DNA from: a virus
Direction: 5' to 3' (one strand)
Length of the DNA stretch: 64,000 nt
IMG/VR virus record: IMGVR_UViG_3300045988_123080
In this document: in pieces, positions 1 through 64,000 of the stretch
Layout: every line of letters begins with the position of its first letter
Position numbering within the stretch: the first letter of the stretch is position 1
Translations under genes and position numbers: made by a program
Notes under the pieces: model-generated
Told to the model about the DNA's origin: nothing
Databases searched by the model: none
What the model saw: the letters and a program-made list of their open reading frames with translations, nothing else

Positions 1-23
1 CACGAGATTACGACCATGATTCT

Positions 24-764
24 GTGATGGCGTGCTTTGGAAGGTATAAATATCTCGGTGACAAAATCGAATATGACAGTCCGAAAGATTTCTGGATCAG
101 TAATGCTTATGGTCATTGTAGTGATGAAGAAATCTTTGAAGCACTCAAAGAACGGAAACTTATAAACATTTATGTTGACTATTATCAGGACATGGAAAAA
201 GACGAATACTTTTATGCTCTTTGCGACATGGATAATGGAGATTGTTTTGTTGACGGTCTTGCAGAAGACGAGGTAGTGTCCGAAGCAAAATATTGGTTGG
301 AACCGGAAGATTGTATGATTTTGCTGGATAGCAAAATGGTATGGGTTCCGCTTTATGTTTATGACCATAGCGGTATTTCAATGAGCTGCGACGAAAGAAC
401 ATATCCTTTTAACGATCGTTTTGACTCTAGTATGGTCGGTTGGATTGTGACTACGATGTGCAAGAATCATACTCCTGCTGATGAAATGAAGGCAACACGA
501 GTGATGCAGCAGGAAGTAAAAGAATATAACGATTGGCTTCATGGTGAAGTTTATTGTTATACGCTATACGAACAAAACGGCGACGACGGTGACGAATTTG
601 ATGATTGGATTGAAATTGATTCCTGTGGCGGATTTATCGGTGACAATACCATTGAAAATGGAATGACTTACAATGTCGGAAACGGTATCGAAGAAGCTAT
701 TAAGAATGAAAACTATACGACAGGAACGGCAAAGAAAACTGTGGTCGTAAAATGGGAATTCTAA
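24..764 (+). CDS. hypothetical phage early protein
   Basis: 246-aa ORF in + strand tightly packed array; Cys/Asp-rich; no recognisable motif. Confidence 0.45.
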   Translation: MMACFGRYKYLGDKIEYDSPKDFWISNAYGHCSDEEIFEALKERKLINIYVDYYQDMEKDEYFYALCDMDNGDCFVDGLAEDEVVSEAKYWLEPEDCMILLDSKMVWVPLYVYDHSGISMSCDERTYPFNDRFDSSMVGWIVTTMCKNHTPADEMKATRVMQQEVKEYNDWLHGEVYCYTLYEQNGDDGDEFDDWIEIDSCGGFIGDNTIENGMTYNVGNGIEEAIKNENYTTGTAKKTVVVKWEF

Positions 765-794
765 ATAAAAGTTGAATTTTAGGAGGGAAATATC

Positions 795-1082
795 ATGGAT
801 GACAATATGATGGAACGTCAGATTGCTGACTATATGGTGAAGTATGGCACAGAGAATACGAACTACGGTACATGGGTATTTGAAGTTGACGAGTTAGCAA
901 AGAAATTCAATGTAACAGAAGAGTGGATTAAGAAACACGATGATGGAATCATGTCTGAGTTATATCTTAGAGAAGAGGTTGCGGATGTTGAGCGTGAACT
1001 AAGTGGCGACGACATGACCATCACACTTTTTGATGTTGATTTCTACACTGATTTTTGTCCCAATTACGTTGAGGATGAATAG
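795..1082 (+). CDS. hypothetical protein (ends in TAG, frame stays open downstream)
   Basis: ATG preceded by AGGAGGG SD; 95 aa; terminates at TAG 1080-1082, then 69 more sense codons in same frame. Confidence 0.45.
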   Translation: MDDNMMERQIADYMVKYGTENTNYGTWVFEVDELAKKFNVTEEWIKKHDDGIMSELYLREEVADVERELSGDDMTITLFDVDFYTDFCPNYVEDE

Positions 1083-1289
1083 GAAAAGGATTGCGGCGTA
1101 GATAAATATTGGTTCGCAGAAACTCGCTGGTGTACAGATGATATTATTGGTATTGCAAAAGACAATGGAATTGAAATGACTCAGCAGCAAGCAGAACAGT
1201 GGTGGAAAAAGAATGAGAACTGGTTCAAAAATGTTCTTGTTGAATATGGTAACGAAGTTCTTGCCGATGCGAATTTTAGTGGGGTATAA
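1083..1289 (+). other. in-frame open extension after TAG (possible readthrough/recoded region or non-ATG ORF)
   Basis: 69 stop-free, Trp-rich, protein-like codons in the same frame as 795-1082, no ATG until 1177. Confidence 0.25.
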
Positions 1290-1292
1290 AAT

Positions 1293-1628
1293 ATGAATTA
1301 TGATAAAGGACCTTGCTGGTTGTGCATTGAGAAATCTTGTAAGAATTGTCCATGTGCTGTTGCGGAAGCATATGAAAATACCTATTTAGATGCACAGTGG
1401 ATACAGAAGCTAAGTTGGAATAAAGATGATTGCGATAAATTTGTTGAGCGTCTTTGGAAAGAGAACACAGATATCGCATGGACCGAAAATGAACGTGGAG
1501 AACTAGTTCTTAATCAGAATTGGAGAGGTTTCCCAGTTGGCAACTTCACACAAGATGATTGGTTCCGTTGGGTGGATGAGTTCCATAGTAAAGGCGTTGG
1601 CTGGGTTTACGAGAACGTGAGCGTGTAA
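1293..1628 (+). CDS. hypothetical Cys-rich protein
   Basis: 111-aa ORF; CWLCIEKSCKNCPC cluster suggests Zn binding. Confidence 0.45.
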   Translation: MNYDKGPCWLCIEKSCKNCPCAVAEAYENTYLDAQWIQKLSWNKDDCDKFVERLWKENTDIAWTENERGELVLNQNWRGFPVGNFTQDDWFRWVDEFHSKGVGWVYENVSV

Positions 1629-1643
1629 AAGGAGAGTTTTATT

Positions 1644-1841
1644 ATGAGAATTACTATAAAATATGACATTAAACAAATGACGGAGACGCTTTGCGATGTA
1701 GCAGGTGTTGAGTATAACCTTGATTTAGAAAATTTGTTGCATTCGCTAGATATTATGGCACAAAATCCTTACAATGCTGATTTTCGTCGTAATGGTCTTG
1801 CTATCATTGCTAAAGTGTGCGAGGAGCTGAGAGAAAAATAA
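1644..1841 (+). CDS. hypothetical protein
   Basis: 65-aa ORF with GGAG SD upstream (aaggagag..atg). Confidence 0.4.
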   Translation: MRITIKYDIKQMTETLCDVAGVEYNLDLENLLHSLDIMAQNPYNADFRRNGLAIIAKVCEELREK

Positions 1842-2035
1842 TGTATTACCATCTTGAATACTCTGTCAGACACTTTATGTACGGCGATACATATAGAGGG
1901 CATGAAGTCTATCCTACAAAAGAGCTGCGTGACGCAGAACTTAACTGGATGAAAATGTGTTACAGCAAGCCGACAGAGCTTGTCTATGCAACGTATGAAA
2001 CCGAAACGCTTGGTGAGGATAAGATAATAATATAA
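1841..2035 (+). CDS. hypothetical protein
   Basis: ORF in track 1817-2035; likely start ATG 1841 overlapping previous stop (taATG). Confidence 0.4.
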   Translation: MYYHLEYSVRHFMYGDTYRGHEVYPTKELRDAELNWMKMCYSKPTELVYATYETETLGEDKIII

Positions 2036-2050
2036 TGAGGAATTAAGGGA

Positions 2051-2254
2051 GTGAGAGTTATGATTATCCAAAATTGCGGATGGGATCATTCAGTGGACGA
2101 AGTTAAGGAAGCTCTTGATACACTTTCATATTGGTTAAGAGAAGGTGTGACAGTTGGTATTTTTAATGAAGAAACCAACAAATGTGAGTTACTAAAACCT
2201 TTTGATTCAGAAAAAGCTTTTATTTTGGGGGCATTAACTTATGACGGCACGTGA
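2051..2254 (+). CDS. hypothetical protein
   Basis: 67-aa ORF, GGGAG SD; ATG ~2060. Confidence 0.4.
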   Translation: MRVMIIQNCGWDHSVDEVKEALDTLSYWLREGVTVGIFNEETNKCELLKPFDSEKAFILGALTYDGT

Positions 2255-2558
2255 GATTGCAAGAGATTTTCTTTCTAAAATGAATCCTTCTGGATGGAAT
2301 GGACGTGGATACAAACCGGATACATTTAATGATAAAGATCAGATTAAATATCATGTAGATGGTCACCCTGAAATTGATGTGGATGTTTATTATGAATATG
2401 ATGCTGGCGATAATAGCTGGTGGCATTTTTGTGATGCACGTTACAATGCTTCTGGCGATAAAATTCTTGGTGTGTGTAATCCTAATGTTTGGTCTATTGA
2501 TGCGATTGAAGAATCTGCTAAATATTTATTTAGCAAAATGAATATTGAAATTAAATAA
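2241..2558 (+). CDS. hypothetical protein
   Basis: 105-aa ORF overlapping previous stop. Confidence 0.45.
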   Translation: MTAREIARDFLSKMNPSGWNGRGYKPDTFNDKDQIKYHVDGHPEIDVDVYYEYDAGDNSWWHFCDARYNASGDKILGVCNPNVWSIDAIEESAKYLFSKMNIEIK

Positions 2559-2574
2559 AATCGAGGTTTTAAAA

Positions 2575-2820
2575 ATGTGGACTTTTACTAGGTTTTATCT
2601 TCGGGAAAGTTGTGTTTTGCTTGTTGAGGAGGACGGAGAAAAGAGTGCAATCACAACAAGTGCATATGACTTAATAAGAATGTACAATAACGGCGAGAGT
2701 GAATGCCCTAGCGATAATGCAAAGGTTATTTATTGCTCGATTTTTAATGTAAAAATGAAATGTAAAACGTTCAAAGAACTTATGGATATGCTTGAGAAAA
2801 TTGTAGCTGATTGTTGTTGA
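2575..2820 (+). CDS. hypothetical protein
   Basis: track ORF 2545-2820 begins with TTG; more likely ATG 2575 after GAGG. Confidence 0.4.
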   Translation: MWTFTRFYLRESCVLLVEEDGEKSAITTSAYDLIRMYNNGESECPSDNAKVIYCSIFNVKMKCKTFKELMDMLEKIVADCC

Positions 2821-2830
2821 GGTTTTAGAT

Positions 2831-3064
2831 ATGAAAAATAAAGCAGTGGTTGTTATTTATGACGATACGATGTGTAATGGTCCTTGCCGTGTAGAGCACA
2901 AAACAATGGAAGATGCGGTAGAGTCTGTTAATAATGATTTTGAAAGTCTGATGAAAGAGCTGCGAGATGAAGGCTATGAACCTGAATGGATTTGTGACGG
3001 CCATCATATGCTTGAGGTTTATGTTCCGAATACGTCTATTAACGCATGGTGGGATTTTGAGTAA
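2831..3064 (+). CDS. hypothetical protein
   Basis: 77-aa ORF. Confidence 0.4.
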   Translation: MKNKAVVVIYDDTMCNGPCRVEHKTMEDAVESVNNDFESLMKELRDEGYEPEWICDGHHMLEVYVPNTSINAWWDFE

Positions 3065-3075
3065 GGAGAATTAAA

Positions 3076-3423
3076 ATGAAAATCAAACTTGAAATCGAAA
3101 ATGACTATGGGCTCTTTAAAGCAAACAACTGCAACGAAGAAGAATATTTAAAATTTTACGACAGTGATGGCGAGTTTATTGAAGCTATTGATGTGAGCGA
3201 TGTTATTACAGAAGAAATGGATGATCTTTATTTGGCTGCAACAAATAAGGATTCGCATTATGTGGCTACTCGCTTAGCAAAACTGCTTTACAATCAAGGA
3301 ATTGAAATTGTTGGAGTGTTTCGTGGAGGTGATTTGGGCTGTATGTATGAACTGTACAAGACATACGGCAGAGAGTTTGTAAACCGAATCGGTGAATACG
3401 CATTGGTGATTAAGGAGATTTAA
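3076..3423 (+). CDS. hypothetical protein
   Basis: 115-aa ORF with GGAGAA SD. Confidence 0.45.
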   Translation: MKIKLEIENDYGLFKANNCNEEEYLKFYDSDGEFIEAIDVSDVITEEMDDLYLAATNKDSHYVATRLAKLLYNQGIEIVGVFRGGDLGCMYELYKTYGREFVNRIGEYALVIKEI

Positions 3424-3425
3424 AA

Positions 3426-3632
3426 ATGGATGCTAACGAAATCAAAATGTTTGAGCAGAAGATGATTGACAGCGCATTTATTGATGCTGTTGATTATGAT
3501 CCGAAGGTGGCTGCACGAGCTGTGGGAGCACGTAAGATGAAAATGAAGGGTGTGTGCTCCTTTAATGAGTATATTGGTTATTTGCAGAGCATTACCGGCA
3601 ATGCAAAGTTGTTTTGGAAGTATCAGTTTTGA
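3426..3632 (+). CDS. hypothetical protein
   Basis: 68-aa ORF, AGGAGA SD. Confidence 0.4.
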   Translation: MDANEIKMFEQKMIDSAFIDAVDYDPKVAARAVGARKMKMKGVCSFNEYIGYLQSITGNAKLFWKYQF

Positions 3633-3643
3633 GAGGAGAATGA

Positions 3644-3900
3644 ATGTGTTTGTACTACTGAATGTCTACACTAGAAAAGATGATGAGATTCAAGAATATA
3701 AACTACCCAAAATCTGGGATAAAAATATTTTTGAACATCATAAGGATGCTGTTAAAGCAATGGGAGAACAAGTTGAAAATGCAATGGCGGAATATTATTG
3801 CATAGAAGAACATGGCGTACCAAATATAACAGAAGAAATGAATAACACATGGATTGAAACGAAATATTGTGTTGACTGGTGGACGATTATTGAAGTTTGA
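3644..3900 (+). CDS. hypothetical protein
   Basis: track ORF 3550-3900; ATG 3644 follows GAGAGGAGAA SD. Confidence 0.4.
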
Positions 3901-3929
3901 TAAAACAGTTCTTCTAAGGAGATAGTAAT

Positions 3930-4181
3930 ATGAATGAAAAGAGATTTGAAATTGACACGCCCATCGGAAAACTGGTTGCTGAAGCTGGTGGAGATTATAA
4001 GGATTATCCAGGAATTTATATTTATCTTCAGAGAGAAGATGGCGTTCAAATTGATTTATCTTGTACGGAAATTGATAAAGAAACTGGCGAAGGCAGGGTC
4101 TTTATCTGGGAAAATACGTCTACGGATGAATACACTAGGATGATGCGCTGGACTAAAGAACAACTTATGATTAAAGAGTGA
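3930..4181 (+). CDS. hypothetical protein
   Basis: 83-aa ORF, AGGAGATAG SD. Confidence 0.4.
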   Translation: MNEKRFEIDTPIGKLVAEAGGDYKDYPGIYIYLQREDGVQIDLSCTEIDKETGEGRVFIWENTSTDEYTRMMRWTKEQLMIKE

Positions 4182-4200
4182 GCGGAGGGAGTAAAACAAA

Positions 4201-5502
4201 ATGACTACTAACAATTCTATGACTGTAATAACCTCTAAGCCATTCGGCGCACTGAATGTGGACGTGTACCAGAATGATAAACACCAGTATTATATGACCC
4301 GTGAACAGATTGGGCGAGCACTGGAATGTAAAGAACCTCGGAAGTACATTGCGAAGATTCATGAGCGTAATGCAGACCGTCTTGACCCGTTGAGCTCGGT
4401 CGTCAATTTGACGACTGAGGTCGGAAATTATACGCAAGAACGTCAAACATATATGTACAGTTTGCGTGGTGTTATGGAAATCTGTCGTTTGTCTCGTCAG
4501 CCGAAGGCGGATGCGTTTATGGATTTCTGCTGGGACATTATGGAATCTCTGATGCGTGGCGATTCCGTTCTGGCTACTCCTCAGATGGATGCTGCACTGA
4601 GTAAGGAGTTCATTGATGTAAGACTTCACGCTCTGTTTGATAGCATGAAGAACCTTCAGAGTGAACTTGATTCCACTCGCAAGGAGCTCGGTGACCAGAT
4701 TGAGGAAGCTCGTGCTACTAGCAACGAAGCACTGAATATAATCAGCAGCGTGTCTCAGTGTGTCCATCAGATTAAGGATAAGCAGATGGATAATTCGATT
4801 CGTGCTAAGAGCTATACTCCTCGCAATGTGTTTCAGGATGAAATGAGTGACTGGCGTAAAGATTTGTATAGCAAGATTGGTGTGATTGCAAATACCAAAG
4901 GCTATACGAATAAGGAAACGCTTCACAAGATATATGAATATCTGAATCGTAATTATGGTTTCGTTTTGGAAGACGCTCGTGCGAAGTATGTTAAAAGAAC
5001 GAATCGTAGTGGGAAAATCTCTACGATTGATATTATCGAAGAGGACTCCACTTGGAAATCCGTTATGGGTGCTGTTGTCGCAGATATGTACGCGGCATCT
5101 ATTGAACGTCTGCATCAGAATCAGAATGAACTTCGTCTGACTCCAAAGGCTGTCGAAGCTGTTTCTGAAGTAAACGTGAGCGATGGTCCTATTGTTGACG
5201 CAGTAGTCAAAGAAGTTGTAGAAGATAAGCCTAAGAAACAGAGTGAGACGGCGAAGATTCTTTTTCCAATCATGATGCCTCTGGCGGAAAAACTTGGTGA
5301 CAAGCCACAATATAAGCACACGTATACCCTAATCTATGAGCGTATTGGTTATAAGAAGATGAATAATTTGTTTATTGCTTACGAGAAGGCTCATGGTAAA
5401 GCACCAAGTCCGAAAACGAAGGTGTTTATCGAAAGTGAAAAGAATCTTGCACTGTTTAAAAAGGCTGTAAAGCAGCTGATGAAAGAACAGGAGAACAAGT
5501 AA
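4201..5502 (+). CDS. phage antirepressor, Bro-N domain protein
   Basis: N-terminal Bro-N-like signature (FGALNVDVYQ...YYMTREQIGRAL...YMYSLRGVMEICRLSRQPKADAFMDF); 433 aa. Confidence 0.55.
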   Translation: MTTNNSMTVITSKPFGALNVDVYQNDKHQYYMTREQIGRALECKEPRKYIAKIHERNADRLDPLSSVVNLTTEVGNYTQERQTYMYSLRGVMEICRLSRQPKADAFMDFCWDIMESLMRGDSVLATPQMDAALSKEFIDVRLHALFDSMKNLQSELDSTRKELGDQIEEARATSNEALNIISSVSQCVHQIKDKQMDNSIRAKSYTPRNVFQDEMSDWRKDLYSKIGVIANTKGYTNKETLHKIYEYLNRNYGFVLEDARAKYVKRTNRSGKISTIDIIEEDSTWKSVMGAVVADMYAASIERLHQNQNELRLTPKAVEAVSEVNVSDGPIVDAVVKEVVEDKPKKQSETAKILFPIMMPLAEKLGDKPQYKHTYTLIYERIGYKKMNNLFIAYEKAHGKAPSPKTKVFIESEKNLALFKKAVKQLMKEQENK

Positions 5503-6126
5503 ATGTACGTAATATCGAATGGGCACAACTATATTATGAAACGGAAGGGAGGTCGAATCTGTGCAACTTGTGATATTAACCTAGCGTTACAGTTTGAATC
5601 TAAGGGACTGGCGATTTGTGAAATCAACAAGCTTCCCGCCGGGTATAAGAACGGATACTATGTGCCGAAATCAATGGATGAAATCGAAGCTGCAAATAAG
5701 AGTCCGAATATAACAAATCAGGTTGTAAAGCCGAATACATACGCATTTCATATGAAAGATTCTGAATGGCTGATAGAGTTGAAGAAAAATCTTGAGGTCA
5801 CAGACAAAACCATGGCCAGCCTCGATGATTTATATGCCAAAGTCTACAGTGATTTAACTGCGGCTAGTGATGAGATTGCTGATATTGAACACGCAATTGA
5901 GTTCAAAACAGTGAACGCAGCGCAAGGTTATCAACTTATGGCGGAATTAAAGAAGGCTCGTCGTAAGAGGAGAGAAGCCAAGGATGCAAAGTTTCTAATT
6001 GAGATTGCGATGAGTCGTCGAAACAACAATGATTGGGGTCATAGTCGGCTTGAGACTGCCATTGAGCAACTTGACACTCGTCAGTTTACTCCGAAAGTTC
6101 GCAACGATCTGTTTGAAAAGAATTGA
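5503..6126 (+). CDS. hypothetical protein
   Basis: 207-aa ORF; ATG overlaps previous stop (taaATG). Confidence 0.45.
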   Translation: MYVISNGHNYIMKRKGGRICATCDINLALQFESKGLAICEINKLPAGYKNGYYVPKSMDEIEAANKSPNITNQVVKPNTYAFHMKDSEWLIELKKNLEVTDKTMASLDDLYAKVYSDLTAASDEIADIEHAIEFKTVNAAQGYQLMAELKKARRKRREAKDAKFLIEIAMSRRNNNDWGHSRLETAIEQLDTRQFTPKVRNDLFEKN

Positions 6127-6392
6127 GGTACATAAAAATGACGATTCGTATTTTACATGAATGTATTGATTCTAGCGATTTCTACGCGGAAGGTAATATT
6201 ATTACCATTAACAAAGATAAAGAGAAGTTGTCTGAAAAGATGTTCTCGCTTTATAAGGATTGCCGGGACTCGGAAGGAAATAGTGTGAACCAGGACGAAA
6301 CGTGGTGTGATTCATGTGAGGCGTCCGTTGTTAGTGGGAGCTCTGGAAATTACTATCGACATCATTGGAAAATTGACAAGTTTGAGGTGTGA
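6123..6392 (+). CDS. hypothetical protein
   Basis: 89-aa ORF; probable ATG 6138. Confidence 0.4.
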   Translation: MRYIKMTIRILHECIDSSDFYAEGNIITINKDKEKLSEKMFSLYKDCRDSEGNSVNQDETWCDSCEASVVSGSSGNYYRHHWKIDKFEV

Positions 6393-6395
6393 ATT

Positions 6396-6620
6396 ATGAT
6401 GGTATATGGAAACATAACGTGTAATCGCTGTGGCATTACATGGTATGGCCCTAAATGTGGAAAGCTCTATTGTGATAAATGTCGTAAGATAATAAGAAAT
6501 GAGGCATCCATTCGATGCAAGAATAAAAAGAAACATAAACCAACATTTGTTGAGATTGTAAGAATGGCAGATGCAGAGGGATTATCTTACGGAAAATACT
6601 GTTTGAAGTATGGAATTTGA
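6396..6620 (+). CDS. small Cys4 Zn-ribbon protein
   Basis: CNRCG...CGKLYCDKC motifs, 74 aa. Confidence 0.45.
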   Translation: MMVYGNITCNRCGITWYGPKCGKLYCDKCRKIIRNEASIRCKNKKKHKPTFVEIVRMADAEGLSYGKYCLKYGI

Positions 6621-7479
6621 GGTGAATGTAATGAACGCACTTGAGAATGAAAAGAAAAACGAGAATACGGTTGCTTTTGATTTTTCTGAATATGATTCTT
6701 CTAAAGAAGAAAGGCACCAGAAAGTAATCAAAAGGAATTATAACCTGACTCGGATGGAAGCGAATCATGGAACGGTTCAGCCGATTAAGGACAAAGAAGA
6801 TATTAAACGTATTTCAGAATATTTCTGGATTAAACGTCAGTACCGCAACTGGTGTTTGTTTAATGTAGGATGTTGCACAGGATTCAGAGCAAGTGATTTG
6901 CTTCGTTTGAAGGTTTCTGATGTAGCAGCTACAGATATGAATGGAAAGGTTGTGGTGAATTTCAACGCAAAACTTCGTGTTAAGGAAAAGAAAACAAATA
7001 AGTATCGCATTCTTAAAGTTCCGGTCCCGGCACTAAAGTGTATTCAAACTTATATCAATATTGATGGATTGTCTTATGACGATTGGCTCTTCCCGTCTCG
7101 GCAAGGCAGTTGGAAGAACTCCATGAGAACAAACGGTGGAACAAGCGTAAGTAAATCTGATGTGTTCCGTAAGTATGATGCAAATCCAAAAGAAATGGGC
7201 GATCCGCTTGATGTGGATTCTTTTGGTAGAATCATGCGTCAAGTTGGTAAGGAGCTAAATCTTCCTGTCCAGCTTGGTTCTCATAGCTGCCGCAAAACTT
7301 TCGGATATCAGTTTATTGCATCTCGTCCAAATGACATAAAAGCTCTTGCGTGGTTGCAGCATAGTCTAAATCACAGTAGTCAGGCAATTACGCTTCGCTA
7401 TATTGGTCTGGATGAAGAAGTGGATGATGAATACTACTCTGGGATTGATTATGGCGTGGACTGCCATGAAAACTCTTGA
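6610..7479 (+). CDS. tyrosine site-specific recombinase (XerD/integrase family), internal second copy
   Basis: Box I GFRASDL, HxxR (LGSHSCRKTFGY), catalytic LRY near C-terminus; probable start ATG ~6631 after GAGGTG. Confidence 0.7.
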   Translation: MEFEVNVMNALENEKKNENTVAFDFSEYDSSKEERHQKVIKRNYNLTRMEANHGTVQPIKDKEDIKRISEYFWIKRQYRNWCLFNVGCCTGFRASDLLRLKVSDVAATDMNGKVVVNFNAKLRVKEKKTNKYRILKVPVPALKCIQTYINIDGLSYDDWLFPSRQGSWKNSMRTNGGTSVSKSDVFRKYDANPKEMGDPLDVDSFGRIMRQVGKELNLPVQLGSHSCRKTFGYQFIASRPNDIKALAWLQHSLNHSSQAITLRYIGLDEEVDDEYYSGIDYGVDCHENS

Positions 7480-8168
7480 GGTGTGTTATGGCTGATACTT
7501 ATATTAAAATCTGGGATACTTATGAGAGCTACTTTGAGCCCCTTAGTGCTGCTGAGGTGGGGCGTCTAGTACTGGCGATGATGAAATATAAATCGTCTGG
7601 AATGGAGCCTGAACTCAACGGAAATGAGCGGTATGTGTGGCCTGCTGTAAAGAGAGATTTAATTAAAGATGCCGAATACATCGAAGGTAAGCGCATTTAT
7701 GGAAAAGCTGGCGGTGAAAGCAAGCGTAAGCAAAACGAAGCAAACGCAAGCAAGAGCAAGCTAGAAAAAGAAAAAGAGAAAGAAAAAGATAAGATATCGT
7801 CTTCGTCTAGTGATGAAGCGACAACGACGAAATCTATCGAGGATGTCTTTCGAGAGGACATCGGAAAGCTCGGTGTTGCAGGAAAGAAGGCTTTGGCAGA
7901 ATATGTTGAGCGCATGGGCGATGAACTTGTACTTGCTGTGATTGGAAAGTGTTCTGATCTAGGTGGTAGTACATGGGCTTATGTGCGAAAAGCTCTGGAT
8001 GAAGCGGAATCTCTTGGTTGCAAGACTGCCGATGATTATCGCCGGGTGTGTCCGACTGGTTGTGGTCGCAATACAAGAGTGGATAGACAAGCTCCCAGTG
8101 GAAACGATTGGCTAAAAAACGCAACAAAACGTCGTCCGCTGGTTAAAAGAGAGCTGGAAACAGCATGA
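7476..8168 (+). CDS. putative DnaD-like replisome organiser
   Basis: C-terminal STWAYVRKALDEAESLGCKTADDY resembles DnaD C-terminal domain; central KEKEKEK low-complexity linker; likely start ATG 7488. Confidence 0.35.
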   Translation: MRCVMADTYIKIWDTYESYFEPLSAAEVGRLVLAMMKYKSSGMEPELNGNERYVWPAVKRDLIKDAEYIEGKRIYGKAGGESKRKQNEANASKSKLEKEKEKEKDKISSSSSDEATTTKSIEDVFREDIGKLGVAGKKALAEYVERMGDELVLAVIGKCSDLGGSTWAYVRKALDEAESLGCKTADDYRRVCPTGCGRNTRVDRQAPSGNDWLKNATKRRPLVKRELETA

Positions 8169-8183
8169 ATGGAGGTTTGAATT

Positions 8184-8585
8184 ATGGGGTTGTTACTTGG
8201 TTTGGGTTTGCTTGGAGCAGCGTTTGGTATTGATGCGGTAAAGCAAGCACCGTTCGATAGGGCATATCGCCGTCTCGAAAACGAATGGGGCACTTGTACA
8301 TCGGAAGAGAGTAAGCGGTGTGATGCTTTGAAGTATGCCGTGCAGAACGGTTTATGTTTTGAGAATGAAAAGAAGCCTGTGATTGAGTGGCAGAAGCTGA
8401 GAGATCTTCAGTGGAAGTATCAGCTGGCTGGCATCTCTTGGCCGAGAGAATCTGCGATTCGAGATGTGTGCCGTCTGGCAGCTCGTGATCGTGGATTTGA
8501 GTATAAGGGGTATCTGCGAAACACGTTGACGTTTGGTTATATCACTGATCCGAAAAACATTTGCAAGCTTGGTATTGTAGATTGA
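8184..8585 (+). CDS. hypothetical protein with hydrophobic N-terminus
   Basis: 133 aa, MGLLLGLGLLGAAFG N-terminus. Confidence 0.4.
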   Translation: MGLLLGLGLLGAAFGIDAVKQAPFDRAYRRLENEWGTCTSEESKRCDALKYAVQNGLCFENEKKPVIEWQKLRDLQWKYQLAGISWPRESAIRDVCRLAARDRGFEYKGYLRNTLTFGYITDPKNICKLGIVD

Positions 8586-8599
8586 AAGGGGATTTGAAA

Positions 8600-8905
8600 A
8601 TGAATAATAATCGCAGAAAAGCTATTAAGCAAACCATTGATCGCTTTGATTTCATCCGTAAGAAGCTGGAAGAGCTTGTATCGGAGGTCGAAAGTGTAAA
8701 ATCAGACGTCGAGAACATCCAGTGGGAAGAAGAAGAGTATCGTGACAACATGCCGGAGAATCTGCAGGGGGGTGAGCGGTATGATAAAACAGATGATGCT
8801 TGCACGAATTTGTCTGATGCTGTGGATGCTCTGGAGGATATGATTGGTGCTCTGGATTTTGACTTTGGTGATGTGACCACATCTCTGGAGGAAGCGATGG
8901 AATGA
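8600..8905 (+). CDS. hypothetical acidic protein
   Basis: track ORF 8561-8905; ATG 8600 after GGGGA SD. Confidence 0.4.
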   Translation: MNNNRRKAIKQTIDRFDFIRKKLEELVSEVESVKSDVENIQWEEEEYRDNMPENLQGGERYDKTDDACTNLSDAVDALEDMIGALDFDFGDVTTSLEEAME

Positions 8906-9090
8906 TTAACACAACAAACCCATTGAGGAGAAATGCATGGGCTGTGTTCTTGTATAGAGGTAGGCAAGTTTGTTCGTATCTTTTGCGTAATAGCAATCTT
9001 GGGGACAAGGAACGCATGGTAGAACTGCTGGCACGAAGGTACATGACAGAGCCAGAAAATATTGTTGTCGATATTGAATTTAGAGATTGA
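8902..9090 (+). CDS. hypothetical protein
   Basis: 62-aa ORF overlapping previous stop. Confidence 0.35.
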   Translation: MINTTNPLRRNAWAVFLYRGRQVCSYLLRNSNLGDKERMVELLARRYMTEPENIVVDIEFRD

Positions 9091-9185
9091 GGTGATAAAG
9101 AATGACCGCGTTTATGATATTTGCTTTGAATGTGGTGTTGATAATGGCAGTGAATAGTAATCCGTTTGCGTTTTGATTAAGAGGT

Positions 9186-9380
9186 GTGGATATGAGTATG
9201 TTGCAAGAAGAGTATAATTTGACGGATGAAGCACTTAAACAGTTGCTTTATGATATTCGACATCCGAGTATGGAAGCTGCTATACGTCGTGAAAAGATGT
9301 ACAAAACATATTTATCGAATGTAGATGTTGAATATGATGGTGAATCAGAAGTGGTTGATTTTAAAGATTTAGATATTTGA
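9186..9380 (+). CDS. hypothetical protein
   Basis: 64-aa ORF, GAGGTG SD. Confidence 0.4.
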   Translation: MDMSMLQEEYNLTDEALKQLLYDIRHPSMEAAIRREKMYKTYLSNVDVEYDGESEVVDFKDLDI

Positions 9381-9652
9381 CTGGAGGTGTAAATATGAAT
9401 ATTCTGAGTTTTAATGGAAATGAAAATCCAAAAGGGAGAGATGGTGATGCCGTTATCAAGTTAAGCTACCAGGAGCTGTTTAAGTTAAATAATATTTTGT
9501 ATCACGCTCAAAAAGGCGGTGAGATAAAGGACGTAGTGGACTTTAATATTCGAAGGAATTTTTACATGGCGCTTAATTTGGTTCAATATGGTAGTCTGGA
9601 TTCTGTTTCGCTAGAAATTATGTTAAAACTTTATGAAAACAATAAAACCTAA
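9377..9652 (+). CDS. hypothetical protein
   Basis: probable start ATG 9395 after GGAGGTG. Confidence 0.4.
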   Translation: MTGGVNMNILSFNGNENPKGRDGDAVIKLSYQELFKLNNILYHAQKGGEIKDVVDFNIRRNFYMALNLVQYGSLDSVSLEIMLKLYENNKT

Positions 9653-9669
9653 ATTCTTTGAAAGGATAA

Positions 9670-9921
9670 ATGGGAATGGATAGTAAGAAAACAAAAGAAC
9701 TGCGGGCTGGTGTTATGAAAGTTGTCAGCTGGTTGGATAATAATTGGCGTTGGATTCATACCAATGATTTTGGAAATGAAGAAAAGGCAATGGATTCCGT
9801 TGAGATTTACCATACAGTCTTGAATACTGTTGAGATGCTTGGTGGTGATTGGCAGCGTGACGAGAATGGAAAACATCGGGTGTTTATCGCCGGAGTTGGT
9901 GGAAAGGCAGAGACGGAGTAA
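9670..9921 (+). CDS. hypothetical protein
   Basis: 83-aa ORF. Confidence 0.4.
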   Translation: MGMDSKKTKELRAGVMKVVSWLDNNWRWIHTNDFGNEEKAMDSVEIYHTVLNTVEMLGGDWQRDENGKHRVFIAGVGGKAETE

Positions 9922-10026
9922 AATCCGGGTTCTTATGAGATTGCTGTAAAAAGCTTGACGATAACTGGTTATGCTGTTAAACTTTGCATAATCACAGAAT
10001 GCGCAAGCATGGAATGAGGTGGACTT

Positions 10027-10326
10027 ATGAATTTACAAGGACTTGAAAATAAAAAATGGGACTTTAATAAACAAGAGGAACTAGCTATCTCTTGGCTATT
10101 AAAACATGGCTTTGAGGTGAAATTGAAAAAACAGTATACATCAAAGGATATTTATACGGTAACAAAAGATGGTATTTTAGATGAATTTATCTTTCCGAAT
10201 AACCAGAAGAACATGAACGTTCGGGCTTTTATGGAAAGATATGAGAAAAATTTTGAAACAAAGAAAGAACTCATAAAATTAAGAGCAGAGGCATCGGCTA
10301 ATGGTTTGATTAAAGAACGTAGTTGA
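10027..10326 (+). CDS. hypothetical protein
   Basis: 99-aa ORF, GAGGTG SD. Confidence 0.4.
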   Translation: MNLQGLENKKWDFNKQEELAISWLLKHGFEVKLKKQYTSKDIYTVTKDGILDEFIFPNNQKNMNVRAFMERYEKNFETKKELIKLRAEASANGLIKERS

Positions 10327-10359
10327 TGTGATAAAAGTTAAGATTTAGGAGGATGTGTT

Positions 10360-10533
10360 ATGGAAGATAATACGAAGGAATTTGCAAGAGCTATTGATAC
10401 TGTAAATAAATTTTTGGATTGTGGAGCAATTGTTTTTGTCAAAGTAAAAGGAAATGAAAAATTGGTAAGACTTGAACAGATTGATATGTGTGCGCCATTA
10501 TCATGCCGTTTTAAAAATTCTGATAAGAGCTGA
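10360..10533 (+). CDS. hypothetical small protein (first member of AGATTTAGGAGG cassette array)
   Basis: 57-aa ORF below track cutoff; preceded by TAAGATTTAGGAGG motif shared with next four genes. Confidence 0.4.
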   Translation: MEDNTKEFARAIDTVNKFLDCGAIVFVKVKGNEKLVRLEQIDMCAPLSCRFKNSDKS

Positions 10534-10552
10534 GATTTAAGGAGATTGTAGG

Positions 10553-10828
10553 ATGGTTAAATTGAATAAGTGCCCATTTTGTGGGCATGAAGCGGTTTCC
10601 ATTAGTGTGTACGATGTTGACGAAAAGTGGAAAGGTTCGCTCGGATGTGATTTTGAGAAAGACCCGGATTACGGTATGGCATTGTATGCCTTACATCACG
10701 AAGAATGGATGAGCTGCATTCTTCGCTGTGATGACCAAGAAGAAGCACTTGGCGGGTTGTTTTTCAATTCTGCTAAAGAGGCTGAAAAGTATTGGAATGA
10801 AAAGACTGCAATGCTTGACAAAAGCTGA
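10553..10828 (+). CDS. Lar-family restriction alleviation protein (paralog 1)
   Basis: N-terminal KCPFCGHEAV and C-terminal YWNEK match Lar CPFCG...WN signature; GAGATTTAAGGAG upstream. Confidence 0.65.
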   Translation: MVKLNKCPFCGHEAVSISVYDVDEKWKGSLGCDFEKDPDYGMALYALHHEEWMSCILRCDDQEEALGGLFFNSAKEAEKYWNEKTAMLDKS

Positions 10829-10847
10829 GATTTAGGGAGACATAGTT

Positions 10848-11078
10848 ATGAGTGAATATAAATTAAAGCCGTGTCCTTTTTGTGGTGGAGAAGTTACCGT
10901 TGCAGAGGGCAGTTATCGCCAAACACGATGGATGTATGTTACGAGAGGAAACAAAGAAAATAGGTGCAACTGCCATGTTTTCATGGAAAGCAAAACTTAC
11001 TACTTTGATTCCTCTGAAAAAGACAAGGAAAGAATCAAAGCCGACCTTATCGAAGCGTGGAATAAGCGAGTCGAATAA
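10848..11078 (+). CDS. Lar-family restriction alleviation protein (paralog 2)
   Basis: MSEYKLKPCPFCGGEV...EAWNKRVE; GAGATTTAGGGAG upstream. Confidence 0.7.
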   Translation: MSEYKLKPCPFCGGEVTVAEGSYRQTRWMYVTRGNKENRCNCHVFMESKTYYFDSSEKDKERIKADLIEAWNKRVE

Positions 11079-11105
11079 AAACTAAGATTTAAGGAGAGAT
11101 ACATT

Positions 11106-11303
11106 ATGAAAAAATTCGTTGCTCTTTTTGAAGGTTGGAACGATAAGCATGACCATGAGTGTATGTGCTATGTTGTTGATGTAGATGATGACTTTGAAAG
11201 TATTTTGAGTATTGAAGAACAGGCAGAAAAGATGGCTCGAAGCGAATATCCTAATCTGAAAAATTTTGAGACGCTTTACATCAAAGAACTGCTTAACAGA
11301 TAA
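11106..11303 (+). CDS. hypothetical protein (cassette member)
   Basis: 65 aa; TAAGATTTAAGGAG upstream. Confidence 0.4.
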   Translation: MKKFVALFEGWNDKHDHECMCYVVDVDDDFESILSIEEQAEKMARSEYPNLKNFETLYIKELLNR

Positions 11304-11329
11304 GAATTAAGATTTAGGAGGAAATAGTT

Positions 11330-12106
11330 ATGCCGAGAAGGAAAACAGTAGAAGCACTGCAATTAACGCCGAAAGAAATAGCTCGGAAGTCGCCTACTTT
11401 TATGGAGCTTCCTGAGATGGTAAGCCGTGCTGGTGAGCCTACATACTATTATGATGTGGGAGATGCTGTAGAGATTGGTCATCTTAGCGGATGCAAGATT
11501 GATGAAGTCTGCGACGGTGGTTTATATTACGGTGTTTCTTACGATGATGGATATAGGTACGAAACGTGGTTTAACATTCGTAAAGCAGGTGTTGAGAAGA
11601 AATCTCAACTGACAGAGAATGAAGATATTAAGATTTCTTACTCAAACGTGACTATTGAATCTTTACTTCACAGATACTATTTCTTTGGCATCAATTGTAA
11701 TCCGAGCTATCAACGCGGATCTGTGTGGACGGATGATGACCGTAAACTGCTTCTTGAAACAATTTTTATGGGTGGTGAAATTGGTCGATTCGTTTTAAAA
11801 AATATTGATATGGACGAATGGAATAAAAATCAGAATTACCTTTATGAAATCATTGATGGAAAGCAGAGACTTCTGACACTGACTGCATTCTACGAAGATC
11901 GTTTCCGTTACAAAGGATATCTGTATAGTGAACTCTCTAAAAAGGACAAGAGAACTTTTAATGAGACTAATATTGCTATTGCAGATTTACGGAATCTTTC
12001 TAAGAAAGATACGTTGCGTGTGTTCTTGTTGTTGAATCGTGGCGGCAAGGTTGTTACCAACGACGTACTTAATCACGCAAAAGAGTTGCTGGACGAAATG
12101 GAGTGA
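11330..12106 (+). CDS. DUF262 (ParB/GmrSD-like nuclease domain) protein
   Basis: PSYQRGSVW...IDGKQRLLTL matches DUF262 QR...DGQQR signature; TAAGATTTAGGAGG upstream. Confidence 0.6.
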   Translation: MPRRKTVEALQLTPKEIARKSPTFMELPEMVSRAGEPTYYYDVGDAVEIGHLSGCKIDEVCDGGLYYGVSYDDGYRYETWFNIRKAGVEKKSQLTENEDIKISYSNVTIESLLHRYYFFGINCNPSYQRGSVWTDDDRKLLLETIFMGGEIGRFVLKNIDMDEWNKNQNYLYEIIDGKQRLLTLTAFYEDRFRYKGYLYSELSKKDKRTFNETNIAIADLRNLSKKDTLRVFLLLNRGGKVVTNDVLNHAKELLDEME

Positions 12107-12110
12107 GTGA

Positions 12111-12446
12111 ATGATTTATACGGTTACAATGATTGACTCGTTTAAGAACGATCAGAATGCGAAATTCAGTTCGCCAGTGTCAAACACCAAAGACATCTAT
12201 TGGATGCCGGATGATAGTTGGATTGCTGGATTCTTTACAGATTTAGCAGAGGCTATTCGAGTTGTTAAAGAAAACGTGACTGACATCTTTGAACATTGTT
12301 ATAATTACGCAGTCGTTGAAGGATACGAGGAAGGTCTGTATCCAAGACCGGAATTGACGAGGTGGTTTAAATATGATGCTGAGAGTGACACAGCATTCGA
12401 GATTGAACCGCCGCTGCATAATAAGGTGGCTGGATATGCCTTTTGA
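12111..12446 (+). CDS. hypothetical protein
   Basis: 111-aa ORF. Confidence 0.4.
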   Translation: MIYTVTMIDSFKNDQNAKFSSPVSNTKDIYWMPDDSWIAGFFTDLAEAIRVVKENVTDIFEHCYNYAVVEGYEEGLYPRPELTRWFKYDAESDTAFEIEPPLHNKVAGYAF

Positions 12447-12464
12447 AGAAAGGGGATAGGAGTT

Positions 12465-12656
12465 ATGAATAGCATAAAATATGACGAGAAGGGAAATAGA
12501 CTGAATCGAATGCAAGTTATTCGGAAGATGGATAAGTTTCGAGTTTCAATGCTTCTTGAGCAGATTGTCAAGCATTCTGAGGATTATCCGTTTTCCAGAG
12601 AAGAATGGTTAAAATGGTTAAATGAACCTGCAGGAGATCGTATTGATGAGTTTTGA
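12465..12656 (+). CDS. hypothetical protein
   Basis: 63-aa ORF, GGGGATAGGAG SD. Confidence 0.4.
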   Translation: MNSIKYDEKGNRLNRMQVIRKMDKFRVSMLLEQIVKHSEDYPFSREEWLKWLNEPAGDRIDEF

Positions 12657-12680
12657 TAAAACCAATATTTTTGAAGGGAA

Positions 12681-13307
12681 GTGATTTTTATTAACTCTAA
12701 TTTGTTAATAAATCGTGAGCAAAGTGTTGCCATCGTGTGTATAATGTGCTTGCTGGCAGGGAATCTGGTATCGAAGATCAGCCCGGTAATTCAAAATCAG
12801 AGCAATTCGTACCTTTATAATAGTAGTCCTCCGGCAGTAAGTGTTGTGCAGCAAGAGGAAAAGGAACCAGAAGTCATCGTAAAAACTGTTATCGAGACGC
12901 GTGTGGTAAACTTCAGTCAGGGAAAGCGCGAACTCACTAATGATGAGCGTGCTCTTGCGGAGCAGATCGTTGCTTGTGAAGCAGGTGCTGATAGCCTAGA
13001 AGGTCAGATGGCTGTGGCTCAATGTCTTTATGATTCTGCTGTACTTGATGGTCTAACCATCCAGCAGGTCTTTAAGAAGTATGGTTATAGTTCCTTATAT
13101 AATAGGAAGGTGACGGCAGAGAACGAATTGGCTGTGTCTATGGTGTTTGATTACGGCGCTAAAATTTCAAACAAACCAATTCAATGGTTTGTGACCCCGG
13201 CGGCAGCTTCCGGCAGTTGGCACGAGCACGGAGCAACGTTCGCTGGACAATTTGGCGCACATAGGTTCTATTACAACGCGGAACTGGTTGTGGATGATGC
13301 CGAGTGA
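12681..13307 (+). CDS. putative SleB-like cell wall hydrolase (Hydrolase_2) with N-terminal TM
   Basis: EQIVACEAGADSLEGQMAVAQCLYDS resembles SleB/CwlJ Hydrolase_2 core; hydrophobic N-terminus. Confidence 0.45.
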   Translation: MIFINSNLLINREQSVAIVCIMCLLAGNLVSKISPVIQNQSNSYLYNSSPPAVSVVQQEEKEPEVIVKTVIETRVVNFSQGKRELTNDERALAEQIVACEAGADSLEGQMAVAQCLYDSAVLDGLTIQQVFKKYGYSSLYNRKVTAENELAVSMVFDYGAKISNKPIQWFVTPAAASGSWHEHGATFAGQFGAHRFYYNAELVVDDAE

Positions 13308-13342
13308 ATGGCATCATCTAAAATTTTAAACTTTTACAACAA

Positions 13343-13400
13343 CAAAAAGATGTATAATATATTGACCAAAACAAAAAGATGTGTATAATATATCTTGAAA
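13343..13400 (+). promoter_or_regulatory. tandem imperfect ~27-bp repeats each carrying TGTATAAT -10-like box
   Basis: acaaaaagatgtataatata / acaaaaagatgtgtataatata; TTGACC 15 bp upstream of the second. Confidence 0.4.
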
Positions 13401-13413
13401 GTTGTCTAAATGA

Positions 13414-13758
13414 GTGGAGGGCGGTGTTTTAATGCGTGAGAGAAATGTTCTGAAGGTCATACGAGTTGATGACTTTTTAAAGTACATAAGAAAAAAGAGA
13501 GTGTGGGTTTGTTTTATTTGCAATGGTGTAGATGTTCACATGGTCTGTAACAAAATGAACGATGTTGGAGCAGAGACACATGGGATCGTTAAAGGCATTG
13601 GCTTCTTCGGAAACGAAAGTCATATTGAGCTGCGGCAAGAATGCCACGAAGTAAGGAGGATTGAGCTTAGACCGGGCGATAAAGAGAAAGCGTATGAGAT
13701 GATCTTCGATAACACAAGCGTGTTCGTATCAGAGAACCCCGAGTTGTACGGGCACTAA
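13414..13758 (+). CDS. hypothetical protein (upstream of MazF-like gene)
   Basis: probable ATG 13432 after GGAGGGCGG; 109 aa; no MazE-like motif seen. Confidence 0.4.
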   Translation: MEGGVLMRERNVLKVIRVDDFLKYIRKKRVWVCFICNGVDVHMVCNKMNDVGAETHGIVKGIGFFGNESHIELRQECHEVRRIELRPGDKEKAYEMIFDNTSVFVSENPELYGH

Positions 13759-13776
13759 AAATATTTAAAAAACCTC

Positions 13777-13805
13777 TTGACTTCTGCAAGGGTATCCTGT
13801 ATAAT
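13777..13805 (+). promoter_or_regulatory. consensus sigma70-type promoter TTGACT-17-TATAAT (embeds GTATCCTGTATAATATAG motif)
   Basis: TTGACT 13777-13782, 17-bp spacer, TATAAT 13800-13805; 44 bp upstream of mazF-like start. Confidence 0.65.
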
Positions 13806-13848
13806 ATAGCTATGGAACGGAGCTACACTATTATAGAGGAGAAAGACT

Positions 13849-14268
13849 ATGGATAGTAATATTGACCCAAAGGTCGGAGAGGTTTGGTTGGTTGATCTAT
13901 CCAATGCGACAGGTCACCAGCAGCGCGGTATTCGACCGTTTGTTGTGACGAGCAACAACAAGCGCAACTTCTTCAGTCCCACAATCAAAGGGAATCCGTT
14001 GTCTTCCAGAATATACAAGCGTTCTCCGGTTCATGTCCTGCTCTCAAAGGAAGATTGCGATTTTCTGGATGTTGACAGTATCGTTCTTTGTGAAGAGACC
14101 GATACACTTAACAAAGGACAGTTCATCAAGAAACTTGGTGTCTTATCGGAGCGTCAGATGAATATGATCGCAATGGCAAGATGCAAGGATGAACCGTTCT
14201 TACTCGCAGCATTCCTGAGCGGCGTACAACATACTATGGAATTTCAGAATTTTGCCGCATTTGCTTGA
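13849..14268 (+). CDS. MazF/PemK-family endoribonuclease toxin-like protein
   Basis: GEVWLVDLSNATGHQQRGIRPFVVTSNNKRN...SIVLCEETDTLNK...LGVLSERQMNMIAMA matches PemK/MazF signature. Confidence 0.7.
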   Translation: MDSNIDPKVGEVWLVDLSNATGHQQRGIRPFVVTSNNKRNFFSPTIKGNPLSSRIYKRSPVHVLLSKEDCDFLDVDSIVLCEETDTLNKGQFIKKLGVLSERQMNMIAMARCKDEPFLLAAFLSGVQHTMEFQNFAAFA

Positions 14269-14321
14269 TTTTTTATAAGGGTTAATGGTACACTACATAT
14301 AATAAGAAGGAGTGTGCCACT

Positions 14322-15248
14322 ATGCTTACTGAAGAGAAAATCAACGCTTTTGCCGAAAAGTATTCTGATAGAAGCGGTGAGTTTGTTATATCGACACTTA
14401 ACCATGTTATGGATTACGAGGCCGAGCGTGGGTATGAGTTGTTTGACTTCACAAAAGATGATTTTGTAAAGATGTTTGCCAAATACAATTGGGTGAATTC
14501 AAGTCGGTCGTTCAGAAATGTAAAGTCAATAATTACAGGTTACATCAAAAGTGAGTATCGAGCGAGCATGTATGACTTAGCTGAATTCTCGGAGAGCGAC
14601 GTGAGTTCAGACAATATGTACGAGGACAAGTATTTTGCGTCAGCTGATGAGTTTGTTGATTTCTTGGACAAGTATGAAGAACCATATCAGATTCGTATGA
14701 ACGTGATTGCCGTGCTGTACTGGATTGGTCTTACTTCCGAAGAGGTTTCTAATCTGACAATTAACGATGTTGATTTTGAATCATGTACTGTTCTGAATAA
14801 GACCGGTGTTGACGCGAGATTGATGAATATCATTAAGCAGTGTTATGAAATGAAACAATACGATGCTCCAAATATGGGAGGATACAGAACGTTTTATGTC
14901 ATAAATGGTGATTACATTCTTCGCAAAACAGAGGATAGAACTGGTGCAGACAGTGATTCAAGAATGTCTACAAATACGATTCATAGTTATTTCACGCGCT
15001 TGAATGATATTCTCGAAAGAAGATATCATTCAAAGGCTTTAGACCGAAGACATCTGACCAGAAACGGCGAGTATGTCAAGGTTTATAACTACTGTAAAAC
15101 TCATCCAGAATTTAATCTTGCAGAACTTAGTTTCGGAAATGGTAAAGATCCTCTTGCGGACATTATCGGAAGAAAGTGCAGCAAGGTTGCCTACATTAGT
15201 TTCCGGCAAGGATACAAGGGCTGGATCGAATACTTCCACAAAAATTAA
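14322..15248 (+). CDS. hypothetical protein with degenerate tyrosine-recombinase-like box I region
   Basis: IAVLYWIGLTSEEVSNLTINDVDF resembles recombinase box I but Arg replaced by Thr; no HxxR/Y evident. Confidence 0.3.
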   Translation: MLTEEKINAFAEKYSDRSGEFVISTLNHVMDYEAERGYELFDFTKDDFVKMFAKYNWVNSSRSFRNVKSIITGYIKSEYRASMYDLAEFSESDVSSDNMYEDKYFASADEFVDFLDKYEEPYQIRMNVIAVLYWIGLTSEEVSNLTINDVDFESCTVLNKTGVDARLMNIIKQCYEMKQYDAPNMGGYRTFYVINGDYILRKTEDRTGADSDSRMSTNTIHSYFTRLNDILERRYHSKALDRRHLTRNGEYVKVYNYCKTHPEFNLAELSFGNGKDPLADIIGRKCSKVAYISFRQGYKGWIEYFHKN

Positions 15249-15250
15249 AA

Positions 15251-15280
15251 ACAGGGGGCTTCAGCCCCTTGATTTTAACA
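15251..15280 (+). terminator. rho-independent terminator
   Basis: acaGGGGGCttcaGCCCCttgatttt: GC stem-loop followed by T-rich tract after stop at 15248. Confidence 0.65.
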
Positions 15281-15286
15281 TTGTAA

Positions 15287-15304
15287 CTATATAACACAGG
15301 ATAC
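15287..15304 (+). promoter_or_regulatory. recurrent 18-bp motif CTATATAACACAGGATAC (forward copy 1)
   Basis: one of six near-identical copies; ~25 bp upstream of start of 15328 operon. Confidence 0.45.
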
Positions 15305-15327
15305 AGAAAATAGTATTTGAATGGAGA

Positions 15328-17403
15328 ATGATAACAATGTCTGATTTCAAGAAATTTCGTGCACTGCTGCAGGACCACTTCAATGAGATGGTGAAGGGCG
15401 AAAGCCCTCTGTTTATCACCGATGCAGACGAGGATGAACTGTATAATCTGTATCTCGACAGCTTCCCAGCTGGCACGAATGAGTTGTTCCGTAAGCGGCG
15501 CGAGTATGACTGTTCCTGCTGCCGCCGTTTCGTAAAGAACATCGGTAAGCTGGTTTCCTTTATGGATGGTCAGATGGTTACCGTCTGGGATTTCGATACC
15601 AAGTCCGATGTTTATCAGCCGGTTGTGGATGCGCTGGCTGCCTATGTGAAAACCTGCGCTGTTGTGAACCCGTATTACGTCAGCCGCAATATGATCTCTG
15701 ATAGCAAGTTTGGCACTGAGATGAACTATGAGTATGACGCTGATCATAAGGCGGTTCATACCTGGGATCATTTCGTTGTCGAGATTCCTCAGCGGTTCAT
15801 TGTGCGTCCCGATGACGTACCTACCAAGATGGCTCAGTGGCGTGATTCCGCCAATGTGTTCAAGCGCTCTCTGGAGGAGCTAACCATGGATGCCGTGGAC
15901 ACCGTGCTTGAGCTGATTGCGCAGAACAGCCTGTATCGCGGTAAGGAGTTTGAATCTCTGGTTCGTGGCTTCAAAATCGATAAGCAAGTGTATGATCGTC
16001 TGCCTGATGAAAAGAAGTCCGCTTATGTTTGGATGGCTCCCGGCGGAGCTTCGATGAACCGGCTTCGCATCCGCAATACGGCAATCGGTACTCTGCTGGT
16101 GAACCTGAGCGAGGGCATGGACGTGGATGCTGCTGTGTCTGCGTTTGAGGCCATTGTTGCTCCCGCCAACTATAAGCGTCCTAAGGCGATTTTTACCAAG
16201 AAGATGCTGGAAGACGCACAGAAAACCGTCACTGAGTTGGGCTATATGAACAGTCTGGGTCGCCGGTTTGCTACTCTGGACGACATCACCGTAAATAACG
16301 TTTTATTCTGTAACCGAGACGCAGCCCCTCGTATTACTGGCGCTGTGAATCCGTTTGAAGCAATGGCGAAGACTGTCGCAATCGATCCTAAGAAGTTCGG
16401 CCGCGCAGAGGAAATCGGTATTGATAAGTTTATCAAGGACGTGCTGCCCACCGCGACTGGTCTGGAACTGTTTATGGAGAATCGGTTTGAGAAGAATATG
16501 ACGTCTCTGATTGCTCCGCAGGATAAGAACGCGCCGTCTATGTTCAAGTGGGCGAATGGTTTCAGTTGGGCGTATACGGGTAACGTGGCTGACAGCCAGA
16601 TCCGTGAGAACGTCAAGAATGCAGGCGGTAAGGTTGATGGCGTGTTGCGTTTCTCTATTCAGTGGAACGATAAGCAGTGCGAGTGGGATGGAAATGACCT
16701 TGATGCCCACTGTGTTGAACCGAACGACTTTGAGATCTATTTTGGCAACAAACGAGATTGGAGTACTGGTGGCAATCTGGATGTAGATATTATTCATCCT
16801 GATCGCGATGAGGCCGCTGTTGAGAATATTACATGGCCTGACATCAAAAAGATGAAGGATGGTAAATACGAGTTCTTTGTTCATTGCTTCTCTAACCGTG
16901 GCGGCAAAACCGGCTTCCGCGCAGAGATTGAATTTGATGGTCAAATCTACTCCTTCAATTACAATATTCCGCTGCGTCAGACTCAGAATGTTTCTGTTGC
17001 TACTGTTGTGTTGAATGATGGGCAGTTTACTATTAAGGAACATCTCAATAGTTCTACTTCTTCCCGTGAAATCTGGGGTGTGAATTCCAATCAGTTTGTA
17101 CCGGTGTCCGTAGCAATGTATTCTCCGAACTACTGGGACGAGCAGAGTGGTAACGGTAATCGTCATTACTTCTTCATGCTCAAGGATTGTGTAAACCCTG
17201 AAAAGCCCAATGGATTCTACAATGAATTCCTGAAGGCGGAACTGCTACAGCATAAGCGAGTATTCGAGGCTCTTGGTTCTCAGATGGCAGTTCAGTCGGT
17301 AGATGACCAGCTGTCCGGCGTTGGGTTCTCTGAGACGAAACATGATTCCTTTGTTGTCAAGGTTCAGGGCGCTACTGAGCGGGTTCTGAAAGTTGTTATT
17401 TAA
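15328..17403 (+). CDS. large hypothetical protein (691 aa) co-operonic with Pnkp
   Basis: no motif recognised; first gene after recurrent motif and terminator; followed by coiled-coil protein and Pnkp. Confidence 0.5.
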   Translation: MITMSDFKKFRALLQDHFNEMVKGESPLFITDADEDELYNLYLDSFPAGTNELFRKRREYDCSCCRRFVKNIGKLVSFMDGQMVTVWDFDTKSDVYQPVVDALAAYVKTCAVVNPYYVSRNMISDSKFGTEMNYEYDADHKAVHTWDHFVVEIPQRFIVRPDDVPTKMAQWRDSANVFKRSLEELTMDAVDTVLELIAQNSLYRGKEFESLVRGFKIDKQVYDRLPDEKKSAYVWMAPGGASMNRLRIRNTAIGTLLVNLSEGMDVDAAVSAFEAIVAPANYKRPKAIFTKKMLEDAQKTVTELGYMNSLGRRFATLDDITVNNVLFCNRDAAPRITGAVNPFEAMAKTVAIDPKKFGRAEEIGIDKFIKDVLPTATGLELFMENRFEKNMTSLIAPQDKNAPSMFKWANGFSWAYTGNVADSQIRENVKNAGGKVDGVLRFSIQWNDKQCEWDGNDLDAHCVEPNDFEIYFGNKRDWSTGGNLDVDIIHPDRDEAAVENITWPDIKKMKDGKYEFFVHCFSNRGGKTGFRAEIEFDGQIYSFNYNIPLRQTQNVSVATVVLNDGQFTIKEHLNSSTSSREIWGVNSNQFVPVSVAMYSPNYWDEQSGNGNRHYFFMLKDCVNPEKPNGFYNEFLKAELLQHKRVFEALGSQMAVQSVDDQLSGVGFSETKHDSFVVKVQGATERVLKVVI

Positions 17404-17417
17404 GAGGAGAAATTATT

Positions 17418-17801
17418 ATGGAAAAGAATCTGTTTGAAATTGCAACCCGTAATCGCTATCGCTTCAACTATAAGGGTATTATGACTGTTGAAGATCTGTG
17501 GGATCTGAGTGTCGAGGCACTAGATGCGATTTTTAAGACCCTGAATCGTCAGAAGAAGACCGCAGACGAAGACTCCTTGCTGGCTGTTAAGAGTGCCGAA
17601 AATACCGAACTGGCAAACAAGATTGAGCTGGTCAAGTATATCGTGTCTGTCAAGCTGGCTGAATCTGAGGCTCGTGTGGATGCAGCCGAGAAGAAGGCGC
17701 AGCGCGATAAGATTATGAAGATTGTGGCAAAGAAGAAGGACAAGGAGCTGGAAGATATGGACGTAGACCAGCTGATGAAGAAGCTGGAAGAGTTGAACTA
17801 A
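17418..17801 (+). CDS. hypothetical coiled-coil protein
   Basis: 127 aa, Lys/Glu-rich heptad-like; GAGGAGA SD. Confidence 0.45.
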   Translation: MEKNLFEIATRNRYRFNYKGIMTVEDLWDLSVEALDAIFKTLNRQKKTADEDSLLAVKSAENTELANKIELVKYIVSVKLAESEARVDAAEKKAQRDKIMKIVAKKKDKELEDMDVDQLMKKLEELN

Positions 17802-17870
17802 AATAGACATTTTATAAAGAATTGGAAATAAATAAATAACGATAATACGTTAAGCAGAGGGAGAAAAACG

Positions 17871-20081
17871 ATGAGAACTTTGCTTCTTTTCCGTGGAGCA
17901 CCCGGATGCGGGAAGTCCACCTATATTAAAGAGCATGATCTGGAAAAGTATACGCTTAGTGCCGATACGATTCGCCTTATGTGTCAGGGTGGTCAGGAAA
18001 CCCCGGCTGGCACAATGGAGATCTCTCTCCAGAACGATGGTGTTGTCTGGGATATGCTCTTTAAACTGTTGGAGGTTCGGATGTCTCACGGTGAATTTAC
18101 CGTGATTGATGCAACGAACTCTAAAACTGTCGAAATCAATCGCTATAAGAATCTTGCCAAGCAGTACAGGTACAGAATGTACATCATCGACATGACTGAT
18201 TTGCCGATTAGCGAGTGTAAACGGCGTAATGCGCTTCGCACTCCTCTGAAGAGAGTCCCGGATGCTGCCATTGATAAAATGTATGCACGATTCGCAACGC
18301 AGAAGATTCCGTCTGGTGTGACTGTACTCTCGTCAGATGTAAATGTCCTTGAGAAATTGAACTATGTTCCGCAGGACTTTAACAACTGGAGCAAAATTCA
18401 TATCATCGGTGATGTGCATGGGTGTTACAGTTGCTTGAAAGAGTATCTTGGCGACCTGAAGGATGATGAACTGTATATTTTTGTTGGCGATTATCTGGAT
18501 CGTGGAATTGAAAATGTAGAGATGTTCAAGTTCCTTTGTGATGTTGTAGACAATAATCGGAAGAATGTGATTTTCCTTGAAGGAAATCATGAACATTGGC
18601 TAAACAAGTGGGGGCACGATGAGCCTGTTCAGAGCGAGGAGTTCGCAAACTACACTCGTCCGCAGCTTTTCAAAGCAGGGATTGACCATAATACGGCTCG
18701 TAAGGTTTATTCGAGAGTAGGACAGTGCTCCTATTTTGATTACGACGGGAAAAGATACTTCGTTAGCCATGGTGGTTTGAGTTATTTGCCTGAATTTCTA
18801 CCATTCGTGTCTACTGACCAGATGATTAAAGGTGTAGGTCGCTATCCTGATATGCTAACCGTGGCTGAGTCTTGGGAAAAATCGATGCCGGATAGCTACA
18901 TTCAGATCTTCGGTCATCGAAATGTGCAGGATGTTCCTATTGATATGGGGCATCGGTGCTACAACCTCGAAGGAAAAATCGAGTTTGGTGGATATCTCCG
19001 TTGCGTGGAACTTGAACATGGTCAGTCAATCAAATGTGTAGAAACAAAGAATGATGTGTTCCGAAAAGAGGAGCCAAAGACTGAAACTGCCGTTGAAATG
19101 AAAACTGAGTTCGATAACGCAGAACTTGTCAGTAAGATGCGTCAAAGCAAATATGTGTTTGAGAAGCGATTCGGAGATATTTCTTCTTTCAACTTTTCTC
19201 GTGAAGCATTTTATAAGAAGCATTGGGATGAGGTTTCTACCAAAGCAAGGGGATTGTTCATTAACACAAAGACGAATAAGATTGTAGCTCGAAGCTATGA
19301 TAAGTTCTTTGCGGTCGATGAGCGGAATGAAACGAGAATTGGAAACCTACAGAACACTTTGAAGTTCCCGGTGACTGCATATCTGAAGGAAAACGGATTT
19401 CTTGGCATTGTCTCGTATGATGCAGAAAAGGATGGTATGTTCATTGCAAGTAAATCCACTCCTGAAGGGCCTTTTGCAGATATGTTCCGAAAGATTCTCA
19501 TGGATACGACCTCTGATGAAGACCGTAAGAATCTGAAGGAAGTTGCAAAAGAGAATGGCTCCATCATTTTTGAAGTGATTGATCCTGTGAATGATGCTCA
19601 TATCATCGAATATAAGAAACCGCACATTGTTTTGCTGGATATTGTTGCGAATGATATGAACTTTAGTGTGATGGATTACGATGATCTGAAGCGTGTTGCT
19701 GAAAAGTGTCATTTGCAGATTAAGGAGAAGGTTAAGACTTTTGAGAACTGGAGTGAATTCTATTCTTGGTACGAGGAAGTCATGAACGAGAACTATCTGC
19801 ATCATGGCTTTGAACACGTTGAAGGCTTTGTTTTGCGAGACAGCAACAATTTCATGTTTAAGATGAAGCTTCCTTATTATAAGCACTGGAAGTTCTTGCG
19901 TGGTGTTATGCAGAGCGTTCAGAAGCGTGGCTATTATGAAAATACTGCAAAGTTGTTTACTGCTGAAGATAATTTATTCTATGGTTGGATGCGTGAACAA
20001 CGAGAGAAAGACAAAGAGTCTTTCTGCAAGAAGGGTATTATTCAGTTACGGAACGAATTCTATGAGAATCAGCACGAATAA
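17871..20081 (+). CDS. pnkp: polynucleotide kinase-phosphatase-ligase (Pnkp-like RNA repair enzyme)
   Basis: Walker A GAPGCGKST kinase; calcineurin-type phosphoesterase GDVHGC / GDYLDRG / GNHEHW; C-terminal nucleotidyltransferase-like KENGFLG; same order as Clostridium thermocellum Pnkp. Confidence 0.75.
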   Translation: MRTLLLFRGAPGCGKSTYIKEHDLEKYTLSADTIRLMCQGGQETPAGTMEISLQNDGVVWDMLFKLLEVRMSHGEFTVIDATNSKTVEINRYKNLAKQYRYRMYIIDMTDLPISECKRRNALRTPLKRVPDAAIDKMYARFATQKIPSGVTVLSSDVNVLEKLNYVPQDFNNWSKIHIIGDVHGCYSCLKEYLGDLKDDELYIFVGDYLDRGIENVEMFKFLCDVVDNNRKNVIFLEGNHEHWLNKWGHDEPVQSEEFANYTRPQLFKAGIDHNTARKVYSRVGQCSYFDYDGKRYFVSHGGLSYLPEFLPFVSTDQMIKGVGRYPDMLTVAESWEKSMPDSYIQIFGHRNVQDVPIDMGHRCYNLEGKIEFGGYLRCVELEHGQSIKCVETKNDVFRKEEPKTETAVEMKTEFDNAELVSKMRQSKYVFEKRFGDISSFNFSREAFYKKHWDEVSTKARGLFINTKTNKIVARSYDKFFAVDERNETRIGNLQNTLKFPVTAYLKENGFLGIVSYDAEKDGMFIASKSTPEGPFADMFRKILMDTTSDEDRKNLKEVAKENGSIIFEVIDPVNDAHIIEYKKPHIVLLDIVANDMNFSVMDYDDLKRVAEKCHLQIKEKVKTFENWSEFYSWYEEVMNENYLHHGFEHVEGFVLRDSNNFMFKMKLPYYKHWKFLRGVMQSVQKRGYYENTAKLFTAEDNLFYGWMREQREKDKESFCKKGIIQLRNEFYENQHE

Positions 20082-20150
20082 CTAAGATATTTTCTTCCTC
20101 CGAAAATGCCCTGCGCGGGGCTGACAGCCGGGAAAGACTGGCAATTATAT

Positions 20151-20240
20151 GCCCAAGTGATGGAATGAGGTAGACATGAAGCTCCCAAACAGCTTTGCGT
20201 GAGATATCGCGTGCGGTTTCGAATACCGCCTTGGGCACCA
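20151..20240 (+). tRNA. class II tRNA, probable tRNA-Leu(CAA), unusual C33
   Basis: 7-bp acceptor gcccaag/cttgggc + ACCA; T-arm gcggtTTCGAATaccgc; anticodon arm aagct-cccaaac-agctt; long variable arm. Confidence 0.5.
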
Positions 20241-20280
20241 GAGTCCGAATATTCACCTATTAAATACTGGAGGCAAGTTC

Positions 20281-20478
20281 ATGAAAAGAATTGAAAAATT
20301 TTCAAAAGAAGAGATCGAGCAGATTTTTAAAGAGAGCAACAACTGGGCTACTGTGGCTGAGAAACTTGGTTACAGCAAATTCGGAGGAAGCTCTAGGGAT
20401 GTAATCCAAACATATGCAGACGAAAATAATATTGACACTTCTCATTTTACGGGACAAAGAATAATTCCAAAAGAATGA
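20281..20478 (+). CDS. small hypothetical protein, possible HTH/NUMOD-like DNA-binding
   Basis: 65 aa, WATVAEKLGYS segment; sits between tRNA genes. Confidence 0.35.
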   Translation: MKRIEKFSKEEIEQIFKESNNWATVAEKLGYSKFGGSSRDVIQTYADENNIDTSHFTGQRIIPKE

Positions 20479-20499
20479 AGCTGTATTTTATACAGCTTC
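20477..20499 (+). other. 9-bp stem hairpin (processing/terminator-like) before tRNA-Leu
   Basis: gaagctgta-tttta-tacagcttc; no strong T tract. Confidence 0.3.
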
Positions 20500-20506
20500 T
20501 GTATAT

Positions 20507-20594
20507 GCCGCAGTGATGGAGTGACATACATTTCCCGCTTAAACCGGGACGCCTGAAACACGGATCGTGGGTTTGAATCCCACCTGCGGCACCA
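20507..20594 (+). tRNA. tRNA-Leu(TAA), class II
   Basis: acceptor gccgcag/ctgcggc + ACCA; anticodon arm tcccg-cttaaac-cggga; T-arm gtgggTTTGAATcccac. Confidence 0.7.
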
Positions 20595-20598
20595 TATC

Positions 20599-20671
20599 CA
20601 GAATGTAGTGTAATGGCAGCACGCTGCGTTTGGGACGCAGAAGAGCGATTCGAATTCGACATTTTGGACCA
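20599..20671 (+). tRNA. tRNA-Pro(TGG)-like, imperfect D and T stems
   Basis: acceptor ccagaat/attttgg (one GU) + ACCA; anticodon arm ctgcg-tttggga-cgcag; T-loop TTCGAAT but only 3-bp T-stem. Confidence 0.4.
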
Positions 20672-20767
20672 GTGGAGTATTCCACTTGCTTTTCATGAAT
20701 ACCTTCCTATTATTCTTGGCTCTCCAAAAAAACGGAGCAGTAGGACGCAGCAAGCCAAGTTACATAA

Positions 20768-20857
20768 TGAGGGTTCGCCAAGTGGTAAATGGCATCTGGC
20801 TTTGACCCAGACAGCGTGCTTTATAGCCGATCGTCGGTTCGATCCCGACACCCTCAA
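20768..20857 (+). tRNA. tRNA-Gln(TTG) with ~16-nt insertion in variable region
   Basis: acceptor tgagggt/accctca; Gln-like D-arm gccaagtggtaaatggc; anticodon arm tctgg-ctttgac-ccaga; 21-nt variable region; T-arm gtcggTTCGATCccgac; no encoded CCA. Confidence 0.55.
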
Positions 20858-20862
20858 TTTAT

Positions 20863-20951
20863 GGACACGTGATGGAATCGCAGACATGAAAGATTTAGGC
20901 TCTTTTGCCGTTAACAACGGTGTGCCCGTTCAAATCGGGTCGTGTCCACCA
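20863..20951 (+). tRNA. tRNA-Leu(TAG), class II
   Basis: acceptor ggacacg/cgtgtcc + ACCA; anticodon arm aaaga-tttaggc-tcttt; variable hairpin ccgtt-aaca-aacgg; T-arm gcccgTTCAAATcgggt. Confidence 0.7.
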
Positions 20952-21054
20952 TTATCAACTTATGGTTGCGTACCGTTTGTTGATCTCCTTTGACCACTAT
21001 TATTCCCGGCTCGCCAGTGATGGTGCAGTAGTGCTTTGTAAGTCGGGTTTTCAT

Positions 21055-21129
21055 GCAGCGGTCGTACAACGGCTAGTACATCAGCCTTCCAAGCTGAGGA
21101 CGAGGTTTCGATTACCTTTCGCTGCACCA
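21055..21129 (+). tRNA. tRNA-Gly(TCC) (A73 discriminator)
   Basis: acceptor gcagcgg/tcgctgc + ACCA; D-arm gtac-aacggcta-gtac; anticodon arm tcagc-cttccaa-gctga; T-arm gaggtTTCGATTacctt. Confidence 0.6.
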
Positions 21130-21310
21130 GTCTCGTACGGGTAGGATCTTTAGCGGTTAGATCCGGCCGCGCCTGTGCGAGATACCACCCCGAAAGGGGT
21201 TAACGAAATTATCCATGTACGTTATTCTCGGCTCGCTCGGAAGAGTGCAGCGTGCCTTTGTAAGCCGAGTATCCCAGCCTAGTAATGTCAGTTGCTAGGT
21301 TGGTTCTTAT

Positions 21311-21386
21311 GCGACTGTAGTTCAATTGGCAGAGCGTCAGATTTCCAATCTGAATGTTGCGGGATCATACCCCGTCAGTCGCTCCA
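21311..21386 (+). tRNA. tRNA-Gly(TCC) (U73, C2:G71, G3:C70), atypical T-loop
   Basis: acceptor gcgactg/cagtcgc + TCCA; D-arm gttc-aattggca-gagc; anticodon arm tcaga-tttccaa-tctga; T-loop atcatac non-canonical. Confidence 0.55.
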
Positions 21387-21517
21387 CACGCAGCCCCTTA
21401 CGCTGCACCGGTTACTCAGAGCCGAAAGAAACCTATATGTTACGACATGGTTGCCAAGAGTGATCATATTGGAACGCGACGTAGCTTGGATAGTGAGAAT
21501 TAAATTCTGAGGTATAC

Positions 21518-21585
21518 GGCTGGATAGCTTAATGGTAAAAGCGCTCGGAAACACCGAGAGATAAGGTTCGATTCCTTCACTGGCA
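21518..21585 (+). ncRNA. tRNA-like element / probable pseudo-tRNA
   Basis: canonical D-arm tagcttaatggtaaaagc and T-arm taaggTTCGATTccttc but no complementary acceptor stem and a 5-nt anticodon loop (ctcgg-aaaca-ccgag). Confidence 0.35.
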
Positions 21586-21613
21586 TCGCGCCGATGAAAG
21601 TCGGCGTTTGCAT

Positions 21614-21689
21614 GGAATAGTAGCTCAGTTGGTTAGAGCCGACAACTTATAATTGTCAGACGCGAGTTCAAATCTCGACTATTCCACCA
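21614..21689 (+). tRNA. tRNA-Ile(TAT) (or AUA-reading tRNA)
   Basis: acceptor ggaatag/ctattcc + ACCA; D-arm gctc-agttggtta-gagc; anticodon arm gacaa-cttataa-ttgtc; T-loop TTCAAAT. Confidence 0.65.
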
Positions 21690-21795
21690 GCCCGAAGGGG
21701 CGTACATAAAACCTGCTAGAACTTTTGTTTTATAAGCGTTGAAATAATATGACGTTGATACGTCTATTGTTTTTCGCTTATTCTCTGAGATTTAG

Positions 21796-21813
21796 CTATG
21801 TAACACAGGATAC
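21796..21813 (+). promoter_or_regulatory. recurrent 18-bp motif CTATGTAACACAGGATAC (forward copy 2)
   Basis: 18 bp upstream of GTG start of C5-MTase gene. Confidence 0.45.
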
Positions 21814-21830
21814 GAAAAGGAGGTGGTTTG

Positions 21831-23295
21831 GTGAAACATTATGGAAGTATTTGCGAGATTGATGGTTCTAAGATTGAACCTGTCTCGTGTATCACTGGTG
21901 GTTCACCTTGTTAGCCAAGATCTTTCTATTGCCGGTAAGCGGGCAGGTTTGGCTGGAGAACGGTCTGGTCTATTTATGGAAATGATTCGTGTGATAAAAG
22001 AAATGAGGGATACCACCAATGGAGAATATCCAAAATTTGCAATCTGGGAAAATGTTAGAGGAGCACTCTCCTCAAACAACGGAGAAGACTTCCGATGTGT
22101 CTTGGAAGAATTTGCACACATCGTCGAAGCAGACGCTACAATTCCTAAACCTTCGGAAAAAGGTGGAAAATGGTCTAAATCCGGCGCAATTTCCGGTAAT
22201 GGATGGTCTTTGGCATGGAGACTCTTCGATGCTCAATACTGGGGAGTGCCCCAACGTCGTCAAAGAATCGCGCTTGTCATGGATTTTGGAGGACAACGTG
22301 CCGCAAAGATATTATTTGAGCGCACGGGCGTGCCAGGGAATTCTGACGAGAGCATCCCGACGTGGCAAGGTGCTGCCAGAATTGCTGAAAAATGCATTGT
22401 TGGAAATGATCGAGTGGTGGGAGAAAAAAGCTTTTGTATCGTCGGAAACATGATTGACAGAGAAACCAACATGAATGGGACTGGTGTAAAAGAAGATACT
22501 GCTTTCACTATAAACACTATTGACCGTAATGCTGTTGCCTACACTTTAAAGATTCGTTCAGGATGCGAAGGTGGTGGCAAAGGCGCACTGGTACAAATCG
22601 AGAAGAGCGCAACGCTTTCTACATTGCAAGATCAAACGTTAATTTGCTTGGCAGACAACACCTCTTTACATAATTCAAAACAAAAGATTTCGCCGGTGGT
22701 GTTTGAGAGTCACAGTCAGGATGCTCGATACACTCAACAGGGCGACACAAGTCCGGCTTGTACGGCTCAATGGGGGACTGGTGGCAATAATATGCCGCTT
22801 GTTGCTGAAAAGAAAACCTTTGCAATGCAACGCATTGGTGAATACAAGGAAAGTGAACAAGCTAGTACGATGAAATCTCGTGACTACAAGGATGCTACTG
22901 ACTTGATTGCAGAGAAGGAAACGAAGAATCTGCAATGGATTGTTCGTCGCCTGACTCCTGTCGAGTGTGAACGACTTCAAGGGTTCCCTGATGGATGGAC
23001 TGATATTGGCGAGTGGGTTGATGAGAATGGTAAAAAGCACAAACCAGCTGATTCTCCTCAGTACAAGGCACTCGGTAATTCAATCGCTTTGCCTCAGTGG
23101 TATTGGATTTTCCAGAAAATGAAGCCGTATATCGGTGAAAATCCTACGCTTGGCAGTCTTTTCGATGGGATTGGTGGCTTTCCGCTTGTCTTTGAAAGTA
23201 CGTATGGTGATGGTACTGCTATCTGGGGATCTGAAATCGAACCGTTCTGCGTTGCAGTAACTAAGAAGCATTTTCCAGAAAAGCAAGGAGGATAA
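21831..23295 (+). pseudogene. C5 cytosine DNA methyltransferase, circularly permuted motif order, frame broken at catalytic PCQ motif
   Basis: GTG 21831 after AAGGAGG gives ...ICEIDGSKIEPVSCITGGSPC then TAG; +1 frame continues QDLSIAGKRAGL..ERSGLF (IV-V), ENV (VI), QRR (VIII), RLTPVECERLQGFPDGW and GNS (IX-X), then FDGIGGF...SEIEPF (I-II) at the C-terminus. Confidence 0.7.
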
Positions 23296-23296
23296 T

Positions 23297-23838
23297 TTGC
23301 CAGAAAACAAAGGATATTTAACAGCTGACCGATCTGCGGCAGGCGATGAGCGATACACACCGGTTTACGCGGTTATTCCATTGCTTGAATTTGCCCCCCG
23401 TCGAGTGAAGCAGTGATTTGGTGTCCGTTTGATAAAGAGTGGTCTGCCTTTGTGAAGGTGTTCAGAGATGCTGGATATAAAGTAGAATGTAGCCACATTG
23501 ATAACGGGCAAGATTTCTTTACATATGAACCAGAAAATTGGGATGTTATAATTTCAAATCCTCCTTTTAGCAAGAAGGATGAAGTATTACGTAGAGCCTA
23601 TGAACTCGGAAAGCCGTTTGCTCTACTGCTTCCTGCAAATAGTATTCAGGGTAAGACGCGATTTGATATTTTCAAAAATGACGTACAGATGCTATGTTTT
23701 GATTCTCGAATAGGATTCATGGACCCTAAACACGCAGACAGCCCTGTCGAGGGAGTGTCTTTTGGAAGTGCATACTTCTGTAGAAATTTTCTTCCCAGTA
23801 AGTTAGAGTTACGAAAACTTGATAAGAAAATCTCATAA
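23297..23838 (+). pseudogene. phage Dam-like N6-adenine DNA methyltransferase (NPPF motif), frameshifted in C6 run
   Basis: frame A LPENKGYLTADRSAAGDERYTPVYAVIPLLEFAP ends TGA 23414-23416; frame B from 23413 ...IWCPFDKEW...DVIISNPPFS...LLLPANS; join point at cccccc 23393-23398. Confidence 0.55.
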
Positions 23839-24097
23839 AAGGCTAATTCAAATAAGAGGTGACCTAATGAACAGCAAAACTCCTATCAATATATCTATCG
23901 ACCACGGTTCATTGAGCCTTCCGGCAAGTCCTATCTTTCAGAAGGAGAAGAACACGTATCTCTGTCCGTTTTGCGTGACGAAGCTGGAAAAGTTCGAGTG
24001 TGAATGTTCTGATTGTCATCGCAAGATGGATTGGAGTGTGTGGATGGATAAGAATGCAAAGCATAACTATGCATGTGCTGAAAGTGGTGTGTTATGA
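23819..24097 (+). CDS. small Zn-ribbon protein
   Basis: probable ATG 23868 after AAGAGGTGA; CPFC...CECSDCHRK motifs. Confidence 0.45.
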   Translation: MIRKSHKRLIQIRGDLMNSKTPINISIDHGSLSLPASPIFQKEKNTYLCPFCVTKLEKFECECSDCHRKMDWSVWMDKNAKHNYACAESGVL

Positions 24098-24318
24098 AAG
24101 ATTGGCTCCATGCAAGAAAAAAAGAAATTGAGAACATGACTTTCGACCAGGCAAAGGAAATTGTAGAGAAACAAATCCGACTTGGCAAGGAAGGTGGAAT
24201 GTGGTGTCCTCGTGAGCACACCACCCGCGCATATGAGATGATTCTTAAACGAGCTGTCGATTATGAGATTTTTCTAAGCACTTATAGAGACTGTCTAAAG
24301 AGGTTGGGCTATTTATGA
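24094..24318 (+). CDS. hypothetical protein
   Basis: 74-aa ORF overlapping previous stop. Confidence 0.4.
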   Translation: MKDWLHARKKEIENMTFDQAKEIVEKQIRLGKEGGMWCPREHTTRAYEMILKRAVDYEIFLSTYRDCLKRLGYL

Positions 24319-24593
24319 ATATAGATTTCTTCCAACGGCGTAAGACTCAGCTTGAAGATGCACTTCTTTTGAAGAATCAGGCGGTCGATATGCTTGATTA
24401 TCTAAAGATACACTATATCAGCAGTGACCAGTATTGTGCAATTCGAGATTATATTGAAGAAGCTGCTAAGATTTTGGAGAGTGACCTCGAATACGCAAAC
24501 AACAAGCTGCAGTCCGCATTCAGACCTAAGTATAGTCGGAATAATAGATTGACTCGTGCTCAATCTAAGATGTTCCGTGATAGGGAATATTAA
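24315..24593 (+). CDS. hypothetical protein
   Basis: 92-aa ORF overlapping previous stop. Confidence 0.4.
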   Translation: MNIDFFQRRKTQLEDALLLKNQAVDMLDYLKIHYISSDQYCAIRDYIEEAAKILESDLEYANNKLQSAFRPKYSRNNRLTRAQSKMFRDREY

Positions 24594-24609
24594 AATGGGG
24601 TGATGCCGT

Positions 24610-24822
24610 ATGAACACATGTAAGAAAATATGCAACTGGTGTGGTCGTGAAATCAAGCCGATAGGCAGCGAGCAGGGAATCAGTTTTGAACATCAATACT
24701 CTTACGGTAGCCAACTTGATGGTTCGTTTTTGAGTTTTGATTTGTGTCCTGAGTGTTCAGAACGGCTCCCAGTAGTGCTCGGCGCGATGTTTTTACATAA
24801 TCCCTTAAAGGACGATTTCTAA
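24610..24822 (+). CDS. small Zn-ribbon protein
   Basis: CNWCGR...CPECSE motifs; 70 aa. Confidence 0.45.
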   Translation: MNTCKKICNWCGREIKPIGSEQGISFEHQYSYGSQLDGSFLSFDLCPECSERLPVVLGAMFLHNPLKDDF

Positions 24823-24968
24823 CGGCAAAAGCCGTATGAAAATATAAGCCATCAATAAGCCAGACGGAGGACAATATATAGAATGAATAGTGCATGAATT
24901 GACTCGAGACAATAAAAAGAAACATAAGTGATTACCGATGAAACAAAATTACATAAAGGAGACTTGAT

Positions 24969-26072
24969 ATGGCAGATAGAATTTTTAATCTTCCTCAGAC
25001 CCGTGGTTCTTTTGAGATGGCTGGTAAGGTCACCGGCACCCAGCGTAGTAACTTCTATAACGAGAAGGAGACTAAGAGTGGTGCTATGCGCCGTGTCCTG
25101 AGCTTTGGCGTTCAGACTTCCAATGAAAACACTTTCTATGTTGATCTGGCTGGTATGCCTCGTGATAAGGTTTACTTCTTCCGCCGTGCCGATAAGGACA
25201 AGGGCATCGAGAAGGATAAGAAGGAAGTTGCTTGGAAGGATCGTCTGACTTATGTTGCACCGGAAGGCTATGATATGATTGGCGTCAAGGTCGGTGTTAC
25301 CAAGAAGACGAATGAGTCTGGTAAGGTCGTCAATGATAACAAGACTCTGACCGATTTTGATGCAGCTAAGGAGATTTCCGAGAATCTGCATGACGGTGAC
25401 AACGTGTATGTCCGTGGTAACATCGAGTACAGCACTTACAACGATAAGCACCAGATTCGATTTGTTCCTACTCAGGTTTCTCTGAGTTCTAAGGAAATCG
25501 ACTTCGATGCAGAGGACTTTGAAGAGCTGGCTCTGTTCACTCAGACCATTGTGTACACTAGTTGCCGTAAGAGCGATGAGGACGATGAAGTAGTTGTCGA
25601 TGCAAAGATCGTGAATTACAACACCATCGAGGATGCAGAGTTCTTCATTGACTATAAGGCAAACACTCAGAATAAGGTTCTGGCTGATTCTATTCGCAAG
25701 CGTCTGAAGCCCTACACCAGTTTCGAGTGCTTTGGTCCCATCGTTAATCAGCAGAAAGTTGAGGAAGTTGAGACTGAGAATATCTGGGGTGGTCCTAACA
25801 AGATGAAGCGTCAGGGCACTCCGGCAGTTCGCAAGCTGTATATCGAGGGTGTTAATCCTGATTCCTTTGATCCGAATCCTGGTGATAAGGATGCGGAGCC
25901 CACTTACACTGAGGACAATATCTCTGAGGCACGGGCAAAAATTGCTGCCAACGCTCAGGCAAAGAAGGACTTCGACGGCAAGGCTGCTGAGAACGACACT
26001 TCTTGGTGGGGTGGTTCTAACAAGTCTACTGCAACTCCTGTAAACGAGGAAGAGGATGACTGGGGAGTGTAA
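24969..26072 (+). CDS. putative ssDNA-binding (SSB-like, OB-fold) protein with acidic C-terminal tail
   Basis: OB-fold-like segments, Gly/Asn-rich linker and C-terminal EEEDDWGV tail; immediately upstream of Sak4-like ATPase. Confidence 0.35.
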   Translation: MADRIFNLPQTRGSFEMAGKVTGTQRSNFYNEKETKSGAMRRVLSFGVQTSNENTFYVDLAGMPRDKVYFFRRADKDKGIEKDKKEVAWKDRLTYVAPEGYDMIGVKVGVTKKTNESGKVVNDNKTLTDFDAAKEISENLHDGDNVYVRGNIEYSTYNDKHQIRFVPTQVSLSSKEIDFDAEDFEELALFTQTIVYTSCRKSDEDDEVVVDAKIVNYNTIEDAEFFIDYKANTQNKVLADSIRKRLKPYTSFECFGPIVNQQKVEEVETENIWGGPNKMKRQGTPAVRKLYIEGVNPDSFDPNPGDKDAEPTYTEDNISEARAKIAANAQAKKDFDGKAAENDTSWWGGSNKSTATPVNEEEDDWGV

Positions 26073-26085
26073 TTTTTAGTCTTAG

Positions 26086-26103
26086 CTAAGTAATACAGGA
26101 TAC
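26086..26103 (+). promoter_or_regulatory. recurrent 18-bp motif CTAAGTAATACAGGATAC (forward copy 3)
   Basis: 15 bp upstream of ATG 26119. Confidence 0.45.
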
Positions 26104-26118
26104 ATAAGGAGTTTAGTT

Positions 26119-26412
26119 ATGCAGAATACTCTTGAGTATACCGCTTATAATGGTATGAAATTTTACATTGTCTATATCGAAGCGCTTGAAAAGGAACCTG
26201 AAGAAGACTCTCCGATGATGTCTATTGTGTTTACTACGCATCCTGAGATTATTGCAGAAGCTAAAGCCGACGCGGAATGCAATGGTGGTGCTGTTCCGGT
26301 AGGGTGTAAAGACCTTCTGGTTGATAGTGTGGATAACATCACCCGTCAGTTGGATTATGTTGCTCATGCAGTTGAAACGGGTGATCCGTGGTATGAGTGT
26401 TTGAAAGTTTAA
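26119..26412 (+). CDS. hypothetical protein
   Basis: 97-aa ORF after AAGGAG SD. Confidence 0.45.
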   Translation: MQNTLEYTAYNGMKFYIVYIEALEKEPEEDSPMMSIVFTTHPEIIAEAKADAECNGGAVPVGCKDLLVDSVDNITRQLDYVAHAVETGDPWYECLKV

Positions 26413-26445
26413 TAAAAGAAAAGATTTAGAGAGGAATTTACATAT

Positions 26446-27594
26446 ATGGCTATGATTCGTAAGGCATCTGCTGTTCGTAAGAAGCTTCATATGCTGATTT
26501 ATGGTGAACAGGGAACTGGTAAATCTCGTACTGCTATGCAGCTGTGCTATCTGAAGAATGCAGACGGTAAGCCATTCCGTGTTCTGTATTTGGATACCGA
26601 GAATGGTTCTATTGATAATTACACCGAGGAACTGGAAGCTAATGGTGTGAATCCTGACAATCTGTTGATTGTTTACACCCAGTCTCTGGCAGAAGTTCAG
26701 GATTATATCAAAATGGTTACCAACGATGAGGACATCGAGGATGAGAATGGAGATGTTTATCTGGACGCAAATGGCAAGCCGTTCCGTGCAGACGCTTTGG
26801 TTGTTGACTCTGCATCTATTCTCAAGATGACAGCCACTCAGGGGCTCACCGCCTTCTCGCAGAAGCGTGCCAAGGTTAAGGCCGCATCTCAGGGTCTGAC
26901 TGGTGATGAAAAGGCAGTTAAGATTGAGGGTGCTGGCATGGAGCTCAAGGATTTCAATACCCTGAACTTCAAGGGTCAGTCTCTGATTTTGGATCTGAAT
27001 GCATCTGGTGTGAACTACATCGTTGTTTGCCGAGAGAAGGACGAGAAGCATACTAAGGTTGTGAATGGTTCTATCGTAAGTGAGCCTACTGGTCGTAAGA
27101 TTCCTGATGGGTTTGCTGGTCAGGAGTATAACGTTGATACGGAGTTCCGTCTGTATTTCCAAGATGGTCAGCAGCTCGCTTTCTTTGATAAGGATCGTAC
27201 TGGTATGCACAAGGGCGGTGAGGTTGTCGAGGATCTGACCCTGCTTGAGTATCAGGATATTATTTCTAGCAGTGCAAAGAATCGAGAGAACATTATCAAA
27301 AACGGTCTGAATGATGCTGTTAAAACTGAGGTTAAGTTGAGTATGCGTGACCTTGGCATCGAAAATGATGAGACGGATGATGTTCCAGTGCACAAGAATT
27401 CTGAATCTAAGGAACCTTCCATGGATGACATCAAGAAAAAGCTGAACGACCTGGTTGCCGCAGCTTCTCCTGTAAAGAGCAGTGCCGCACAAAAGGCTGT
27501 GCGGGCAGCAGGTCTGTCTACTGCGTTCCGTTCTATGACTGATATCGAGGAACTGAAGAAGGTTGCCGTAATCATGGAGAAGGAACTGGCTTAA
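26446..27594 (+). CDS. Sak4-like RecA-fold ATPase (AAA_24 family)
   Basis: LHMLIYGEQGTGKSRTAMQL Walker A typical of phage AAA_24/Sak4; 382 aa. Confidence 0.5.
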   Translation: MAMIRKASAVRKKLHMLIYGEQGTGKSRTAMQLCYLKNADGKPFRVLYLDTENGSIDNYTEELEANGVNPDNLLIVYTQSLAEVQDYIKMVTNDEDIEDENGDVYLDANGKPFRADALVVDSASILKMTATQGLTAFSQKRAKVKAASQGLTGDEKAVKIEGAGMELKDFNTLNFKGQSLILDLNASGVNYIVVCREKDEKHTKVVNGSIVSEPTGRKIPDGFAGQEYNVDTEFRLYFQDGQQLAFFDKDRTGMHKGGEVVEDLTLLEYQDIISSSAKNRENIIKNGLNDAVKTEVKLSMRDLGIENDETDDVPVHKNSESKEPSMDDIKKKLNDLVAAASPVKSSAAQKAVRAAGLSTAFRSMTDIEELKKVAVIMEKELA

Positions 27595-28286
27595 TGGAAC
27601 TTACCCGTAAATGTATGATTTGCGGGAAGAATATTTTCATCGAGCGAGACCGTAGCACGTTTTTCTACGACAAGACTGGTTTTTGTCATAAGGATTGTTT
27701 TGTAGAAAAAAAGAAAAATCAAAAACGCCCTTGGACAGATGACCTGCTAAGGGCATTTTTTGACAAAGCAAAACCCGCTACGGATAAAAAGGTCGATGAT
27801 CTTCTTTCCAAAAAGAGAGAACAAGACCACAATCGTGAGCTTGCACATATCAAACAGGAAGAAAAAAAGATTCTTTTCGACCATATTCGAGATACATACG
27901 CCCCGGCGGTTGTTCCTGGTAGCTTCTACTCGAAACTTACGCAGTTGATTTCCGGTAATTATTACAAATATAGAGGTTCTATTCCTCCGCTAGAACTCTA
28001 CGATATGTGGGTTCTAGCGAAACCCCGACTAGATAAGATAATTGCCGAGAAAGAAGCAAAGGGTTGCGATATGAGCCAGCGATGGAATTACGATTTGGCT
28101 ATTTTGCTGGCTCAATATCCTAGTTATCTCGAACGAAAAGAAAAACTAGCTTCGATTCGCAGTGAAAGCGAGGGCAAAACGAAGGAAAATTTGACTGAAA
28201 CGGTACTGAAACGGATGAAAACAGCACCGAAACAGAGTAAAAACGAGAATGAAATCGATATAAGTGCAATTCTCGATGAGATATAA
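27594..28286 (+). CDS. hypothetical Zn-finger protein
   Basis: N-terminal CMICGK...CHKDC; 230 aa, Lys-rich. Confidence 0.45.
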   Translation: MELTRKCMICGKNIFIERDRSTFFYDKTGFCHKDCFVEKKKNQKRPWTDDLLRAFFDKAKPATDKKVDDLLSKKREQDHNRELAHIKQEEKKILFDHIRDTYAPAVVPGSFYSKLTQLISGNYYKYRGSIPPLELYDMWVLAKPRLDKIIAEKEAKGCDMSQRWNYDLAILLAQYPSYLERKEKLASIRSESEGKTKENLTETVLKRMKTAPKQSKNENEIDISAILDEI

Positions 28287-28303
28287 AAGAGGGAGGTGGA
28301 TGA

Positions 28304-29827
28304 GTGGAACTCATTTCAAATATCCCGAACGAAATTCTATTTGTTGGCGCAATTTACAAGCATCCTGACTATTTGGTCGAGTATGGGCATTATGTCAAGA
28401 GCAAGTACGATTTTGCCGATGAAGCAACAAAATTTTTCTACGATGCAGCGCTAATTATTTATGAAACTCGGACTCAAGAATTTAATAAAACATCTGTTTT
28501 AACGTTTATGGCTGAAGACGAGTCCAGATTGTCCCAATACAAGCGGCTGAAGGGCTGGTCAACCATTGAATACTACATAAGCCTTGCGAATGACGATGAC
28601 ATCAAGGGGTACTTCAATATCCTGAAGAAATATTCTCTACTTCGTGAGTACCAGAGAAACGGATTTAACATTGAGGGAATCTTGAAGCATCGACAGTTTG
28701 AAATGTTTGGTGCTCAGGACATTTACAAATTGATTCGTGGCAAGGCAGACAAGATCAATACGGTTATCATCACAAACGATGATGCTGAGATTTTGAATAA
28801 TGGTCTGCTGCCAATGGTTAATGAACGTCTGAGTGTTCCTGATATGGGCTTGCCGTTCCAGTATCCTATCATGAATGATTTGTTCCGAGGATTGAAGCTG
28901 GGCACTGTGATGTTCAATGGTATGCCATCTAACGCTGGCAAGACTAGATACATGATGGCGATTGTTGCCTACGTTACATTGGTTCAAAAGCAGAAAGCTC
29001 TTCTGCTGCTGAACGAAATGGATCTTGAATCAGTCCGGTATTGCTTACTGGTCACCGCCATCAATAATCCTGAGTTTCAAGAGTTGCATGGTCATCGTTT
29101 CCATAAGGATGAGCGAGAGATCACTCTTGGAATGTACCGGGATGCAAACGGAAATTTCATCTTCCGAAAGCAAAACGAAGATGGAGAATACATAGAAAGC
29201 ATTGATGAGTTTACCGCTCGTGTCTACGAAGAAAGCGAAGAGTACCGCAATGTGCTTGATGTTTGCCAGTGGATTGAAAGCGAGTCACAAGGCTTGATTA
29301 TCGCAAAGGATGTTTCTGCTGATTATAGTGATAAGTCCCTGCGATTTGAAATCCAGAAGGCAGTTCTCACTCAGGGAGTTAAGTATGTGTTCTACGATAC
29401 TCTAAAGAACGACATTGCTTCGATTGGTGAGTGGGCAGCATTCAAGGTGACAGCAACCGAGCTTGAAGAGATTGCGAAAAATCTAAAGATCTTTATCTAT
29501 GGTAGTATCCAGTTGGCCGAAAACGCTCATGAGTATCTTCCTGATGAGTTGAATTCAAACAACATTGCTGAGTCAAAAATGATTAAGCATGTTGCTTGGA
29601 CAATGGTTCTGTTCAAGGAGATTCCAAAAGATAAGTTCGTGAAGTATCAATACATCTCTCATGACCCTGAGTGGGGCGGTGACTGTGCCCATCGGCTAAA
29701 TCCAGATAAGCGGTATTACGTTGGAAACATCGATAAGAACCGCTTTGGTGAGAAAAAGAAAATCATGTTTGAAGTGAATTTGAACCGGAATGTCTGGAAA
29801 GAGGTCGGTGTCTGCACCAGAAAGTAA
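28304..29827 (+). CDS. DnaB-like replicative DNA helicase
   Basis: RecA-like Walker A FNGMPSNAGKTRYMM resembling DnaB ARPSMGKT; 507 aa. Confidence 0.5.
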   Translation: MELISNIPNEILFVGAIYKHPDYLVEYGHYVKSKYDFADEATKFFYDAALIIYETRTQEFNKTSVLTFMAEDESRLSQYKRLKGWSTIEYYISLANDDDIKGYFNILKKYSLLREYQRNGFNIEGILKHRQFEMFGAQDIYKLIRGKADKINTVIITNDDAEILNNGLLPMVNERLSVPDMGLPFQYPIMNDLFRGLKLGTVMFNGMPSNAGKTRYMMAIVAYVTLVQKQKALLLLNEMDLESVRYCLLVTAINNPEFQELHGHRFHKDEREITLGMYRDANGNFIFRKQNEDGEYIESIDEFTARVYEESEEYRNVLDVCQWIESESQGLIIAKDVSADYSDKSLRFEIQKAVLTQGVKYVFYDTLKNDIASIGEWAAFKVTATELEEIAKNLKIFIYGSIQLAENAHEYLPDELNSNNIAESKMIKHVAWTMVLFKEIPKDKFVKYQYISHDPEWGGDCAHRLNPDKRYYVGNIDKNRFGEKKKIMFEVNLNRNVWKEVGVCTRK

Positions 29828-29836
29828 GGAACTACA

Positions 29837-30859
29837 ATGGTAAATATCGCAGATCTGAAAAATTACATTCTTGAAGAACAGCAGATTGAACCGATTCTGG
29901 AGGAACTTGGTTGTCATCATATCAGTCACAAGACTGGTTATTACCAGTGTACAAATCCAGATGGTGACAATAGAACGGCACTCTGTATCTACGAGAATGA
30001 AAATCTTACTGCGGTAGATTACACACGAGATATTGCCAATGGAAAGACCAGTTATGATTTGATTTCTGTCGTCCAGTTCTTTCTGGAACTGTCTTTCCCA
30101 AAAGCTATCAAGCAAATCTGCGAATGGGTTGGTCTTGACTACTATCACAACTTCGAGGAAGACCTTCCTAAAAGTATGTTGATTCTAAAAGAGCTCATTG
30201 CCATGCAAAATGAAAGTGAAGAACACGAGGATGATCGTCCGATAGTCCCCATCTCCGAAGCCATCCTCGGTTATTACAAACCTTATGTGAACCAGATTTT
30301 TGCTGACGATGGGATATCTTATGAGACGCAGCAGGAGTTTGAAATTGGTTTTGATGAACTGACAAATAGAATCACGATTCCAATCAGAGATGAAATTGGC
30401 ACTCTGGTTGGTGTAAAGGGAAGATACTTTGGTAAGCCGCCTGAAGGCGAGATGAAGTACAAGTATATTGAGCCGTGTGCCAGAAACCGCATTCTATATG
30501 GTCTGTATAAGACAGAGCCGTATATCAAGAATGAAGGTCTGGTATATGTTGGTGAGGCCGAAAAGTCTGTCATGCAGATGTGGAACATGGATGTCTGCAA
30601 CTGTGTGGCGACTGGCGGTAAGAAGGTTTCACAGAATCAAATTGAAATTTTAACACGTCTTTGCGTTGATATTTGTTTTGTCTTTGATAAAGACGTTCAG
30701 CTTAGTGAGCTTATGGTTCTTGCTAATCGATTTGTCGATGGCGTAAGTGTGTATGCTGTAGTAGATGATAAAGGGATTCTGGATGAAAAGGAAGCCCCGA
30801 CTGACAATCCCGAAAAATTTAAGGCATTGATTGAGAACTGCGTTAGGAGAATTAAATGA
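29837..30859 (+). CDS. DnaG-like DNA primase (Zn-binding + Toprim)
   Basis: CHH...C Zn region; Toprim Glu LVYVGEAEKSV and acidic FVFDKD motif. Confidence 0.5.
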   Translation: MVNIADLKNYILEEQQIEPILEELGCHHISHKTGYYQCTNPDGDNRTALCIYENENLTAVDYTRDIANGKTSYDLISVVQFFLELSFPKAIKQICEWVGLDYYHNFEEDLPKSMLILKELIAMQNESEEHEDDRPIVPISEAILGYYKPYVNQIFADDGISYETQQEFEIGFDELTNRITIPIRDEIGTLVGVKGRYFGKPPEGEMKYKYIEPCARNRILYGLYKTEPYIKNEGLVYVGEAEKSVMQMWNMDVCNCVATGGKKVSQNQIEILTRLCVDICFVFDKDVQLSELMVLANRFVDGVSVYAVVDDKGILDEKEAPTDNPEKFKALIENCVRRIK

Positions 30860-32580
30860 ATGTAAAACTCTGGAAGGGAAGTAGGAACGACCTATCAGAC
30901 CCTATTAGAACGATTATGGAGAATAGAGGGGTCGAGGATTATAAGACCTACATGAACCTAGATGATTCTTGTCTGAATTCTCCGTGGGAACTGGACAACA
31001 TGGAAGATGCTGTCAGGCTGTTGAATAAACATATCTGGAATAAGTCTATTATCTCTATCCTTGTAGACTGTGATGTGGATGGATTCACAAGTGCTTCAAT
31101 GATGTTTCAGTATTTGAAGACGATTGGTTATTTTGGAAAAATCAATGTTCTGCATCATAGTGGTAAGGAACATGGACTCTCTAAAGAAATCGAGGTTCCA
31201 CCTGAAACTACTCTGCTGATTATTCCTGACGCTGGCAGCAACGACGTTGAACAGTGCAAGGAACTCCGTGAAAATGGCATCGATATTCTGATTCTTGACC
31301 ATCACATCTGCGACAGAGAGAATCCATACGCAGTAATTGTCAACAACCAGAATGGTACATATCCTAACAAGGAACTGTCCGGTGCGGGTGTTGTGTATAA
31401 GTTCCTTCAGGCTGTTGATGAGGATAATTGGACTGATGTTGCAGACCGGTATCTTGATCTGGTGGCTGTCGGAAACATTGGTGATGTCATGGATATGCAC
31501 TCGTATGAAACGAAGCGCCTTTGCACGAAAGGTCTGGCACGTATTGTGAATCCGATGATTTGTGCTCTAGTTGAAGCAAATAGCTTCAATATTAAGGGTG
31601 ATCCGACTATCAATGATGTTCAGTTCTATGTTGTTCCGATGATGAACGCACTGATTCGTGTTGGCTCATCTGAACAAAAGAAGCGGATGTTCCGTGCAAT
31701 GGTCGGTGAAGAACAGACTTTCCAGTACACTCCGACTCGTGGTAAGAATGCTGGTGTCACGATTGATGAAACTCTGGCGCAGCATGTGGCTCGTGAGTGT
31801 TCCTCTTGCAAGTATCAGCAGAATAAAATCAAGGACAAGGCTGTTGGAGAGCTCCAGAAGTTGATTGAAAAGCACGGTGCAGACCAGAATAAGATTCTTT
31901 TCTGTAACTCCACAGGTATTCTTGATAACACTCTGACCGGTGTTGTAGCAATCAAGCTGGCTGAAATGTACGCAAAACCGTGTGTGTTGCTTCGTACTTT
32001 TACTGATGAGCCGGACTATTATGGTGGCTCGATGAGAAATCCTGATGGTTCTCCGATTGAAAGCCTAAAGGAATTCTTGATGAGCACCGGAGATTTTGAA
32101 TCGGTTCTTGGTCACGACAATGCTGCTGGTGTAAAAATCAAGAAAGAAAACGTGCCAAAGGCTATTGCAGACTGTGATGAGCTACTTAAAGATGTCACGA
32201 TGAGTAAGGCGATCGTGGTTGACTTTGATTTTGATTATAATAAATTGAACGTTGCATTGCCGAAAACAATGTACGAGATGCACAAAGTCTGGGCGCAGGG
32301 TATTTCTGAGCCGTATTTCTATATTAGAAACATTCCGCTTGTTCATAGTGGGTGTGCTCCGATGGGCAAAAACGGTAATATGTGGAAGTATTCTGATGAA
32401 GAAAAAGGCATTGATTTTGTGTGCTTTGCGGATAATGACCGGATGCTTGGTTGGATCAATAATGATTTCTATGGTGGTCGGGAAGAGAAATACATCAATG
32501 CGGTATGCCGGTTGTCCCTAAATCAGTATGGGAACAAGGTTACACCGCAGGCACAGATTGTTGATTTTGAGGTGATTTGA
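30856..32580 (+). CDS. RecJ-like DHH-family ssDNA exonuclease
   Basis: DHH motifs VDCDVDGFTS, IPDAGSND, ILILDHHI and DHHA1-like GHDNAAG. Confidence 0.6.
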   Translation: MNVKLWKGSRNDLSDPIRTIMENRGVEDYKTYMNLDDSCLNSPWELDNMEDAVRLLNKHIWNKSIISILVDCDVDGFTSASMMFQYLKTIGYFGKINVLHHSGKEHGLSKEIEVPPETTLLIIPDAGSNDVEQCKELRENGIDILILDHHICDRENPYAVIVNNQNGTYPNKELSGAGVVYKFLQAVDEDNWTDVADRYLDLVAVGNIGDVMDMHSYETKRLCTKGLARIVNPMICALVEANSFNIKGDPTINDVQFYVVPMMNALIRVGSSEQKKRMFRAMVGEEQTFQYTPTRGKNAGVTIDETLAQHVARECSSCKYQQNKIKDKAVGELQKLIEKHGADQNKILFCNSTGILDNTLTGVVAIKLAEMYAKPCVLLRTFTDEPDYYGGSMRNPDGSPIESLKEFLMSTGDFESVLGHDNAAGVKIKKENVPKAIADCDELLKDVTMSKAIVVDFDFDYNKLNVALPKTMYEMHKVWAQGISEPYFYIRNIPLVHSGCAPMGKNGNMWKYSDEEKGIDFVCFADNDRMLGWINNDFYGGREEKYINAVCRLSLNQYGNKVTPQAQIVDFEVI

Positions 32581-33398
32581 TGAGAGAAGCGATCTGCGTA
32601 CATTTATACGGAGACGGTTCAAGAAATAATAGACTTAGAGCAGAGTACATCTATTGCGATAGGGCAAATGAATGCTCTGCATATAAGCAGGGAAGATGTC
32701 TTTGTGTTACATATCCATTTTCCAGTCGTTGCCCAGTTGGGAATGTTGAAAGTGTTGATGGTGGAACGAAACGCTCAAAGATGTTTACAAGGGTAAAAGA
32801 CTGTGCAAAGTCAGCCCCTTATTACGGAGCACTTCGGTACTCAAGTAATTTGAAAATTGTTCGCATCGGAGATGATGCGGTTCTATCATTAAGCTATGTG
32901 AGCTTAAAAATCGAAAATGGCGATTTGAAAGTTGATGGCCCTTGGGAAAGTGGCAGCAAAATACTTTTTATCCCGATGGAAATTCTTACGGCTGATAATA
33001 TTTTGAAAGTTTGCGAGTGTAAGCCGATGGCTCTTATGGGTGGAGAAATTGAGTCGTACCAAAAGGACGAAGTTCCAATGTTTTTGAGACAACTTCGGAA
33101 ATTATTCCCAGAAATCTATACAGAGCTTATAGTAAAGTCTCCGGTTCAAGAGAACAAAATGCCACATTTTGTTGGAAAGCGAGCAAAATTGCTTACGCTT
33201 AAACCGAATTGCAAATATAAAACGAGATATGGTAGTTTCTTCTTTGATGGAAAGTACGCATATTTCGATAATTACGATACTGATTTTAAGCCGTTCTTGA
33301 AATGTGGGAATATGAGCGCGAAGGTAGAGATCACAAACGATACAGTGGTTACGGTGTCCGACAATGAACAGGTATTGGAAATGACAGAGTTTGTATGA
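32577..33398 (+). CDS. hypothetical protein
   Basis: 273-aa ORF overlapping previous stop; Cys-rich N-terminus. Confidence 0.45.
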   Translation: MMREAICVHLYGDGSRNNRLRAEYIYCDRANECSAYKQGRCLCVTYPFSSRCPVGNVESVDGGTKRSKMFTRVKDCAKSAPYYGALRYSSNLKIVRIGDDAVLSLSYVSLKIENGDLKVDGPWESGSKILFIPMEILTADNILKVCECKPMALMGGEIESYQKDEVPMFLRQLRKLFPEIYTELIVKSPVQENKMPHFVGKRAKLLTLKPNCKYKTRYGSFFFDGKYAYFDNYDTDFKPFLKCGNMSAKVEITNDTVVTVSDNEQVLEMTEFV

Positions 33399-33409
33399 GG
33401 TGATTTGAT

Positions 33410-33751
33410 ATGGGGAATTGGAAACGTGCTATCGCCATCGATTTTGATGGCACTCTCTGTGAGAATAATTATCCTGATATCGGTGAGCCAAACTGGAATA
33501 TCATTTATCAAGCAATCCAGGAACAGAAGCACGGTGCTGGGTTGATTCTCTGGACTTGCCGGGAAGGAAAGCTTCTGTATGATGCGATGGAAGCTTGTTT
33601 TGATTGGGGAATCCAGTTTGATGCCATCAATGAAAGTCTTCCTGAGTGGAAAGAGCATTTTGGTACTGCACCTAGAAAGGTCGGTGCTGATGAATATTGG
33701 GATGATAAGGCCAGAACTGTAAAGAATGGAGAGTTGGTTGACAATGACTAA
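33410..33751 (+). CDS. small HAD-superfamily phosphatase-like protein
   Basis: IAIDFDGTL (HAD motif I DxDGT) near N-terminus; 113 aa. Confidence 0.45.
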   Translation: MGNWKRAIAIDFDGTLCENNYPDIGEPNWNIIYQAIQEQKHGAGLILWTCREGKLLYDAMEACFDWGIQFDAINESLPEWKEHFGTAPRKVGADEYWDDKARTVKNGELVDND

Positions 33752-34049
33752 TGCGAATAATTACGTTTTATCATTAAATCTATTGGATGGTGTACATCAA
33801 TCACTCTGGAATGCTCTTAAAAGCTTGGAATTGTTTCGACAAGGAACTGCGTTTAATCAGGTTTTGAATGATGATACGCATATTATTGAACCGGATGAAT
33901 TGACTTATGTTCTTGATAAATTTGCAGAACAGCATCCTGATTGGAAAATCTGTATTGAAACTGACCATGGGACGGTTAGTGAAAAACTCAAAATGAATCA
34001 TAATTTCTACGAAGGAATGGGTAATATGATTGTCCTTGATTTTGAATGA
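33726..34049 (+). CDS. hypothetical protein
   Basis: probable start ATG 33744. Confidence 0.4.
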   Translation: MESWLTMTNANNYVLSLNLLDGVHQSLWNALKSLELFRQGTAFNQVLNDDTHIIEPDELTYVLDKFAEQHPDWKICIETDHGTVSEKLKMNHNFYEGMGNMIVLDFE

Positions 34050-34300
34050 AGATGACAAAACGACAATATAGACATAACAGAATTGATTATCGCACATATA
34101 ATTACACACTCAAGAAATATCACAACTTACACAGAGAAATCTACGCTAAAAATGCAAGAGATGCAGTTAAAATGCTAAGAAGTAAAGAATGTAATCGTGA
34201 GTTTGAGATTGTTAAAGTCTGGTTTGTTGATATTTTTGGTGATAGAAACGATAGATTTTATCCACGAACTTATGTGATTGACAAAGAAGATTATGAGTGA
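34046..34300 (+). CDS. hypothetical basic protein
   Basis: 84-aa ORF. Confidence 0.4.
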   Translation: MKMTKRQYRHNRIDYRTYNYTLKKYHNLHREIYAKNARDAVKMLRSKECNREFEIVKVWFVDIFGDRNDRFYPRTYVIDKEDYE

Positions 34301-34312
34301 GGTGAGGACGCA

Positions 34313-35077
34313 ATGGCGGTATACATCACGGGTGATATTCATGGTGATTTTAATCGGTTTTTAGAATTGGAAAAGTTTTGCCATGAACACAATCTTGGAA
34401 AGAATGACTGGATTGTCTGCCTTGGCGATGTCGGTTTGAACTACTACGGTAAGGATGATCCTCGTGAATGGAGTATCAAGACTATCGCCGCAGATATTCC
34501 TGCGAATCTGTTTTGTATTCATGGCAACCACGAACGCCGCCCGTCTCGTAAGGATGGTTATAGAACAAAGGAAATCAGTGGAGATATTTGTAGTAAGGTG
34601 TGGCATGACTCACATTATCCCAATCAGTATTTCGCTATTGATGGTGAGGTTTACCAGATTCTTTCCGGCGTAGAGATGTTGAATTGTCTTGTTTGTGGTG
34701 GAGCTTATTCTGTGGATAAGTATTATCGACTAGAGTGGGGATATAATTGGTGGACGGATGAGCAGCCGAATGAGAAGACTAAGAAAAAGATCTGGAATAT
34801 TACACATGACCATCAAATCGATGATATTGATGTTATGCTCACGCATACCTGTCCATTCCGGTTCATTCCAACTGAATTGTTTATCGGTGGTATTGATCAA
34901 AGCACAGTGGATCAGTCAACTGAAATATTCTTTGATAATATATACGAATGTTATCCTAACGATTGTAAACCGTTCTGGTATTTTGGTCACTTCCATGGAA
35001 ATAAATACACTGATGACTATGTGATGCTTTTTGATGACATTATTAAGTTTGGAGACAAGGTGAAGAGTGATGGTTAA
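34313..35077 (+). CDS. calcineurin-like metallophosphoesterase
   Basis: GDIHGD, LGDVGLNY, IHGNHE motifs. Confidence 0.65.
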   Translation: MAVYITGDIHGDFNRFLELEKFCHEHNLGKNDWIVCLGDVGLNYYGKDDPREWSIKTIAADIPANLFCIHGNHERRPSRKDGYRTKEISGDICSKVWHDSHYPNQYFAIDGEVYQILSGVEMLNCLVCGGAYSVDKYYRLEWGYNWWTDEQPNEKTKKKIWNITHDHQIDDIDVMLTHTCPFRFIPTELFIGGIDQSTVDQSTEIFFDNIYECYPNDCKPFWYFGHFHGNKYTDDYVMLFDDIIKFGDKVKSDG

Positions 35078-35400
35078 AGATAGAAATAAAGGTCTGCGAG
35101 TCCTTGATTATATCGACGAGAATGAAATTTTAGCGCAGTTGTCAGAAGAGGCTTCTGAAGTTGCAAAGGCGGCATTAAAGCTTCGCCGGGCTCGTGATAG
35201 AAAAGAACCCTACACCAGTAAGTATTCGTGAAGCGTGGGCTGATTTGAATGAAGAATATGGCGATGTACTCAATTGCCTATATGCGTTGTTTGATGACGA
35301 CGATGACCGTATTTATGATTTTTTTTGAACACGCAAATATTACTGCCGATGAAAAGCGCAAGCGTTGGATTAAGCGCCTGAAGGAACGTAATCAGTTTTA
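35069..35400 (+). pseudogene. MazG-like NTP pyrophosphohydrolase split into three frames
   Basis: segments ...LAQLSEEASEVAKAALKL..., IREAWADLNEEYGDVLNCLYALFDD..., NITADEKRKRWIKRLKERNQF in three frames; second break at T8 homopolymer ~35318-35325. Confidence 0.4.
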
Positions 35401-35418
35401 ATGGTGGAAGGAGAATAG

Positions 35419-38400
35419 ATGTCAGATAATTTTGTAAATCTTCATGTACATACAGCGCAGGGTTCGTTACTTGACTCTATTCTTACCGTCAAGGAACTTG
35501 TAAACTTTGCCAAAGAAAATGGCCAGAAAGCAATCGCGGTTACAGACCACGGGAAAATGCACTCTTTTGTTGACCAAGTTAAGGCTTGCAAGGAAGCAGG
35601 TATTAAGCCTATCATCGGCTGTGAAGTCTATGAAGTAGATAATCAGGCAGAGAAAGCCGATACAAAAGACTATAAACAACCTCGTTACCATCTTGTTTTA
35701 CTAGCAAAGAACGAGACCGGTTTAAAAAATCTATTTAAGATTGTTTCAAATGCTTGCGTTGATGGTATGTATAAAAAGCCTCGAACTTCTTTGAACATTA
35801 TTGAACAGAACGAGTGGGGTAAAGGTATCATCTGTCTTACAGCCTGTCAAGTTGGTCGAATGAGTAGATTACTTGTTGATGGCAACGAGACTGAAGCATG
35901 GCAGTTATGGAACAAACTGGAATGGATCTTTGATGACGTGTTTATGGAAGTACAGTCACATGATACGCCAGATCAAGCTGAGGCCAATGCAAAAATTGCG
36001 GCGTTTATTAGGAAATACGACTTGCCGTATACCATTACGACCGATGCTCACATGCTTTCTAAAGAAGATATTGATGCACACTCTGTCTTTGTTGAGATTG
36101 GAGAAGGCCGAGAAGTTGGTGAAAGCTACGTTGACTGCTATCTTCAGACTGAAAACGATGTTTTGAGAACGCTATCAAAGCAGTTTGATGAGGACTTTAT
36201 CAAAAAAGGCTGTGAGATGTCTGTGAAAATCGCAGACATGATTGATGATATCGATATCGGTCTTGGACAGCCGAACCAGATGCCAGAAGTGAAAATTGAG
36301 GGAAAATTTGATTCTCATTTTGATTATCTTCGGCACCTTGTATATGCCACTTTTAATAAAAAATTCGGGTGGATGAGTGAAGTGGAACAGCAAACCCGGC
36401 GGAATCGTATTGAGATGGAACTGGATGTTTTGAAGTATGTTGATTATATTGACTATTTCATTATGCTGTATATGCTTTGCAAAAAGGCTGATGAACGCAA
36501 AATTCCTCGTGGGTACTCTCGTGGTTCTGGCGCAAATTGTCTTTGCCTTTTTATGGAGAATGTTACTCAGATTGACTCTGTTCGTTGGGATCTTGACTTC
36601 TCTCGCTTTGCAAACAAAGGTAGAAAGAGCCTGGCCGACTTCGACTTCGATGTCTCTAAACGTCGTCGAAAGGAACTTATTGCTATTGCAGAAGAACTTT
36701 TCGGCAAAGAAAATGTTGCTCCTATCGCTACGTTTAACTCTTTGTCTACAAAAGTTGCCATCAAAGATATTGGCAAAGTTCTGAACGAAGACCCAGAAAG
36801 CCCGTATTATATGCAGATTCCGTATGAATTACGTAATGAGGTCGCCAAGTTAATTCCGACTGTAAAAACGCTGGATGATCTTGGCGAAGAAGTTGAAAAG
36901 GAAGTTCTACTAAAGGATATCCTCGGAAAGAGTGAACAGCTTTCTAATGTATATGACAAGTTTCCTCTATGGTTCAAATACGTTATGCGTCTTGAGGGTC
37001 TGCCTAAGAGTATGGGTCGCCATGCTGCCGGTACATTGATTACGCCCAAGCCTGTCATTGAATATTGTCCTCTTTGTATGGACAGAGAAGGCAATCAGAT
37101 GTGCCAACTTGAGATGCACAATGCCATGGATGATTTGTCGCTGGTCAAGATGGACTTCCTTGGTCTTGAGAATCTGGACATTATTGACGATACGTTAAAG
37201 ATGGCTGGATTAACATGGGAAGATGTCGATATCAACCATCTTGATCTAAGTGATAAGGCTGTCTATGATACCGTCTACAAGTCGGGCAACACAATTGGCA
37301 TTTTCCAGATGGAATCTGCAGAAGCACGAAAGATGTGTGTTGAAGCAAAGTGCGATAATGCTGAGGATATCATTGTTGTGAACGCAGCGAATCGTCCTGG
37401 TACTAAGGACAGCTTCCCGACGTATTGCTCCAATAAACTTCATCCAGAGACTATCAAACTACTCCATCCTGACATCAAACAGCTTTTTGCTAAGACGCAA
37501 TACATTCTTCTTTATCAGGAACAGGCACTAGCGGTATTCCGCTATGCAGGATTCCCTGAAACTGAGGTTGACAATGCTCGTCGTGCCATCGGCAAGAAAA
37601 AGAAAGATGTTATGGCATCCTTGGAAGTTCAGTTCCGAGATGGTCTTCACAAGAAAGGATGGAATGATTACCAGATTTCTGAGATGTGGGCACTAATCTT
37701 GAAGCAGGCTTCTTATTCCTTTAATAGAGGCCACGCAGTTGCGTATGGACTTCTTTCTTACCTGACGGCTTACCTGAAAACTCATTATACTGAGTATTTC
37801 ATGGCTGCGTGTATGATTACCAAGGAAGACGATTCTGGCAAAATGGGTGTGTTTATCAACGAATGCGACCGTCTACATATTCGTGTCCTTCCTCCAAGTG
37901 TCAACAAGTCTGATATGGAATTTAAGGCTGATGCGGAAAAGCACACAATCCTGTTTGGTTTGAAAGCCATTAAGGGAATGGGTGAGAGTGTCGCTTCAGG
38001 AGTGATTGCAGACCGTCCATATTCTGGACTGGCAGACTTTGTTCAGAGAGCAAACGGTGGTAAGATTGGAACCTCAAATGTTGTCAAGTTGATTAAGGCT
38101 GGCGCTATCCCGACAAAGGATAAGAAAAAAATCTTAATCACTTTTGCAAATATGGTTTTTGAGAATGAGTATAAAGAGAAAGGATTCCATGAGATGGCGT
38201 CTCTCCCTAAGATTTCCATTCTTAAAGACGAATACGGCATTGATACGGACTCTATTAAAGACAAACCAACCAGACTTGCCTTATATAATAAGGTAAGAAG
38301 GGAGCGCTGGGAAGCGGGCACATGGAATCGAAAGAAAGAAAAAGACAAAAAGCGGAATGCATTTATGCAGGCGTTTGCTGAAAAGTATATGCAAGACGAG

Positions 38401-38763
38401 CACATGTGGGAATTTGAAACTCTTTCAATGTTTTTGACTAGCAATCCCATTAAGGATGCTTGCACCTATATTGATGCTGGTCTTGATACTGTAGAAGATG
38501 GCGGTAAGGCAACTGCTATTTGTGTCATCGTAGATATCCAAAAAAAGAAGGATAAACGTGGCAACCAGTTTGCGTACTTACATGTTTACACGACAGGTGG
38601 TATTGTCGAAATGATTTGTTGGGCATCTCAGTATGCACGATATTCAAGTCTGATTTCAAAGGGTAACGATCTTGCAATCCTTTGCAAGAGAAAAGAAAAT
38701 TCGTACATTGTTGAGAAGATGAAGCCTTATAAGCAGTGGCTGCATGATAGAGAGATAGCGTAA
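35419..38763 (+). CDS. dnaE: DNA polymerase III alpha subunit (DnaE-type, PHP domain)
   Basis: N-terminal PHP signature NLHVHTAQGSLLDS...AVTDHGKMHS; 1114 aa. Confidence 0.75.
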   Translation: MSDNFVNLHVHTAQGSLLDSILTVKELVNFAKENGQKAIAVTDHGKMHSFVDQVKACKEAGIKPIIGCEVYEVDNQAEKADTKDYKQPRYHLVLLAKNETGLKNLFKIVSNACVDGMYKKPRTSLNIIEQNEWGKGIICLTACQVGRMSRLLVDGNETEAWQLWNKLEWIFDDVFMEVQSHDTPDQAEANAKIAAFIRKYDLPYTITTDAHMLSKEDIDAHSVFVEIGEGREVGESYVDCYLQTENDVLRTLSKQFDEDFIKKGCEMSVKIADMIDDIDIGLGQPNQMPEVKIEGKFDSHFDYLRHLVYATFNKKFGWMSEVEQQTRRNRIEMELDVLKYVDYIDYFIMLYMLCKKADERKIPRGYSRGSGANCLCLFMENVTQIDSVRWDLDFSRFANKGRKSLADFDFDVSKRRRKELIAIAEELFGKENVAPIATFNSLSTKVAIKDIGKVLNEDPESPYYMQIPYELRNEVAKLIPTVKTLDDLGEEVEKEVLLKDILGKSEQLSNVYDKFPLWFKYVMRLEGLPKSMGRHAAGTLITPKPVIEYCPLCMDREGNQMCQLEMHNAMDDLSLVKMDFLGLENLDIIDDTLKMAGLTWEDVDINHLDLSDKAVYDTVYKSGNTIGIFQMESAEARKMCVEAKCDNAEDIIVVNAANRPGTKDSFPTYCSNKLHPETIKLLHPDIKQLFAKTQYILLYQEQALAVFRYAGFPETEVDNARRAIGKKKKDVMASLEVQFRDGLHKKGWNDYQISEMWALILKQASYSFNRGHAVAYGLLSYLTAYLKTHYTEYFMAACMITKEDDSGKMGVFINECDRLHIRVLPPSVNKSDMEFKADAEKHTILFGLKAIKGMGESVASGVIADRPYSGLADFVQRANGGKIGTSNVVKLIKAGAIPTKDKKKILITFANMVFENEYKEKGFHEMASLPKISILKDEYGIDTDSIKDKPTRLALYNKVRRERWEAGTWNRKKEKDKKRNAFMQAFAEKYMQDEHMWEFETLSMFLTSNPIKDACTYIDAGLDTVEDGGKATAICVIVDIQKKKDKRGNQFAYLHVYTTGGIVEMICWASQYARYSSLISKGNDLAILCKRKENSYIVEKMKPYKQWLHDREIA

Positions 38764-38775
38764 GAGGGTTATAAA

Positions 38776-41106
38776 GTGGCAGATAAAAAATTCAATGAAA
38801 ATATGATCCGTTGCTACATCAGGATAAAACGAGTCTTTTATCCGAAAGATGGGAAGGAGGTGGAGCCCGGCGGCTTTGCCACTTTCTCTGCCGAGGTGGT
38901 AAAAGTCAAGCAGGGGAACCCCATTATGAGCCGATACAGTGACCTCCGACTGAAAGGCAACGTCCCTAGCCTTGATATGGATAAGACTTATTCGGTCTGT
39001 GGTGAGTATGTTCACCATGAAAAGTTTGGGGACCAGTATAAAATCGTCTATATGAACGAGTTCCAAGAGATTACTGACCCAGAAGAACAGAAAAGCTTTC
39101 TCCATTTTATCTTGACAGAACATCAGTTTGAGATGCTTTACGAAGCATTTGATAATCCGTATGAAATCATCAAGAACGGTGATATCAAGTCTCTTTGCAC
39201 TGTTAGTGGCATCACAGAAGGTCGAGCACAGAAAATTATCGATGCCTTTGAAAATAACATTGATAACAGCGAAGCATACACGAAGCTGATTGAGTATGGC
39301 TTGACTCCCAGTGCTATCGGAAAACTTGTTCATCAATATCACGGTGCAGACACTCTTGTAAGAAAGATTGAAGAGAACCCTTATGTTTTGATTGACGATG
39401 TATATGGTATTGGTTGGAAGAAAGCTGACGCTCTTGCATTGAATATGGGATTAAAGCCAAACTCTCAATTCCGAATTGAAGCTTACGTTATGCATTTTCT
39501 TGCCGACCGTGCCGAAGAAGGCAATTCTATCATCCCGGCAAACCAGACAATCAATAGTTGCATTAAGGAACTTGGCTTGGATGAGGGTGACCAAGAGATT
39601 ATCAAGAGAGCACTTTTCCATCTGCACGATGTCCGCGAAACGCTTTGGTGGAGTGATGATCGTCAGGAATTTGCTTTAACAAGAGTGTGGAATCTGGAAA
39701 ATGAGATTGCAAAGGAAATCAAGCGTCTGGCGGACGCACCTATCGAGCCGATTGGCCGAAACATGGATACTGCAATCGACGAGGCAGAGCGTGCTCTTGG
39801 TATTGAGTACACCGAGGAGCAGAGAGATGCTATTAAAAAGGTATGTTCAAACAACATTGCTATTGTCACAGGTCTAGGTGGATGCGGTAAAAGTACCGTT
39901 GTCGCTGGTGTCCTAAAGGTTCTTCGTGGTAAGTCGTTTGCCCAGACTGCACTCTCTGGTCGTGCTGCTGCTCGTATGCAGGAGATTACTGGTCAGGACG
40001 GCAAGACAATTCACCGCCTCCTTGGTTACGACATTGAAAATGGTGGCTTCGTTCATGATAAAAACAATCCTTTGGAGGAAGATATTATCATTTTGGATGA
40101 GACATCTATGGTTGGGGCCAAACTGTTCTACGACTTGATTCAAGCGATTGAAACTGGCAAGCGATTTATTATGATTGGTGATGACGGCCAGCTTGAGAGC
40201 ATTGGCATGTGCAATATTTTCAAGGATATGCTTGCCTCCAAGGTTGTTCCGGTTGCTCGCTTGACTAAGATTCACCGTCAGGCTGCTAAGTCAGCGATTA
40301 TCACTGAGAGTATCAAGGTTCGTAATGCCACGCAGTTGGTTCCTTACGGTTGGGCTGGTAATGAGATTCGTGGCGAGCTGCGTGATTTGGAGCTTGATAT
40401 CTATAAGGATGCAGGCGAGTCATTTAGCCACATCATCAATCAGTATCGTACCTTATATAATAAGGTAGGGAACGATAGTGCAAAGATTCAGATTGTACTT
40501 CCACAGAAGCTGCGTGGTAGTATCTGTACTTATGAAGTCAATAATGCTATTCAGGAAATTGTGAATCCGAGTCGTGGTCAAGCAGAAGCAAAGGTCACAA
40601 TCTATGGTGATGGCAAGGATAGGGTGTATACTCTGCGTGAGGGTGATCAGGTCATCATCAACAAGAACAACTATGAGCTTCACACATACAATCTCAAGAC
40701 AAAGAAAAAAGAAGAGAAGTGTCCGGTGTTTAACGGAAACCGTGGCATTATCCGAAAGATTGAGAGTAGCTTTATCCTGGTTGATTTTGACCAGTGGGGA
40801 ACAATCTTCATCCCTCACTACTTTGGTGGCAATAACATCTGGGCAACGCTTGAGCTCGCTTACGCTCTGAGTTGTCATAAGCTGCAGGGCAGTGAAGCTC
40901 CGTATGTGATTGTTGGCATGGACAACTCTGCGTACCTGATGCTGACGAGAGAATGGCTCTATACGGCCATCACTCGTGCCAAGAAGTATTGTGTGATTTG
41001 CGCCGAAACTCATGCTCTTGATCGGGCTGTAAAGACTTCGAGAGTTCCATATAAGCGGACGTTCTTGAAGGAATTTTTACGGAAAGAATTTGCAGAAAAG
41101 CATTGA
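38776..41106 (+). CDS. RecD-like SF1 DNA helicase
   Basis: Walker A GLGGCGKST, Walker B IILDETSM, motif V/VI LSCHKLQGSEAPYVIV; 776 aa. Confidence 0.6.
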   Translation: MADKKFNENMIRCYIRIKRVFYPKDGKEVEPGGFATFSAEVVKVKQGNPIMSRYSDLRLKGNVPSLDMDKTYSVCGEYVHHEKFGDQYKIVYMNEFQEITDPEEQKSFLHFILTEHQFEMLYEAFDNPYEIIKNGDIKSLCTVSGITEGRAQKIIDAFENNIDNSEAYTKLIEYGLTPSAIGKLVHQYHGADTLVRKIEENPYVLIDDVYGIGWKKADALALNMGLKPNSQFRIEAYVMHFLADRAEEGNSIIPANQTINSCIKELGLDEGDQEIIKRALFHLHDVRETLWWSDDRQEFALTRVWNLENEIAKEIKRLADAPIEPIGRNMDTAIDEAERALGIEYTEEQRDAIKKVCSNNIAIVTGLGGCGKSTVVAGVLKVLRGKSFAQTALSGRAAARMQEITGQDGKTIHRLLGYDIENGGFVHDKNNPLEEDIIILDETSMVGAKLFYDLIQAIETGKRFIMIGDDGQLESIGMCNIFKDMLASKVVPVARLTKIHRQAAKSAIITESIKVRNATQLVPYGWAGNEIRGELRDLELDIYKDAGESFSHIINQYRTLYNKVGNDSAKIQIVLPQKLRGSICTYEVNNAIQEIVNPSRGQAEAKVTIYGDGKDRVYTLREGDQVIINKNNYELHTYNLKTKKKEEKCPVFNGNRGIIRKIESSFILVDFDQWGTIFIPHYFGGNNIWATLELAYALSCHKLQGSEAPYVIVGMDNSAYLMLTREWLYTAITRAKKYCVICAETHALDRAVKTSRVPYKRTFLKEFLRKEFAEKH

Positions 41107-41131
41107 CAATTATGTGCGTATCCTGTATAAT
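41103..41131 (+). promoter_or_regulatory. consensus sigma70-type promoter TTGACA-17-TATAAT (embeds reverse copy of 18-bp motif) reading into tnpB
   Basis: TTGACA 41103-41108 overlapping helicase stop, 17-bp spacer, TATAAT 41126-41131. Confidence 0.65.
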
Positions 41132-41178
41132 ATAGTTATAAAAAGTCTCCATCCCGGAGGCTTAAAATTCTCTTTTAA

Positions 41179-41196
41179 CTATATAATACAGGATAC
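41179..41196 (+). promoter_or_regulatory. recurrent 18-bp motif CTATATAATACAGGATAC (forward copy 4) abutting tnpB start
   Basis: inverted with the copy at 41118-41135 around a 43-bp spacer carrying a short hairpin. Confidence 0.45.
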
Positions 41197-42360
41197 GTGG
41201 TGAGGAAATTGTTAAAGAGCTTCAAGACGGAAATCAATCCGACAGTCGAGCAAAAAATTAAGATTAACAAGACTATTGGCACTTGTAGATACATTTACAA
41301 CTTCTATATCGGTCACAACAGAGCTTTATACGATAAAGGCGAAAAGTTTATGACTGGCAGGAGTTTTAGCGTATGGCTCAATAATGAGTACATTCCTAAT
41401 AATCCTGAAAAAATATGGATTAAAGAAGTAAGTTCCAAGTCCGTAAAGAAGTCTATCGAGGATGCAAATACTGCTTTTACAAGATTTTTTAAACATCAGA
41501 GTGGATTTCCTAAATTCAAAAAGAAAGGTAAATCTGATGTAAAAATGTATTTCGTAAGGAACAATCCTAATGATTGTAGGTGTGAGAGACATAGGTTGAA
41601 CATACCAACTTTAGGTTGGGTACGCATTAAAGAAAAAGGCTATATACCAACAACTAAAGACGGATGGAAAATCAAAAGCGGTACAGTATCCATCAAAGCA
41701 GGCAAATATTATGTGTCAGTTCTTGTAGAAATTCCCAATACTAAGATTGCTAATAATAGCAATGACGGTATAGGAATTGACCTGGGTTTGAAAAAACTGG
41801 CGATTGTTTCTAATGGTATAACTTATAAAAATATCAATAAGTCAACAAGGGTTAAAAAATTGGAAAAGAAATTGCGCAGAGAACAAAGATGTCTCTCACG
41901 CAAGTATGAGAATTTAAAGAAAGGAGAGTCCACTCAAAAGAATATACAAAAGCAAAAGCTCAAAGTACAAAGACTTCATCATAAAATAGACAATATCCGT
42001 ACTGACTATATCAATAAATCAATAGCAGAGATAGTGAAAACCAAGCCATTTTATATAACTATTGAAGATTTGAATGTATCAGGAATGATGAAGAACAGGC
42101 ATCTATCAAAATCCATTGCATCACAAAAGTTCTATGAATTTAGAACCAAGATTAAAGCTAAGTGTGATGAAAATGGTATTGAATTAAGAGTAGTAGACAG
42201 ATGGTATCCATCATCCAAAATGTGTCACTGTTGTGGTGCTATCAAGAAAGATTTAAAGCTTTCAGATAGAATATACCGTTGTGATTGTGGCTATGTCGAG
42301 GATAGGGATTTTAATGCTGCTCTTAATCTAAGAGATGCTTTAACTTACGAAGTTGCATGA
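41197..42360 (+). CDS. tnpB: TnpB (OrfB) RNA-guided nuclease-like transposon protein
   Basis: N-terminal LKSFKTEINPTVEQ..NKTIGTCRYIYN; RuvC-I GIDLGLKKLA, RuvC-II ITIEDLNVSGM, Zn finger CHCCG..CDCG, RuvC-III DRDFNAALN. Confidence 0.8.
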   Translation: MVRKLLKSFKTEINPTVEQKIKINKTIGTCRYIYNFYIGHNRALYDKGEKFMTGRSFSVWLNNEYIPNNPEKIWIKEVSSKSVKKSIEDANTAFTRFFKHQSGFPKFKKKGKSDVKMYFVRNNPNDCRCERHRLNIPTLGWVRIKEKGYIPTTKDGWKIKSGTVSIKAGKYYVSVLVEIPNTKIANNSNDGIGIDLGLKKLAIVSNGITYKNINKSTRVKKLEKKLRREQRCLSRKYENLKKGESTQKNIQKQKLKVQRLHHKIDNIRTDYINKSIAEIVKTKPFYITIEDLNVSGMMKNRHLSKSIASQKFYEFRTKIKAKCDENGIELRVVDRWYPSSKMCHCCGAIKKDLKLSDRIYRCDCGYVEDRDFNAALNLRDALTYEVA

Positions 42361-42540
42361 TAAAAGCAAACGTAAGTATGTACTGCGGGCTATCGCAGGA
42401 ATTTACGACTGTGGAGTGTACAAGAACTTGTGAGTAGCGTATTGTTTATAATCGCCAAAGCATGCACATTGAAGCAGTAAGGAGTATCCGCAAGGACTTC
42501 AATTTCTCGATGTGTTTGAGTATATTCAACACATTTTGAG
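42361..42540 (+). ncRNA. candidate omega-RNA (reRNA) scaffold downstream of tnpB
   Basis: multiple stem-loops (ctgcg-ggctat-cgcag; cacattgaag...cttcaatttctcgatgtg; gtgtttgag-tatat-tcaacac) in 180-bp non-coding stretch. Confidence 0.4.
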
Positions 42541-43865
42541 TGGCAGGCTTTATGACAGATAAAGAACTCATAGGTAAGCTTGATGCGATGGTTAAGGCAT
42601 TGCAGAAAGCAAAGAAAAAGACGGACAAGACCCGCATTTTGCTGGATGCACGTAATGATTTTGGAGATGAAGCTGATGAACTGATGGCATTTTTCAGATT
42701 CCTGCTTGACCCTGCGATTGTTACTGGCCTGTCTGACGCAAAGATCAATAAGAAGGTAACTGCAAGGCCGGATATCGATGTTCAGTATCTCAGCTGCGGA
42801 TACCTTTATATTATGGGTGCTAGTCACAATACAGGCTCTGATACATCCATCGCAACAATCCAGAATTATTTACATAAAAATCCTGAATACGAAGAGTTTC
42901 TGAAACGACTGTTCACTAAGAACCTGCCGATCGGAGTCGAGGCAGCTACCATCAATAAGGTGTACGGTGAAGAGATTATTCCTGTATGGGAAGTTCAGCA
43001 GGGATATCCGATTGATAAGGTTAAGCTGAAGCGGAATGAAATGATTTTTGTATCGCGCAAATTAAATGGAGTGCGCGGCACCTTTATCAATGGTCAGCTC
43101 ATTTCCAGACAGGCGCAAAAGTTTACTGGACTTGACCACATTATCAACGATATTAAAAATACTGGCTATTTTGGTTATGTATTTGATGGAGAGTTAATTC
43201 GTAAGAATGTCGATGGTCTGTCAGATAACAAAAATTTCGTTGTTGGGACAGGCATTATTAACAGCGATTCTACAGATAAGAGCTGCATCAAGTTCGTAAT
43301 TTTCGATATGGTTCTACAGAGACAGTTTGAAAATGACGAGTGTGTTGAACGGTATTCAGTTCGTAAACAGCGGCTTCTTGAGCTGAAAGAGAAAATCAAG
43401 CAGCACAATCTTCAAAACATTGAAGTTGTCGAGATGGTCTACGAAGGAACCGACCATTCACAGATTGCTAAATGGCTTGATTATGCTGTTGCAAATGACT
43501 GGGAAGGACTTGTCTGTAACAGAGATGTCCCTTACCGCCGGGCACGACATAATGGATGCCTGAAAATAAAGCGTTTTTATACCGTTGACCTGCGAATCAT
43601 CGCGATTGAGGAAGGTCAGAACCGTCTGGCTGGTACGATGGGTGCTCTGGTCGTTGACTACAATGGTAACGAGCTTCGTGTTGGTTCCGGTTTTGATGAT
43701 ACTACGAGAGCTACCGTTTGGGCGAATCCGGGTGATTATATCGGAAAAATCGTAGAAGTAAAATACAAGGAAAAGTCGTGCGACAAGAAAACTGGTGCTG
43801 AATCCCTGCAGTTCCCGACATTTGTGAGATTCCGAAATGACAAAAATGAGGTGTCTTATGGCTGA
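42540..43865 (+). CDS. ATP-dependent DNA ligase
   Basis: motif I KLNGVRG, III YVFDGELI, IV CIKFVIFDMV, V WEGLVCNR, VI LKIKR; likely start ATG 42552. Confidence 0.7.
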   Translation: MAGFMTDKELIGKLDAMVKALQKAKKKTDKTRILLDARNDFGDEADELMAFFRFLLDPAIVTGLSDAKINKKVTARPDIDVQYLSCGYLYIMGASHNTGSDTSIATIQNYLHKNPEYEEFLKRLFTKNLPIGVEAATINKVYGEEIIPVWEVQQGYPIDKVKLKRNEMIFVSRKLNGVRGTFINGQLISRQAQKFTGLDHIINDIKNTGYFGYVFDGELIRKNVDGLSDNKNFVVGTGIINSDSTDKSCIKFVIFDMVLQRQFENDECVERYSVRKQRLLELKEKIKQHNLQNIEVVEMVYEGTDHSQIAKWLDYAVANDWEGLVCNRDVPYRRARHNGCLKIKRFYTVDLRIIAIEEGQNRLAGTMGALVVDYNGNELRVGSGFDDTTRATVWANPGDYIGKIVEVKYKEKSCDKKTGAESLQFPTFVRFRNDKNEVSYG

Positions 43866-44157
43866 TGTTAGGTTGATTGACGCAAATGCTTTGCTTGACA
43901 AAAATAATTGGACAATCAAGCAATACAGTGAAGAAGAAGCCAATGCTTGGAGAGACGGCATTGCCCTTATGAAGAAGAACATTGAAAACGCTCCAACCAT
44001 CGACCCGAAAACGCTGCGGCCGGTGGCACACTGGGAAGAGAGCGTTTGCTTCGACGATGCCTTTTGGGTGTGCTCGAACTGCAAGTTTCCTAGTGAAGCG
44101 ATAGCTGCACCCCGTCTTTATCACTATTGCCCGGTGTGCGGGTCGAAGATGGAGTGA
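43837..44157 (+). CDS. hypothetical Zn-ribbon protein (paralog of 54895-55263)
   Basis: probable ATG 43858 after GAGGTG; AHWEE..C.DD..WVCSNC...YCPVCGSKME. Confidence 0.45.
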   Translation: MTKMRCLMADVRLIDANALLDKNNWTIKQYSEEEANAWRDGIALMKKNIENAPTIDPKTLRPVAHWEESVCFDDAFWVCSNCKFPSEAIAAPRLYHYCPVCGSKME

Positions 44158-44245
44158 ATCATGGCTAAAAATAAGTTAAAAGATTCCTTTTATTGGATGG
44201 GTGGAAACGATAAGAATGAAGTAAGCTACGGCTAAGGAGAGGATT

Positions 44246-44650
44246 ATGAAAACTTATTACGCAGTAACCGAAGGTAAATATTCAAATTATCGAATTATTA
44301 CTATTACTGAAGATAAAGAAAAAGCGGAAAGAATCGCTGCAGCTTACGACGGTGATGTCGAAGAGTACGAGGATTGTATTATAAATCCGATTGGCGTTTG
44401 GAAGGTTTATCACTACGAAAAAAATAGAGATTGGCTCGTAATCCGTTCCCATAGAGATGTTGAAGATATTAAAGACAAAGAATGGGAACCTAATTATTTT
44501 GATTCGGCTCCTTACGATAAGGAAATGGTATGGACTATTTATGTAACCGCTGAGAATAGAGAGCTTGCCCAAAAGATTGCTTATGATAAGTATGCTCAGT
44601 GGAAAGCTGAACGGGAGGGCTGGCATGAATCTTTCCAAGAAGTCTATTAA
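44246..44650 (+). CDS. hypothetical protein
   Basis: 134-aa ORF after AAGGAGAGG SD. Confidence 0.45.
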   Translation: MKTYYAVTEGKYSNYRIITITEDKEKAERIAAAYDGDVEEYEDCIINPIGVWKVYHYEKNRDWLVIRSHRDVEDIKDKEWEPNYFDSAPYDKEMVWTIYVTAENRELAQKIAYDKYAQWKAEREGWHESFQEVY

Positions 44651-44903
44651 ACATATTCTTCGGATTCTGGATAACAAATGTGTTGAGAATCCATCCAAAA
44701 CCACAACAATTAGCTTTGGCGGTAATCGAATTCCAACTCGTGAATTCACGCCTAAGAATAAAGAAGCGTATGGATGGTGGACTATTGTTTACGTTCCATC
44801 CGAAGGTTACTTTTGGGGAATCAAGAATGAAATGTCTGAGGAGTTTGGGATGGATTTGGATAGTCCAGATATCTGGTCTCCTGCACAGCTTGCCGATTTG
44901 TGA
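44616..44903 (+). CDS. hypothetical protein
   Basis: ATG 44616 after GGGAGGG; track ORF 44565-44903. Confidence 0.4.
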   Translation, partial: RAGMNLSKKSIKHILRILDNKCVENPSKTTTISFGGNRIPTREFTPKNKEAYGWWTIVYVPSEGYFWGIKNEMSEEFGMDLDSPDIWSPAQLADL

Positions 44904-44913
44904 GGTGTTTAAA

Positions 44914-45126
44914 ATGCTACTTTTAACGCAAGACGGGAATATTGTAAACCTAGAACGTATGGTAACCATTGATACCGCAAGCCTTAATGTTTATGTAAGG
45001 CATGGCATGAACGAGCGTGGAATTATTCTTGGTAGCTACAATACTGAGTCGAGATGTTATGATGTTATCGCAAATATTCTTGACTGCTATCGAAAAAATG
45101 AGAAAGTATACATAATGCCAAAATGA
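44914..45126 (+). CDS. hypothetical protein
   Basis: ATG 44914 after TGAGGTG; track ORF 44680-45126. Confidence 0.4.
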   Translation: MLLLTQDGNIVNLERMVTIDTASLNVYVRHGMNERGIILGSYNTESRCYDVIANILDCYRKNEKVYIMPK

Positions 45127-45362
45127 ACGACTTCCGAAAACTAGCCATCCCAAAGAAAGAACGACTTGAAGTTCAACTTACCGATGGCACAGAAGAACAT
45201 AATATATTGTACATAATTACATCTCTAGCCACTATTAAAGGTGCTGAGATTTTTAAAAATTTTCGTTTGTATTCTGTAGGCTCCGCCGGGGAGCTCAACT
45301 TATTAGAGAAGCAAGACGGCGATCCCTACTTTGATAAGCTGAAAGGAACAGAATATGAGTAA
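45123..45362 (+). CDS. hypothetical protein
   Basis: 79-aa ORF overlapping previous stop. Confidence 0.4.
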   Translation: MNDFRKLAIPKKERLEVQLTDGTEEHNILYIITSLATIKGAEIFKNFRLYSVGSAGELNLLEKQDGDPYFDKLKGTEYE

Positions 45363-45702
45363 TTCGATGAATCGAGAAGACCGGCGCAGAGAACAGCGTA
45401 AGGCACGAATCCTTGCCCGGCGAATCAAGAAGGCCGGTGGCCCCGACTTTCTGGCTGGAATGCCAGTTGAAGAGTGGGAGCCAAAGATTGGTGATGAGGT
45501 CACCATTAAGGTAAAGAGGATTCAAGGTAAGAAAGATTTCTTCAAGATGAGTCCGCAGTATCAGGACTTTATCAATAGACTTGAAGACGGAAAGCCTTAC
45601 AAAATCACCAGTACCGGCATGAAGGGTCAGGTTTACGGCATTGACGCACATCCTTATTTCCAGATTTGGAAGGGCGATATGGAACCCTATAAGGAGTCCT
45701 AA
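45355..45702 (+). CDS. hypothetical basic protein
   Basis: 115-aa ORF. Confidence 0.4.
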   Translation: MSNSMNREDRRREQRKARILARRIKKAGGPDFLAGMPVEEWEPKIGDEVTIKVKRIQGKKDFFKMSPQYQDFINRLEDGKPYKITSTGMKGQVYGIDAHPYFQIWKGDMEPYKES

Positions 45703-45950
45703 TGAGGATGTACTTCAGGACGGATTATAAAGAGTGGGGCCCGGCAGAAGCCACTTTGCAGAAAGGACACTGGTATAAGGTTCTTTGTGATGCTGGCGAC
45801 TTCTACATAATTGACAACAGACCAGAAAGTAACAAGTGTGGTCTGCGACTAGGAGAAATATCGTTTGTTAATAAAGAAGACCTTGAAGATGATGTCTATG
45901 TCGTAACCGGCAAGAGTGAAGAATTTGAGGAAGGAGGTGGGGCGATATGA
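45702..45950 (+). CDS. hypothetical protein
   Basis: 82-aa ORF, taATGa overlap. Confidence 0.4.
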   Translation: MRMYFRTDYKEWGPAEATLQKGHWYKVLCDAGDFYIIDNRPESNKCGLRLGEISFVNKEDLEDDVYVVTGKSEEFEEGGGAI

Positions 45951-46144
45951 TTGGTATTGACCATCGTGAACAGGGTCGTAAGGAACGAGCCCTTGCGGAG
46001 TATTACAGAACCTTGGCTCGATATCCTACCGAGTGTGGAGAACCGATTACATATCAGTTGTCCGATGAGCAACTTGAACAGGTTCTCTGTGGAGAGGTTA
46101 CTGTTGATGAATTGATTAAAAGAGGTGAGCTAAGTGGCAGTTGA
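45947..46144 (+). CDS. hypothetical protein
   Basis: 65-aa ORF. Confidence 0.35.
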   Translation: MIGIDHREQGRKERALAEYYRTLARYPTECGEPITYQLSDEQLEQVLCGEVTVDELIKRGELSGS

Positions 46145-46418
46145 CCAATACGGGAATTCATTTGGTGTTGGAGATTATGTGTTGATTACAGAGGTTCCAT
46201 CTGGCCTCCCTTATTTTGCAATGATTTCGGTTGTAAAGGTCGAAAAAATCGAAAAGGATAATCATCAAAAAGATATAGTTTATTTCGAACGATGGTATCC
46301 AATTGAACAACGTGGCGAACTTATTTACCGGGAAGCAGATGATTGTGTTGTGACAACTGAACATAACTATCTTGTTTCACTAAAACGTAGAGATGAATGG
46401 GATAAAGAGGTGATGTAA
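46134..46418 (+). CDS. hypothetical protein
   Basis: 94-aa ORF. Confidence 0.4.
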   Translation: MAVDQYGNSFGVGDYVLITEVPSGLPYFAMISVVKVEKIEKDNHQKDIVYFERWYPIEQRGELIYREADDCVVTTEHNYLVSLKRRDEWDKEVM

Positions 46419-46583
46419 GTGAAAGATACGATTAAGATGTGGATCGCTTTCATTAAGATTTTTAAGGATTATCTTATTGCAGTCGGAATCATGATTGCGT
46501 TGTGGCTGCTGTCTTGCCTTATCAAATATGGGATTTCAGTATCCAACTTTCCAGATTGGTTTAAGTTTGCACTTCTAAAGTGA
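46418..46583 (+). CDS. small single-TM membrane protein
   Basis: GTG start overlapping previous stop; ~55 aa with hydrophobic core IAVGIMIALWLLSCLI; below track cutoff. Confidence 0.3.
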
Positions 46584-46594
46584 AGGAGGATTAA

Positions 46595-47386
46595 ATGGTA
46601 GTTAAACTGATTACACATACTCCTGATCCTGAAAAGGTGGTAGCCGCAGCCGCAAAACTGTGTTACTCCAATTCGAGTATTCAGGATTTGATGGATGGAT
46701 TGACCGATGAGAAGGTTGATGAGTTTCTAAATCGACTTTCTAACCTTGGTCACGCTAGTCCTACGGAGCATGTGACTTTTACTTTTGGAATCGAAGGTGT
46801 GAGCCGGTCTTTACTTGCCCAGATTACCCGGCATCGCATTGCATCATTCAGTGTACAGAGTCAGCGCTATGTGCGAATGAATAATGCGGAAATCATCATT
46901 CCTGATGTTATTGACGATGATAGCGAAGCAAGAGAGGCATTTAAACAGGCAATTCAGACCGCTGAATATTCTTATAAGCACCTGTGTCAGATTCTTGAGG
47001 ACAAAATTACTGAAGAACTGATGGTTGCTGATTCTCGTTTGACTGAGAAAAAGGCACGCGTAAAAGCATCCAAGATTGCAAATGAGAACGCACGTTCTGT
47101 TCTGCCAAATGCTTGTTCCACGAAGATGATTGTTACAATGAACGCTCGTTCGTTGAACAATTTCTTTAATCTGCGTTGCTGTGAACGTGCGCAGCCTGAA
47201 ATAAAGGAGCTTGCAACCGAGATGCTAAAGCTGGTTTATCCGATTGCTCCTCATCTGTTCAAGTTTGCTGGTCCCAACTGCTGTGGCAATGGTTGTACCG
47301 AAGGAATGATGTCTTGTGGTAAGTTCCACGAGATTCGTGATAAATACGACAAACTGAAACAGGAGGCATTAAATGCAAACACTTGA
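46595..47386 (+). CDS. thyX: flavin-dependent thymidylate synthase ThyX
   Basis: ThyX signature RHRIASFSVQSQRYV (RHRxxSxxxxSxR); AGGAGGA SD. Confidence 0.75.
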   Translation: MVVKLITHTPDPEKVVAAAAKLCYSNSSIQDLMDGLTDEKVDEFLNRLSNLGHASPTEHVTFTFGIEGVSRSLLAQITRHRIASFSVQSQRYVRMNNAEIIIPDVIDDDSEAREAFKQAIQTAEYSYKHLCQILEDKITEELMVADSRLTEKKARVKASKIANENARSVLPNACSTKMIVTMNARSLNNFFNLRCCERAQPEIKELATEMLKLVYPIAPHLFKFAGPNCCGNGCTEGMMSCGKFHEIRDKYDKLKQEALNANT

Positions 47387-47813
47387 CGAAATTAAGAAGA
47401 ACGTCGAGCACCCGTCTTATTACGGCGGTGCAGACAATCCCTATGAGGCTATCAAAGTGCTGCGAGAGTGGCAACTGGACAAGGATGCTTATCTTTGGAA
47501 TGTTGGTAAATATTTGAGCCGGGCAGGACACAAAGATGGCAATTCTCAACTTCAAGATTTGACGAAGGCACGTTGGTATTTGGACTATAAAATCCGGCTT
47601 TTAGAGGAACAGCAGAAGATTGTTGAAAGCGTCGTAGATACGCTCAAGAAGGTTCCTAGCGAAGTAACTGACAACCTAACTACAATGCTGGATTACATTC
47701 CTCGTCATGCAAAGCCTGATTATACGGATGACTTGGTTTTCCGTCCAGAGATTCATGCTCCAAACATTGAGACTGCCGTGGTTCCTGATTGTGCCGATGA
47801 AGTCAAATTCTAA
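47373..47813 (+). CDS. DUF3310-like phage protein
   Basis: WNVGKYLSRAGHKDG..QDLTKARWYLDY resembles DUF3310 core (KYxxRxGxK...DLxKAxxY). Confidence 0.35.
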   Translation: MQTLDEIKKNVEHPSYYGGADNPYEAIKVLREWQLDKDAYLWNVGKYLSRAGHKDGNSQLQDLTKARWYLDYKIRLLEEQQKIVESVVDTLKKVPSEVTDNLTTMLDYIPRHAKPDYTDDLVFRPEIHAPNIETAVVPDCADEVKF

Positions 47814-47932
47814 GAGGTTTACATATATGAGATACAATTGGGAAGAACCATTTGCGGTATTCGCCCTGTTTGTTACAGTATTGATTTTTGGCTTTGCCAA
47901 ATTTGTTTTAAGATAATCAAGGAGAAAAATAC

Positions 47933-49456
47933 ATGAATATGATGTTTATTGCAATTCCTGTCGTTGTTGTCCTTCTGGTCGCCTTTGCATTTACTTGCTA
48001 CAAGAAGGCTCCTCCTACTCAGGCAATCGTCGTGACAGGTTTTGGGCTGTCTAAGCCAAAAGTTATCTGTGGTCGTGGCGTGTTCGTCCTTCCGGTTATT
48101 CAGCGAGCTGACCGTCTAAATATGCGACTGCTCAAGATTGATGTTAAGACTCCTGAAACAGGTGTTAAGACTAAAGAGGGTGTTTCTCTGTGGCTGGACT
48201 CTGTTGTTACTGTTCAGGTTTACTCTGAAAACTCTACTGTAACTGATGATGAGATTAAGAGCGCCGGTTGCGAGGATGCAAAGACTTACATTAGTGCTCG
48301 TCAGCAGGCTGCTATTTCCAACTTCCTTGGCATGAGTGAAGATGGAATCAACGAGAAGATCAACGATGTCCTTCAGGGCAATCTGCGAGAGATTGTCTCT
48401 GAGATGACTGTCAACGATATCCTGACTAATCGTAAACAGATGGCAATTTCCGTTGTTGAGAATGCTCGTCCTGATCTGGCAAAGATGGGTCTGGAAGTTG
48501 TTACTTTCAATGTTCAGGATATCAAGGATGCTATTGACGCACAGGGTCATAACCATGGTGTCATTGAAGCAATTGGTGTCCAGCAGGAGGAACTGGTGAA
48601 GAAACAGGCTGAGATTGCTAAGGCAGAAGCCGCTCGTGATATTGCTCGCGCAAAGGCTGACACGGCTCGTGAAGCAAACGAGAAGGAAATTGAGTCCAAG
48701 ACTGCTATTGCCCAGCGCAACAATGAGTATCTGCTGGCTCAGGCCGCTCTAAAGACTAAGGCCGATAGAGCAAATGCTGATGCTGAGGCGGCTGGTCAGA
48801 TTCAGATGAATCTCCGTGATAAGGAAATCAAGGAAGCTGAAGCCGATGCAGCTATTGCACAGCAGAAAAAGATGGTTGAACTGGCCGCTAAAGAAGCAGA
48901 AGTTCGCCAGCAGAAGCTGGATGCGGAAGTTCGTAAGCAGGCAGACGCTGACCTGTATAAGCGTCAGAAGGAAGCTGAAGCAAAGAAGTACGAAGCAGAG
49001 CGTTCTGCAGAATCCGCAAAGTTCGCTAAGGAACAGGAGGCAGAAGGTATCCGTATGGTTGGTATGGCGGAAGCTGAGGCCATCAAGCAGAAGGGTCTTG
49101 CTGAAGCAGAAGCTATGCTGAAGAAGGCTGAAGCTTACAAGCAGTACAATGGTGCGGCTATGGGCGAAATGATCATTAAGATTCTTCCTAGCATTGCATC
49201 TGAGGTTGCAAAGCCGCTGGCGTCCATTGACAAGGTTTCCATCATTGGCAGTAACGCAAATGGTGTTTCTGAGATTTCCGGCAATGTCCCAGCAGTCATG
49301 GCTCAGACTTTTGAGGCCGTTCGTGAAGCAACTGGCATTGATATGAAGGAAATTGTCCGTGCCAACAGTTACGATGCAAAGGTCACTAAGAATGTGAACC
49401 TTGTAAGCGATTCGACGATTGTTTCTGAAAAGAACGATGTGCAGGATGCTGAGTAA
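47933..49456 (+). CDS. flotillin-like SPFH/band-7 protein
   Basis: N-terminal TM, SPFH core (AIVVTGFG...VICGRGVFVLPVIQRADRLNMRLLKIDVKTPE) and long Ala/Glu coiled-coil. Confidence 0.6.
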   Translation: MNMMFIAIPVVVVLLVAFAFTCYKKAPPTQAIVVTGFGLSKPKVICGRGVFVLPVIQRADRLNMRLLKIDVKTPETGVKTKEGVSLWLDSVVTVQVYSENSTVTDDEIKSAGCEDAKTYISARQQAAISNFLGMSEDGINEKINDVLQGNLREIVSEMTVNDILTNRKQMAISVVENARPDLAKMGLEVVTFNVQDIKDAIDAQGHNHGVIEAIGVQQEELVKKQAEIAKAEAARDIARAKADTAREANEKEIESKTAIAQRNNEYLLAQAALKTKADRANADAEAAGQIQMNLRDKEIKEAEADAAIAQQKKMVELAAKEAEVRQQKLDAEVRKQADADLYKRQKEAEAKKYEAERSAESAKFAKEQEAEGIRMVGMAEAEAIKQKGLAEAEAMLKKAEAYKQYNGAAMGEMIIKILPSIASEVAKPLASIDKVSIIGSNANGVSEISGNVPAVMAQTFEAVREATGIDMKEIVRANSYDAKVTKNVNLVSDSTIVSEKNDVQDAE

Positions 49457-49467
49457 GAGGTGATTAC

Positions 49468-51669
49468 ATGGAATATGTGATTAAACGCGATGGAACGAAA
49501 GTTTCTTTTGATAAAAGTAAGATTGTAAATGCGATTGAGAAGGCGATGACCTGTACGCCGGGTGGCATCGACGCTCGTGTGTCGAATGCGATTGCTGACT
49601 ATATCGCAGACATGCCGGACATTCTTTCTGTTGAGCAGATTCAGGATATCGTAGTGGACAGTCTAGCAAATAGCCCGTTCATTGATGTTGCAGATGCATA
49701 TAGTCAGTGGCGACAGTATCGTCAGGAAATTCGAGATAAAGAGAAAACCAACGCAAGTATTCTTGAAATTCTTGATGCCCAGAACGACGCAATTAATCAG
49801 GAAAATAGTAATAAGAACGCAACCATCAATAGCACGCAACGTGATTACATGGCCGGAGAGGTATCTAAGGAACTAACTGACAGACTTCTACTTCCAAAGG
49901 ATATCCGAGATGCACACAAAAATGGTTTAATTCATGTGCATGATAAAGATTATTTTGTGATGCACTGCCATAATTGCGATCTGGTCAATCTGGAAGATAT
50001 GCTCCAGAACGGCACCGTCATCTCCGGCACCTATATCGAGAAGCCCCACAGCTTTTCCACCGCCTGCAACATTGCCACCCAGATCATTGCACAGGTGGCT
50101 TCGATGCAATTTGGAGGTCAGAGTATTACACTTTCACATCTGGCTCCATTCGTAGATGTTTCCCGCAAGAAGATTGCAAGTGAAATACGCCAAGAATTTT
50201 ACGAGATGGTTCAGAATAATGAAATCGATAAGATGCCGGAGTCTGAAACTATCAATCGAATTGTAGAAGAGCGTTTACATAAAGAAATTGCTCGTGGCGT
50301 GCAGACCATCCAGTATCAGGTGGTCACCCTGATGACCACCAACGGTCAGGCCCCTTTTATCACCGTGTTTATGTACCTCGATGAAGTTCCAGAAGGTCAG
50401 ACTCGTGATGATTTGGCTCTAATTGTTGAAGAAGTGTTAAAACAGCGCATCCAGGGTGTAAAGAATGAAGTTGGGGTATGGGTCACTCCGGCCTTCCCAA
50501 AGCTCATTTATGCTCTTGATGAGGATAACATTCATCCCGATTCTAAATATTATTACCTGACTGAGCTGGCGGCTAAGTGTACTGCCAAGCGAATGGTTCC
50601 TGATTATATTTCCGCAAAGGTTATGAAGGAGCTTAAAGGCGGTGTGTGGCCTAGCATGGGCTGTAGATCCTTCCTTACTCCTGACCGCATCACTGAGAAC
50701 GTAGCTAATGCCAAGAATTGGGTTAAGGGGCATAAGTATTATGGCCGCTTTAACCAAGGTGTGGTAACTATCAATCTGGTAGATGTGGCTTGCAGTTCAG
50801 AAAGGGACAAGGATAAATTCTGGAAAATCTTCGATGAACGACTCGAATTGTGTCATCGAGCTCTACAGATTCGTCACAAGCGTCTACTCGGCACTCCTTC
50901 TGATATGGCCCCTATCCTGTGGCAGTACGGTGCATTAGCTCGTCTAAAGAAGGGCGAGAAGATCGACAAGTTGCTCTTCGGCGGCTACTCCACCATCAGC
51001 CTGGGTTATGCCGGTCTGTATGAGTGTGTGAAGTATATGACCGGCAAGAGCCACACCGATCCTGATGCTAAACCTTTCGCTCTCGAAATTATGCAGCACA
51101 TGAATGACAAGTGTAACGAGTGGAAGGCCGCTGAAAACATCGATTACTCCCTGTATGGTACTCCTTTGGAGTCCACTACATATGAATTTGCACGTTGCTT
51201 GCAGAAGCGGTTCGGTATGATTCCAGATGTTACTGACCATGACTACGTAACAAATTCTTATCATGTCGTTGTCCGTGAACATATCGATGCTTTCACTAAG
51301 CTAAAGTTTGAGAGCGAGTTCCAGAAGCTTTCTCCCGGAGGAGCGATTAGCTATATCGAGGTGCCAAATCTGCAGCAGAACATTCCTGCGGTGCTTAGTG
51401 TTATGCAGTTCATTTACGACAACATCATGTATGCGGAGCTGAACACCAAGTCCGACTACTGCCAGTGCTGTGGTTACGACGGCGAAATTAAAATTGTAGA
51501 AGATGAGAAAAACCACAAGCTTGTATGGGAGTGCCCGAATTGTGGTAATCGTGACCAGAACAAAATGAATGTCGTAAGACGTACCTGCGGTTACCTGGGA
51601 ACCAATTTTTGGAATCAAGGACGCACTCAGGAAATTCGAGATCGAGTGGTTCATTTGAGCGACAACTAA
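49468..51669 (+). CDS. nrdD: anaerobic ribonucleoside-triphosphate reductase NrdD
   Basis: N-terminal ATP-cone (VIKRDGTKVSFDKSKI), C-terminal Zn site CCGYDG..CPNCGN and glycyl-radical RRTCGYLG. Confidence 0.8.
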   Translation: MEYVIKRDGTKVSFDKSKIVNAIEKAMTCTPGGIDARVSNAIADYIADMPDILSVEQIQDIVVDSLANSPFIDVADAYSQWRQYRQEIRDKEKTNASILEILDAQNDAINQENSNKNATINSTQRDYMAGEVSKELTDRLLLPKDIRDAHKNGLIHVHDKDYFVMHCHNCDLVNLEDMLQNGTVISGTYIEKPHSFSTACNIATQIIAQVASMQFGGQSITLSHLAPFVDVSRKKIASEIRQEFYEMVQNNEIDKMPESETINRIVEERLHKEIARGVQTIQYQVVTLMTTNGQAPFITVFMYLDEVPEGQTRDDLALIVEEVLKQRIQGVKNEVGVWVTPAFPKLIYALDEDNIHPDSKYYYLTELAAKCTAKRMVPDYISAKVMKELKGGVWPSMGCRSFLTPDRITENVANAKNWVKGHKYYGRFNQGVVTINLVDVACSSERDKDKFWKIFDERLELCHRALQIRHKRLLGTPSDMAPILWQYGALARLKKGEKIDKLLFGGYSTISLGYAGLYECVKYMTGKSHTDPDAKPFALEIMQHMNDKCNEWKAAENIDYSLYGTPLESTTYEFARCLQKRFGMIPDVTDHDYVTNSYHVVVREHIDAFTKLKFESEFQKLSPGGAISYIEVPNLQQNIPAVLSVMQFIYDNIMYAELNTKSDYCQCCGYDGEIKIVEDEKNHKLVWECPNCGNRDQNKMNVVRRTCGYLGTNFWNQGRTQEIRDRVVHLSDN

Positions 51670-51791
51670 ATAATGTATAAGCGGTGGGTTGGTGGGGTTA
51701 TTTATGAAAGAAATCATTGTTTTCTTTGTGATTGTATGGGTTATCGCCTATTACATTTTAAAAGATAACTATAAAGATTAAGGAGATACTT

Positions 51792-52643
51792 ATGAAGAAA
51801 TTTATGGCAATTTTCGTTGCATTCCTCATTGCAGTCGGTGCGGTGCTTTGTACCGAGCGAGTACATACTGGCTATGTTGGTGTTGTTTATTCTGCAAAGG
51901 GTGTTGAGCAGCAGACTATTTCTCAGGGCTGGCATTTCATGAGTCCACTGAAGCATGTGTCTGAGTTCCCGATTACTCAGCAGCGAGTGGTATTTTCTAA
52001 TGCTCCGTCCGACTATGGCGTAAAGGAACACGCAGATTGGCACATTGATGCCCCTGCTAATGGCGGTACGATTGCAATCAACCTGACTGTCAATTATAAC
52101 TTCCTGCCGGAGCATGTTGTTGAACTGTACACCAAGTTTGGTGGTATGGACGGTGAGAGCCTGATGGAGAGCAAGATTCAGAACGATATTATTGCTTACG
52201 TCAAGGAAGTTACTCCTCAGTTCAGTGTCATGCAGATTTATTCCGATGATCGAGCAGGTGTGAATACTGCAATCACCAACTATCTGAATGAGAAGCTGAC
52301 CGCAGAGTATGGAATCAATGTTTCCTCTGCTCTGATTGTGGATGCACAGCCTGATGATACCCTGATGCAGAAGATTCGCGCAAAGGAGCAGGCAAAGCAG
52401 GACGCAGAGATTGCAGAGCTGAATAAGCAGACCGCTCTGGCTCAGGCGGAGACTGATAAGGTTAAGGCACAGACGGAAGCTGACGTTAAGATGATTGAAG
52501 CACAGGCCGAGGCTGATGCAAATAAGGTGCTTTCCGAGTCTATCACTCCTGAGCTGATTCAGATGAAGGAAGCAGAAGCTCGTCTGAAGCATGGTTGGGT
52601 GACTGTACAGGGTGCTGATACCGTTGTAACTAAGGGTGAGTAA
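51792..52643 (+). CDS. SPFH/band-7 (HflC/prohibitin-like) membrane protein
   Basis: N-terminal TM then HTGYVGVVYSAKGV..QGWHFMSPL SPFH core and Ala/Gln/Glu-rich coiled-coil. Confidence 0.55.
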   Translation: MKKFMAIFVAFLIAVGAVLCTERVHTGYVGVVYSAKGVEQQTISQGWHFMSPLKHVSEFPITQQRVVFSNAPSDYGVKEHADWHIDAPANGGTIAINLTVNYNFLPEHVVELYTKFGGMDGESLMESKIQNDIIAYVKEVTPQFSVMQIYSDDRAGVNTAITNYLNEKLTAEYGINVSSALIVDAQPDDTLMQKIRAKEQAKQDAEIAELNKQTALAQAETDKVKAQTEADVKMIEAQAEADANKVLSESITPELIQMKEAEARLKHGWVTVQGADTVVTKGE

Positions 52644-52771
52644 GTAACATCTTATTGATGGAATAAAAGCAGGGTGGGTGTGGTGGCATGAAAACATGGA
52701 TGTGGAACGTATACGTCAGTTGATTCTCGAAATTATTCGAGTCATACAACAAGCGAACAATATTAGTCAAA

Positions 52772-53017
52772 ATGAAATGGAAGATATTATTTCTGATGTT
52801 GAGTTTGATTTTTATAACGGTCGATAAAGAAAGGAGTCTTATGGATTATTGGTCTGTTGAAGTAATGTACTACGATGATGGGAATCAGGCATTCAATACA
52901 TATATGGTAAAGGCGCAGGATCAGAATGATGCTATAAACAAGGCGCATCATCGCTTTGAAAAGGCTCATCCTAACATGAGCTGTATGATTCAGAGCATTG
53001 AAAAGGCAGGTGGCTGA
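52772..53017 (+). CDS. hypothetical protein
   Basis: probable ATG 52841 after AAAGGAG. Confidence 0.4.
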   Translation: MKWKILFLMLSLIFITVDKERSLMDYWSVEVMYYDDGNQAFNTYMVKAQDQNDAINKAHHRFEKAHPNMSCMIQSIEKAGG

Positions 53018-53342
53018 GATGGACTTCAAATGTAAGTGTGGCAGTGAATCCTTCTTTATCCAGAGTAAAGGTAGCCAGATTGGTCTGTATTGCTCTGCTT
53101 GTGGCAAGTGGCAGAAATGGCTCACTAAGAATGAAGTGAGACAGTTTGAGTACGAGACGAATACGTTGGATTTTTATGAAAAATTCGCCTTAACTCCATG
53201 GGACTGCCTACACTGTGCTTTTAGAGATTTTGGACTAGATCTCCCTGAAATACCTGGTAAGATGGCCGATACTCTTATGGAAGATTTCTTCGAGATTATG
53301 AAAAAGCACGGATTATGGAGAAAGAGTAAGAATGATTGCTAA
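52998..53342 (+). CDS. Zn-ribbon protein
   Basis: probable ATG 53019; CKCGS...CSACGK. Confidence 0.4.
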   Translation: MKRQVAEMDFKCKCGSESFFIQSKGSQIGLYCSACGKWQKWLTKNEVRQFEYETNTLDFYEKFALTPWDCLHCAFRDFGLDLPEIPGKMADTLMEDFFEIMKKHGLWRKSKNDC

Positions 53343-53487
53343 ACTCTTGAAACGTCTACTCCGTTGGTTCCTTCCAGAGTGTAGTCGATGTGGTGGCGTG
53401 ATGTTCTATGATGCAAAACACAGTTTGTGTGATAAATGGCACTTTGTCTGTAACACCTGTGGTCGTGAGAAGTGGGGTGCTTTATGA
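53332..53487 (+). CDS. small Zn-ribbon protein
   Basis: 51 aa (below track cutoff); CSRCGG...CNTCGRE. Confidence 0.3.
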   Translation: MIAKLLKRLLRWFLPECSRCGGVMFYDAKHSLCDKWHFVCNTCGREKWGAL

Positions 53488-53735
53488 GTGTTGAGTCAAA
53501 ATGTCACTTCAATATTGAGCCTCTGCTTAACCCATCATATAAGAAAGTGCTCATTATCGAAACCGACAATTGGGCATCTTGTGAGATTGTAAATAAAAAC
53601 ACTTATTATGAAGTGGAAAGCACAATAAGGTACGAATACCGCAATAATGAGCCAAATGAAACAAAATATCTTGAGGCAAAAAAGATAAATGGAATTCCGT
53701 TGAGAAATCTTTGGATAGAAATTCATTCACGATAA
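53472..53735 (+). CDS. hypothetical protein
   Basis: 87-aa ORF. Confidence 0.4.
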   Translation: MGCFMSVESKCHFNIEPLLNPSYKKVLIIETDNWASCEIVNKNTYYEVESTIRYEYRNNEPNETKYLEAKKINGIPLRNLWIEIHSR

Positions 53736-53761
53736 AAGTGCCGTTCTAGCGAGGTAAATGT

Positions 53762-54016
53762 GTGGAAAAGAAATACGTAAAAATCTTTAAATGCCGTGAA
53801 TGTGATCGCTACATCACTTTTTATGATGTTGATTTATCTGCTGTTGAGGAATGGACTCTTTCCGAAATGTTTAAAGATGGTCGTGAACCCGCTGAAGTGT
53901 CTGGCGGTTCTAGGCTTTCTGGACAGAATAAATTCCTGCTTCATCGGTGTGATCAAGAGAAGCTTTGTGTTTGTGATTTCATTGGATGGAAAGAAATCGA
54001 GGCTAAAAATGATTAA
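53762..54016 (+). CDS. hypothetical Cys-containing protein
   Basis: 84-aa ORF, GTG start; CRECDRY..CDQEKLCVCD. Confidence 0.4.
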   Translation: MEKKYVKIFKCRECDRYITFYDVDLSAVEEWTLSEMFKDGREPAEVSGGSRLSGQNKFLLHRCDQEKLCVCDFIGWKEIEAKND

Positions 54017-54341
54017 CAATCCTTTTGCAGAAGATGGTATTGTCGCTTGCCAGAATTGTGGTAGCGGCGAATACCTTTATAACGAAGACGAGAATCGAAA
54101 TAGCTACTGCGGTCAGTGTGGCACTCGAATTGACTGGCCGGAAGATGAAGACGGTTGGAAGAGTACAAATACTGACCTTCCGAAATATGGAGTACTGTGC
54201 AAGATTAAATATAAAGATGGTCGAGAAGATACGGCTGTTTTAAGTTCTTATATCGGATGGCATACTGACGGCATGTTTAATACTCTCAAGGAGCCGGATT
54301 ATTGGCGATACATGACGGAGGAAGAGAAGAATGGGGCTTAA
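54010..54341 (+). CDS. Zn-ribbon protein
   Basis: ATG 54010 within track ORF 53796-54341; CQNCGS...CGQCG. Confidence 0.4.
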
Positions 54342-54396
54342 AAACACAAAACAGGATGCGCTTTCTAAAATTCCGCTTTTAACAGAAAGGAAGGGT

Positions 54397-54705
54397 ATGT
54401 TTAAAATTTTTAAAAATACTGCCGTATGCATACTTCTAGCAACGATTATACTGACTGGATGTAGTACAAGGGTGAAAGACTCAGTAGGAAATGTAACTGT
54501 AGCGAATGGCTGGTTCTATCGTATCGGTGACACTCCTATGGTGTACGACAAGGATACACACATCATGTATTATTTGTTCGGAAAAGGTGCAGGCTACACA
54601 GGCTACGGCTATATGTCTCCTTATTATAATGAGCACGGTCAGATGTGCCACTACGTTGATGGTCAGATTATTCCTATCGAGGAGGTGCTAATCGATGTGG
54701 ATTGA
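54397..54705 (+). CDS. putative lipoprotein
   Basis: signal peptide MFKIFKNTAVCILLATIILTGC with LTGC lipobox; track ORF 54331-54705. Confidence 0.45.
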   Translation: MFKIFKNTAVCILLATIILTGCSTRVKDSVGNVTVANGWFYRIGDTPMVYDKDTHIMYYLFGKGAGYTGYGYMSPYYNEHGQMCHYVDGQIIPIEEVLIDVD

Positions 54706-54883
54706 TTTTACGATTGCTGTCTTAGCAACTCTAATTATGATGGGCTGTTGCATCCGATGTGAGCAGCTTATCGTTGAAGTGTCCAAGGCAAGTTTTGATG
54801 ACGAAAGCACACAGAAGTTCTTTTGTGGAGTTGTGAATGTTGCTATTGTCGTGTTTGCAGCATTACAGACGTTTAAGCATTGA
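54695..54883 (+). CDS. small membrane protein
   Basis: 62 aa, hydrophobic N-terminus. Confidence 0.35.
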   Translation: MWIDFTIAVLATLIMMGCCIRCEQLIVEVSKASFDDESTQKFFCGVVNVAIVVFAALQTFKH

Positions 54884-54894
54884 GGTGGTTTAAG

Positions 54895-55263
54895 ATGGCG
54901 AAATACATTCCTGAAAATGCTCGATGGGCGGATATCACTCCTTTGCTAGATGAGATTGACAGTGGCTTAAAACATATGCGCTTTTATGACGAACAAGATG
55001 ACTATTCTGATTTTCTAGCAGAAGAACGCGAAGATCTACTGAGGCTTCCGAAAGCAGAATCTAATACGGTTCGCGCTATCGCACACTGGGATCACTGGTC
55101 ATGCGATGACGAAGAAGACTTTGTATATCATTGCTCTAACTGTAGTGAACAGTTTTACGAAGATTTCTTTTATCCTCGTGAGAATCCTTGTGTTGGTTCT
55201 GAAAAGTATAAACCTTTTAAGTATTGCCCTTATTGCGGGGCGAAAATGGAGGGCGTTAAATGA
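54895..55263 (+). CDS. hypothetical Zn-ribbon protein (paralog of 43858-44157)
   Basis: AHWDHWSCDDEEDFVYHCSNC...KYCPYCGAKMEG parallels 43858 ORF. Confidence 0.45.
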   Translation: MAKYIPENARWADITPLLDEIDSGLKHMRFYDEQDDYSDFLAEEREDLLRLPKAESNTVRAIAHWDHWSCDDEEDFVYHCSNCSEQFYEDFFYPRENPCVGSEKYKPFKYCPYCGAKMEGVK

Positions 55264-55787
55264 ACTACGCTAAAATTGTTCCATGTGATATTGCGAATGG
55301 GCCAGGCGTAAGAGTCACGTTGTTCTGCGCGGGATGTAACCATCATTGCCCCGGCTGTCAGAATCCTACCACATGGGACCCGAATGGTGGTCAGCCATTC
55401 ACAGATGAAATGCTTGATAAAATTGTAGATTTACTTCGACCTGATTATATTCAAGGGCTTACGCTCACTGGTGGAGATCCACTATATCCTGAGAACAGAG
55501 AAGTTGTTGAGAAAATCGTCCGTCGTGTATGGGCTGAATTTCAGGACAAAAAAGACGTTTGGCTCTGGACTGGATATAAGTGGGAAGAATTGTGGAATCA
55601 GGATGGGCTCGTAGCTGACATTCTTGCTAACATCAACGTCCTCGTAGATGGTCCTTTTATTGAAGCAGAAAAAGATATTTCACTTCCATACATGGGAAGC
55701 AAGAACCAACGAGTAATTGATATTAAATGGAGTCTTGGATATAAAGAGCCAACCCTTTGGTGGGCTCCAGAAGAGAAAGGAAAATAA
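55260..55787 (+). CDS. nrdG: anaerobic RNR activating enzyme NrdG (radical SAM)
   Basis: CAGCNHHCPGC cluster near N-terminus; 175 aa; follows nrdD region. Confidence 0.7.
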   Translation: MNYAKIVPCDIANGPGVRVTLFCAGCNHHCPGCQNPTTWDPNGGQPFTDEMLDKIVDLLRPDYIQGLTLTGGDPLYPENREVVEKIVRRVWAEFQDKKDVWLWTGYKWEELWNQDGLVADILANINVLVDGPFIEAEKDISLPYMGSKNQRVIDIKWSLGYKEPTLWWAPEEKGK

Positions 55788-55788
55788 T

Positions 55789-56322
55789 ATGGATTTAGGA
55801 AACGCAACTACTAATCTTGGCTATGGCATGAGTCGAATGCCGTATCGCCCAAACATTAAAATCAATAAACTACACGATGATGCTCATCTTCCGACTTATG
55901 GTTCTAAAAATGCTGCTTGTGCAGACCTGTATGCCTATATCGGTTTTGATGACGCAACGATGGTAAACAAGAATGGTGACCGTTGCATCATGATTCAGCC
56001 GGGCGAAACCGTTAAGGTATCCACTGGGCTGCGGATGGCTCCGCCGGAAGGCTGGTACGTTGCTATCTATGCTCGCAGCGGTATGGCAACCAAGCAGGGT
56101 TTGGCTCCTGCGAATAAAACAGGAATTTGTGATCAGGATTACCGTGGGGAATACATCGTAGCACTACATAATCATTCTAATATCCCTCAAATGATTACTC
56201 ACGGTGACCGCATTGCTCAGATGGCGGTTGTTCCGTTCTGGCAGGCTGATTTTGAAGAAGTTTCCGAATTGGACGAAACTGAGCGTGGCGGCGGTGGGTT
56301 TGGATCTACTGGGGTGAAGTAA
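55789..56322 (+). CDS. dut: dUTP diphosphatase (dUTPase)
   Basis: motifs AACADL, ARSGMA, GICDQDYRGE, DRIAQ, RGGGGFGSTG. Confidence 0.8.
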   Translation: MDLGNATTNLGYGMSRMPYRPNIKINKLHDDAHLPTYGSKNAACADLYAYIGFDDATMVNKNGDRCIMIQPGETVKVSTGLRMAPPEGWYVAIYARSGMATKQGLAPANKTGICDQDYRGEYIVALHNHSNIPQMITHGDRIAQMAVVPFWQADFEEVSELDETERGGGGFGSTGVK

Positions 56323-56328
56323 TGGAGA

Positions 56329-56646
56329 GTGTATATGAAGTATTACATTATTGAATCTCATTACGAGAAAGAAGCTCCATTTGGAATTGCATGGCAAGTA
56401 AAGCTGTTTGACAAGCACACGCTTCTGGAAGAGTACGACCACATCTTCTATAACGAGATTGCTGGCTACTGCAAGTGTCTTGAGGATATAGGATTCGTGG
56501 ATGAGCGATGGACTTTTAAAAGGCCACAGGACGAAGAAAATCATGACTTTGTTAAAATGTGCATAAAGGAAAAGGAGAATGCACTTCAGACGGAGTGGTA
56601 TGAAATGACCGGTAACTGGCCGAATGGCGCAGTGATTCTCGATTAA
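56329..56646 (+). CDS. hypothetical protein
   Basis: probable ATG 56335. Confidence 0.4.
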   Translation: MYMKYYIIESHYEKEAPFGIAWQVKLFDKHTLLEEYDHIFYNEIAGYCKCLEDIGFVDERWTFKRPQDEENHDFVKMCIKEKENALQTEWYEMTGNWPNGAVILD

Positions 56647-56671
56647 AAGGTAAATTTTACGGAGGTTTTTT

Positions 56672-57145
56672 ATGATTGTTATTGGATATCCATGTGTTGG
56701 TAAAAGTACATACGCAGTTGGTCATCCGTATCGTGCAATCGACCTTGAAAGCAGTAATTTTGTAAAGGATGATAATTGGGTCAAATCGTATTGCAATGTC
56801 GCTATTGATTTATCGAGACAGGGACATGTTGTGTTCGTATCTTCACATGATGCAGTTCGTAAACAGCTTTTGAAGAGTAATTACGAATATGTTTTTGTGA
56901 TTTATCCAGCTCTTGATATTAAAGAAGAGTGGCTTGAACGGCTTCACGAAAGATATTTAGAAACTGAACTCGATAAAGATTATCGTGCATGGCAGTGTGC
57001 TCTAAATTATTACGATGAAGATATTGCAAAACTCAAAGAAGACGCAAAGAACTTTAGTGGGTTTTATGAAATTGGTCATGGCCGATATGACCTTACTGTA
57101 ATTCTGGATGAATTTGACTATGGTTCGACTTGGGACCATTCGTAA
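56672..57145 (+). CDS. P-loop kinase (possible dNMP or polynucleotide kinase)
   Basis: Walker A GYPCVGKST at N-terminus; 157 aa. Confidence 0.45.
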   Translation: MIVIGYPCVGKSTYAVGHPYRAIDLESSNFVKDDNWVKSYCNVAIDLSRQGHVVFVSSHDAVRKQLLKSNYEYVFVIYPALDIKEEWLERLHERYLETELDKDYRAWQCALNYYDEDIAKLKEDAKNFSGFYEIGHGRYDLTVILDEFDYGSTWDHS

Positions 57146-57192
57146 TTGTTAATTGAGCTTAACGGGTGGGTGGGAGGAATAAGAGGATGTGA

Positions 57193-57930
57193 ATGGAACT
57201 TTATAATGATGATTGTCTGAAAATTATGCCACAAATCACAGATAAATCTATCGATATGATTCTTTGTGACTTGCCATATGGTGTCACTCACAATAAATGG
57301 GATTCTGTGATTCCTTTCGACAAGCTGTGGGAACAATACAATCGAATCATCAAAGATAACGGTGCGATTTGTCTGTTTGCTGATGGAATGTTCATGGCAG
57401 ATCTTATGGAAAGTAACCGCAAAATGTGGCGATATAATCTCGTGTGGGATAAAGTTCTTTCATCTGGATTTTTGAATGCAAAACGAATGCCACTCCGCAG
57501 TACAGAAGAAATTGTTGTTTTTTATAAGAAGCTTCCTACATATAATCCACAATTCACAGAAGGTAAACCGCTCCACGGAATGGGCACAAAATATAAAGAA
57601 GGAAACCGTAAAAACAACAACTACGGCAACTTTAATTCTACAAATCGGGCATCTGCGGAAAGAGCGGGTGACACGAAAAAGTATCCGAAATCGCTGGTGA
57701 CATTTCAAAGAGCACATAGTTCCGTTATGCTCCATCCAACCGAGAAACCGGTAGCTTTGATGGAGTGGCTTATCAGTACTTACACAAATAAGGGTGAGAC
57801 CATTCTTGATAATTGTATGGGTGTTGGTGGAAGTGGTATTGCCGCTAAAAATCTTGAACGAAATTATATTGGTATAGAACTTGACCAAAAATATTTTGAG
57901 ATTGCCAAAGAAAGAATCGAGGTATCATGA
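57193..57930 (+). CDS. beta-class amino (N6-adenine/N4-cytosine) DNA methyltransferase
   Basis: motif IV LCDLPYG N-terminal and motif I ILDNCMGVGGSG C-terminal (beta order). Confidence 0.7.
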   Translation: MELYNDDCLKIMPQITDKSIDMILCDLPYGVTHNKWDSVIPFDKLWEQYNRIIKDNGAICLFADGMFMADLMESNRKMWRYNLVWDKVLSSGFLNAKRMPLRSTEEIVVFYKKLPTYNPQFTEGKPLHGMGTKYKEGNRKNNNYGNFNSTNRASAERAGDTKKYPKSLVTFQRAHSSVMLHPTEKPVALMEWLISTYTNKGETILDNCMGVGGSGIAAKNLERNYIGIELDQKYFEIAKERIEVS

Positions 57931-58163
57931 AAGCACATATTCGAGAAGAAAAGAAAACAACTCCATTAAAACTTGGTGAGGGAACATTACTTCAAGAGAA
58001 AGACGGCAAACTGTATAAGATTTGTGATACAGTAGAATATGATGATACGCATACCGACGATGAAGTTATCAAGGTTGCTTTATCCGAAGAGAATATGATT
58101 CAAGAAAGAAATCTCCAAGATATTTTTAATATGTCGTTTGTGTTTGCGGCGAATAATATTTGA
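57927..58163 (+). CDS. hypothetical protein
   Basis: 78-aa ORF. Confidence 0.4.
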   Translation: MKAHIREEKKTTPLKLGEGTLLQEKDGKLYKICDTVEYDDTHTDDEVIKVALSEENMIQERNLQDIFNMSFVFAANNI

Positions 58164-58173
58164 GGAATAAAAT

Positions 58174-58527
58174 ATGGTTTACGACATTAAAACAGTCCCA
58201 GAAGATACCCCTCTATGGTGTACTGGATTTAGATTTGACGATACAAAGGCTGGCATCAAATGTGAGCCTGTCTTTGGTACTTTTGAAGAAAGAAGTTGCT
58301 ATTCTAAGTTCCATACCTTGAGTAACAAAACTAGATCAAAGACTTTTAGCGTTGGGGCAAATCCTGATTGTTATCGTTTCGCAGACACTTATGAAGAAGC
58401 GGCAACTGAATATAATGGTATGATTTTCGCTGCCAAATACGAGCTTATGAAAAAACAAGAATATCTAGAGCAGTGCTTGCTGGCTGATAAGAATGGGTCA
58501 GTATATAATCGTGTGAGTATGCAGTAA
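58174..58527 (+). CDS. hypothetical protein
   Basis: 117-aa ORF. Confidence 0.4.
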   Translation: MVYDIKTVPEDTPLWCTGFRFDDTKAGIKCEPVFGTFEERSCYSKFHTLSNKTRSKTFSVGANPDCYRFADTYEEAATEYNGMIFAAKYELMKKQEYLEQCLLADKNGSVYNRVSMQ

Positions 58528-58537
58528 GGAGTATAGT

Positions 58538-58774
58538 ATGGCATATCAAATTATTAAACATAGAATTGTGAAACCTATAGAGTACGCGGTACATTTCGAG
58601 TGCAGTTGTGGCTGTGAGTTTTGGGCAGACCAAAATTCTGTTACGGAATATCGTATGCGTGGAGGACTGGACGTTTCTAAGTTCCTTCATTATGAAACAA
58701 GATGCCCAGAATGTACTAGCATTGCTTATAGCGTAGAGGTAGCTGTTCCAAGGGACGAGGTTTTTGACGATTGA
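58538..58774 (+). CDS. Zn-ribbon protein
   Basis: CSCGC...CPEC motifs. Confidence 0.4.
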   Translation: MAYQIIKHRIVKPIEYAVHFECSCGCEFWADQNSVTEYRMRGGLDVSKFLHYETRCPECTSIAYSVEVAVPRDEVFDD

Positions 58775-58794
58775 AATGTATGTTTTAGAAAGAG

Positions 58795-59202
58795 GTGAGA
58801 ACAATAGAAATTTGGGAGTTGAATCTTCTACATGATGGTGATATAGAACGAATATGTGTGTGCTCTGACGAGCAACCACTATTCGAAATGGCGGTCGATA
58901 GGGCAGTTAGTTTACTTGAAAAAATAAATGAATGGCCGCTTGAACAAGAACATTGCTATACTTCTGTAAATGTAAACGCACATCTTCGTTCTATTTTTGT
59001 GAAAATCAGTACACAAGATAATAGTACAGTTGAACTCTGGGAGTATAAATGGGAATGTATTTATAAAGAACCTCATGAAGACAAAGCTAGTAACACCTTA
59101 CTTCAGGAAGTTGTTTCTTGTGTACGAGACATTCCAAAACTATTTTATGATTGGGCAGAGAATTTCTGTTGGAAAGCGAGAAAAAATGGCTATTTGCAGT
59201 AA
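58795..59202 (+). CDS. hypothetical protein
   Basis: 135-aa ORF, GTG start after AGAGGTG. Confidence 0.4.
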   Translation: MRTIEIWELNLLHDGDIERICVCSDEQPLFEMAVDRAVSLLEKINEWPLEQEHCYTSVNVNAHLRSIFVKISTQDNSTVELWEYKWECIYKEPHEDKASNTLLQEVVSCVRDIPKLFYDWAENFCWKARKNGYLQ

Positions 59203-59247
59203 ATGTTTACATAAAGAAGTATGCGCTTATAGAAAGCATTCAGGAGA

Positions 59248-59550
59248 TTGATTATGAAAGTTGTAGAGCTCATCAACAAACTAAACGAAATCGGATACGA
59301 CGAGAATACTGAACTGACATTTGGATTCGCAGACGGTAATACTGGAGAATGGTACAATGCTCCATTTGATGAGATCACCTATGGTATTGATTTGACCGGA
59401 GAACCATACCATAATGATGTAATCAATATTGATGTTGATGTTGATTCTGTAAAAGAATATCAAAAAGATAAAGCAGAGTGCGCTGTTATTGATATTGTAG
59501 AAGAAATGCAGGATGTTTTGAATAGACACATTCGGAGGGTTAATTTTTAA
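59248..59550 (+). CDS. hypothetical acidic protein
   Basis: 100-aa ORF. Confidence 0.4.
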   Translation: MIMKVVELINKLNEIGYDENTELTFGFADGNTGEWYNAPFDEITYGIDLTGEPYHNDVINIDVDVDSVKEYQKDKAECAVIDIVEEMQDVLNRHIRRVNF

Positions 59551-59873
59551 TGGTCGAAATTAACGGAAAGAAATACGAAATCGTAGGAATCTCTTTTGAC
59601 ACATCAAACAATCCAAACAAGAAGTTCTTCAAACCGGTTTACATAATGCCGGATGGAGATGTCGTAGCTTGCGATGGGACTCACGATTTCAATTATGATC
59701 CTAACAAAGAAATTCAAATTGTTCCAAAGGAATCTATCCCATTTTATGGCAAGCCAACAGAGCCTGCTGTTTATTGTGATGATGATGGCAACTGTGTGGA
59801 TGTTGACGGTAATCCTCTCGGTATGAAATGGGACGACTTTATGGAGAAACAGTTCCGAACAGTAAATAAATAA
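59550..59873 (+). CDS. hypothetical protein
   Basis: 107-aa ORF overlapping stop (taATGg). Confidence 0.4.
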   Translation: MVEINGKKYEIVGISFDTSNNPNKKFFKPVYIMPDGDVVACDGTHDFNYDPNKEIQIVPKESIPFYGKPTEPAVYCDDDGNCVDVDGNPLGMKWDDFMEKQFRTVNK

Positions 59874-59937
59874 CGTATCATCGCTATAAAAATTAGAAAA
59901 TAATACGGTAAAACTAGACTTTTATGAGGTAGATTGA

Positions 59938-60399
59938 ATGGACAATAGATTTTCAATCGAAAAGAATCACTGGGAAATACAAAATCCAGAATGGGAAAGC
60001 TATTCTCATTTCATCTGCACTAAAGACCATTATTGGACTGGTGTACACGGTATCAGCAACTATTTTCTTCAATATAAGAATTTTGGCAGAAGTAAACCAG
60101 TCGAACGATTTTCTGTAGAATGGCCGAACTTCGTAGAGCACATGTGGTTTATCCATTGGCGTGGCCCATGGGATTATATTTTTGCTTCATATAAATTATC
60201 CGAAATCAAACGATTTTTAGAACTTGATATTGATGCTATTAAAAAGAACCATTGGCCGGATGGCCGCTGCACTTGCTACAGTATTTATGACTACGTGACG
60301 AAAAAATGGTACTATTTTAAAATCGAAAATTTGGGAACATTTTATGGATGCACGTGGCCGTTGGGTGATGATACGGGGGAGGTGATTAGTTGTGACTAA
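59938..60399 (+). CDS. hypothetical Trp-rich protein
   Basis: 153-aa ORF. Confidence 0.4.
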   Translation: MDNRFSIEKNHWEIQNPEWESYSHFICTKDHYWTGVHGISNYFLQYKNFGRSKPVERFSVEWPNFVEHMWFIHWRGPWDYIFASYKLSEIKRFLELDIDAIKKNHWPDGRCTCYSIYDYVTKKWYYFKIENLGTFYGCTWPLGDDTGEVISCD

Positions 60400-60883
60400 A
60401 CAAATAGGCTATTATAGATCCGACTGGTACATTATGGGCATCGACGGAAAATATAACAACGCCTGTATCTCACATACAGAATCGCAGCTTCGATATACAG
60501 TTCCAAGGTCGCCAGAATGGACTATCAATGGATTGAGTTTTACTTACCTTAGAGAACATGGATTTGAAGATTATCCTGAACTCTATGGTATTGTATTCTA
60601 TGATATGGAATGGTGGCGAAGAAAACGCTATCCGGGTGACTTTTATGTAGAGATACCAATTTGTGATTTGTGTGCAGATGCATTTCATTTAAAATGGTGT
60701 TGCAAGGAATTTCGTGTACATCAATGGTCTAACTTGCGTAAAGAAACAAAATGGGTGAAAGGCAGAAGCAGTTACACTATTTGTGAACTTGCACATAAGT
60801 TGCCACACGAAGAATTTATAGAATATCTTAAAGACAACGGCATCTATATTGTAAACGAAGGTGGTGTTGAACTTGGATGGTAA
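60392..60883 (+). CDS. hypothetical protein
   Basis: 163-aa ORF. Confidence 0.4.
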   Translation: MTKQIGYYRSDWYIMGIDGKYNNACISHTESQLRYTVPRSPEWTINGLSFTYLREHGFEDYPELYGIVFYDMEWWRRKRYPGDFYVEIPICDLCADAFHLKWCCKEFRVHQWSNLRKETKWVKGRSSYTICELAHKLPHEEFIEYLKDNGIYIVNEGGVELGW

Positions 60884-61076
60884 AGAATTAGGGTTTTATA
60901 AAGACCAAACAGAATATTATAAAAGATCAATCGAAGATCTACTGCACCATTATACTGATAGCTGTGGCATGTGTACGGTTAATTTAGATTGCAGTGAATG
61001 CGTTGTTGATGGTTTTATCAATCAGCTACGAAATATTCTGTATAGTAGTAGTGAGTATAAAGGAGAAAACATATGA
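60861..61076 (+). CDS. hypothetical protein
   Basis: 71-aa ORF. Confidence 0.35.
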   Translation: MVLNLDGKELGFYKDQTEYYKRSIEDLLHHYTDSCGMCTVNLDCSECVVDGFINQLRNILYSSSEYKGENI

Positions 61077-61483
61077 AGCTGCTTTTACAGTCTAATGGAG
61101 GATTTTCTGGATTCTATAGTAGATTTATTTTGATTGATACAGACCTACACAAAATGGTAAAAACGGATGGCCTCATGAAAGATGATCTAACTGGAATAAA
61201 ATATATTTGGGGCTATATCGATAATGAGAAGATTCCAGATATTGATGATTTTGGTAAATCTCTTTGTCAGGATTTCAATTATGATATTTCATTACTTGAA
61301 TGTTTTTTACCGACCGCCAAAGTTGTCACTAATGAGTCCATCATAATGAACGACATCAATTATGATGTTTATCTATCATCTGAAAACGTTCCGTACAGAA
61401 AGTTCAGATTGAATTCTTCATCATATCTTGAAAATGACGCTCTCAGCGCAAAGCTTAGGAAACTATTTCAGACATTCTTATAA
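61073..61483 (+). CDS. hypothetical protein
   Basis: 136-aa ORF. Confidence 0.4.
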   Translation: MKLLLQSNGGFSGFYSRFILIDTDLHKMVKTDGLMKDDLTGIKYIWGYIDNEKIPDIDDFGKSLCQDFNYDISLLECFLPTAKVVTNESIIMNDINYDVYLSSENVPYRKFRLNSSSYLENDALSAKLRKLFQTFL

Positions 61484-61495
61484 AGGAGACTCACA

Positions 61496-62314
61496 ATGAT
61501 TATTGACTGCAAATCTATCGCACAGGATATCAAAAATAAAATCAAGAATGTCATCGCAGAAGATGACTATGCTCCTATTTTACATATTTATCAAGTAGGG
61601 GACAACCCTGCATCCAATGCTTATATTCGCGGCAAGCTGCGTGACTGTGAAGAGGTTGGAATCGGAGTGGAGCTTGTCAAACTGCCAGAAAATATTACCG
61701 AAGATGAATTGAACAACAAGATCTTAGAAGATTATAATTGGGAATATGTGGACGGTATCATTGTTCAGCTTCCGTTGCCAAAACATATCGACCCTAAAAA
61801 TATTTGTATTCCAGATGAACTTGACGTTGATGGCTTTAATTCTACATCTAAATTTCAGCCCTGCACTCCGCTGGGCGTTATGAAGATTTTTGACTCCATC
61901 GGTTACGATCTGGATGGCAAGAATGTACTCGTATGCGGTCAATCTGATATTGTTGGTCGTCCGCTGGTTGATATGCTGATTAAACGGCACTGTAATGTGA
62001 TCTCTGTGAATAGCACGGGTTCCCGCATGAAGGCCACTACTCTTGGATTTGAAATGGTCGATGTGGTCATCTCTGCTGTGGGCAAGCGCAACTTTATCAC
62101 ACCGTTTGGTCTTGATCGGGTTGAAGTCTGCATCGATGTTGGCATCAACTATGACGAGAACGGAAAGCAACACGGCGACTGTGCCGATGATATTTATGAG
62201 ATGGAAGATATCAAAGTAACCCCTCGTATCGGCGGAGTTGGCCTTATGACACGTGCTATGCTACTTTACAATGTATGTGTGGCAAGGTATGGAGAAGAGA
62301 AGATGGAGAGGTGA
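61496..62314 (+). CDS. folD: bifunctional methylene-THF dehydrogenase/methenyl-THF cyclohydrolase FolD
   Basis: HIYQVGDNPASNAYIRGK, GIIVQLPLP, DVDGF, PCTPLG, SDIVGRP motifs. Confidence 0.75.
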   Translation: MIIDCKSIAQDIKNKIKNVIAEDDYAPILHIYQVGDNPASNAYIRGKLRDCEEVGIGVELVKLPENITEDELNNKILEDYNWEYVDGIIVQLPLPKHIDPKNICIPDELDVDGFNSTSKFQPCTPLGVMKIFDSIGYDLDGKNVLVCGQSDIVGRPLVDMLIKRHCNVISVNSTGSRMKATTLGFEMVDVVISAVGKRNFITPFGLDRVEVCIDVGINYDENGKQHGDCADDIYEMEDIKVTPRIGGVGLMTRAMLLYNVCVARYGEEKMER

Positions 62315-62318
62315 TTGA

Positions 62319-62513
62319 ATGAAGGAAGTCCCAATTTGGGAAAAGACGACCCTGACGTTAGATGAAGCGGCTGCTTACACGGGGATTGGGGTCTGCCGAC
62401 TAAGAGCGATTACTGATGATGAAAACTGTCCATTGGTACTTTGGGTGGGGAATAAACGTCTTATCAAACGTAAAGCTCTCGAAAAATATATAGATCAAAC
62501 GTATTCTGTTTGA
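62319..62513 (+). CDS. xis: excisionase / AlpA-type HTH DNA-binding protein
   Basis: TLTLDEAAAYTGIGVCRLRAI HTH; 64 aa; directly upstream of integrase. Confidence 0.55.
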   Translation: MKEVPIWEKTTLTLDEAAAYTGIGVCRLRAITDDENCPLVLWVGNKRLIKRKALEKYIDQTYSV

Positions 62514-62586
62514 AATATAGGCTCTGATGTGGTATACTCATGGTGTCACACCAGAGCTTCTTATATAACGTAAGGAGTTCTGCATC

Positions 62587-63753
62587 ATGATAAGACGTAA
62601 AGATAATAATGGCAAAGTTTTAAAAGACGGCGAGAGCCAGAGAAAGGATGGGAGATACCAATATAGATGGACAAACAAACTTGGAAAACGCTCAATAATA
62701 TACGCCACTTCACTTAAAGAATTGAGAGAAAAAGAAGCTGAAATCCAAGAAAAACTTAATTTGGGTATAACGTCTACTTCAAAAATCACAGTGTACCAAT
62801 TAGCAAAAAGACATCTCGAAGAAACAAAACTTACTATTAGGCCAAGCAGCTATAAAACAAAATCGCAGAATTTGAAAATCTTTCAGAATCACCTAATTGG
62901 GGAAATGAATGCAACTGATATTTTAGTGCGCGATGTAAAACAATTTGCACGAGAATTGGATAACGAAGGATATTGTTATACAACAATCAGAGATGTCATG
63001 TCTTTAGCTAGACCGGCATTTCAAGAAATGTTTGATGAGAATATAATTCCTAGAAATCCATTCGTTTTTAAATTAAATACAGTTGTCAAATGTGACTCAA
63101 AAGAAAAAGAAATATTAACAGAAGAGCAGTATCAAAATCTGATCAAGTTCATGAAATCTAGTCGAGTATATAAAAGGCATGTTGGCATGGTGATGCTTTT
63201 GCACGAGACCGGACTTCGAGCAGGAGAATTATGCGGGCTAACAAAAAAGTCATTTGATTTTGATAACAACACTGTTACTATATCTCATCAGATGGTGTAC
63301 GATGGAAAGAGCGGCGGGCTGTATTTAGCACCTACAAAAACAGAAAGTGGGATAAGGACTATCCCATTATCTAAAGACGCCATCATTGCTTTTGAAGAAG
63401 CGATAAAACAACGTCCGATTGTAAAAGCAGAGAGAATAATAGATGGGCAAGCCGACTTCTTGTTCATAGCAAAAACTGGAAGGCCCTATACGAATAAAAA
63501 CCTTGTTAGAATTTTTGAAGGACTAATCAAAGCCTATAATAGTTGCCATGATGAACCATTGCCTGAAGTCACTGCCCATAGTATGCGCCACGAATATTGT
63601 ACACGGCTTGTCAAAGCCAAGATGGATGTTAAATCGGTTCAATACCTCATGGGACATTCGTCGCCCGATATAACCTTGAAAGTGTATACTCATATCTTAA
63701 AAGAAGAGACCGAAGCAGAGGCAATCAAACAGTTTAATAGGATTGTTTCCTAA
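62587..63753 (+). CDS. int: phage tyrosine integrase
   Basis: C-terminal HSMRHEYCTRL (HxxR) and HSSPDITLKVYTHI (catalytic Tyr); preceded by imperfect inverted repeat around TGGTATACT. Confidence 0.85.
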   Translation: MIRRKDNNGKVLKDGESQRKDGRYQYRWTNKLGKRSIIYATSLKELREKEAEIQEKLNLGITSTSKITVYQLAKRHLEETKLTIRPSSYKTKSQNLKIFQNHLIGEMNATDILVRDVKQFARELDNEGYCYTTIRDVMSLARPAFQEMFDENIIPRNPFVFKLNTVVKCDSKEKEILTEEQYQNLIKFMKSSRVYKRHVGMVMLLHETGLRAGELCGLTKKSFDFDNNTVTISHQMVYDGKSGGLYLAPTKTESGIRTIPLSKDAIIAFEEAIKQRPIVKAERIIDGQADFLFIAKTGRPYTNKNLVRIFEGLIKAYNSCHDEPLPEVTAHSMRHEYCTRLVKAKMDVKSVQYLMGHSSPDITLKVYTHILKEETEAEAIKQFNRIVS

Positions 63754-63756
63754 TTA

Positions 63757-63900
63757 TTTGACACCAATTTTGACACCAAATCTTCAAAAGATATATAGAC
63801 TTACGGAGATTTGCATAGAGTCCATTTTGGAATGGCAAAAACGACTTCGAAATAATGTCGCAATATCGATAAATATAGACTTATAGAGATTTGCATAGAC
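63757..63900. repeat. attP-like repeat region: tandem TTGACACCAA x2 and two 28-bp imperfect direct repeats
   Basis: ttgacaccaa at 63758 and 63770; atatagacttacggagatttgcatagag (63793-63820) vs atatagacttatagagatttgcatagac (63873-63900). Confidence 0.5.
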
Positions 63901-63977
63901 CATCTTGAAAAAAAGTAGGAAGTAAGGTATAATATACCTAATTTTGAAACTCACACAGATAAGCAGGAGGTCTTACC

Positions 63978-64000
63978 ATGGCTTCAAAGAGTACCAAAGG
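63978..64000 (+). CDS. 5' end of next gene (truncated by window)
   Basis: GCAGGAGG SD then ATGGCTTCAAAG; TATAAT-like box ~50 bp upstream. Confidence 0.35.

Follow-up and report, generated by a model that had tools for sequence, protein, structure and literature searches.

A predicted single-chain RNA kinase-phosphatase-ligase encoded before a phage tRNA array, behind a separable DUF8224 cassette

The region 15287-21700 of a gut phage (IMG/VR record IMGVR_UViG_3300045988_123080; the window is the whole analyzed stretch of 64,000 nt) carries a large protein gene, a putative RNA repair gene and a cluster of tRNA genes on the same strand, which raises the question of whether these elements form a single RNA repair module. 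A preliminary description, made from the sequence alone, had read the region in this way. On balance, the region is better explained as a mosaic of three separable units behind one promoter-like motif at 15287, in which the enzyme most likely helps the phage to survive host tRNA-cutting enzymes and the large upstream protein belongs to a separate cassette; taken as a whole, we consider this explanation moderately probable.

Table 1. Features of the region, with positions in the window.
Feature	Position	Strand	Remarks
Terminator-like hairpin (GC stem, then T-run)	15253..15269	+	Ends upstream integrase-like gene
Recurrent 18-bp motif CTATATAACACAGGATAC	15287..15304	+	-10-like TATAAC/TATAAT box and conserved ACAGGATAC
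Two-gene cassette, DUF8224 and 127-aa genes	15305..17795	+	Clean 2.5-kb insertion relative to contig L089; AAAATAG at both junctions
DUF8224 protein (PF26675, phrog_1735), ORF of 691 aa	15328..17403	+	PHROG profile, homologue Pfam assignments
127-aa helical/coiled-coil protein (phrog_2018)	17418..17801	+	Constant DUF8224 partner
Repair-gene cassette	17816..20090	+	Missing from contigs L010, L013, L034 and L045
Putative trifunctional RNA repair enzyme, 736 aa (phrog_8238)	17871..20081	+	Pfam, PHROG and PDB profile matches
tRNA-Leu(CAA), 90 nt, encoded CCA end	20151..20240	+	ARAGORN only
65-aa HNH homing endonuclease remnant	20281..20478	+	Between two tRNA genes
tRNA-Leu(UAA)	20507..20594	+	ARAGORN, Rfam
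tRNA-Pro(UGG)	20598..20671	+	ARAGORN, Rfam
tRNA with anticodon UUG (Gln), 90-nt body, long variable arm, CCA not encoded	20768..20857	+	ARAGORN, Rfam
tRNA-Leu(UAG)	20863..20951	+	ARAGORN, Rfam
tRNA-Gly(UCC), first	21055..21129	+	ARAGORN, Rfam
tRNA-Gly(UCC), second	21311..21386	+	ARAGORN, Rfam
Weak tRNA-like element, degenerate-looking anticodon loop	21519..21585	+	Rfam, 30.1 bits against a gathering score of 29; not ARAGORN
tRNA-Ile(UAU)	21614..21689	+	ARAGORN, Rfam
Terminator-like hairpin, then T-run	21751..21764	+	Would close the unit; next 18-bp motif copy at 21796

Three plus-strand ORFs of 691, 127 and 736 aa precede the tRNA genes (Table 1). The 736-aa protein comprises a kinase domain at aa 4-142 (nt 17880-18296; Pfam AAA_33, E 4.8e-20), a metallophosphoesterase domain at aa 175-353 (nt 18393-18929; Pfam Metallophos, E 6e-16), and a ligase region spanning aa ~434-733. 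The Pfam core of the latter (aa 458-670, nt 19242-19880) matches RNA_lig_T4_1 (PF09511, E 1.4e-40) with 140 bits against a gathering cut-off of 28.3 and covers model positions 1-227 of 227. The protein also matches the phrog_8238 'RNA ligase' profile over its full length (E 7e-224). These matches bear out the earlier reading of a single chain with a kinase, a calcineurin-type phosphatase and a ligase-like C-terminus, and every motif quoted for it is present: GAPGCGKST (aa 9-17), GDVHGC (180-185), GDYLDRG (206-212), GNHEHW (238-243) and KENGFLG (506-512). Residue conservation was assessed in an alignment of six phage homologues with 39-50% identity. In the kinase, the Walker A residues G12, G14, K15, S16 and T17 are invariant, as are S30, D32 and R35. 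Invariant phosphatase residues include D181, H183, D207, D210-R211, N239-H240, H300 and H349. In the ligase, motif I (K506-x-N508-G509), motif IV (E651-G652) and motif V (K664/K666) are strictly conserved; the PF09511 match together with the invariant K506 supports the nucleotidyltransferase identity and the lysine for which the C-terminal domain was checked. Judged by these motifs, the protein is a single-chain kinase-phosphatase-ligase with three intact catalytic sets, and its ligase is assigned to the Rnl1/Trl1 type and not to the bacterial Pnkp type. Other enzymes had been named elsewhere in the window. The metallophosphoesterase at 34313 was confirmed (34313-35077); the small HAD phosphatase at 33410 was not, because 33410-33751 matches only phrog_1238/24386, which does not establish a HAD fold. 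The sole match of 56672-57145 is a PHROG of unknown function.

The terminator reported near 15251 and the recurrent 18-bp motif at 15287 were both recovered. The motif has six sites in the window at ≤3 mismatches, compared with 0.01 expected: 13792(-), 15287(+), 21796(+), 26086(+), 41118(-) and 41179(+). The copy at 15287 is probably a promoter or an operator for the downstream unit. Where relatives lack the DUF8224 cassette, the repair gene lies directly 3´ of this motif, as at the L089 junction. No strong terminator-like site was found on the plus strand from 15408 to 20670. Because this interval has no such site, hairpins at 15253 and 21751 flank the genes, and motif copies stand at 15287 and 21796, the genes of 15287-21764 are plausibly read as one transcription unit, which fits the earlier suggestion that the repair gene is transcribed from the motif at 15287.

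The 691-aa protein and the coiled-coil protein that follows it are present as described; the former, called unrecognizable, was assigned to the DUF8224 family. It matches phrog_1735 over positions 1-672 of 673 (E 5.6e-257), and PF26675 (DUF8224) is the precomputed assignment of all its close homologues. The Pfam scan used here did not hit DUF8224, perhaps because the model is missing from that Pfam copy. The true start is probably the ATG at 15337, which would give 688 aa, since a GGAG lies at 15322-15325 and the homologues are 688 aa long. Five domains are predicted, and only aa ~430-575 adopt a recognizable predicted fold, a TerD-like β-sandwich. The 691-aa protein had 0 hits in Pfam, NCBIfam and PADLOC, and PDB sequence and profile searches gave nothing below E 0.1. 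Foldseek searches with full-length and N-terminal DUF8224 returned TerD-type matches only and no RNA-repair fold. The likeness to the TerD family (tellurite resistance/stress; PDB 2qz7, 2kxt, 3ibz) is confined to aa ~430-575, and no Pfam family, TerD included, was detected in the 691-aa protein at E ≤ 1. The invariant acidic residues D459, D485, D487 and E499 are located in the motifs DLDAH and LDVD, which look similar to TerD's own Ca-binding DLD motifs. Unlike the multi-domain DUF8224, TerD proteins are single-domain proteins of ~190 aa; outside the TerD-like part, ~540 aa of DUF8224 match no solved structure. Hen1 or another methyltransferase, RtcB, RNA ligase, 2H and HD proteins were each considered as the identity of the 691-aa protein, and no similarity in sequence or fold was found.

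DUF8224 is abundant, with about 4000 clusters at 50% identity and 542 phage records. The 127-aa gene accompanies it at 80/82 loci (78/80) and is its sole universal neighbor. The same pairing occurs in Cba120, a Bacillus Tsarbombavirus and a Klebsiella Mydovirus, and the homologues in Cba120 and a Bacillus phage are 40-41% identical to the 127-aa protein of the window. Contig L089 connects window position 15304 straight to 17796. DUF8224 and the 127-aa gene are thus a widespread phage gene pair in their own right, which has by chance come to be inserted at this site.

The alternative is that DUF8224, possibly joined by the 127-aa protein, serves the repair enzyme as a functional partner or Hen1-like accessory, or else inhibits a tRNA-targeting host defense, and that 15287-21700 is one module. 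Adjacency of the three genes on the same strand behind apparently one promoter motif would suit such a partnership, as would a second lineage (L049-L054, DUF8224 59-60% identical) which has an enzyme homologue (46-49%) at 3-6 kb downstream and an upstream tRNA array. A small PF09414 RNA ligase comes after the DUF8224-127-aa pair in L011 and after the DUF8224-127-aa-AAA genes in six further contigs (L017-L019, L025, L027, L032); in total, an RNA ligase lies within about 6 kb at 17 of 80 DUF8224 loci. However, these 17 loci all lie in gut phages that are related and share a syntenic accessory region, and they are thus not independent events, and no RNA ligase was detected nearby at the other 63. 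Near-identical repair genes occur in 80 contigs, 72 of which have neither DUF8224 nor the 127-aa gene within 10 kb, and relatives with this same DUF8224 gene have no repair gene. Among cultured phages, the two families have largely separate distributions: DUF8224 is found in Ackermannviridae, Bacillus Herelleviridae, Caulobacter and Klebsiella phages, and the enzyme in Staphylococcus, Lactobacillus and SPbeta-like phages. In Cba120, Emiliahah and the Klebsiella Mydovirus, DUF8224 has replication, NAD-salvage and AAA genes beside it and not RNA repair genes. The protein itself offers a TerD-like domain only, with none of the methyltransferase, ligase, RtcB, 2H or HD folds. A partnership is therefore not supported by these comparisons, because the 691-aa protein is a common phage protein found mostly apart from the enzyme. 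The suggestion that it is a novel partner in the repair pathway thus finds no support, and we regard the one-module reading as highly unlikely.

The link between the repair gene and the tRNA genes is of a different kind. In 79/79 IMG/VR contigs with downstream sequence, the array begins 69-136 nt after the repair-gene stop, and its order is constant (Leu-Leu-Pro-Gln-Leu-...-Gly-Met/Ile); the placement of the gene directly before the tRNA cluster, noted previously in this phage, is a fixed physical coupling. In contig L011, the slot is held by an unrelated 221-aa RNA ligase (PF09414, E 1.6e-16), which ties RNA ligation as such to the tRNA array. The repair gene is nonetheless dispensable, being polymorphic in presence and absence among relatives: in the four contigs that lack its cassette (L010, L013, L034, L045), the array is kept and the 127-aa gene abuts it.

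ARAGORN calls eight tRNAs in 20151-21689, including three for Leu (CAA, UAA, UAG). Rfam adds the weak ninth element at 21519-21585 and omits 20151-20240, so the previous count of nine tRNA or tRNA-like genes with three tRNA-Leu holds. Most relatives have a CAU tRNA at the position of tRNA-Ile(UAU), and full-length copies of the HNH homing endonuclease occur elsewhere in the array of relatives. The unusual members, i.e. the 90-nt Gln-anticodon tRNA and the degenerate tRNA-like element, could be taken to indicate that the enzyme acts in processing of the array and not in repair or counter-defense, and that it heals and joins the products of endonucleolytic maturation or breaks associated with introns and endonucleases, for example at the odd UUG tRNA or at homing-endonuclease insertions. 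Such a role would agree with the constant placement of the gene just before the array and with the eukaryal tRNA-splicing ligase Trl1 being the closest relative of the ligase domain. However, close relatives hold arrays with the same tRNAs without the enzyme, so maturation cannot depend on it; neither ARAGORN nor Rfam called a tRNA intron in the array, and the inspected Twort-like and SPbeta-like homologues do not lie beside tRNA arrays. We give a processing role very little credence.

A second alternative holds that the array only supplies tRNAs for codons that are rare in the host and that the repair enzyme is an unrelated accessory that happens to share this variable region, for example one that mends RNA cut by the MazF-like RNase of the phage or maintains phage transcripts. 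Faecalibacterium, in whose assemblies DUF8224 homologues occur, is a G+C-rich genus. The phage has a G+C content of about 41%, seven of the eight array anticodons start with U34 and read A-ending codons, and the array-matched codons are used at 7-27% of their families. Since these features fit codon supplementation in a G+C-rich host, the array needs no defense explanation. The presence or absence of the repair gene among relatives also agrees with an accessory function. A MazF/PemK-family RNase gene was identified by Pfam at 13849-14268, 4 kb upstream, and RNA breaks made by the phage itself would be an alternative source of substrate. Against this, relatives that lack the repair gene carry the MazF and integrase-like genes just the same, the repair gene lies immediately 5´ of the array in all 79 contigs, and the unrelated RNA ligase in the same slot of L011 is hard to explain without a tie between ligation and the array. 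We consider this alternative rather unlikely.

The preferred reading remains that the enzyme counters tRNA cleavage. A host anticodon nuclease or another tRNA-cutting defense would break tRNAs during infection; we infer both this trigger and the tRNA substrate. The P-loop kinase would phosphorylate 5´-OH RNA ends, the lambda-phosphatase-type binuclear metallophosphoesterase would open and remove the 2´,3´-cyclic phosphate, and the Rnl1/Trl1-type ATP-dependent ligase would reseal the break via lysyl-AMP on K506. Broken tRNAs would thus be healed and sealed while the phage tRNAs make up losses, and the enzyme and the array together may act as translation insurance. Phage tRNAs and RNA ligases have been discussed as counter-measures against tRNA-targeting defenses (PMC7824862).

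Compared with known systems, the enzyme shares with bacterial Pnkp of Clostridium thermocellum (CthPnkp) the order of P-loop 5´-kinase, lambda-phosphatase-type binuclear metallophosphoesterase and C-terminal ligase. Residues 4-304 align to TIGR04075 (E 1e-20), the kinase matches the CthPnkp kinase structures 4gp7 and 4jst, and H183 is the equivalent of CthPnkp H189. As a strict test of bacterial Pnkp, the NCBIfam equivalog TIGR04075 has a whole-protein cut-off of 750 bits; the phage protein scores 73.4 bits, and only profile positions 10-324 of 851 align. Unlike that of bacterial Pnkp, the ligase belongs to PF09511 (Rnl1/Trl1), and the ligase part of TIGR04075 is unaligned. The comparison with bacterial Pnkp drawn in the preliminary description thus stands for the domain order, kinase and phosphatase and fails for the ligase (73 vs 750 bits). 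The bacterial Pnkp ligase depends on Hen1, forming the Pnkp-Hen1 RNA repair system. The neighbors scanned (DUF8224, phrog_2018, tRNAs and DNA methylases) include no evident Hen1 gene. Because the Rnl1/Trl1-type ligase places the protein outside the bacterial Pnkp model, there is no ground to expect Hen1 dependence, and the lack of Hen1 is therefore no anomaly.

T4 Pnkp and Rnl1 repair tRNA-Lys cleaved by the PrrC anticodon nuclease. The present enzyme has the three chemical steps and the ligase family PF09511 in common with this pair, is likewise phage-encoded, and is proposed to rescue cleaved tRNAs. Unlike the T4 pair, which consists of two polypeptides, it is one chain, and a calcineurin-like metallophosphoesterase replaces the DxDxT (HAD) 3´-phosphatase of T4 Pnkp; the Pfam scan found no HAD-family domain in the 736-aa protein. 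The ligase is nearer to Trl1 than to T4 Rnl1. Among solved structures, the LIG domains of fungal tRNA ligases match aa 434-733 best (9qw7, E 4.5e-18; Chaetomium 6n0v, E 5e-10), and T4 Rnl1 structures rank after them (E ~2e-6 to 6e-6).

Fungal and plant Trl1 (LIG-KIN-CPD) is also a trifunctional heal-and-seal enzyme and is the closest solved relative of the phage ligase, with a match that spans the whole LIG and takes in its C-domain. The alignment places K506-E-N-G against K-A-N-G (motif I), EGFV at 651-654 against EGFV (motif IV) and K664-x-K666 against K-Y-K (motif V). In contrast to Trl1, the domain order is reversed (KIN-phosphatase-LIG), and a metallophosphoesterase stands in place of the 2H cyclic phosphodiesterase. 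A 2´-PO4-binding triad has been described for Trl1-type LIG (PMC11404444); H577 and K674 of the phage ligase align with the 2´-PO4-binding H227 and R337 of Chaetomium LIG, and the Arg-Arg of the triad is Lys in the phage ligase (K671, K674). Across the six phage homologues, H577 and K674 are invariant and K671 is not. The CthPnkp His equivalent to H183 gives 2´-OH ends (PMC1920235). The signals for end chemistry are mixed: H183 points to 2´-OH ends, yet the ligase is closest to the 2´-PO4-dependent Trl1.

The nearest counterparts are the phrog_8238 homologues, found in 113 phage records, which have the same three domains at 37-45% identity over 99-100% of the length. We know of no phrog_8238 protein that has been biochemically characterized, and literature searches also found none. 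These homologues belong to other phage families, and those inspected (Twort-like, SPbeta-like) are not beside a tRNA array. They are annotated as 'RNA ligase', 'tRNA ligase' or 'polynucleotide kinase' and come from Twort-like Staphylococcus, SPbeta-like Bacillus, Brochothrix and Lactobacillus phages, so that the kinase-phosphatase-ligase architecture with an Rnl1/Trl1 ligase is already catalogued in phages.

The window covers part of a phage genome; its G+C content is approximately 41%, and nearly all genes are located on the + strand. Near-identical contigs of 110-150 kb from human gut samples occur in IMG/VR, and Faecalibacterium assemblies contain close homologues of one window gene. The preliminary description of the region is real and well drawn, and requires only small corrections. 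For example, the true start of the 691-aa ORF is probably ATG 15337, because GGAG is located at 15322-15325 and the homologues are 688 aa long. The 18-bp motif in front of this ORF is composed of a TATAAT-like box and a conserved ACAGGATAC. Six copies occur in the window (13792, 15287, 21796, 26086, 41118 and 41179, in both orientations), compared with 0.01 expected by chance; two of these, 41118(-) and 41179(+), are paired in inverted orientation with a spacing of 61 bp. The motif may serve as a promoter element and also be bound by a phage regulator. A weak promoter-like site was found at 20121. Because no strong terminator-like site is present between 15408 and 20670, the two genes of the DUF8224 pair, the repair gene and the tRNAs are predicted to be co-transcribed from the motif at 15287. 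Directly after this unit, an ORF resembling a C5-cytosine DNA methyltransferase aligns with the C5 methylase model over two non-contiguous stretches and may have undergone rearrangement or fusion. Together with a short fragment resembling an adenine methyltransferase, it forms a region (21841-23838) that varies among close relatives.

Features of the window and of relative loci (L numbers denote fetched loci or contigs compared with the window)
Feature	Sequence	Position	Strand	Remark
ORF, 114 aa	window	13414-13758		no PHROG hit
Strong promoter-like site TTGACT-17-TATAAT	window	13777-13805		before MazF gene; overlaps inverted 18-bp motif copy
MazF/PemK-family endoribonuclease gene	window	13849-14268	+	Pfam E 2.8e-19
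Terminator-like hairpin	window	15253-15269
18-bp motif CTATATAACACAGGATAC	window	15287-15304	+	-10-like box inside
ORF, 691 aa (DUF8224)	window	15328-17403	+
ORF, 127 aa (phrog_2018)	window	17418-17801	+
ORF, 736 aa (repair enzyme)	window	17871-20081	+
tRNA gene array	window	20151-21689	+
HNH homing endonuclease remnant, 65 aa	window	20281-20478	+	between two tRNA genes
tRNA Gln, anticodon UUG (ARAGORN)	window	20768-20857	+	Rfam 52.8 bits
Last array tRNA	window	21614-21689	+	anticodon UAU (Ile, reads AUA)
Terminator-like hairpin	window	21751-21764
18-bp motif, next copy	window	21796	+
C5-cytosine DNA methyltransferase-like ORF	window	21841-23295	+
Adenine methyltransferase-like fragment	window	23413-23838	+
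PF09414 ligase, 221 aa	L011	12552-13214		before tRNA array
PF09414 ligase, 221 aa	L017, L018, L019, L025, L027, L032	~14800-15450		directly after AAA+ ATPase
Full-length HNH gene (PF13392/PF01844)	L045	~2955-3530		inside array
Full-length HNH gene (PF13392/PF01844)	L011	~14235-14825		inside array
Full-length HNH gene (PF13392/PF01844)	L013	~13460-13900		inside array
5-hmdU DNA kinase gene (PF18723)	L005 (CBA120)	5298-6503		E 1.6e-83
vWA-domain protein, 738 aa (phrog_2426)	L005 (CBA120)	11346-13562
NAD-salvage genes	L001/L002	15081-19582
NAD-salvage genes	L007	9982-13787
NAD-salvage genes	L170	2278-3822

The domain content of the 736-aa protein makes it a credible heal-and-seal enzyme. Pfam assigns a P-loop kinase (AAA_33) to aa 4-142, a calcineurin-like metallophosphoesterase to aa 175-353 and an RNA ligase (PF09511, RNA_lig_T4_1) to aa 458-670, the last over the whole model (E 1.4e-40); each motif quoted in the preliminary description was found in its place. 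The kinase part matches the kinase domain of Clostridium thermocellum Pnkp in structure searches, and the phosphatase part matches lambda phosphatase and PP1/PP2A. Over aa 434-733, the nearest solved structures come from the ligase domain of fungal Trl1 (9qw7, E 4.5e-18; Chaetomium 6n0v/6n67), with T4 Rnl1 ranking behind at about E 2e-6. In the Trl1 alignments, KENG (506-509) corresponds to the KANG of motif I, EGFV (651-654) to motif IV and K664-x-K666 to motif V. The adenylyltransferase lysine was checked and is present (K506). An alignment with five phage homologues of 39-50% identity, from an SPbeta-like phage, Twort, a Brochothrix phage and two gut contigs, shows that the catalytic residues of all three domains are invariant.

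The coupling between this enzyme and the tRNA array is solid. Among 80 IMG/VR loci whose enzyme is at least 90% identical, the array starts 69-136 nt past the enzyme stop codon in all 79 with downstream sequence. The order in these 79 loci is constant: Leu(CAA), Leu(UAA), Pro, Gln, Leu(UAG), [His], Gly, [Gly], Met/Ile. Codon supply alone is the main rival explanation for the array. U is the first base in seven of the eight anticodons, and the codons read by the array account for 7-27% of their families in phage genes. The presumed host, Faecalibacterium, is G+C-rich, which also counts for codon supply. The best evidence here that RNA ligation and the array are functionally tied comes from gene content, since two non-homologous RNA ligases alternate in one slot before one array. 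In L011, a relative contig, the enzyme slot is taken by an unrelated 221-aa RNA ligase (PF09414, E 1.6e-16). The small ligase is absent from the window, and in six other contigs it completes the gene order DUF8224, 127-aa gene, AAA+ ATPase, PF09414 ligase. Four close relatives (L010, L013, L034 and L045) keep the array and lack the enzyme; homology to the window ends at 17815 and resumes before or inside the array. The repair enzyme is dispensable. Dozens of near-identical gut phage genomes constitute a clean natural experiment, differing in three cassettes around one constant array: DUF8224 with the 127-aa gene, the trifunctional repair enzyme, and the alternative small RNA ligase. This polymorphism lends support to the view that phages carry tRNA repair and tRNA replacement as one package to counter tRNA-targeting immunity, and the relatives supply matched phage pairs for testing it.

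The array itself exhibits several unusual features. The UUG tRNA is 90 nt long, with a variable arm of ~21 nt, a discriminator A and no encoded CCA, whereas the remaining array tRNAs encode CCA. A Gln anticodon on a long-arm body is unusual for bacteria. The UAU anticodon of the last array tRNA is shared by a few relatives (L116, L139 and L161), and CAU occupies the same position in most of those compared (L010, L013, L024 and most of L089-L168), where Met or lysidine-dependent Ile2 is possible; one contig carries AUA (called Tyr). From these comparisons, the anticodon of the final tRNA seems to be evolving quickly. The HNH remnant in the window and the full-length HNH genes at differing positions in three relatives suggest that homing endonucleases move in and out of the array. 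A possible internal source of RNA breaks is the MazF-like RNase gene 4 kb upstream, which is equally present in relatives without the enzyme. No obvious antitoxin for MazF was found, and the 114-aa ORF located upstream has no PHROG hit.

The preliminary description had suggested that the 691-aa protein could be a novel repair partner. This proposal is not supported: the protein is a common phage protein, and neither DUF8224 nor the 127-aa gene is located within 10 kb in 72 of the 80 enzyme-bearing contigs. In one relative (L089), window position 15304, the end of the motif, is joined straight to 17796, which places the motif directly before the enzyme gene. Relative to L089, window 15305-17795 is therefore an insertion of 2.5 kb with AAAATAG at both junctions, and the DUF8224 cassette is inserted exactly at the 3' edge of the 18-bp motif. 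A relative with an 86% identical DUF8224 has only DUF8224 and the 127-aa gene in common with the region, and the only DNA match in cultured collections, MT835544, spans just these two genes. Among cultured phages, the host ranges of the DUF8224 and enzyme families barely overlap. A functional partnership would be favored by a second gut lineage, in which an enzyme homologue lies 3-6 kb downstream of DUF8224, and by the small PF09414 ligase after the DUF8224 module in seven loci. However, these loci belong to related phages with a common accessory region, and because of this sharing a partnership is considered highly improbable. RNA-repair factor is not a suitable annotation for DUF8224. An RNA ligase and a phosphoesterase annotated under the DUF8224 match in Klebsiella phage OY979426 suggested an association that was rejected, since our own ORF calling and a PHROG scan showed the annotation to be misregistered; the actual neighbors are a DNA polymerase, HNH endonucleases, phrog_2018, NMN adenylyltransferase and PnuC. 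The deposited annotation of this locus (L007; OY979426.1, 12228-26222) misfits the sequence, with small pseudogene-flagged CDSs lying across a 676-aa open reading frame, and the product names under matches in this record are therefore misleading.

The 691-aa protein belongs to DUF8224 (PF26675, precomputed assignment) and to phrog_1735 (E 5.6e-257). An exhaustive HMMER search returned 3987 cluster representatives at 50% identity, and tblastn located the family in 542 phage records, which places it, with ~4000 clusters, among the commoner large phage proteins lacking known function. Carriers include Ackermannviridae (CBA120 orf153), Bacillus Tsarbombavirus, Caulobacter phiCbK-like phages, and Klebsiella, Vibrio and Xanthomonas phages, and the family spans Ackermannviridae, Herelleviridae, Caulobacter and gut phages. 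A literature search on PF26675/DUF8224 found nothing. The 127-aa gene (phrog_2018) lies directly 3' of DUF8224 in 78 of 80 IMG/VR loci, the two exceptions being contigs that end at that point, and clustering places it in 80 of 82 DUF8224 loci. CBA120 (orf151), a Bacillus phage (gp214) and a Klebsiella Mydovirus carry it as well. The 127-aa protein is the sole constant neighbor of DUF8224, and the rest are variable; this strictly conserved small partner makes DUF8224 a defined target for functional work. The AAA+ ATPase phrog_2376 follows the pair in 34 of 82 loci and is missing from the window, and it was rejected as an obligatory third partner. Elsewhere, DUF8224 adjoins replication genes, NAD-salvage genes or small ORFs. 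In CBA120, the pair is located between the 5-hmdU DNA kinase gene and the vWA-domain protein. Unrelated phages repeatedly carry NAD-salvage genes (NAMPT, PRPP-synthetase-like, NAD synthase, Macro domain, NMN adenylyltransferase and PnuC) beside either DUF8224 or the repair gene, which suggests shared anti-defence islands.

Searches of the 691-aa protein against Pfam, NCBIfam and PADLOC gave no matches that would identify it as Hen1, RtcB or a ligase, the identities raised earlier, and PDB sequence and profile searches returned nothing. When all 59 diverse family members were scanned at E <= 1, no consistent family emerged, PARP_reg appearing in only one. An AlphaFold2 model built from these 59 sequences is locally confident (pLDDT 87.5; pTM 0.57), and Foldseek matches it to the TerD-type structures 3ibz and 2kxt. 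No methyltransferase, nucleotidyltransferase, RtcB, 2H or HD fold was found in the model or by Foldseek. A TROVE/Ro60 or DUF2828-like RNA-binding platform was likewise unsupported by Pfam and fold searches. In the N-terminal domain, C65 and H148 are invariant and C62 is nearly so. The acidic set of the TerD-like domain (D459, D485, D487, E499 and N500) is invariant and resembles TerD Ca2+ sites; this domain is probably Ca2+-binding. The best guess is that DUF8224 is a Ca2+- or ligand-binding protein that acts with its coiled-coil partner, in some loci also with an AAA+ ATPase, to take over the host or counter its defences, a guess drawn from the place of the genes in accessory islands, where RNA ligases, tRNA arrays and NAD-salvage genes adjoin the pair. 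A system of this kind could detect or counteract a stress or defence signal of the host, perhaps in loose cooperation with genes for translation rescue. The combined proposal, that the pair constitutes a widespread uncharacterised phage system for counter-defence or host takeover and that, separately, the enzyme performs Trl1-like 2'-phosphate sealing, is tentative, and we would put its probability as low.

In the proposed mechanism, transcription from the motif at 15287 would run through the DUF8224 insertion and the repair gene into the tRNA array. The kinase would phosphorylate the 5' end, the metallophosphoesterase would take off the cyclic phosphate, the ligase would seal via K506-AMP, and the phage tRNAs would replace targets beyond rescue. 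By analogy, this scheme would follow the T4 Pnkp/Rnl1-PrrC paradigm; RNA repair in large phages has been discussed (PMC7824862).

The kinase-phosphatase-ligase architecture is already catalogued in phages, and the 736-aa enzyme adds to that family. phrog_8238 ('RNA ligase') matches it end to end (E 7e-224), and full-length homologues occur in 113 phage records, including Twort ORF008, many Staphylococcus Herelleviridae, SPbeta-like Bacillus phages, and Lactobacillus, Brochothrix and Fusobacterium phages, under the labels 'RNA ligase', 'tRNA ligase' or 'polynucleotide kinase'. A literature search found no biochemical study of the phrog_8238 family. The earlier assignment to the bacterial Pnkp architecture holds only for the kinase-phosphatase module, and strictly speaking the enzyme is no bacterial Pnkp. 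With the NCBIfam equivalog TIGR04075 it reaches 73 bits, the cut-off being 750, and the alignment is confined to model positions 10-324 of 851, which cover kinase and phosphatase. Its ligase is instead of the Rnl1/Trl1 family. The ligase of bacterial Pnkp requires a Hen1 partner (Shuman and Huang laboratories). With an Rnl1/Trl1-type ligase, such a partner is therefore not expected, and a missing Hen1 is not remarkable.

In the 736-aa enzyme, healing is of the bacterial Pnkp type and the sealing domain is Trl1-like, and its end chemistry may be either 2'-OH or 2'-PO4. Its phosphatase retains His183, the equivalent of CthPnkp H189; CthPnkp with H189 produces 2'-OH ends, and the change to Asp leads to 2'-PO4 ends (PMC1920235, PMC2190708). 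Yet Trl1, the nearest relative of the ligase, depends on a 2'-PO4, which it requires by way of a His-Arg-Arg triad (PMC11404444). The phage enzyme has H577, K671 and K674 at those positions, with H577 and K674 invariant among phage homologues. The repair enzyme could be a prokaryotic-virus case of Trl1-like, 2'-phosphate-dependent sealing.

Follow-up and report, generated by a model that had tools for sequence, protein, structure and literature searches.

The 64-kb stretch of viral DNA analyzed here (the window) carries on its plus strand a methyltransferase gene that is divided between two reading frames. Its first part opens at a GTG at 21831, 7 nt downstream of the Shine-Dalgarno (SD) sequence GGAGG (21819–21823; GGAGGTGAT, GGGGTGAT or AGGTGAT in relatives), and runs for 27 codons in frame 0 (VKHYGSICEIDGSKIEPVSCITGGSPC, 21831–21911) through motif III and then motif IV to the catalytic Pro-Cys, the reading ending in GGSPC with its Cys codon, TGT, at 21909–21911. 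There follow a TAG (21912–21914) and a spacer base, C at 21915, and at this 4-nt interruption (21912–21915) a net +1 change of frame is required. The large fragment, 459 codons plus TAA in the +1 frame (21916–23295, with the TAA at 23293–23295), starts with CAA at 21916, which opens QDLSIAGKRAGLAGERSGLF, and contains the catalytic loop QDLSIAGKR, motif VI (ENV, 22033–22071), motif VIII (QRR, 22240–22278), a long and modular target-recognition region (TRD, about 22498–22914), motif IX (22936–23001), motif X (GNS, 23062–23097) and then motif I (LFDGIGGF, 23149–23187), with motif II (SEIEPF..KKHF, 23221–23274) at the C-terminus. The original prediction had described just this layout, i.e., an SD-preceded GTG gene that runs into TAG and resumes in the +1 frame as QDLS..., with the motifs in the order IV-X and then I-II and a 4-nt break between Pro-Cys and Gln, and each of these elements is present. 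Gene calling gives a different product, a 484-residue ORF in the +1 frame from an ATG at 21841, whose 25 N-terminal residues are out of frame. There is a single copy of the 18-mer GGTGGTTCACCTTGTTAG in the window. The start codon is weak both here (GTG) and in an unbroken allele of the same phage (CTG).

Judged by its family profile and motifs, the locus is a DNA (cytosine-5) methyltransferase (C5-MTase). The Pfam profile PF00145 matched the repaired protein in its native order with E = 1.9e-37, and after de-permuting with E = 6.3e-41 and profile positions 4–131 colinear. The de-permuted sequence was also colinear with M.HhaI 16–136, 146–169 and 271–307, the de-permuted join KKHFPE..|VKHYGSI aligning to M.HhaI NFGEKPE|GDI, and PC|Q aligning without a gap once the 4 nt were taken out. 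All C5-MTase hallmarks were found, i.e., I (FxGxG), IV (PC), VI (ENV), VIII (QxRxR), IX and X (GNS), arranged as (III)-IV-X-I-II rather than in the canonical order from I to X in one unbroken ORF. The profile match after de-permuting and the M.HhaI alignment uphold the proposed circular permutation, a natural one by these alignments, in which motifs I-II have moved to the C-terminus; in relatives, too, motifs I and II share one ORF with IV-X and are not placed in a separate downstream one. (An AlphaFold2 model of the +1 product, made with a shallow alignment, had a pLDDT of 32 and was unusable.)

The new N-terminus falls between II and III and the C-terminus after II, which gives the gene the class B topology of cp62M.MpeI and cp58M.SssI, engineered permutants that are fully active and whose split forms complement each other (PMC5944983); these two are laboratory constructs without a frame break, whereas the window gene is natural and has one. 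Engineered C5-MTase permutants with the N-terminus between II and III were the most active of all those tested, and the natural permutants found in the 2018 REBASE survey were all of type H, with theirs in the variable region (PMC5944983), so that a permutation absent from that survey is also the most active design of the protein engineers. The type H group (M.BssHII, M.Alw26I, M2.Eco31I, M.Esp3I and M2.BsaI) shares a permuted C5-MTase fold with the window gene, but has its N-terminus in the variable region, with IX-X preceding I-VIII, and no member of it is reported with a conserved break of frame within motif IV. A literature search, of incomplete coverage, yielded no account either of the TAG+N break or of a II/III permutation in nature. 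The length and modular make-up of the TRD region are suggestive of a multispecific enzyme, and TRD modules have been gained and lost among the broken alleles of relatives. In this the gene resembles the multispecific C5-MTases of the Bacillus phages SPR, phi3T and rho11s, likewise phage-borne orphans with several tandem TRD-like modules that differ among relatives, although here multispecificity is read from the modular sequence alone.

The break is by no means peculiar to this genome. TGT-TAG-N-CAR was found at the same position in more than 260 independent contigs from two collections, a lower bound, as both scans behind the count give “at least” values. With exact flanks, 54 contigs were obtained (49 with TAGC, 3 with TAGA and 2 with TAGT); with degenerate flanks there were more than 119 contigs and 143 loci, and metagenomes contributed at least 120 contigs. 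The recurrence of an identical interruption in this many independent contigs, from many samples and assemblers, disposes of the sequencing artefact that the original prediction had offered as one of three readings, and an error of sequencing or assembly, or a lone mutation of one genome, has practically no chance of being the explanation. Among the protein matches listed, all 120 homologues, down to about 80% identity, have the same break, and their called ORFs start out of frame (MEVFARL...VVHLVSQDLS). Contiguity varies among related phages: 33 of 78 related IMG/VR loci carry the break, and unbroken alleles occur in the same phage species. Broken lineages (39 at 92%) form most of a deep tree of the catalytic domain. 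Among isolate phages a nucleotide search gave no close relative, and the protein search led to the Faecalibacterium phages Toutatis and Lelie (about 56% identity), which encode permuted proteins with no break at PCQ, though with a frameshift in a poly-G tract. A prophage-host search of a species-genome collection produced only two MAG matches (Clostridia, Bacillota).

The sequence of the break is tightly constrained. TAA or TGA in place of TAG occurred in 0 contigs in IMG/VR and 0 in metagenomes, and the spacer base, C in the window and A, C or T in relatives, was never G among the matches listed, which comprise 143 IMG/VR sites and 120 metagenome sites (A 83, C 34, T 3, G 0 in the latter). 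The Cys codon was TGT at 143 of 143 loci, although the search pattern permitted TGC, and the start codon was GTG at 118 of 118 metagenome sites, always 27 codons 5' of the break. Versions with 0–3 inserted bases between the same flanks were not found within the methylase family, and a reversible DNA switch with revertants was discarded for that reason; the inserted length is always 4 nt and non-repetitive, so this is not a contingency break in a repeat tract. In a set of 30 non-redundant broken lineages (<93% identity), synonymous sites were saturated (pS 0.78–0.80), with pN/pS values of 0.34 (N-fragment, frame 0) and 0.42 (first 50 codons after the break). Read in the +1 frame, the N-fragment DNA gave a pN/pS of 1.36 and had stops in 21 of the 30 lineages, i.e., the +1 frame upstream is non-coding, while among close relatives 9 of the 13 variable sites in the N-fragment fell at frame-0 third positions. 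Both parts of the broken gene are thus under purifying selection.

These observations sit poorly with another of the readings first offered, that of a pseudogenised or deliberately inactivated gene. Under such a scheme of decay the 4-nt insertion would have knocked out the MTase and the allele would hitch-hike in these phages, patched by recombination with intact alleles. Neutral drift at such a site would be expected to give TAA or TGA, a G as spacer and TGC for TGT, none of which is seen in the more than 260 sites, and the low pN/pS of both parts at saturated pS points the same way. Recombination within the gene is evident, e.g., in locus L007, where an unbroken N-terminus sits on a body 97% identical to that of the window, and unbroken alleles do circulate in the same phage species; yet the block of identity around the break is about 20 nt long and embedded in DNA otherwise 30–40% diverged, too short for spread by gene conversion. 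Broken alleles have more secondary disruptions (19 of 38, against 2 of 30 for one unbroken haplotype), including nonsense codons in L133 and L134, which is what decay would predict. Most of the extra disruptions, however, many of them from one sub-lineage, are changes in poly-G length, typical of contingency loci, or else a clean split provided with an SD of its own, and half of an unbiased sample of broken alleles retains a fully open ORF of 450–550 codons. We regard decay as improbable, and the same holds for a variant of it in which only a Cys-less product with a non-catalytic role would be made, e.g., by a slip of tRNA-Pro on CCU-U, CC[C/U]-[C/U] being a known +1 slippery motif for this tRNA. 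Poly-G and poly-C tracts vary in length, and homopolymer tracts switch the frame, elsewhere in the gene in relatives and in the neighboring MTase gene, which recalls phase-variable MTases (phasevarions), from which the break itself differs in lying outside any repeat tract and in showing no variation in length.

Synonymous variation collapses only across the five codons before the TAG, the 15-nt element GGT GGT TCA CCT TGT (21897–21911, plus strand), where third-position entropy is 0.56, 0.65, 0.35, 0.57 and 0.0 bits, as compared with 1.2–1.9 bits elsewhere. The element consists of an SD-like GGUGGU, for which rare variants have GGAGGC, a better SD, an anti-SD-like UCACCU and the invariably TGT-encoded Cys. 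By base complementarity it could pair with the SD and start-codon region of its own gene in a candidate long-range helix with a 5' arm, GGUGAAACAU, at 21830–21839, which holds the invariant GTG start (21831–21833) and the invariant CAT at codon 3, and a 3' arm inside the element at 21898–21907. The constraint on these 15 nt may serve a helix that sequesters the start site rather than a shift of frame. A stimulatory RNA structure downstream of the break was rejected, as synonymous entropy is high right after the site; lineages with TAGA-CAG do not keep the CUUG/CAAG hairpin that forms locally in the window.

The same element bears on whether a change of frame is needed at all. A two-chain enzyme could be made without one if a ribosome ending 15 nt downstream re-initiated at the +1-frame GUG that GGT|GGT creates at 21898–21900, giving a large subunit, M-V-H-L-V-S-QDLS..., that would assemble with the 27-residue peptide released at UAG, which contains the strands of motifs III-IV and ends in the catalytic Cys. 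This GTG lies six codons before the Gln in 27 of the 30 lineages, and in several of these no earlier start is possible once a +1-frame stop has been passed. M.AquI and M.EcoHK31I are natural two-chain C5-MTases, with the catalytic apparatus spread over two ORFs (alpha and beta in M.AquI), one of which can be very small, as in the 61-residue beta peptide of M.EcoHK31I; in these enzymes, however, the split falls near motif IX or the variable region and both ORFs use ordinary starts, whereas the window gene is cut inside motif IV. Naturally bisected C5-MTases have been mentioned elsewhere, and fragments 1–61 and 62–395 of M.MpeI complement each other (PMC5944983). Some relatives of the window gene are cleanly split at another place (TAA, the SD GGAGGG and TTG), the same split as that of the engineered permutants. 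On the other hand, the GTG has no SD and is not a canonical initiation site, is missing from 3 of the 30 lineages (GGAGGC or GGCGGT instead) and would face competition from a nearer UUG in the third frame, and the peptide would need to supply a central beta-strand. Re-initiation, moreover, should tolerate any stop, and it leaves the strict use of TAG, the avoidance of G after it and the invariant TGT unexplained. We know of no precedent for a split at PC|Q, and consider two chains unlikely, if somewhat less so than decay.

The strict use of UAG, followed by A, C or U and not G, could also be accounted for by a dedicated tRNA, either an amber-suppressor-like one whose anticodon loop is expanded or a tRNA-Gln of the phage or its host, that would read UAG-N as a four-base codon, adding one residue and restoring the frame. 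The pattern recalls the quadruplet suppressor sufJ, which reads ACCN, and an array with tRNA-Gln(UUG) adjoins the window gene on its upstream side. Nevertheless, a search of the window and of 32 related arrays revealed no tRNA with a suppressor (CUA) or four-base anticodon, and many contigs with the broken allele belong to small phages. One candidate for a quadruplet-reading tRNA, a tRNA-like element at 21519–21585 with the loop AAACA, complementary to UGUU, was dropped, for it accompanies either type of allele and many broken loci lack it. In related loci 6–11% of the ORFs end in TAG, which is an ordinary stop there, and no in-frame TAG recoding was seen in the genes of the window. Reassignment of TAG to Gln (code 15) was likewise set aside, since treating TAG as sense merged no ORFs in the window, which holds the replication module only, with late genes outside it. 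A tRNA dedicated to this site is accordingly a quite remote prospect, more so than either decay or two chains.

The preservation of the exact break by selection across hundreds of diverged phages implies that the ribosome most likely jumps frame there, and of the three readings first offered recoding is the best supported. On balance, and by a modest measure of confidence, we favor a functional permuted, probably multispecific C5-MTase that needs programmed net +1 recoding at UGU-UAG-H. In such a scheme translation would begin at GUG 21831 and proceed through 27 codons as far as ...Gly-Gly-Ser-Pro-Cys; on reaching UGU-UAG-C (21909–21915) a fraction of the ribosomes would change frame, a step presumed to take place on the ribosome itself, and continue as Gln-Asp-Leu-Ser... 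to 23295, and the rest would terminate at UAG, releasing a 27-residue peptide. UAG would be used for being read by RF1 only and in a weak context, the context of this UAG being one of weak termination in E. coli. The SD-like GGUGGU, 6 nt 5' of UGU, and/or the anti-SD-like UCACCU may act as stimulator and throttle, the latter by pairing with the SD or start codon of its own gene. A simple +1 shift would yield ...GGSPC-Ser-QDLS... (junction IEPVSCITGGSPCSQDLSIAGK; Arg replaces Ser in TAGA lineages), and a 4-nt hop ...GGSPCQDLS... (junction ...GGSPCQDLSIAGK). The full-length enzyme is a predicted product; if it is made, the original claim that the 4 nt destroy the active site would stand for the DNA as read and probably fail for the protein. 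The likely purpose would be low or conditional expression, in keeping with the weakness of the start codons and with the contingency tracts (homopolymers) of relatives and of the adjacent gene.

Several features of the site count against recoding. With prfB (RF2, CUU UGA C) the break shares a strictly conserved in-frame stop in a weak context (UAG only, never followed by G), read by one release factor only, a net +1 change and an upstream SD-like element. It differs from prfB in having UAG (RF1) rather than UGA, an SD-like element whose distance from the shift codon is 6 nt instead of 3 nt and whose conserved bases (GGUGGU, or GGAGGC in rare variants) are also part of the candidate helix, no evident autoregulatory logic, and a site only 27 codons from the start that is linked to a candidate helix sequestering the ribosome-binding site. 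A shift by +1 turns the codon UGU into GUU, with which a P-site tRNA-Cys (anticodon GCA) is unable to pair, as opposed to the re-pairing of the CUU-U type in prfB. A simple +1 shift would also place an extra Ser or Arg between the catalytic Cys and the Gln after it, and no natural in-frame PC[S/R]QDLS protein was present among the best 20 of the 120 matches listed, those 20 all being PCQDLS with ATG starts. The hop is reminiscent of T4 gene 60 bypassing and short tRNA hops, in that UAG comes right after the last decoded codon and its removal with the spacer restores PCQDLS exactly, but the gap is only 4 nt, there is no take-off hairpin conserved across lineages and the P-site codons are not matched, tRNA-Cys having no take-off and landing pair (UGU against AGN). 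The sole route with matched pairing would seem to be a near-cognate tRNA-Gln that reads UAG and then re-pairs with CAR 4 nt downstream. As a speculation that we hold with little confidence, an undescribed UAG-specific device of this type may be widespread among gut Clostridia phages, in which a tRNA-Gln competing with RF1 would skip UAG-N and rebuild Pro-Cys-Gln, the anti-SD-like site would mask the SD and the start codon except while a ribosome pauses at it, and the methylase output would report on RF1 activity or ribosome pausing in the infected cell.

If recoding is confirmed, the few programmed frame-change signals known from bacteria and phages would be joined by a new and very widespread one, which is UAG-specific, works without a re-pairing codon and is placed 27 codons after a GUG start; with the break inside a catalytic motif, and activity readable as DNA methylation, it would make a convenient model. 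Meanwhile, gene callers annotate such genes as proteins of 480–550 residues with a spurious N-terminus and without the catalytic cysteine, and as a result predictions of methylomes and anti-restriction are wrong at this locus for abundant gut phages of the Faecalibacterium/Oscillospiraceae type.

The methylase gene, on the plus strand, opens behind a strong Shine-Dalgarno (SD) sequence, GGAGG at 21819-23, with an N-fragment of 27 frame-0 codons, VKHYGSICEIDGSKIEPVSCITGGSPC, that runs from GTG 21831 to the stop TAG 21912-14, and a single base, C 21915, lies between this stop and the +1-frame reading. The large part, which begins with QDLSIAGKRAGLAGERSGLF and runs for 459 codons to TAA 23293-95, carries motif VI (ENV, 22033-71) first, then motif VIII (QRR, 22240-78), a long target-recognition region (TRD, about 22498-22914), motif IX (22936-23001) and motif X (GNS, 23062-97), followed by motif I (LFDGIGGF, 23149-87) and, last, motif II (SEIEPF..KKHF, 23221-74). 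A Pfam profile search matched PF00145 to the protein in its native motif order at E=1.9e-37, and once the 51 C-terminal residues had been placed ahead of the rest, the match was colinear (profile positions 4-131), with E=6.3e-41. M.HhaI residues 16-136, 146-169 and 271-307 aligned to the de-permuted, 4-nt-repaired protein, without a gap at the Pro-Cys/Gln junction. The original prediction of a permuted C5-MTase was thereby borne out: judged by its sequence, the gene is a C5-MTase with a new N-terminus between motifs II and III, and the interruption proposed for it, behind the catalytic cysteine codon, is exactly four bases long as read in the window. [quoted passage not shown] A structure model, built on an alignment without enough diversity, had a pLDDT of 32.

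Related loci in IMG/VR numbered 78, on phage contigs of up to about 139 kb; 33 had the break and the other 45 a contiguous allele that reads ...GGAGGCAGTCCATGCCAAGAT... and starts at CTG. An exact-flank scan found 54 contigs with the break (insert TAGC in 49, TAGA in 3, TAGT in 2), a degenerate-flank scan, in which Gly-Gly-Ser-Pro-Cys could be encoded in any synonymous way, more than 119, and the IMG/VR loci came to at least 143 in all; with at least 120 further contigs in a metagenome collection, the earlier suspicion of an artefact, or an accident of one sequence, could be set aside. The species-genome collection held the site in only two MAGs, of Clostridia/Bacillota. Among the IMG/VR and metagenome matches listed, the N-fragment was 27 codons long in every case, with 55 and 39 distinct peptides, respectively (e.g., VKHLGDITKINGAEIEPVWCITGGSPC and VEHLGDITKLNGYELPAVDVVIGGSPC), and the start was GTG in 118/118 metagenome sites. 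All 120 protein homologues among the matches listed had an out-of-frame MEVFARL...VVHLVS ahead of QDLS, their ORFs having been called from a +1-frame ATG; their identity went down to about 80%, their lengths were 454-641 residues and their TRD module content varied. When the catalytic domain was placed in a neighbour-joining tree, from a sample weighted toward broken loci, 39 lineages (92% identity) were broken, and a few unbroken alleles branched among them. The literature searched, with incomplete coverage, held no published description of a TAG+1 break.

The nucleotides at the break are under unusual constraint. The stop was TAG at all sites found, and neither TAA nor TGA was found in its place in IMG/VR with the degenerate pattern or in the metagenomes with the exact-flank pattern; the base that follows was A, C or T, and G in none of the IMG/VR loci and metagenome sites listed. 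The Cys codon ahead of the stop was TGT in 143/143 loci listed. Third-position entropy was 1.2-1.9 bits elsewhere along the gene and 0.56, 0.65, 0.35, 0.57 and 0.0 bits in GGT GGT TCA CCT TGT, returning to normal immediately 3' of the break, and no version with the same flanks and an insert of 0-3 bases occurred in the methylase family. Between divergent lineages identity extended over only about 20 nt, within DNA differing at about a third of positions, which argues against spread of the break by gene conversion.

Among 30 broken lineages with mutual identity below 93%, synonymous differences were saturated (pS 0.78-0.80), and the N-fragment in frame 0 had a pN/pS of 0.34, the 50 codons after the break one of 0.42. 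In the +1 frame the N-fragment gave 1.36, with stop codons in 21 of the 30, and in the window's own clade 9 of the 13 variable N-fragment sites were frame-0 third positions. The low ratios on each side and the +1-frame stops argue for translation of the 27 codons in frame 0 and of the large part in frame +1, and these substitution patterns show that both parts have long been kept by selection since the break arose. That the gene is dead and decaying, one of the readings originally offered, might find support in secondary interruptions being commoner in broken alleles (19/38 vs 2/30 in one unbroken haplotype), but it is contradicted by the TAG-only stop, the uniform TGT and the selection on both sides.

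We lean, with moderate confidence, towards programmed recoding, net +1, at UGU-UAG-H; the anatomy of the site fits this option of the original prediction, and the recoding step itself we infer. UAG is read only by RF1, and the base that follows it at these sites makes for a weak context. The reading is favoured by the single-release-factor stop, the weak-context base, the wobble-paired P-site codon, the 5' SD-like element and the coding conserved on both sides. After a simple +1 shift the protein would read GGSPC-Ser-QDLS, with Arg instead of Ser in the TAGA lineages, one residue over the canonical spacing of the M.HhaI alignment, and since tRNA-Cys is unable to re-pair on GUU, it would be of the non-re-pairing type. 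Hopping over 4 nt would restore PCQDLS exactly, speculatively by way of a near-cognate tRNA-Gln that reads UAG and re-pairs on CAR 4 nt downstream. The site shares several traits with shifty stops of the prfB type, but lacks the re-pairing codon and the 3-nt SD spacing; its sole likeness to gene-60 bypassing is the UAG after the last decoded codon. Possibly the enzyme instead has two chains, with a GTG in the +1 frame, formed within GGT/GGT in 27 of 30 lineages, as the start of the large subunit, but this GTG is without an SD, and both the exclusivity of TAG and the base following it would go unexplained. Decoding of UAG-N by a dedicated quadruplet or suppressor tRNA would produce the same net change, but no such tRNA was found in the window or in 32 related arrays.

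Within the 15 constrained bases lie GGUGGU, which is SD-like and reads GGAGGC in rare variants, and UCACCU, which is anti-SD-like, and GUGGUUCACC (21898-21907) is complementary to GGUGAAACAU (21830-21839), which holds an invariant G, the GUG start codon and an invariant CAU codon. RNAalifold recovered this helix unaided; 96.7% of cells pair, vs 39-49% with the partner slid, and it was part of the single-sequence MFE in 21/30 lineages. Its covariation was weak, with double changes in one pair in two lineages and a score reached in 11/500 shuffles. With longer 5' sequence an alternative register appeared, UCACCUU pairing with the true SD, GAGGUGA, and in the window the entire N-fragment ORF forms one hairpin in which SD and start are paired to the break region, at a z-score of only -1.87. 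The helix is a candidate mask over the start site, one that a ribosome at UGU-UAG would open; its pairing would explain why the start never departs from GTG and why the CAT codon is kept, as well as most of the synonymous constraint, and it leaves TGT, TAG and the avoidance of G unexplained.

Most secondary interruptions were changes in poly-G length (G5-G11) or a clean division of the gene in which the second ORF has an SD and a TTG start to itself; a few were nonsense codons. The poly-G tracts, in the methylases of L100, L106, L087, L232, L252, L296, L297 and L424 (related loci), occupy two positions, one behind motif VI close to ...PSGKGG/WGG... and one at ...IRGGCDGGGKGALVQ of the TRD, and their length, hence the frame, differs between near-identical contigs, cultured Toutatis and Lelie included. 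In one sub-lineage (L084, L106, L111 and L129), TAA, GGAGGG and a TTG start divide the methylase between TRD modules, and this two-ORF form resembles the second split made in the class B permutants (PMC5944983), which some relatives also have. The homologue P0105 has an in-frame HNH/HTH-domain insert inside motif IX, and in L420 (2866-5309) three tyrosine-recombinase genes on the opposite strand cut the methylase after motif VI.

Allele B, as the form without the break in this phage species is called (L007, L021-L052), offers no ATG, GTG or TTG as a start. Some 85 nt ahead of the match start it has a CTG with an SD 8 nt before it; two codons upstream there is an in-frame TGA, and 7 nt upstream an out-of-frame ATG. 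The absence of other starts, the TGA and the SD make CTG the likely start codon of this allele, as far as its sequence tells. The gene directly downstream of the window's methylase (23297-23838) also encodes a DNA methyltransferase, whose NPPF motif is of the amino-MTase type. A run of six C at 23394-23399 breaks it into two ORFs; in four relatives the run has seven C and the ORF is unbroken, which makes it look like a homopolymer contingency tract. Together, the secondary breaks, the CTG start, the poly-G tracts (Toutatis, Lelie, L424) and the neighbouring poly-C break suggest that the phages keep methylase output low or switchable.

The closest cultured relatives, Faecalibacterium phages FP_Toutatis and Lelie, have methylases with the same permutation, PCQ intact, an ATG start and a frameshift at a poly-G tract, and from their host the host range is probably Faecalibacterium/Oscillospiraceae-like Clostridia. 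Upstream, 20151-21689 holds eight tRNA genes (Leu-CAA, Leu-UAA, Pro-UGG, Gln-UUG, Leu-UAG, two Gly-UCC and Ile-UAU), of which tRNA-Gln (20768-20857) has 90 nt and a long variable arm, unusual for Gln; the relatives' arrays have nearly the same anticodon set, tRNA sequences mosaic between genomes, and short and long Gln forms. At 21519-21585 a weak tRNA-like element scores 30 bits against Rfam tRNA and has a 5-nt loop, AAACA, on its anticodon stem; it was considered as a decoder of the break and rejected, as it did not co-occur with the broken allele. Repeated leaders of about 49 nt (20707-20726, 21000-21048 and 21222-21270) stand shortly upstream of tRNA-Gln and both tRNA-Gly; each could fold into a hairpin, the stems differing by compensatory changes (CCCGGCT/AGTCGGG vs TCTCGGCT/AGCCGAG). 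Adjoining the array upstream, 17832-20081 encodes a 749-residue protein with matches to RNA ligase and polynucleotide kinase/phosphatase families, which suggests a tRNA-repair module. TAG ends 1 of 80 long plus-strand ORFs in the window (TAA 45, TGA 34), which are replication and nucleotide-metabolism genes, the late genes, in which any stop-codon reassignment would be visible, lying outside, and 6-11% in related loci. A RAGATH-18 RNA motif (RF03064, 72.5 bits, well over the gathering score) lies at 42408-42480, between the helicase/exonuclease and DNA ligase genes.
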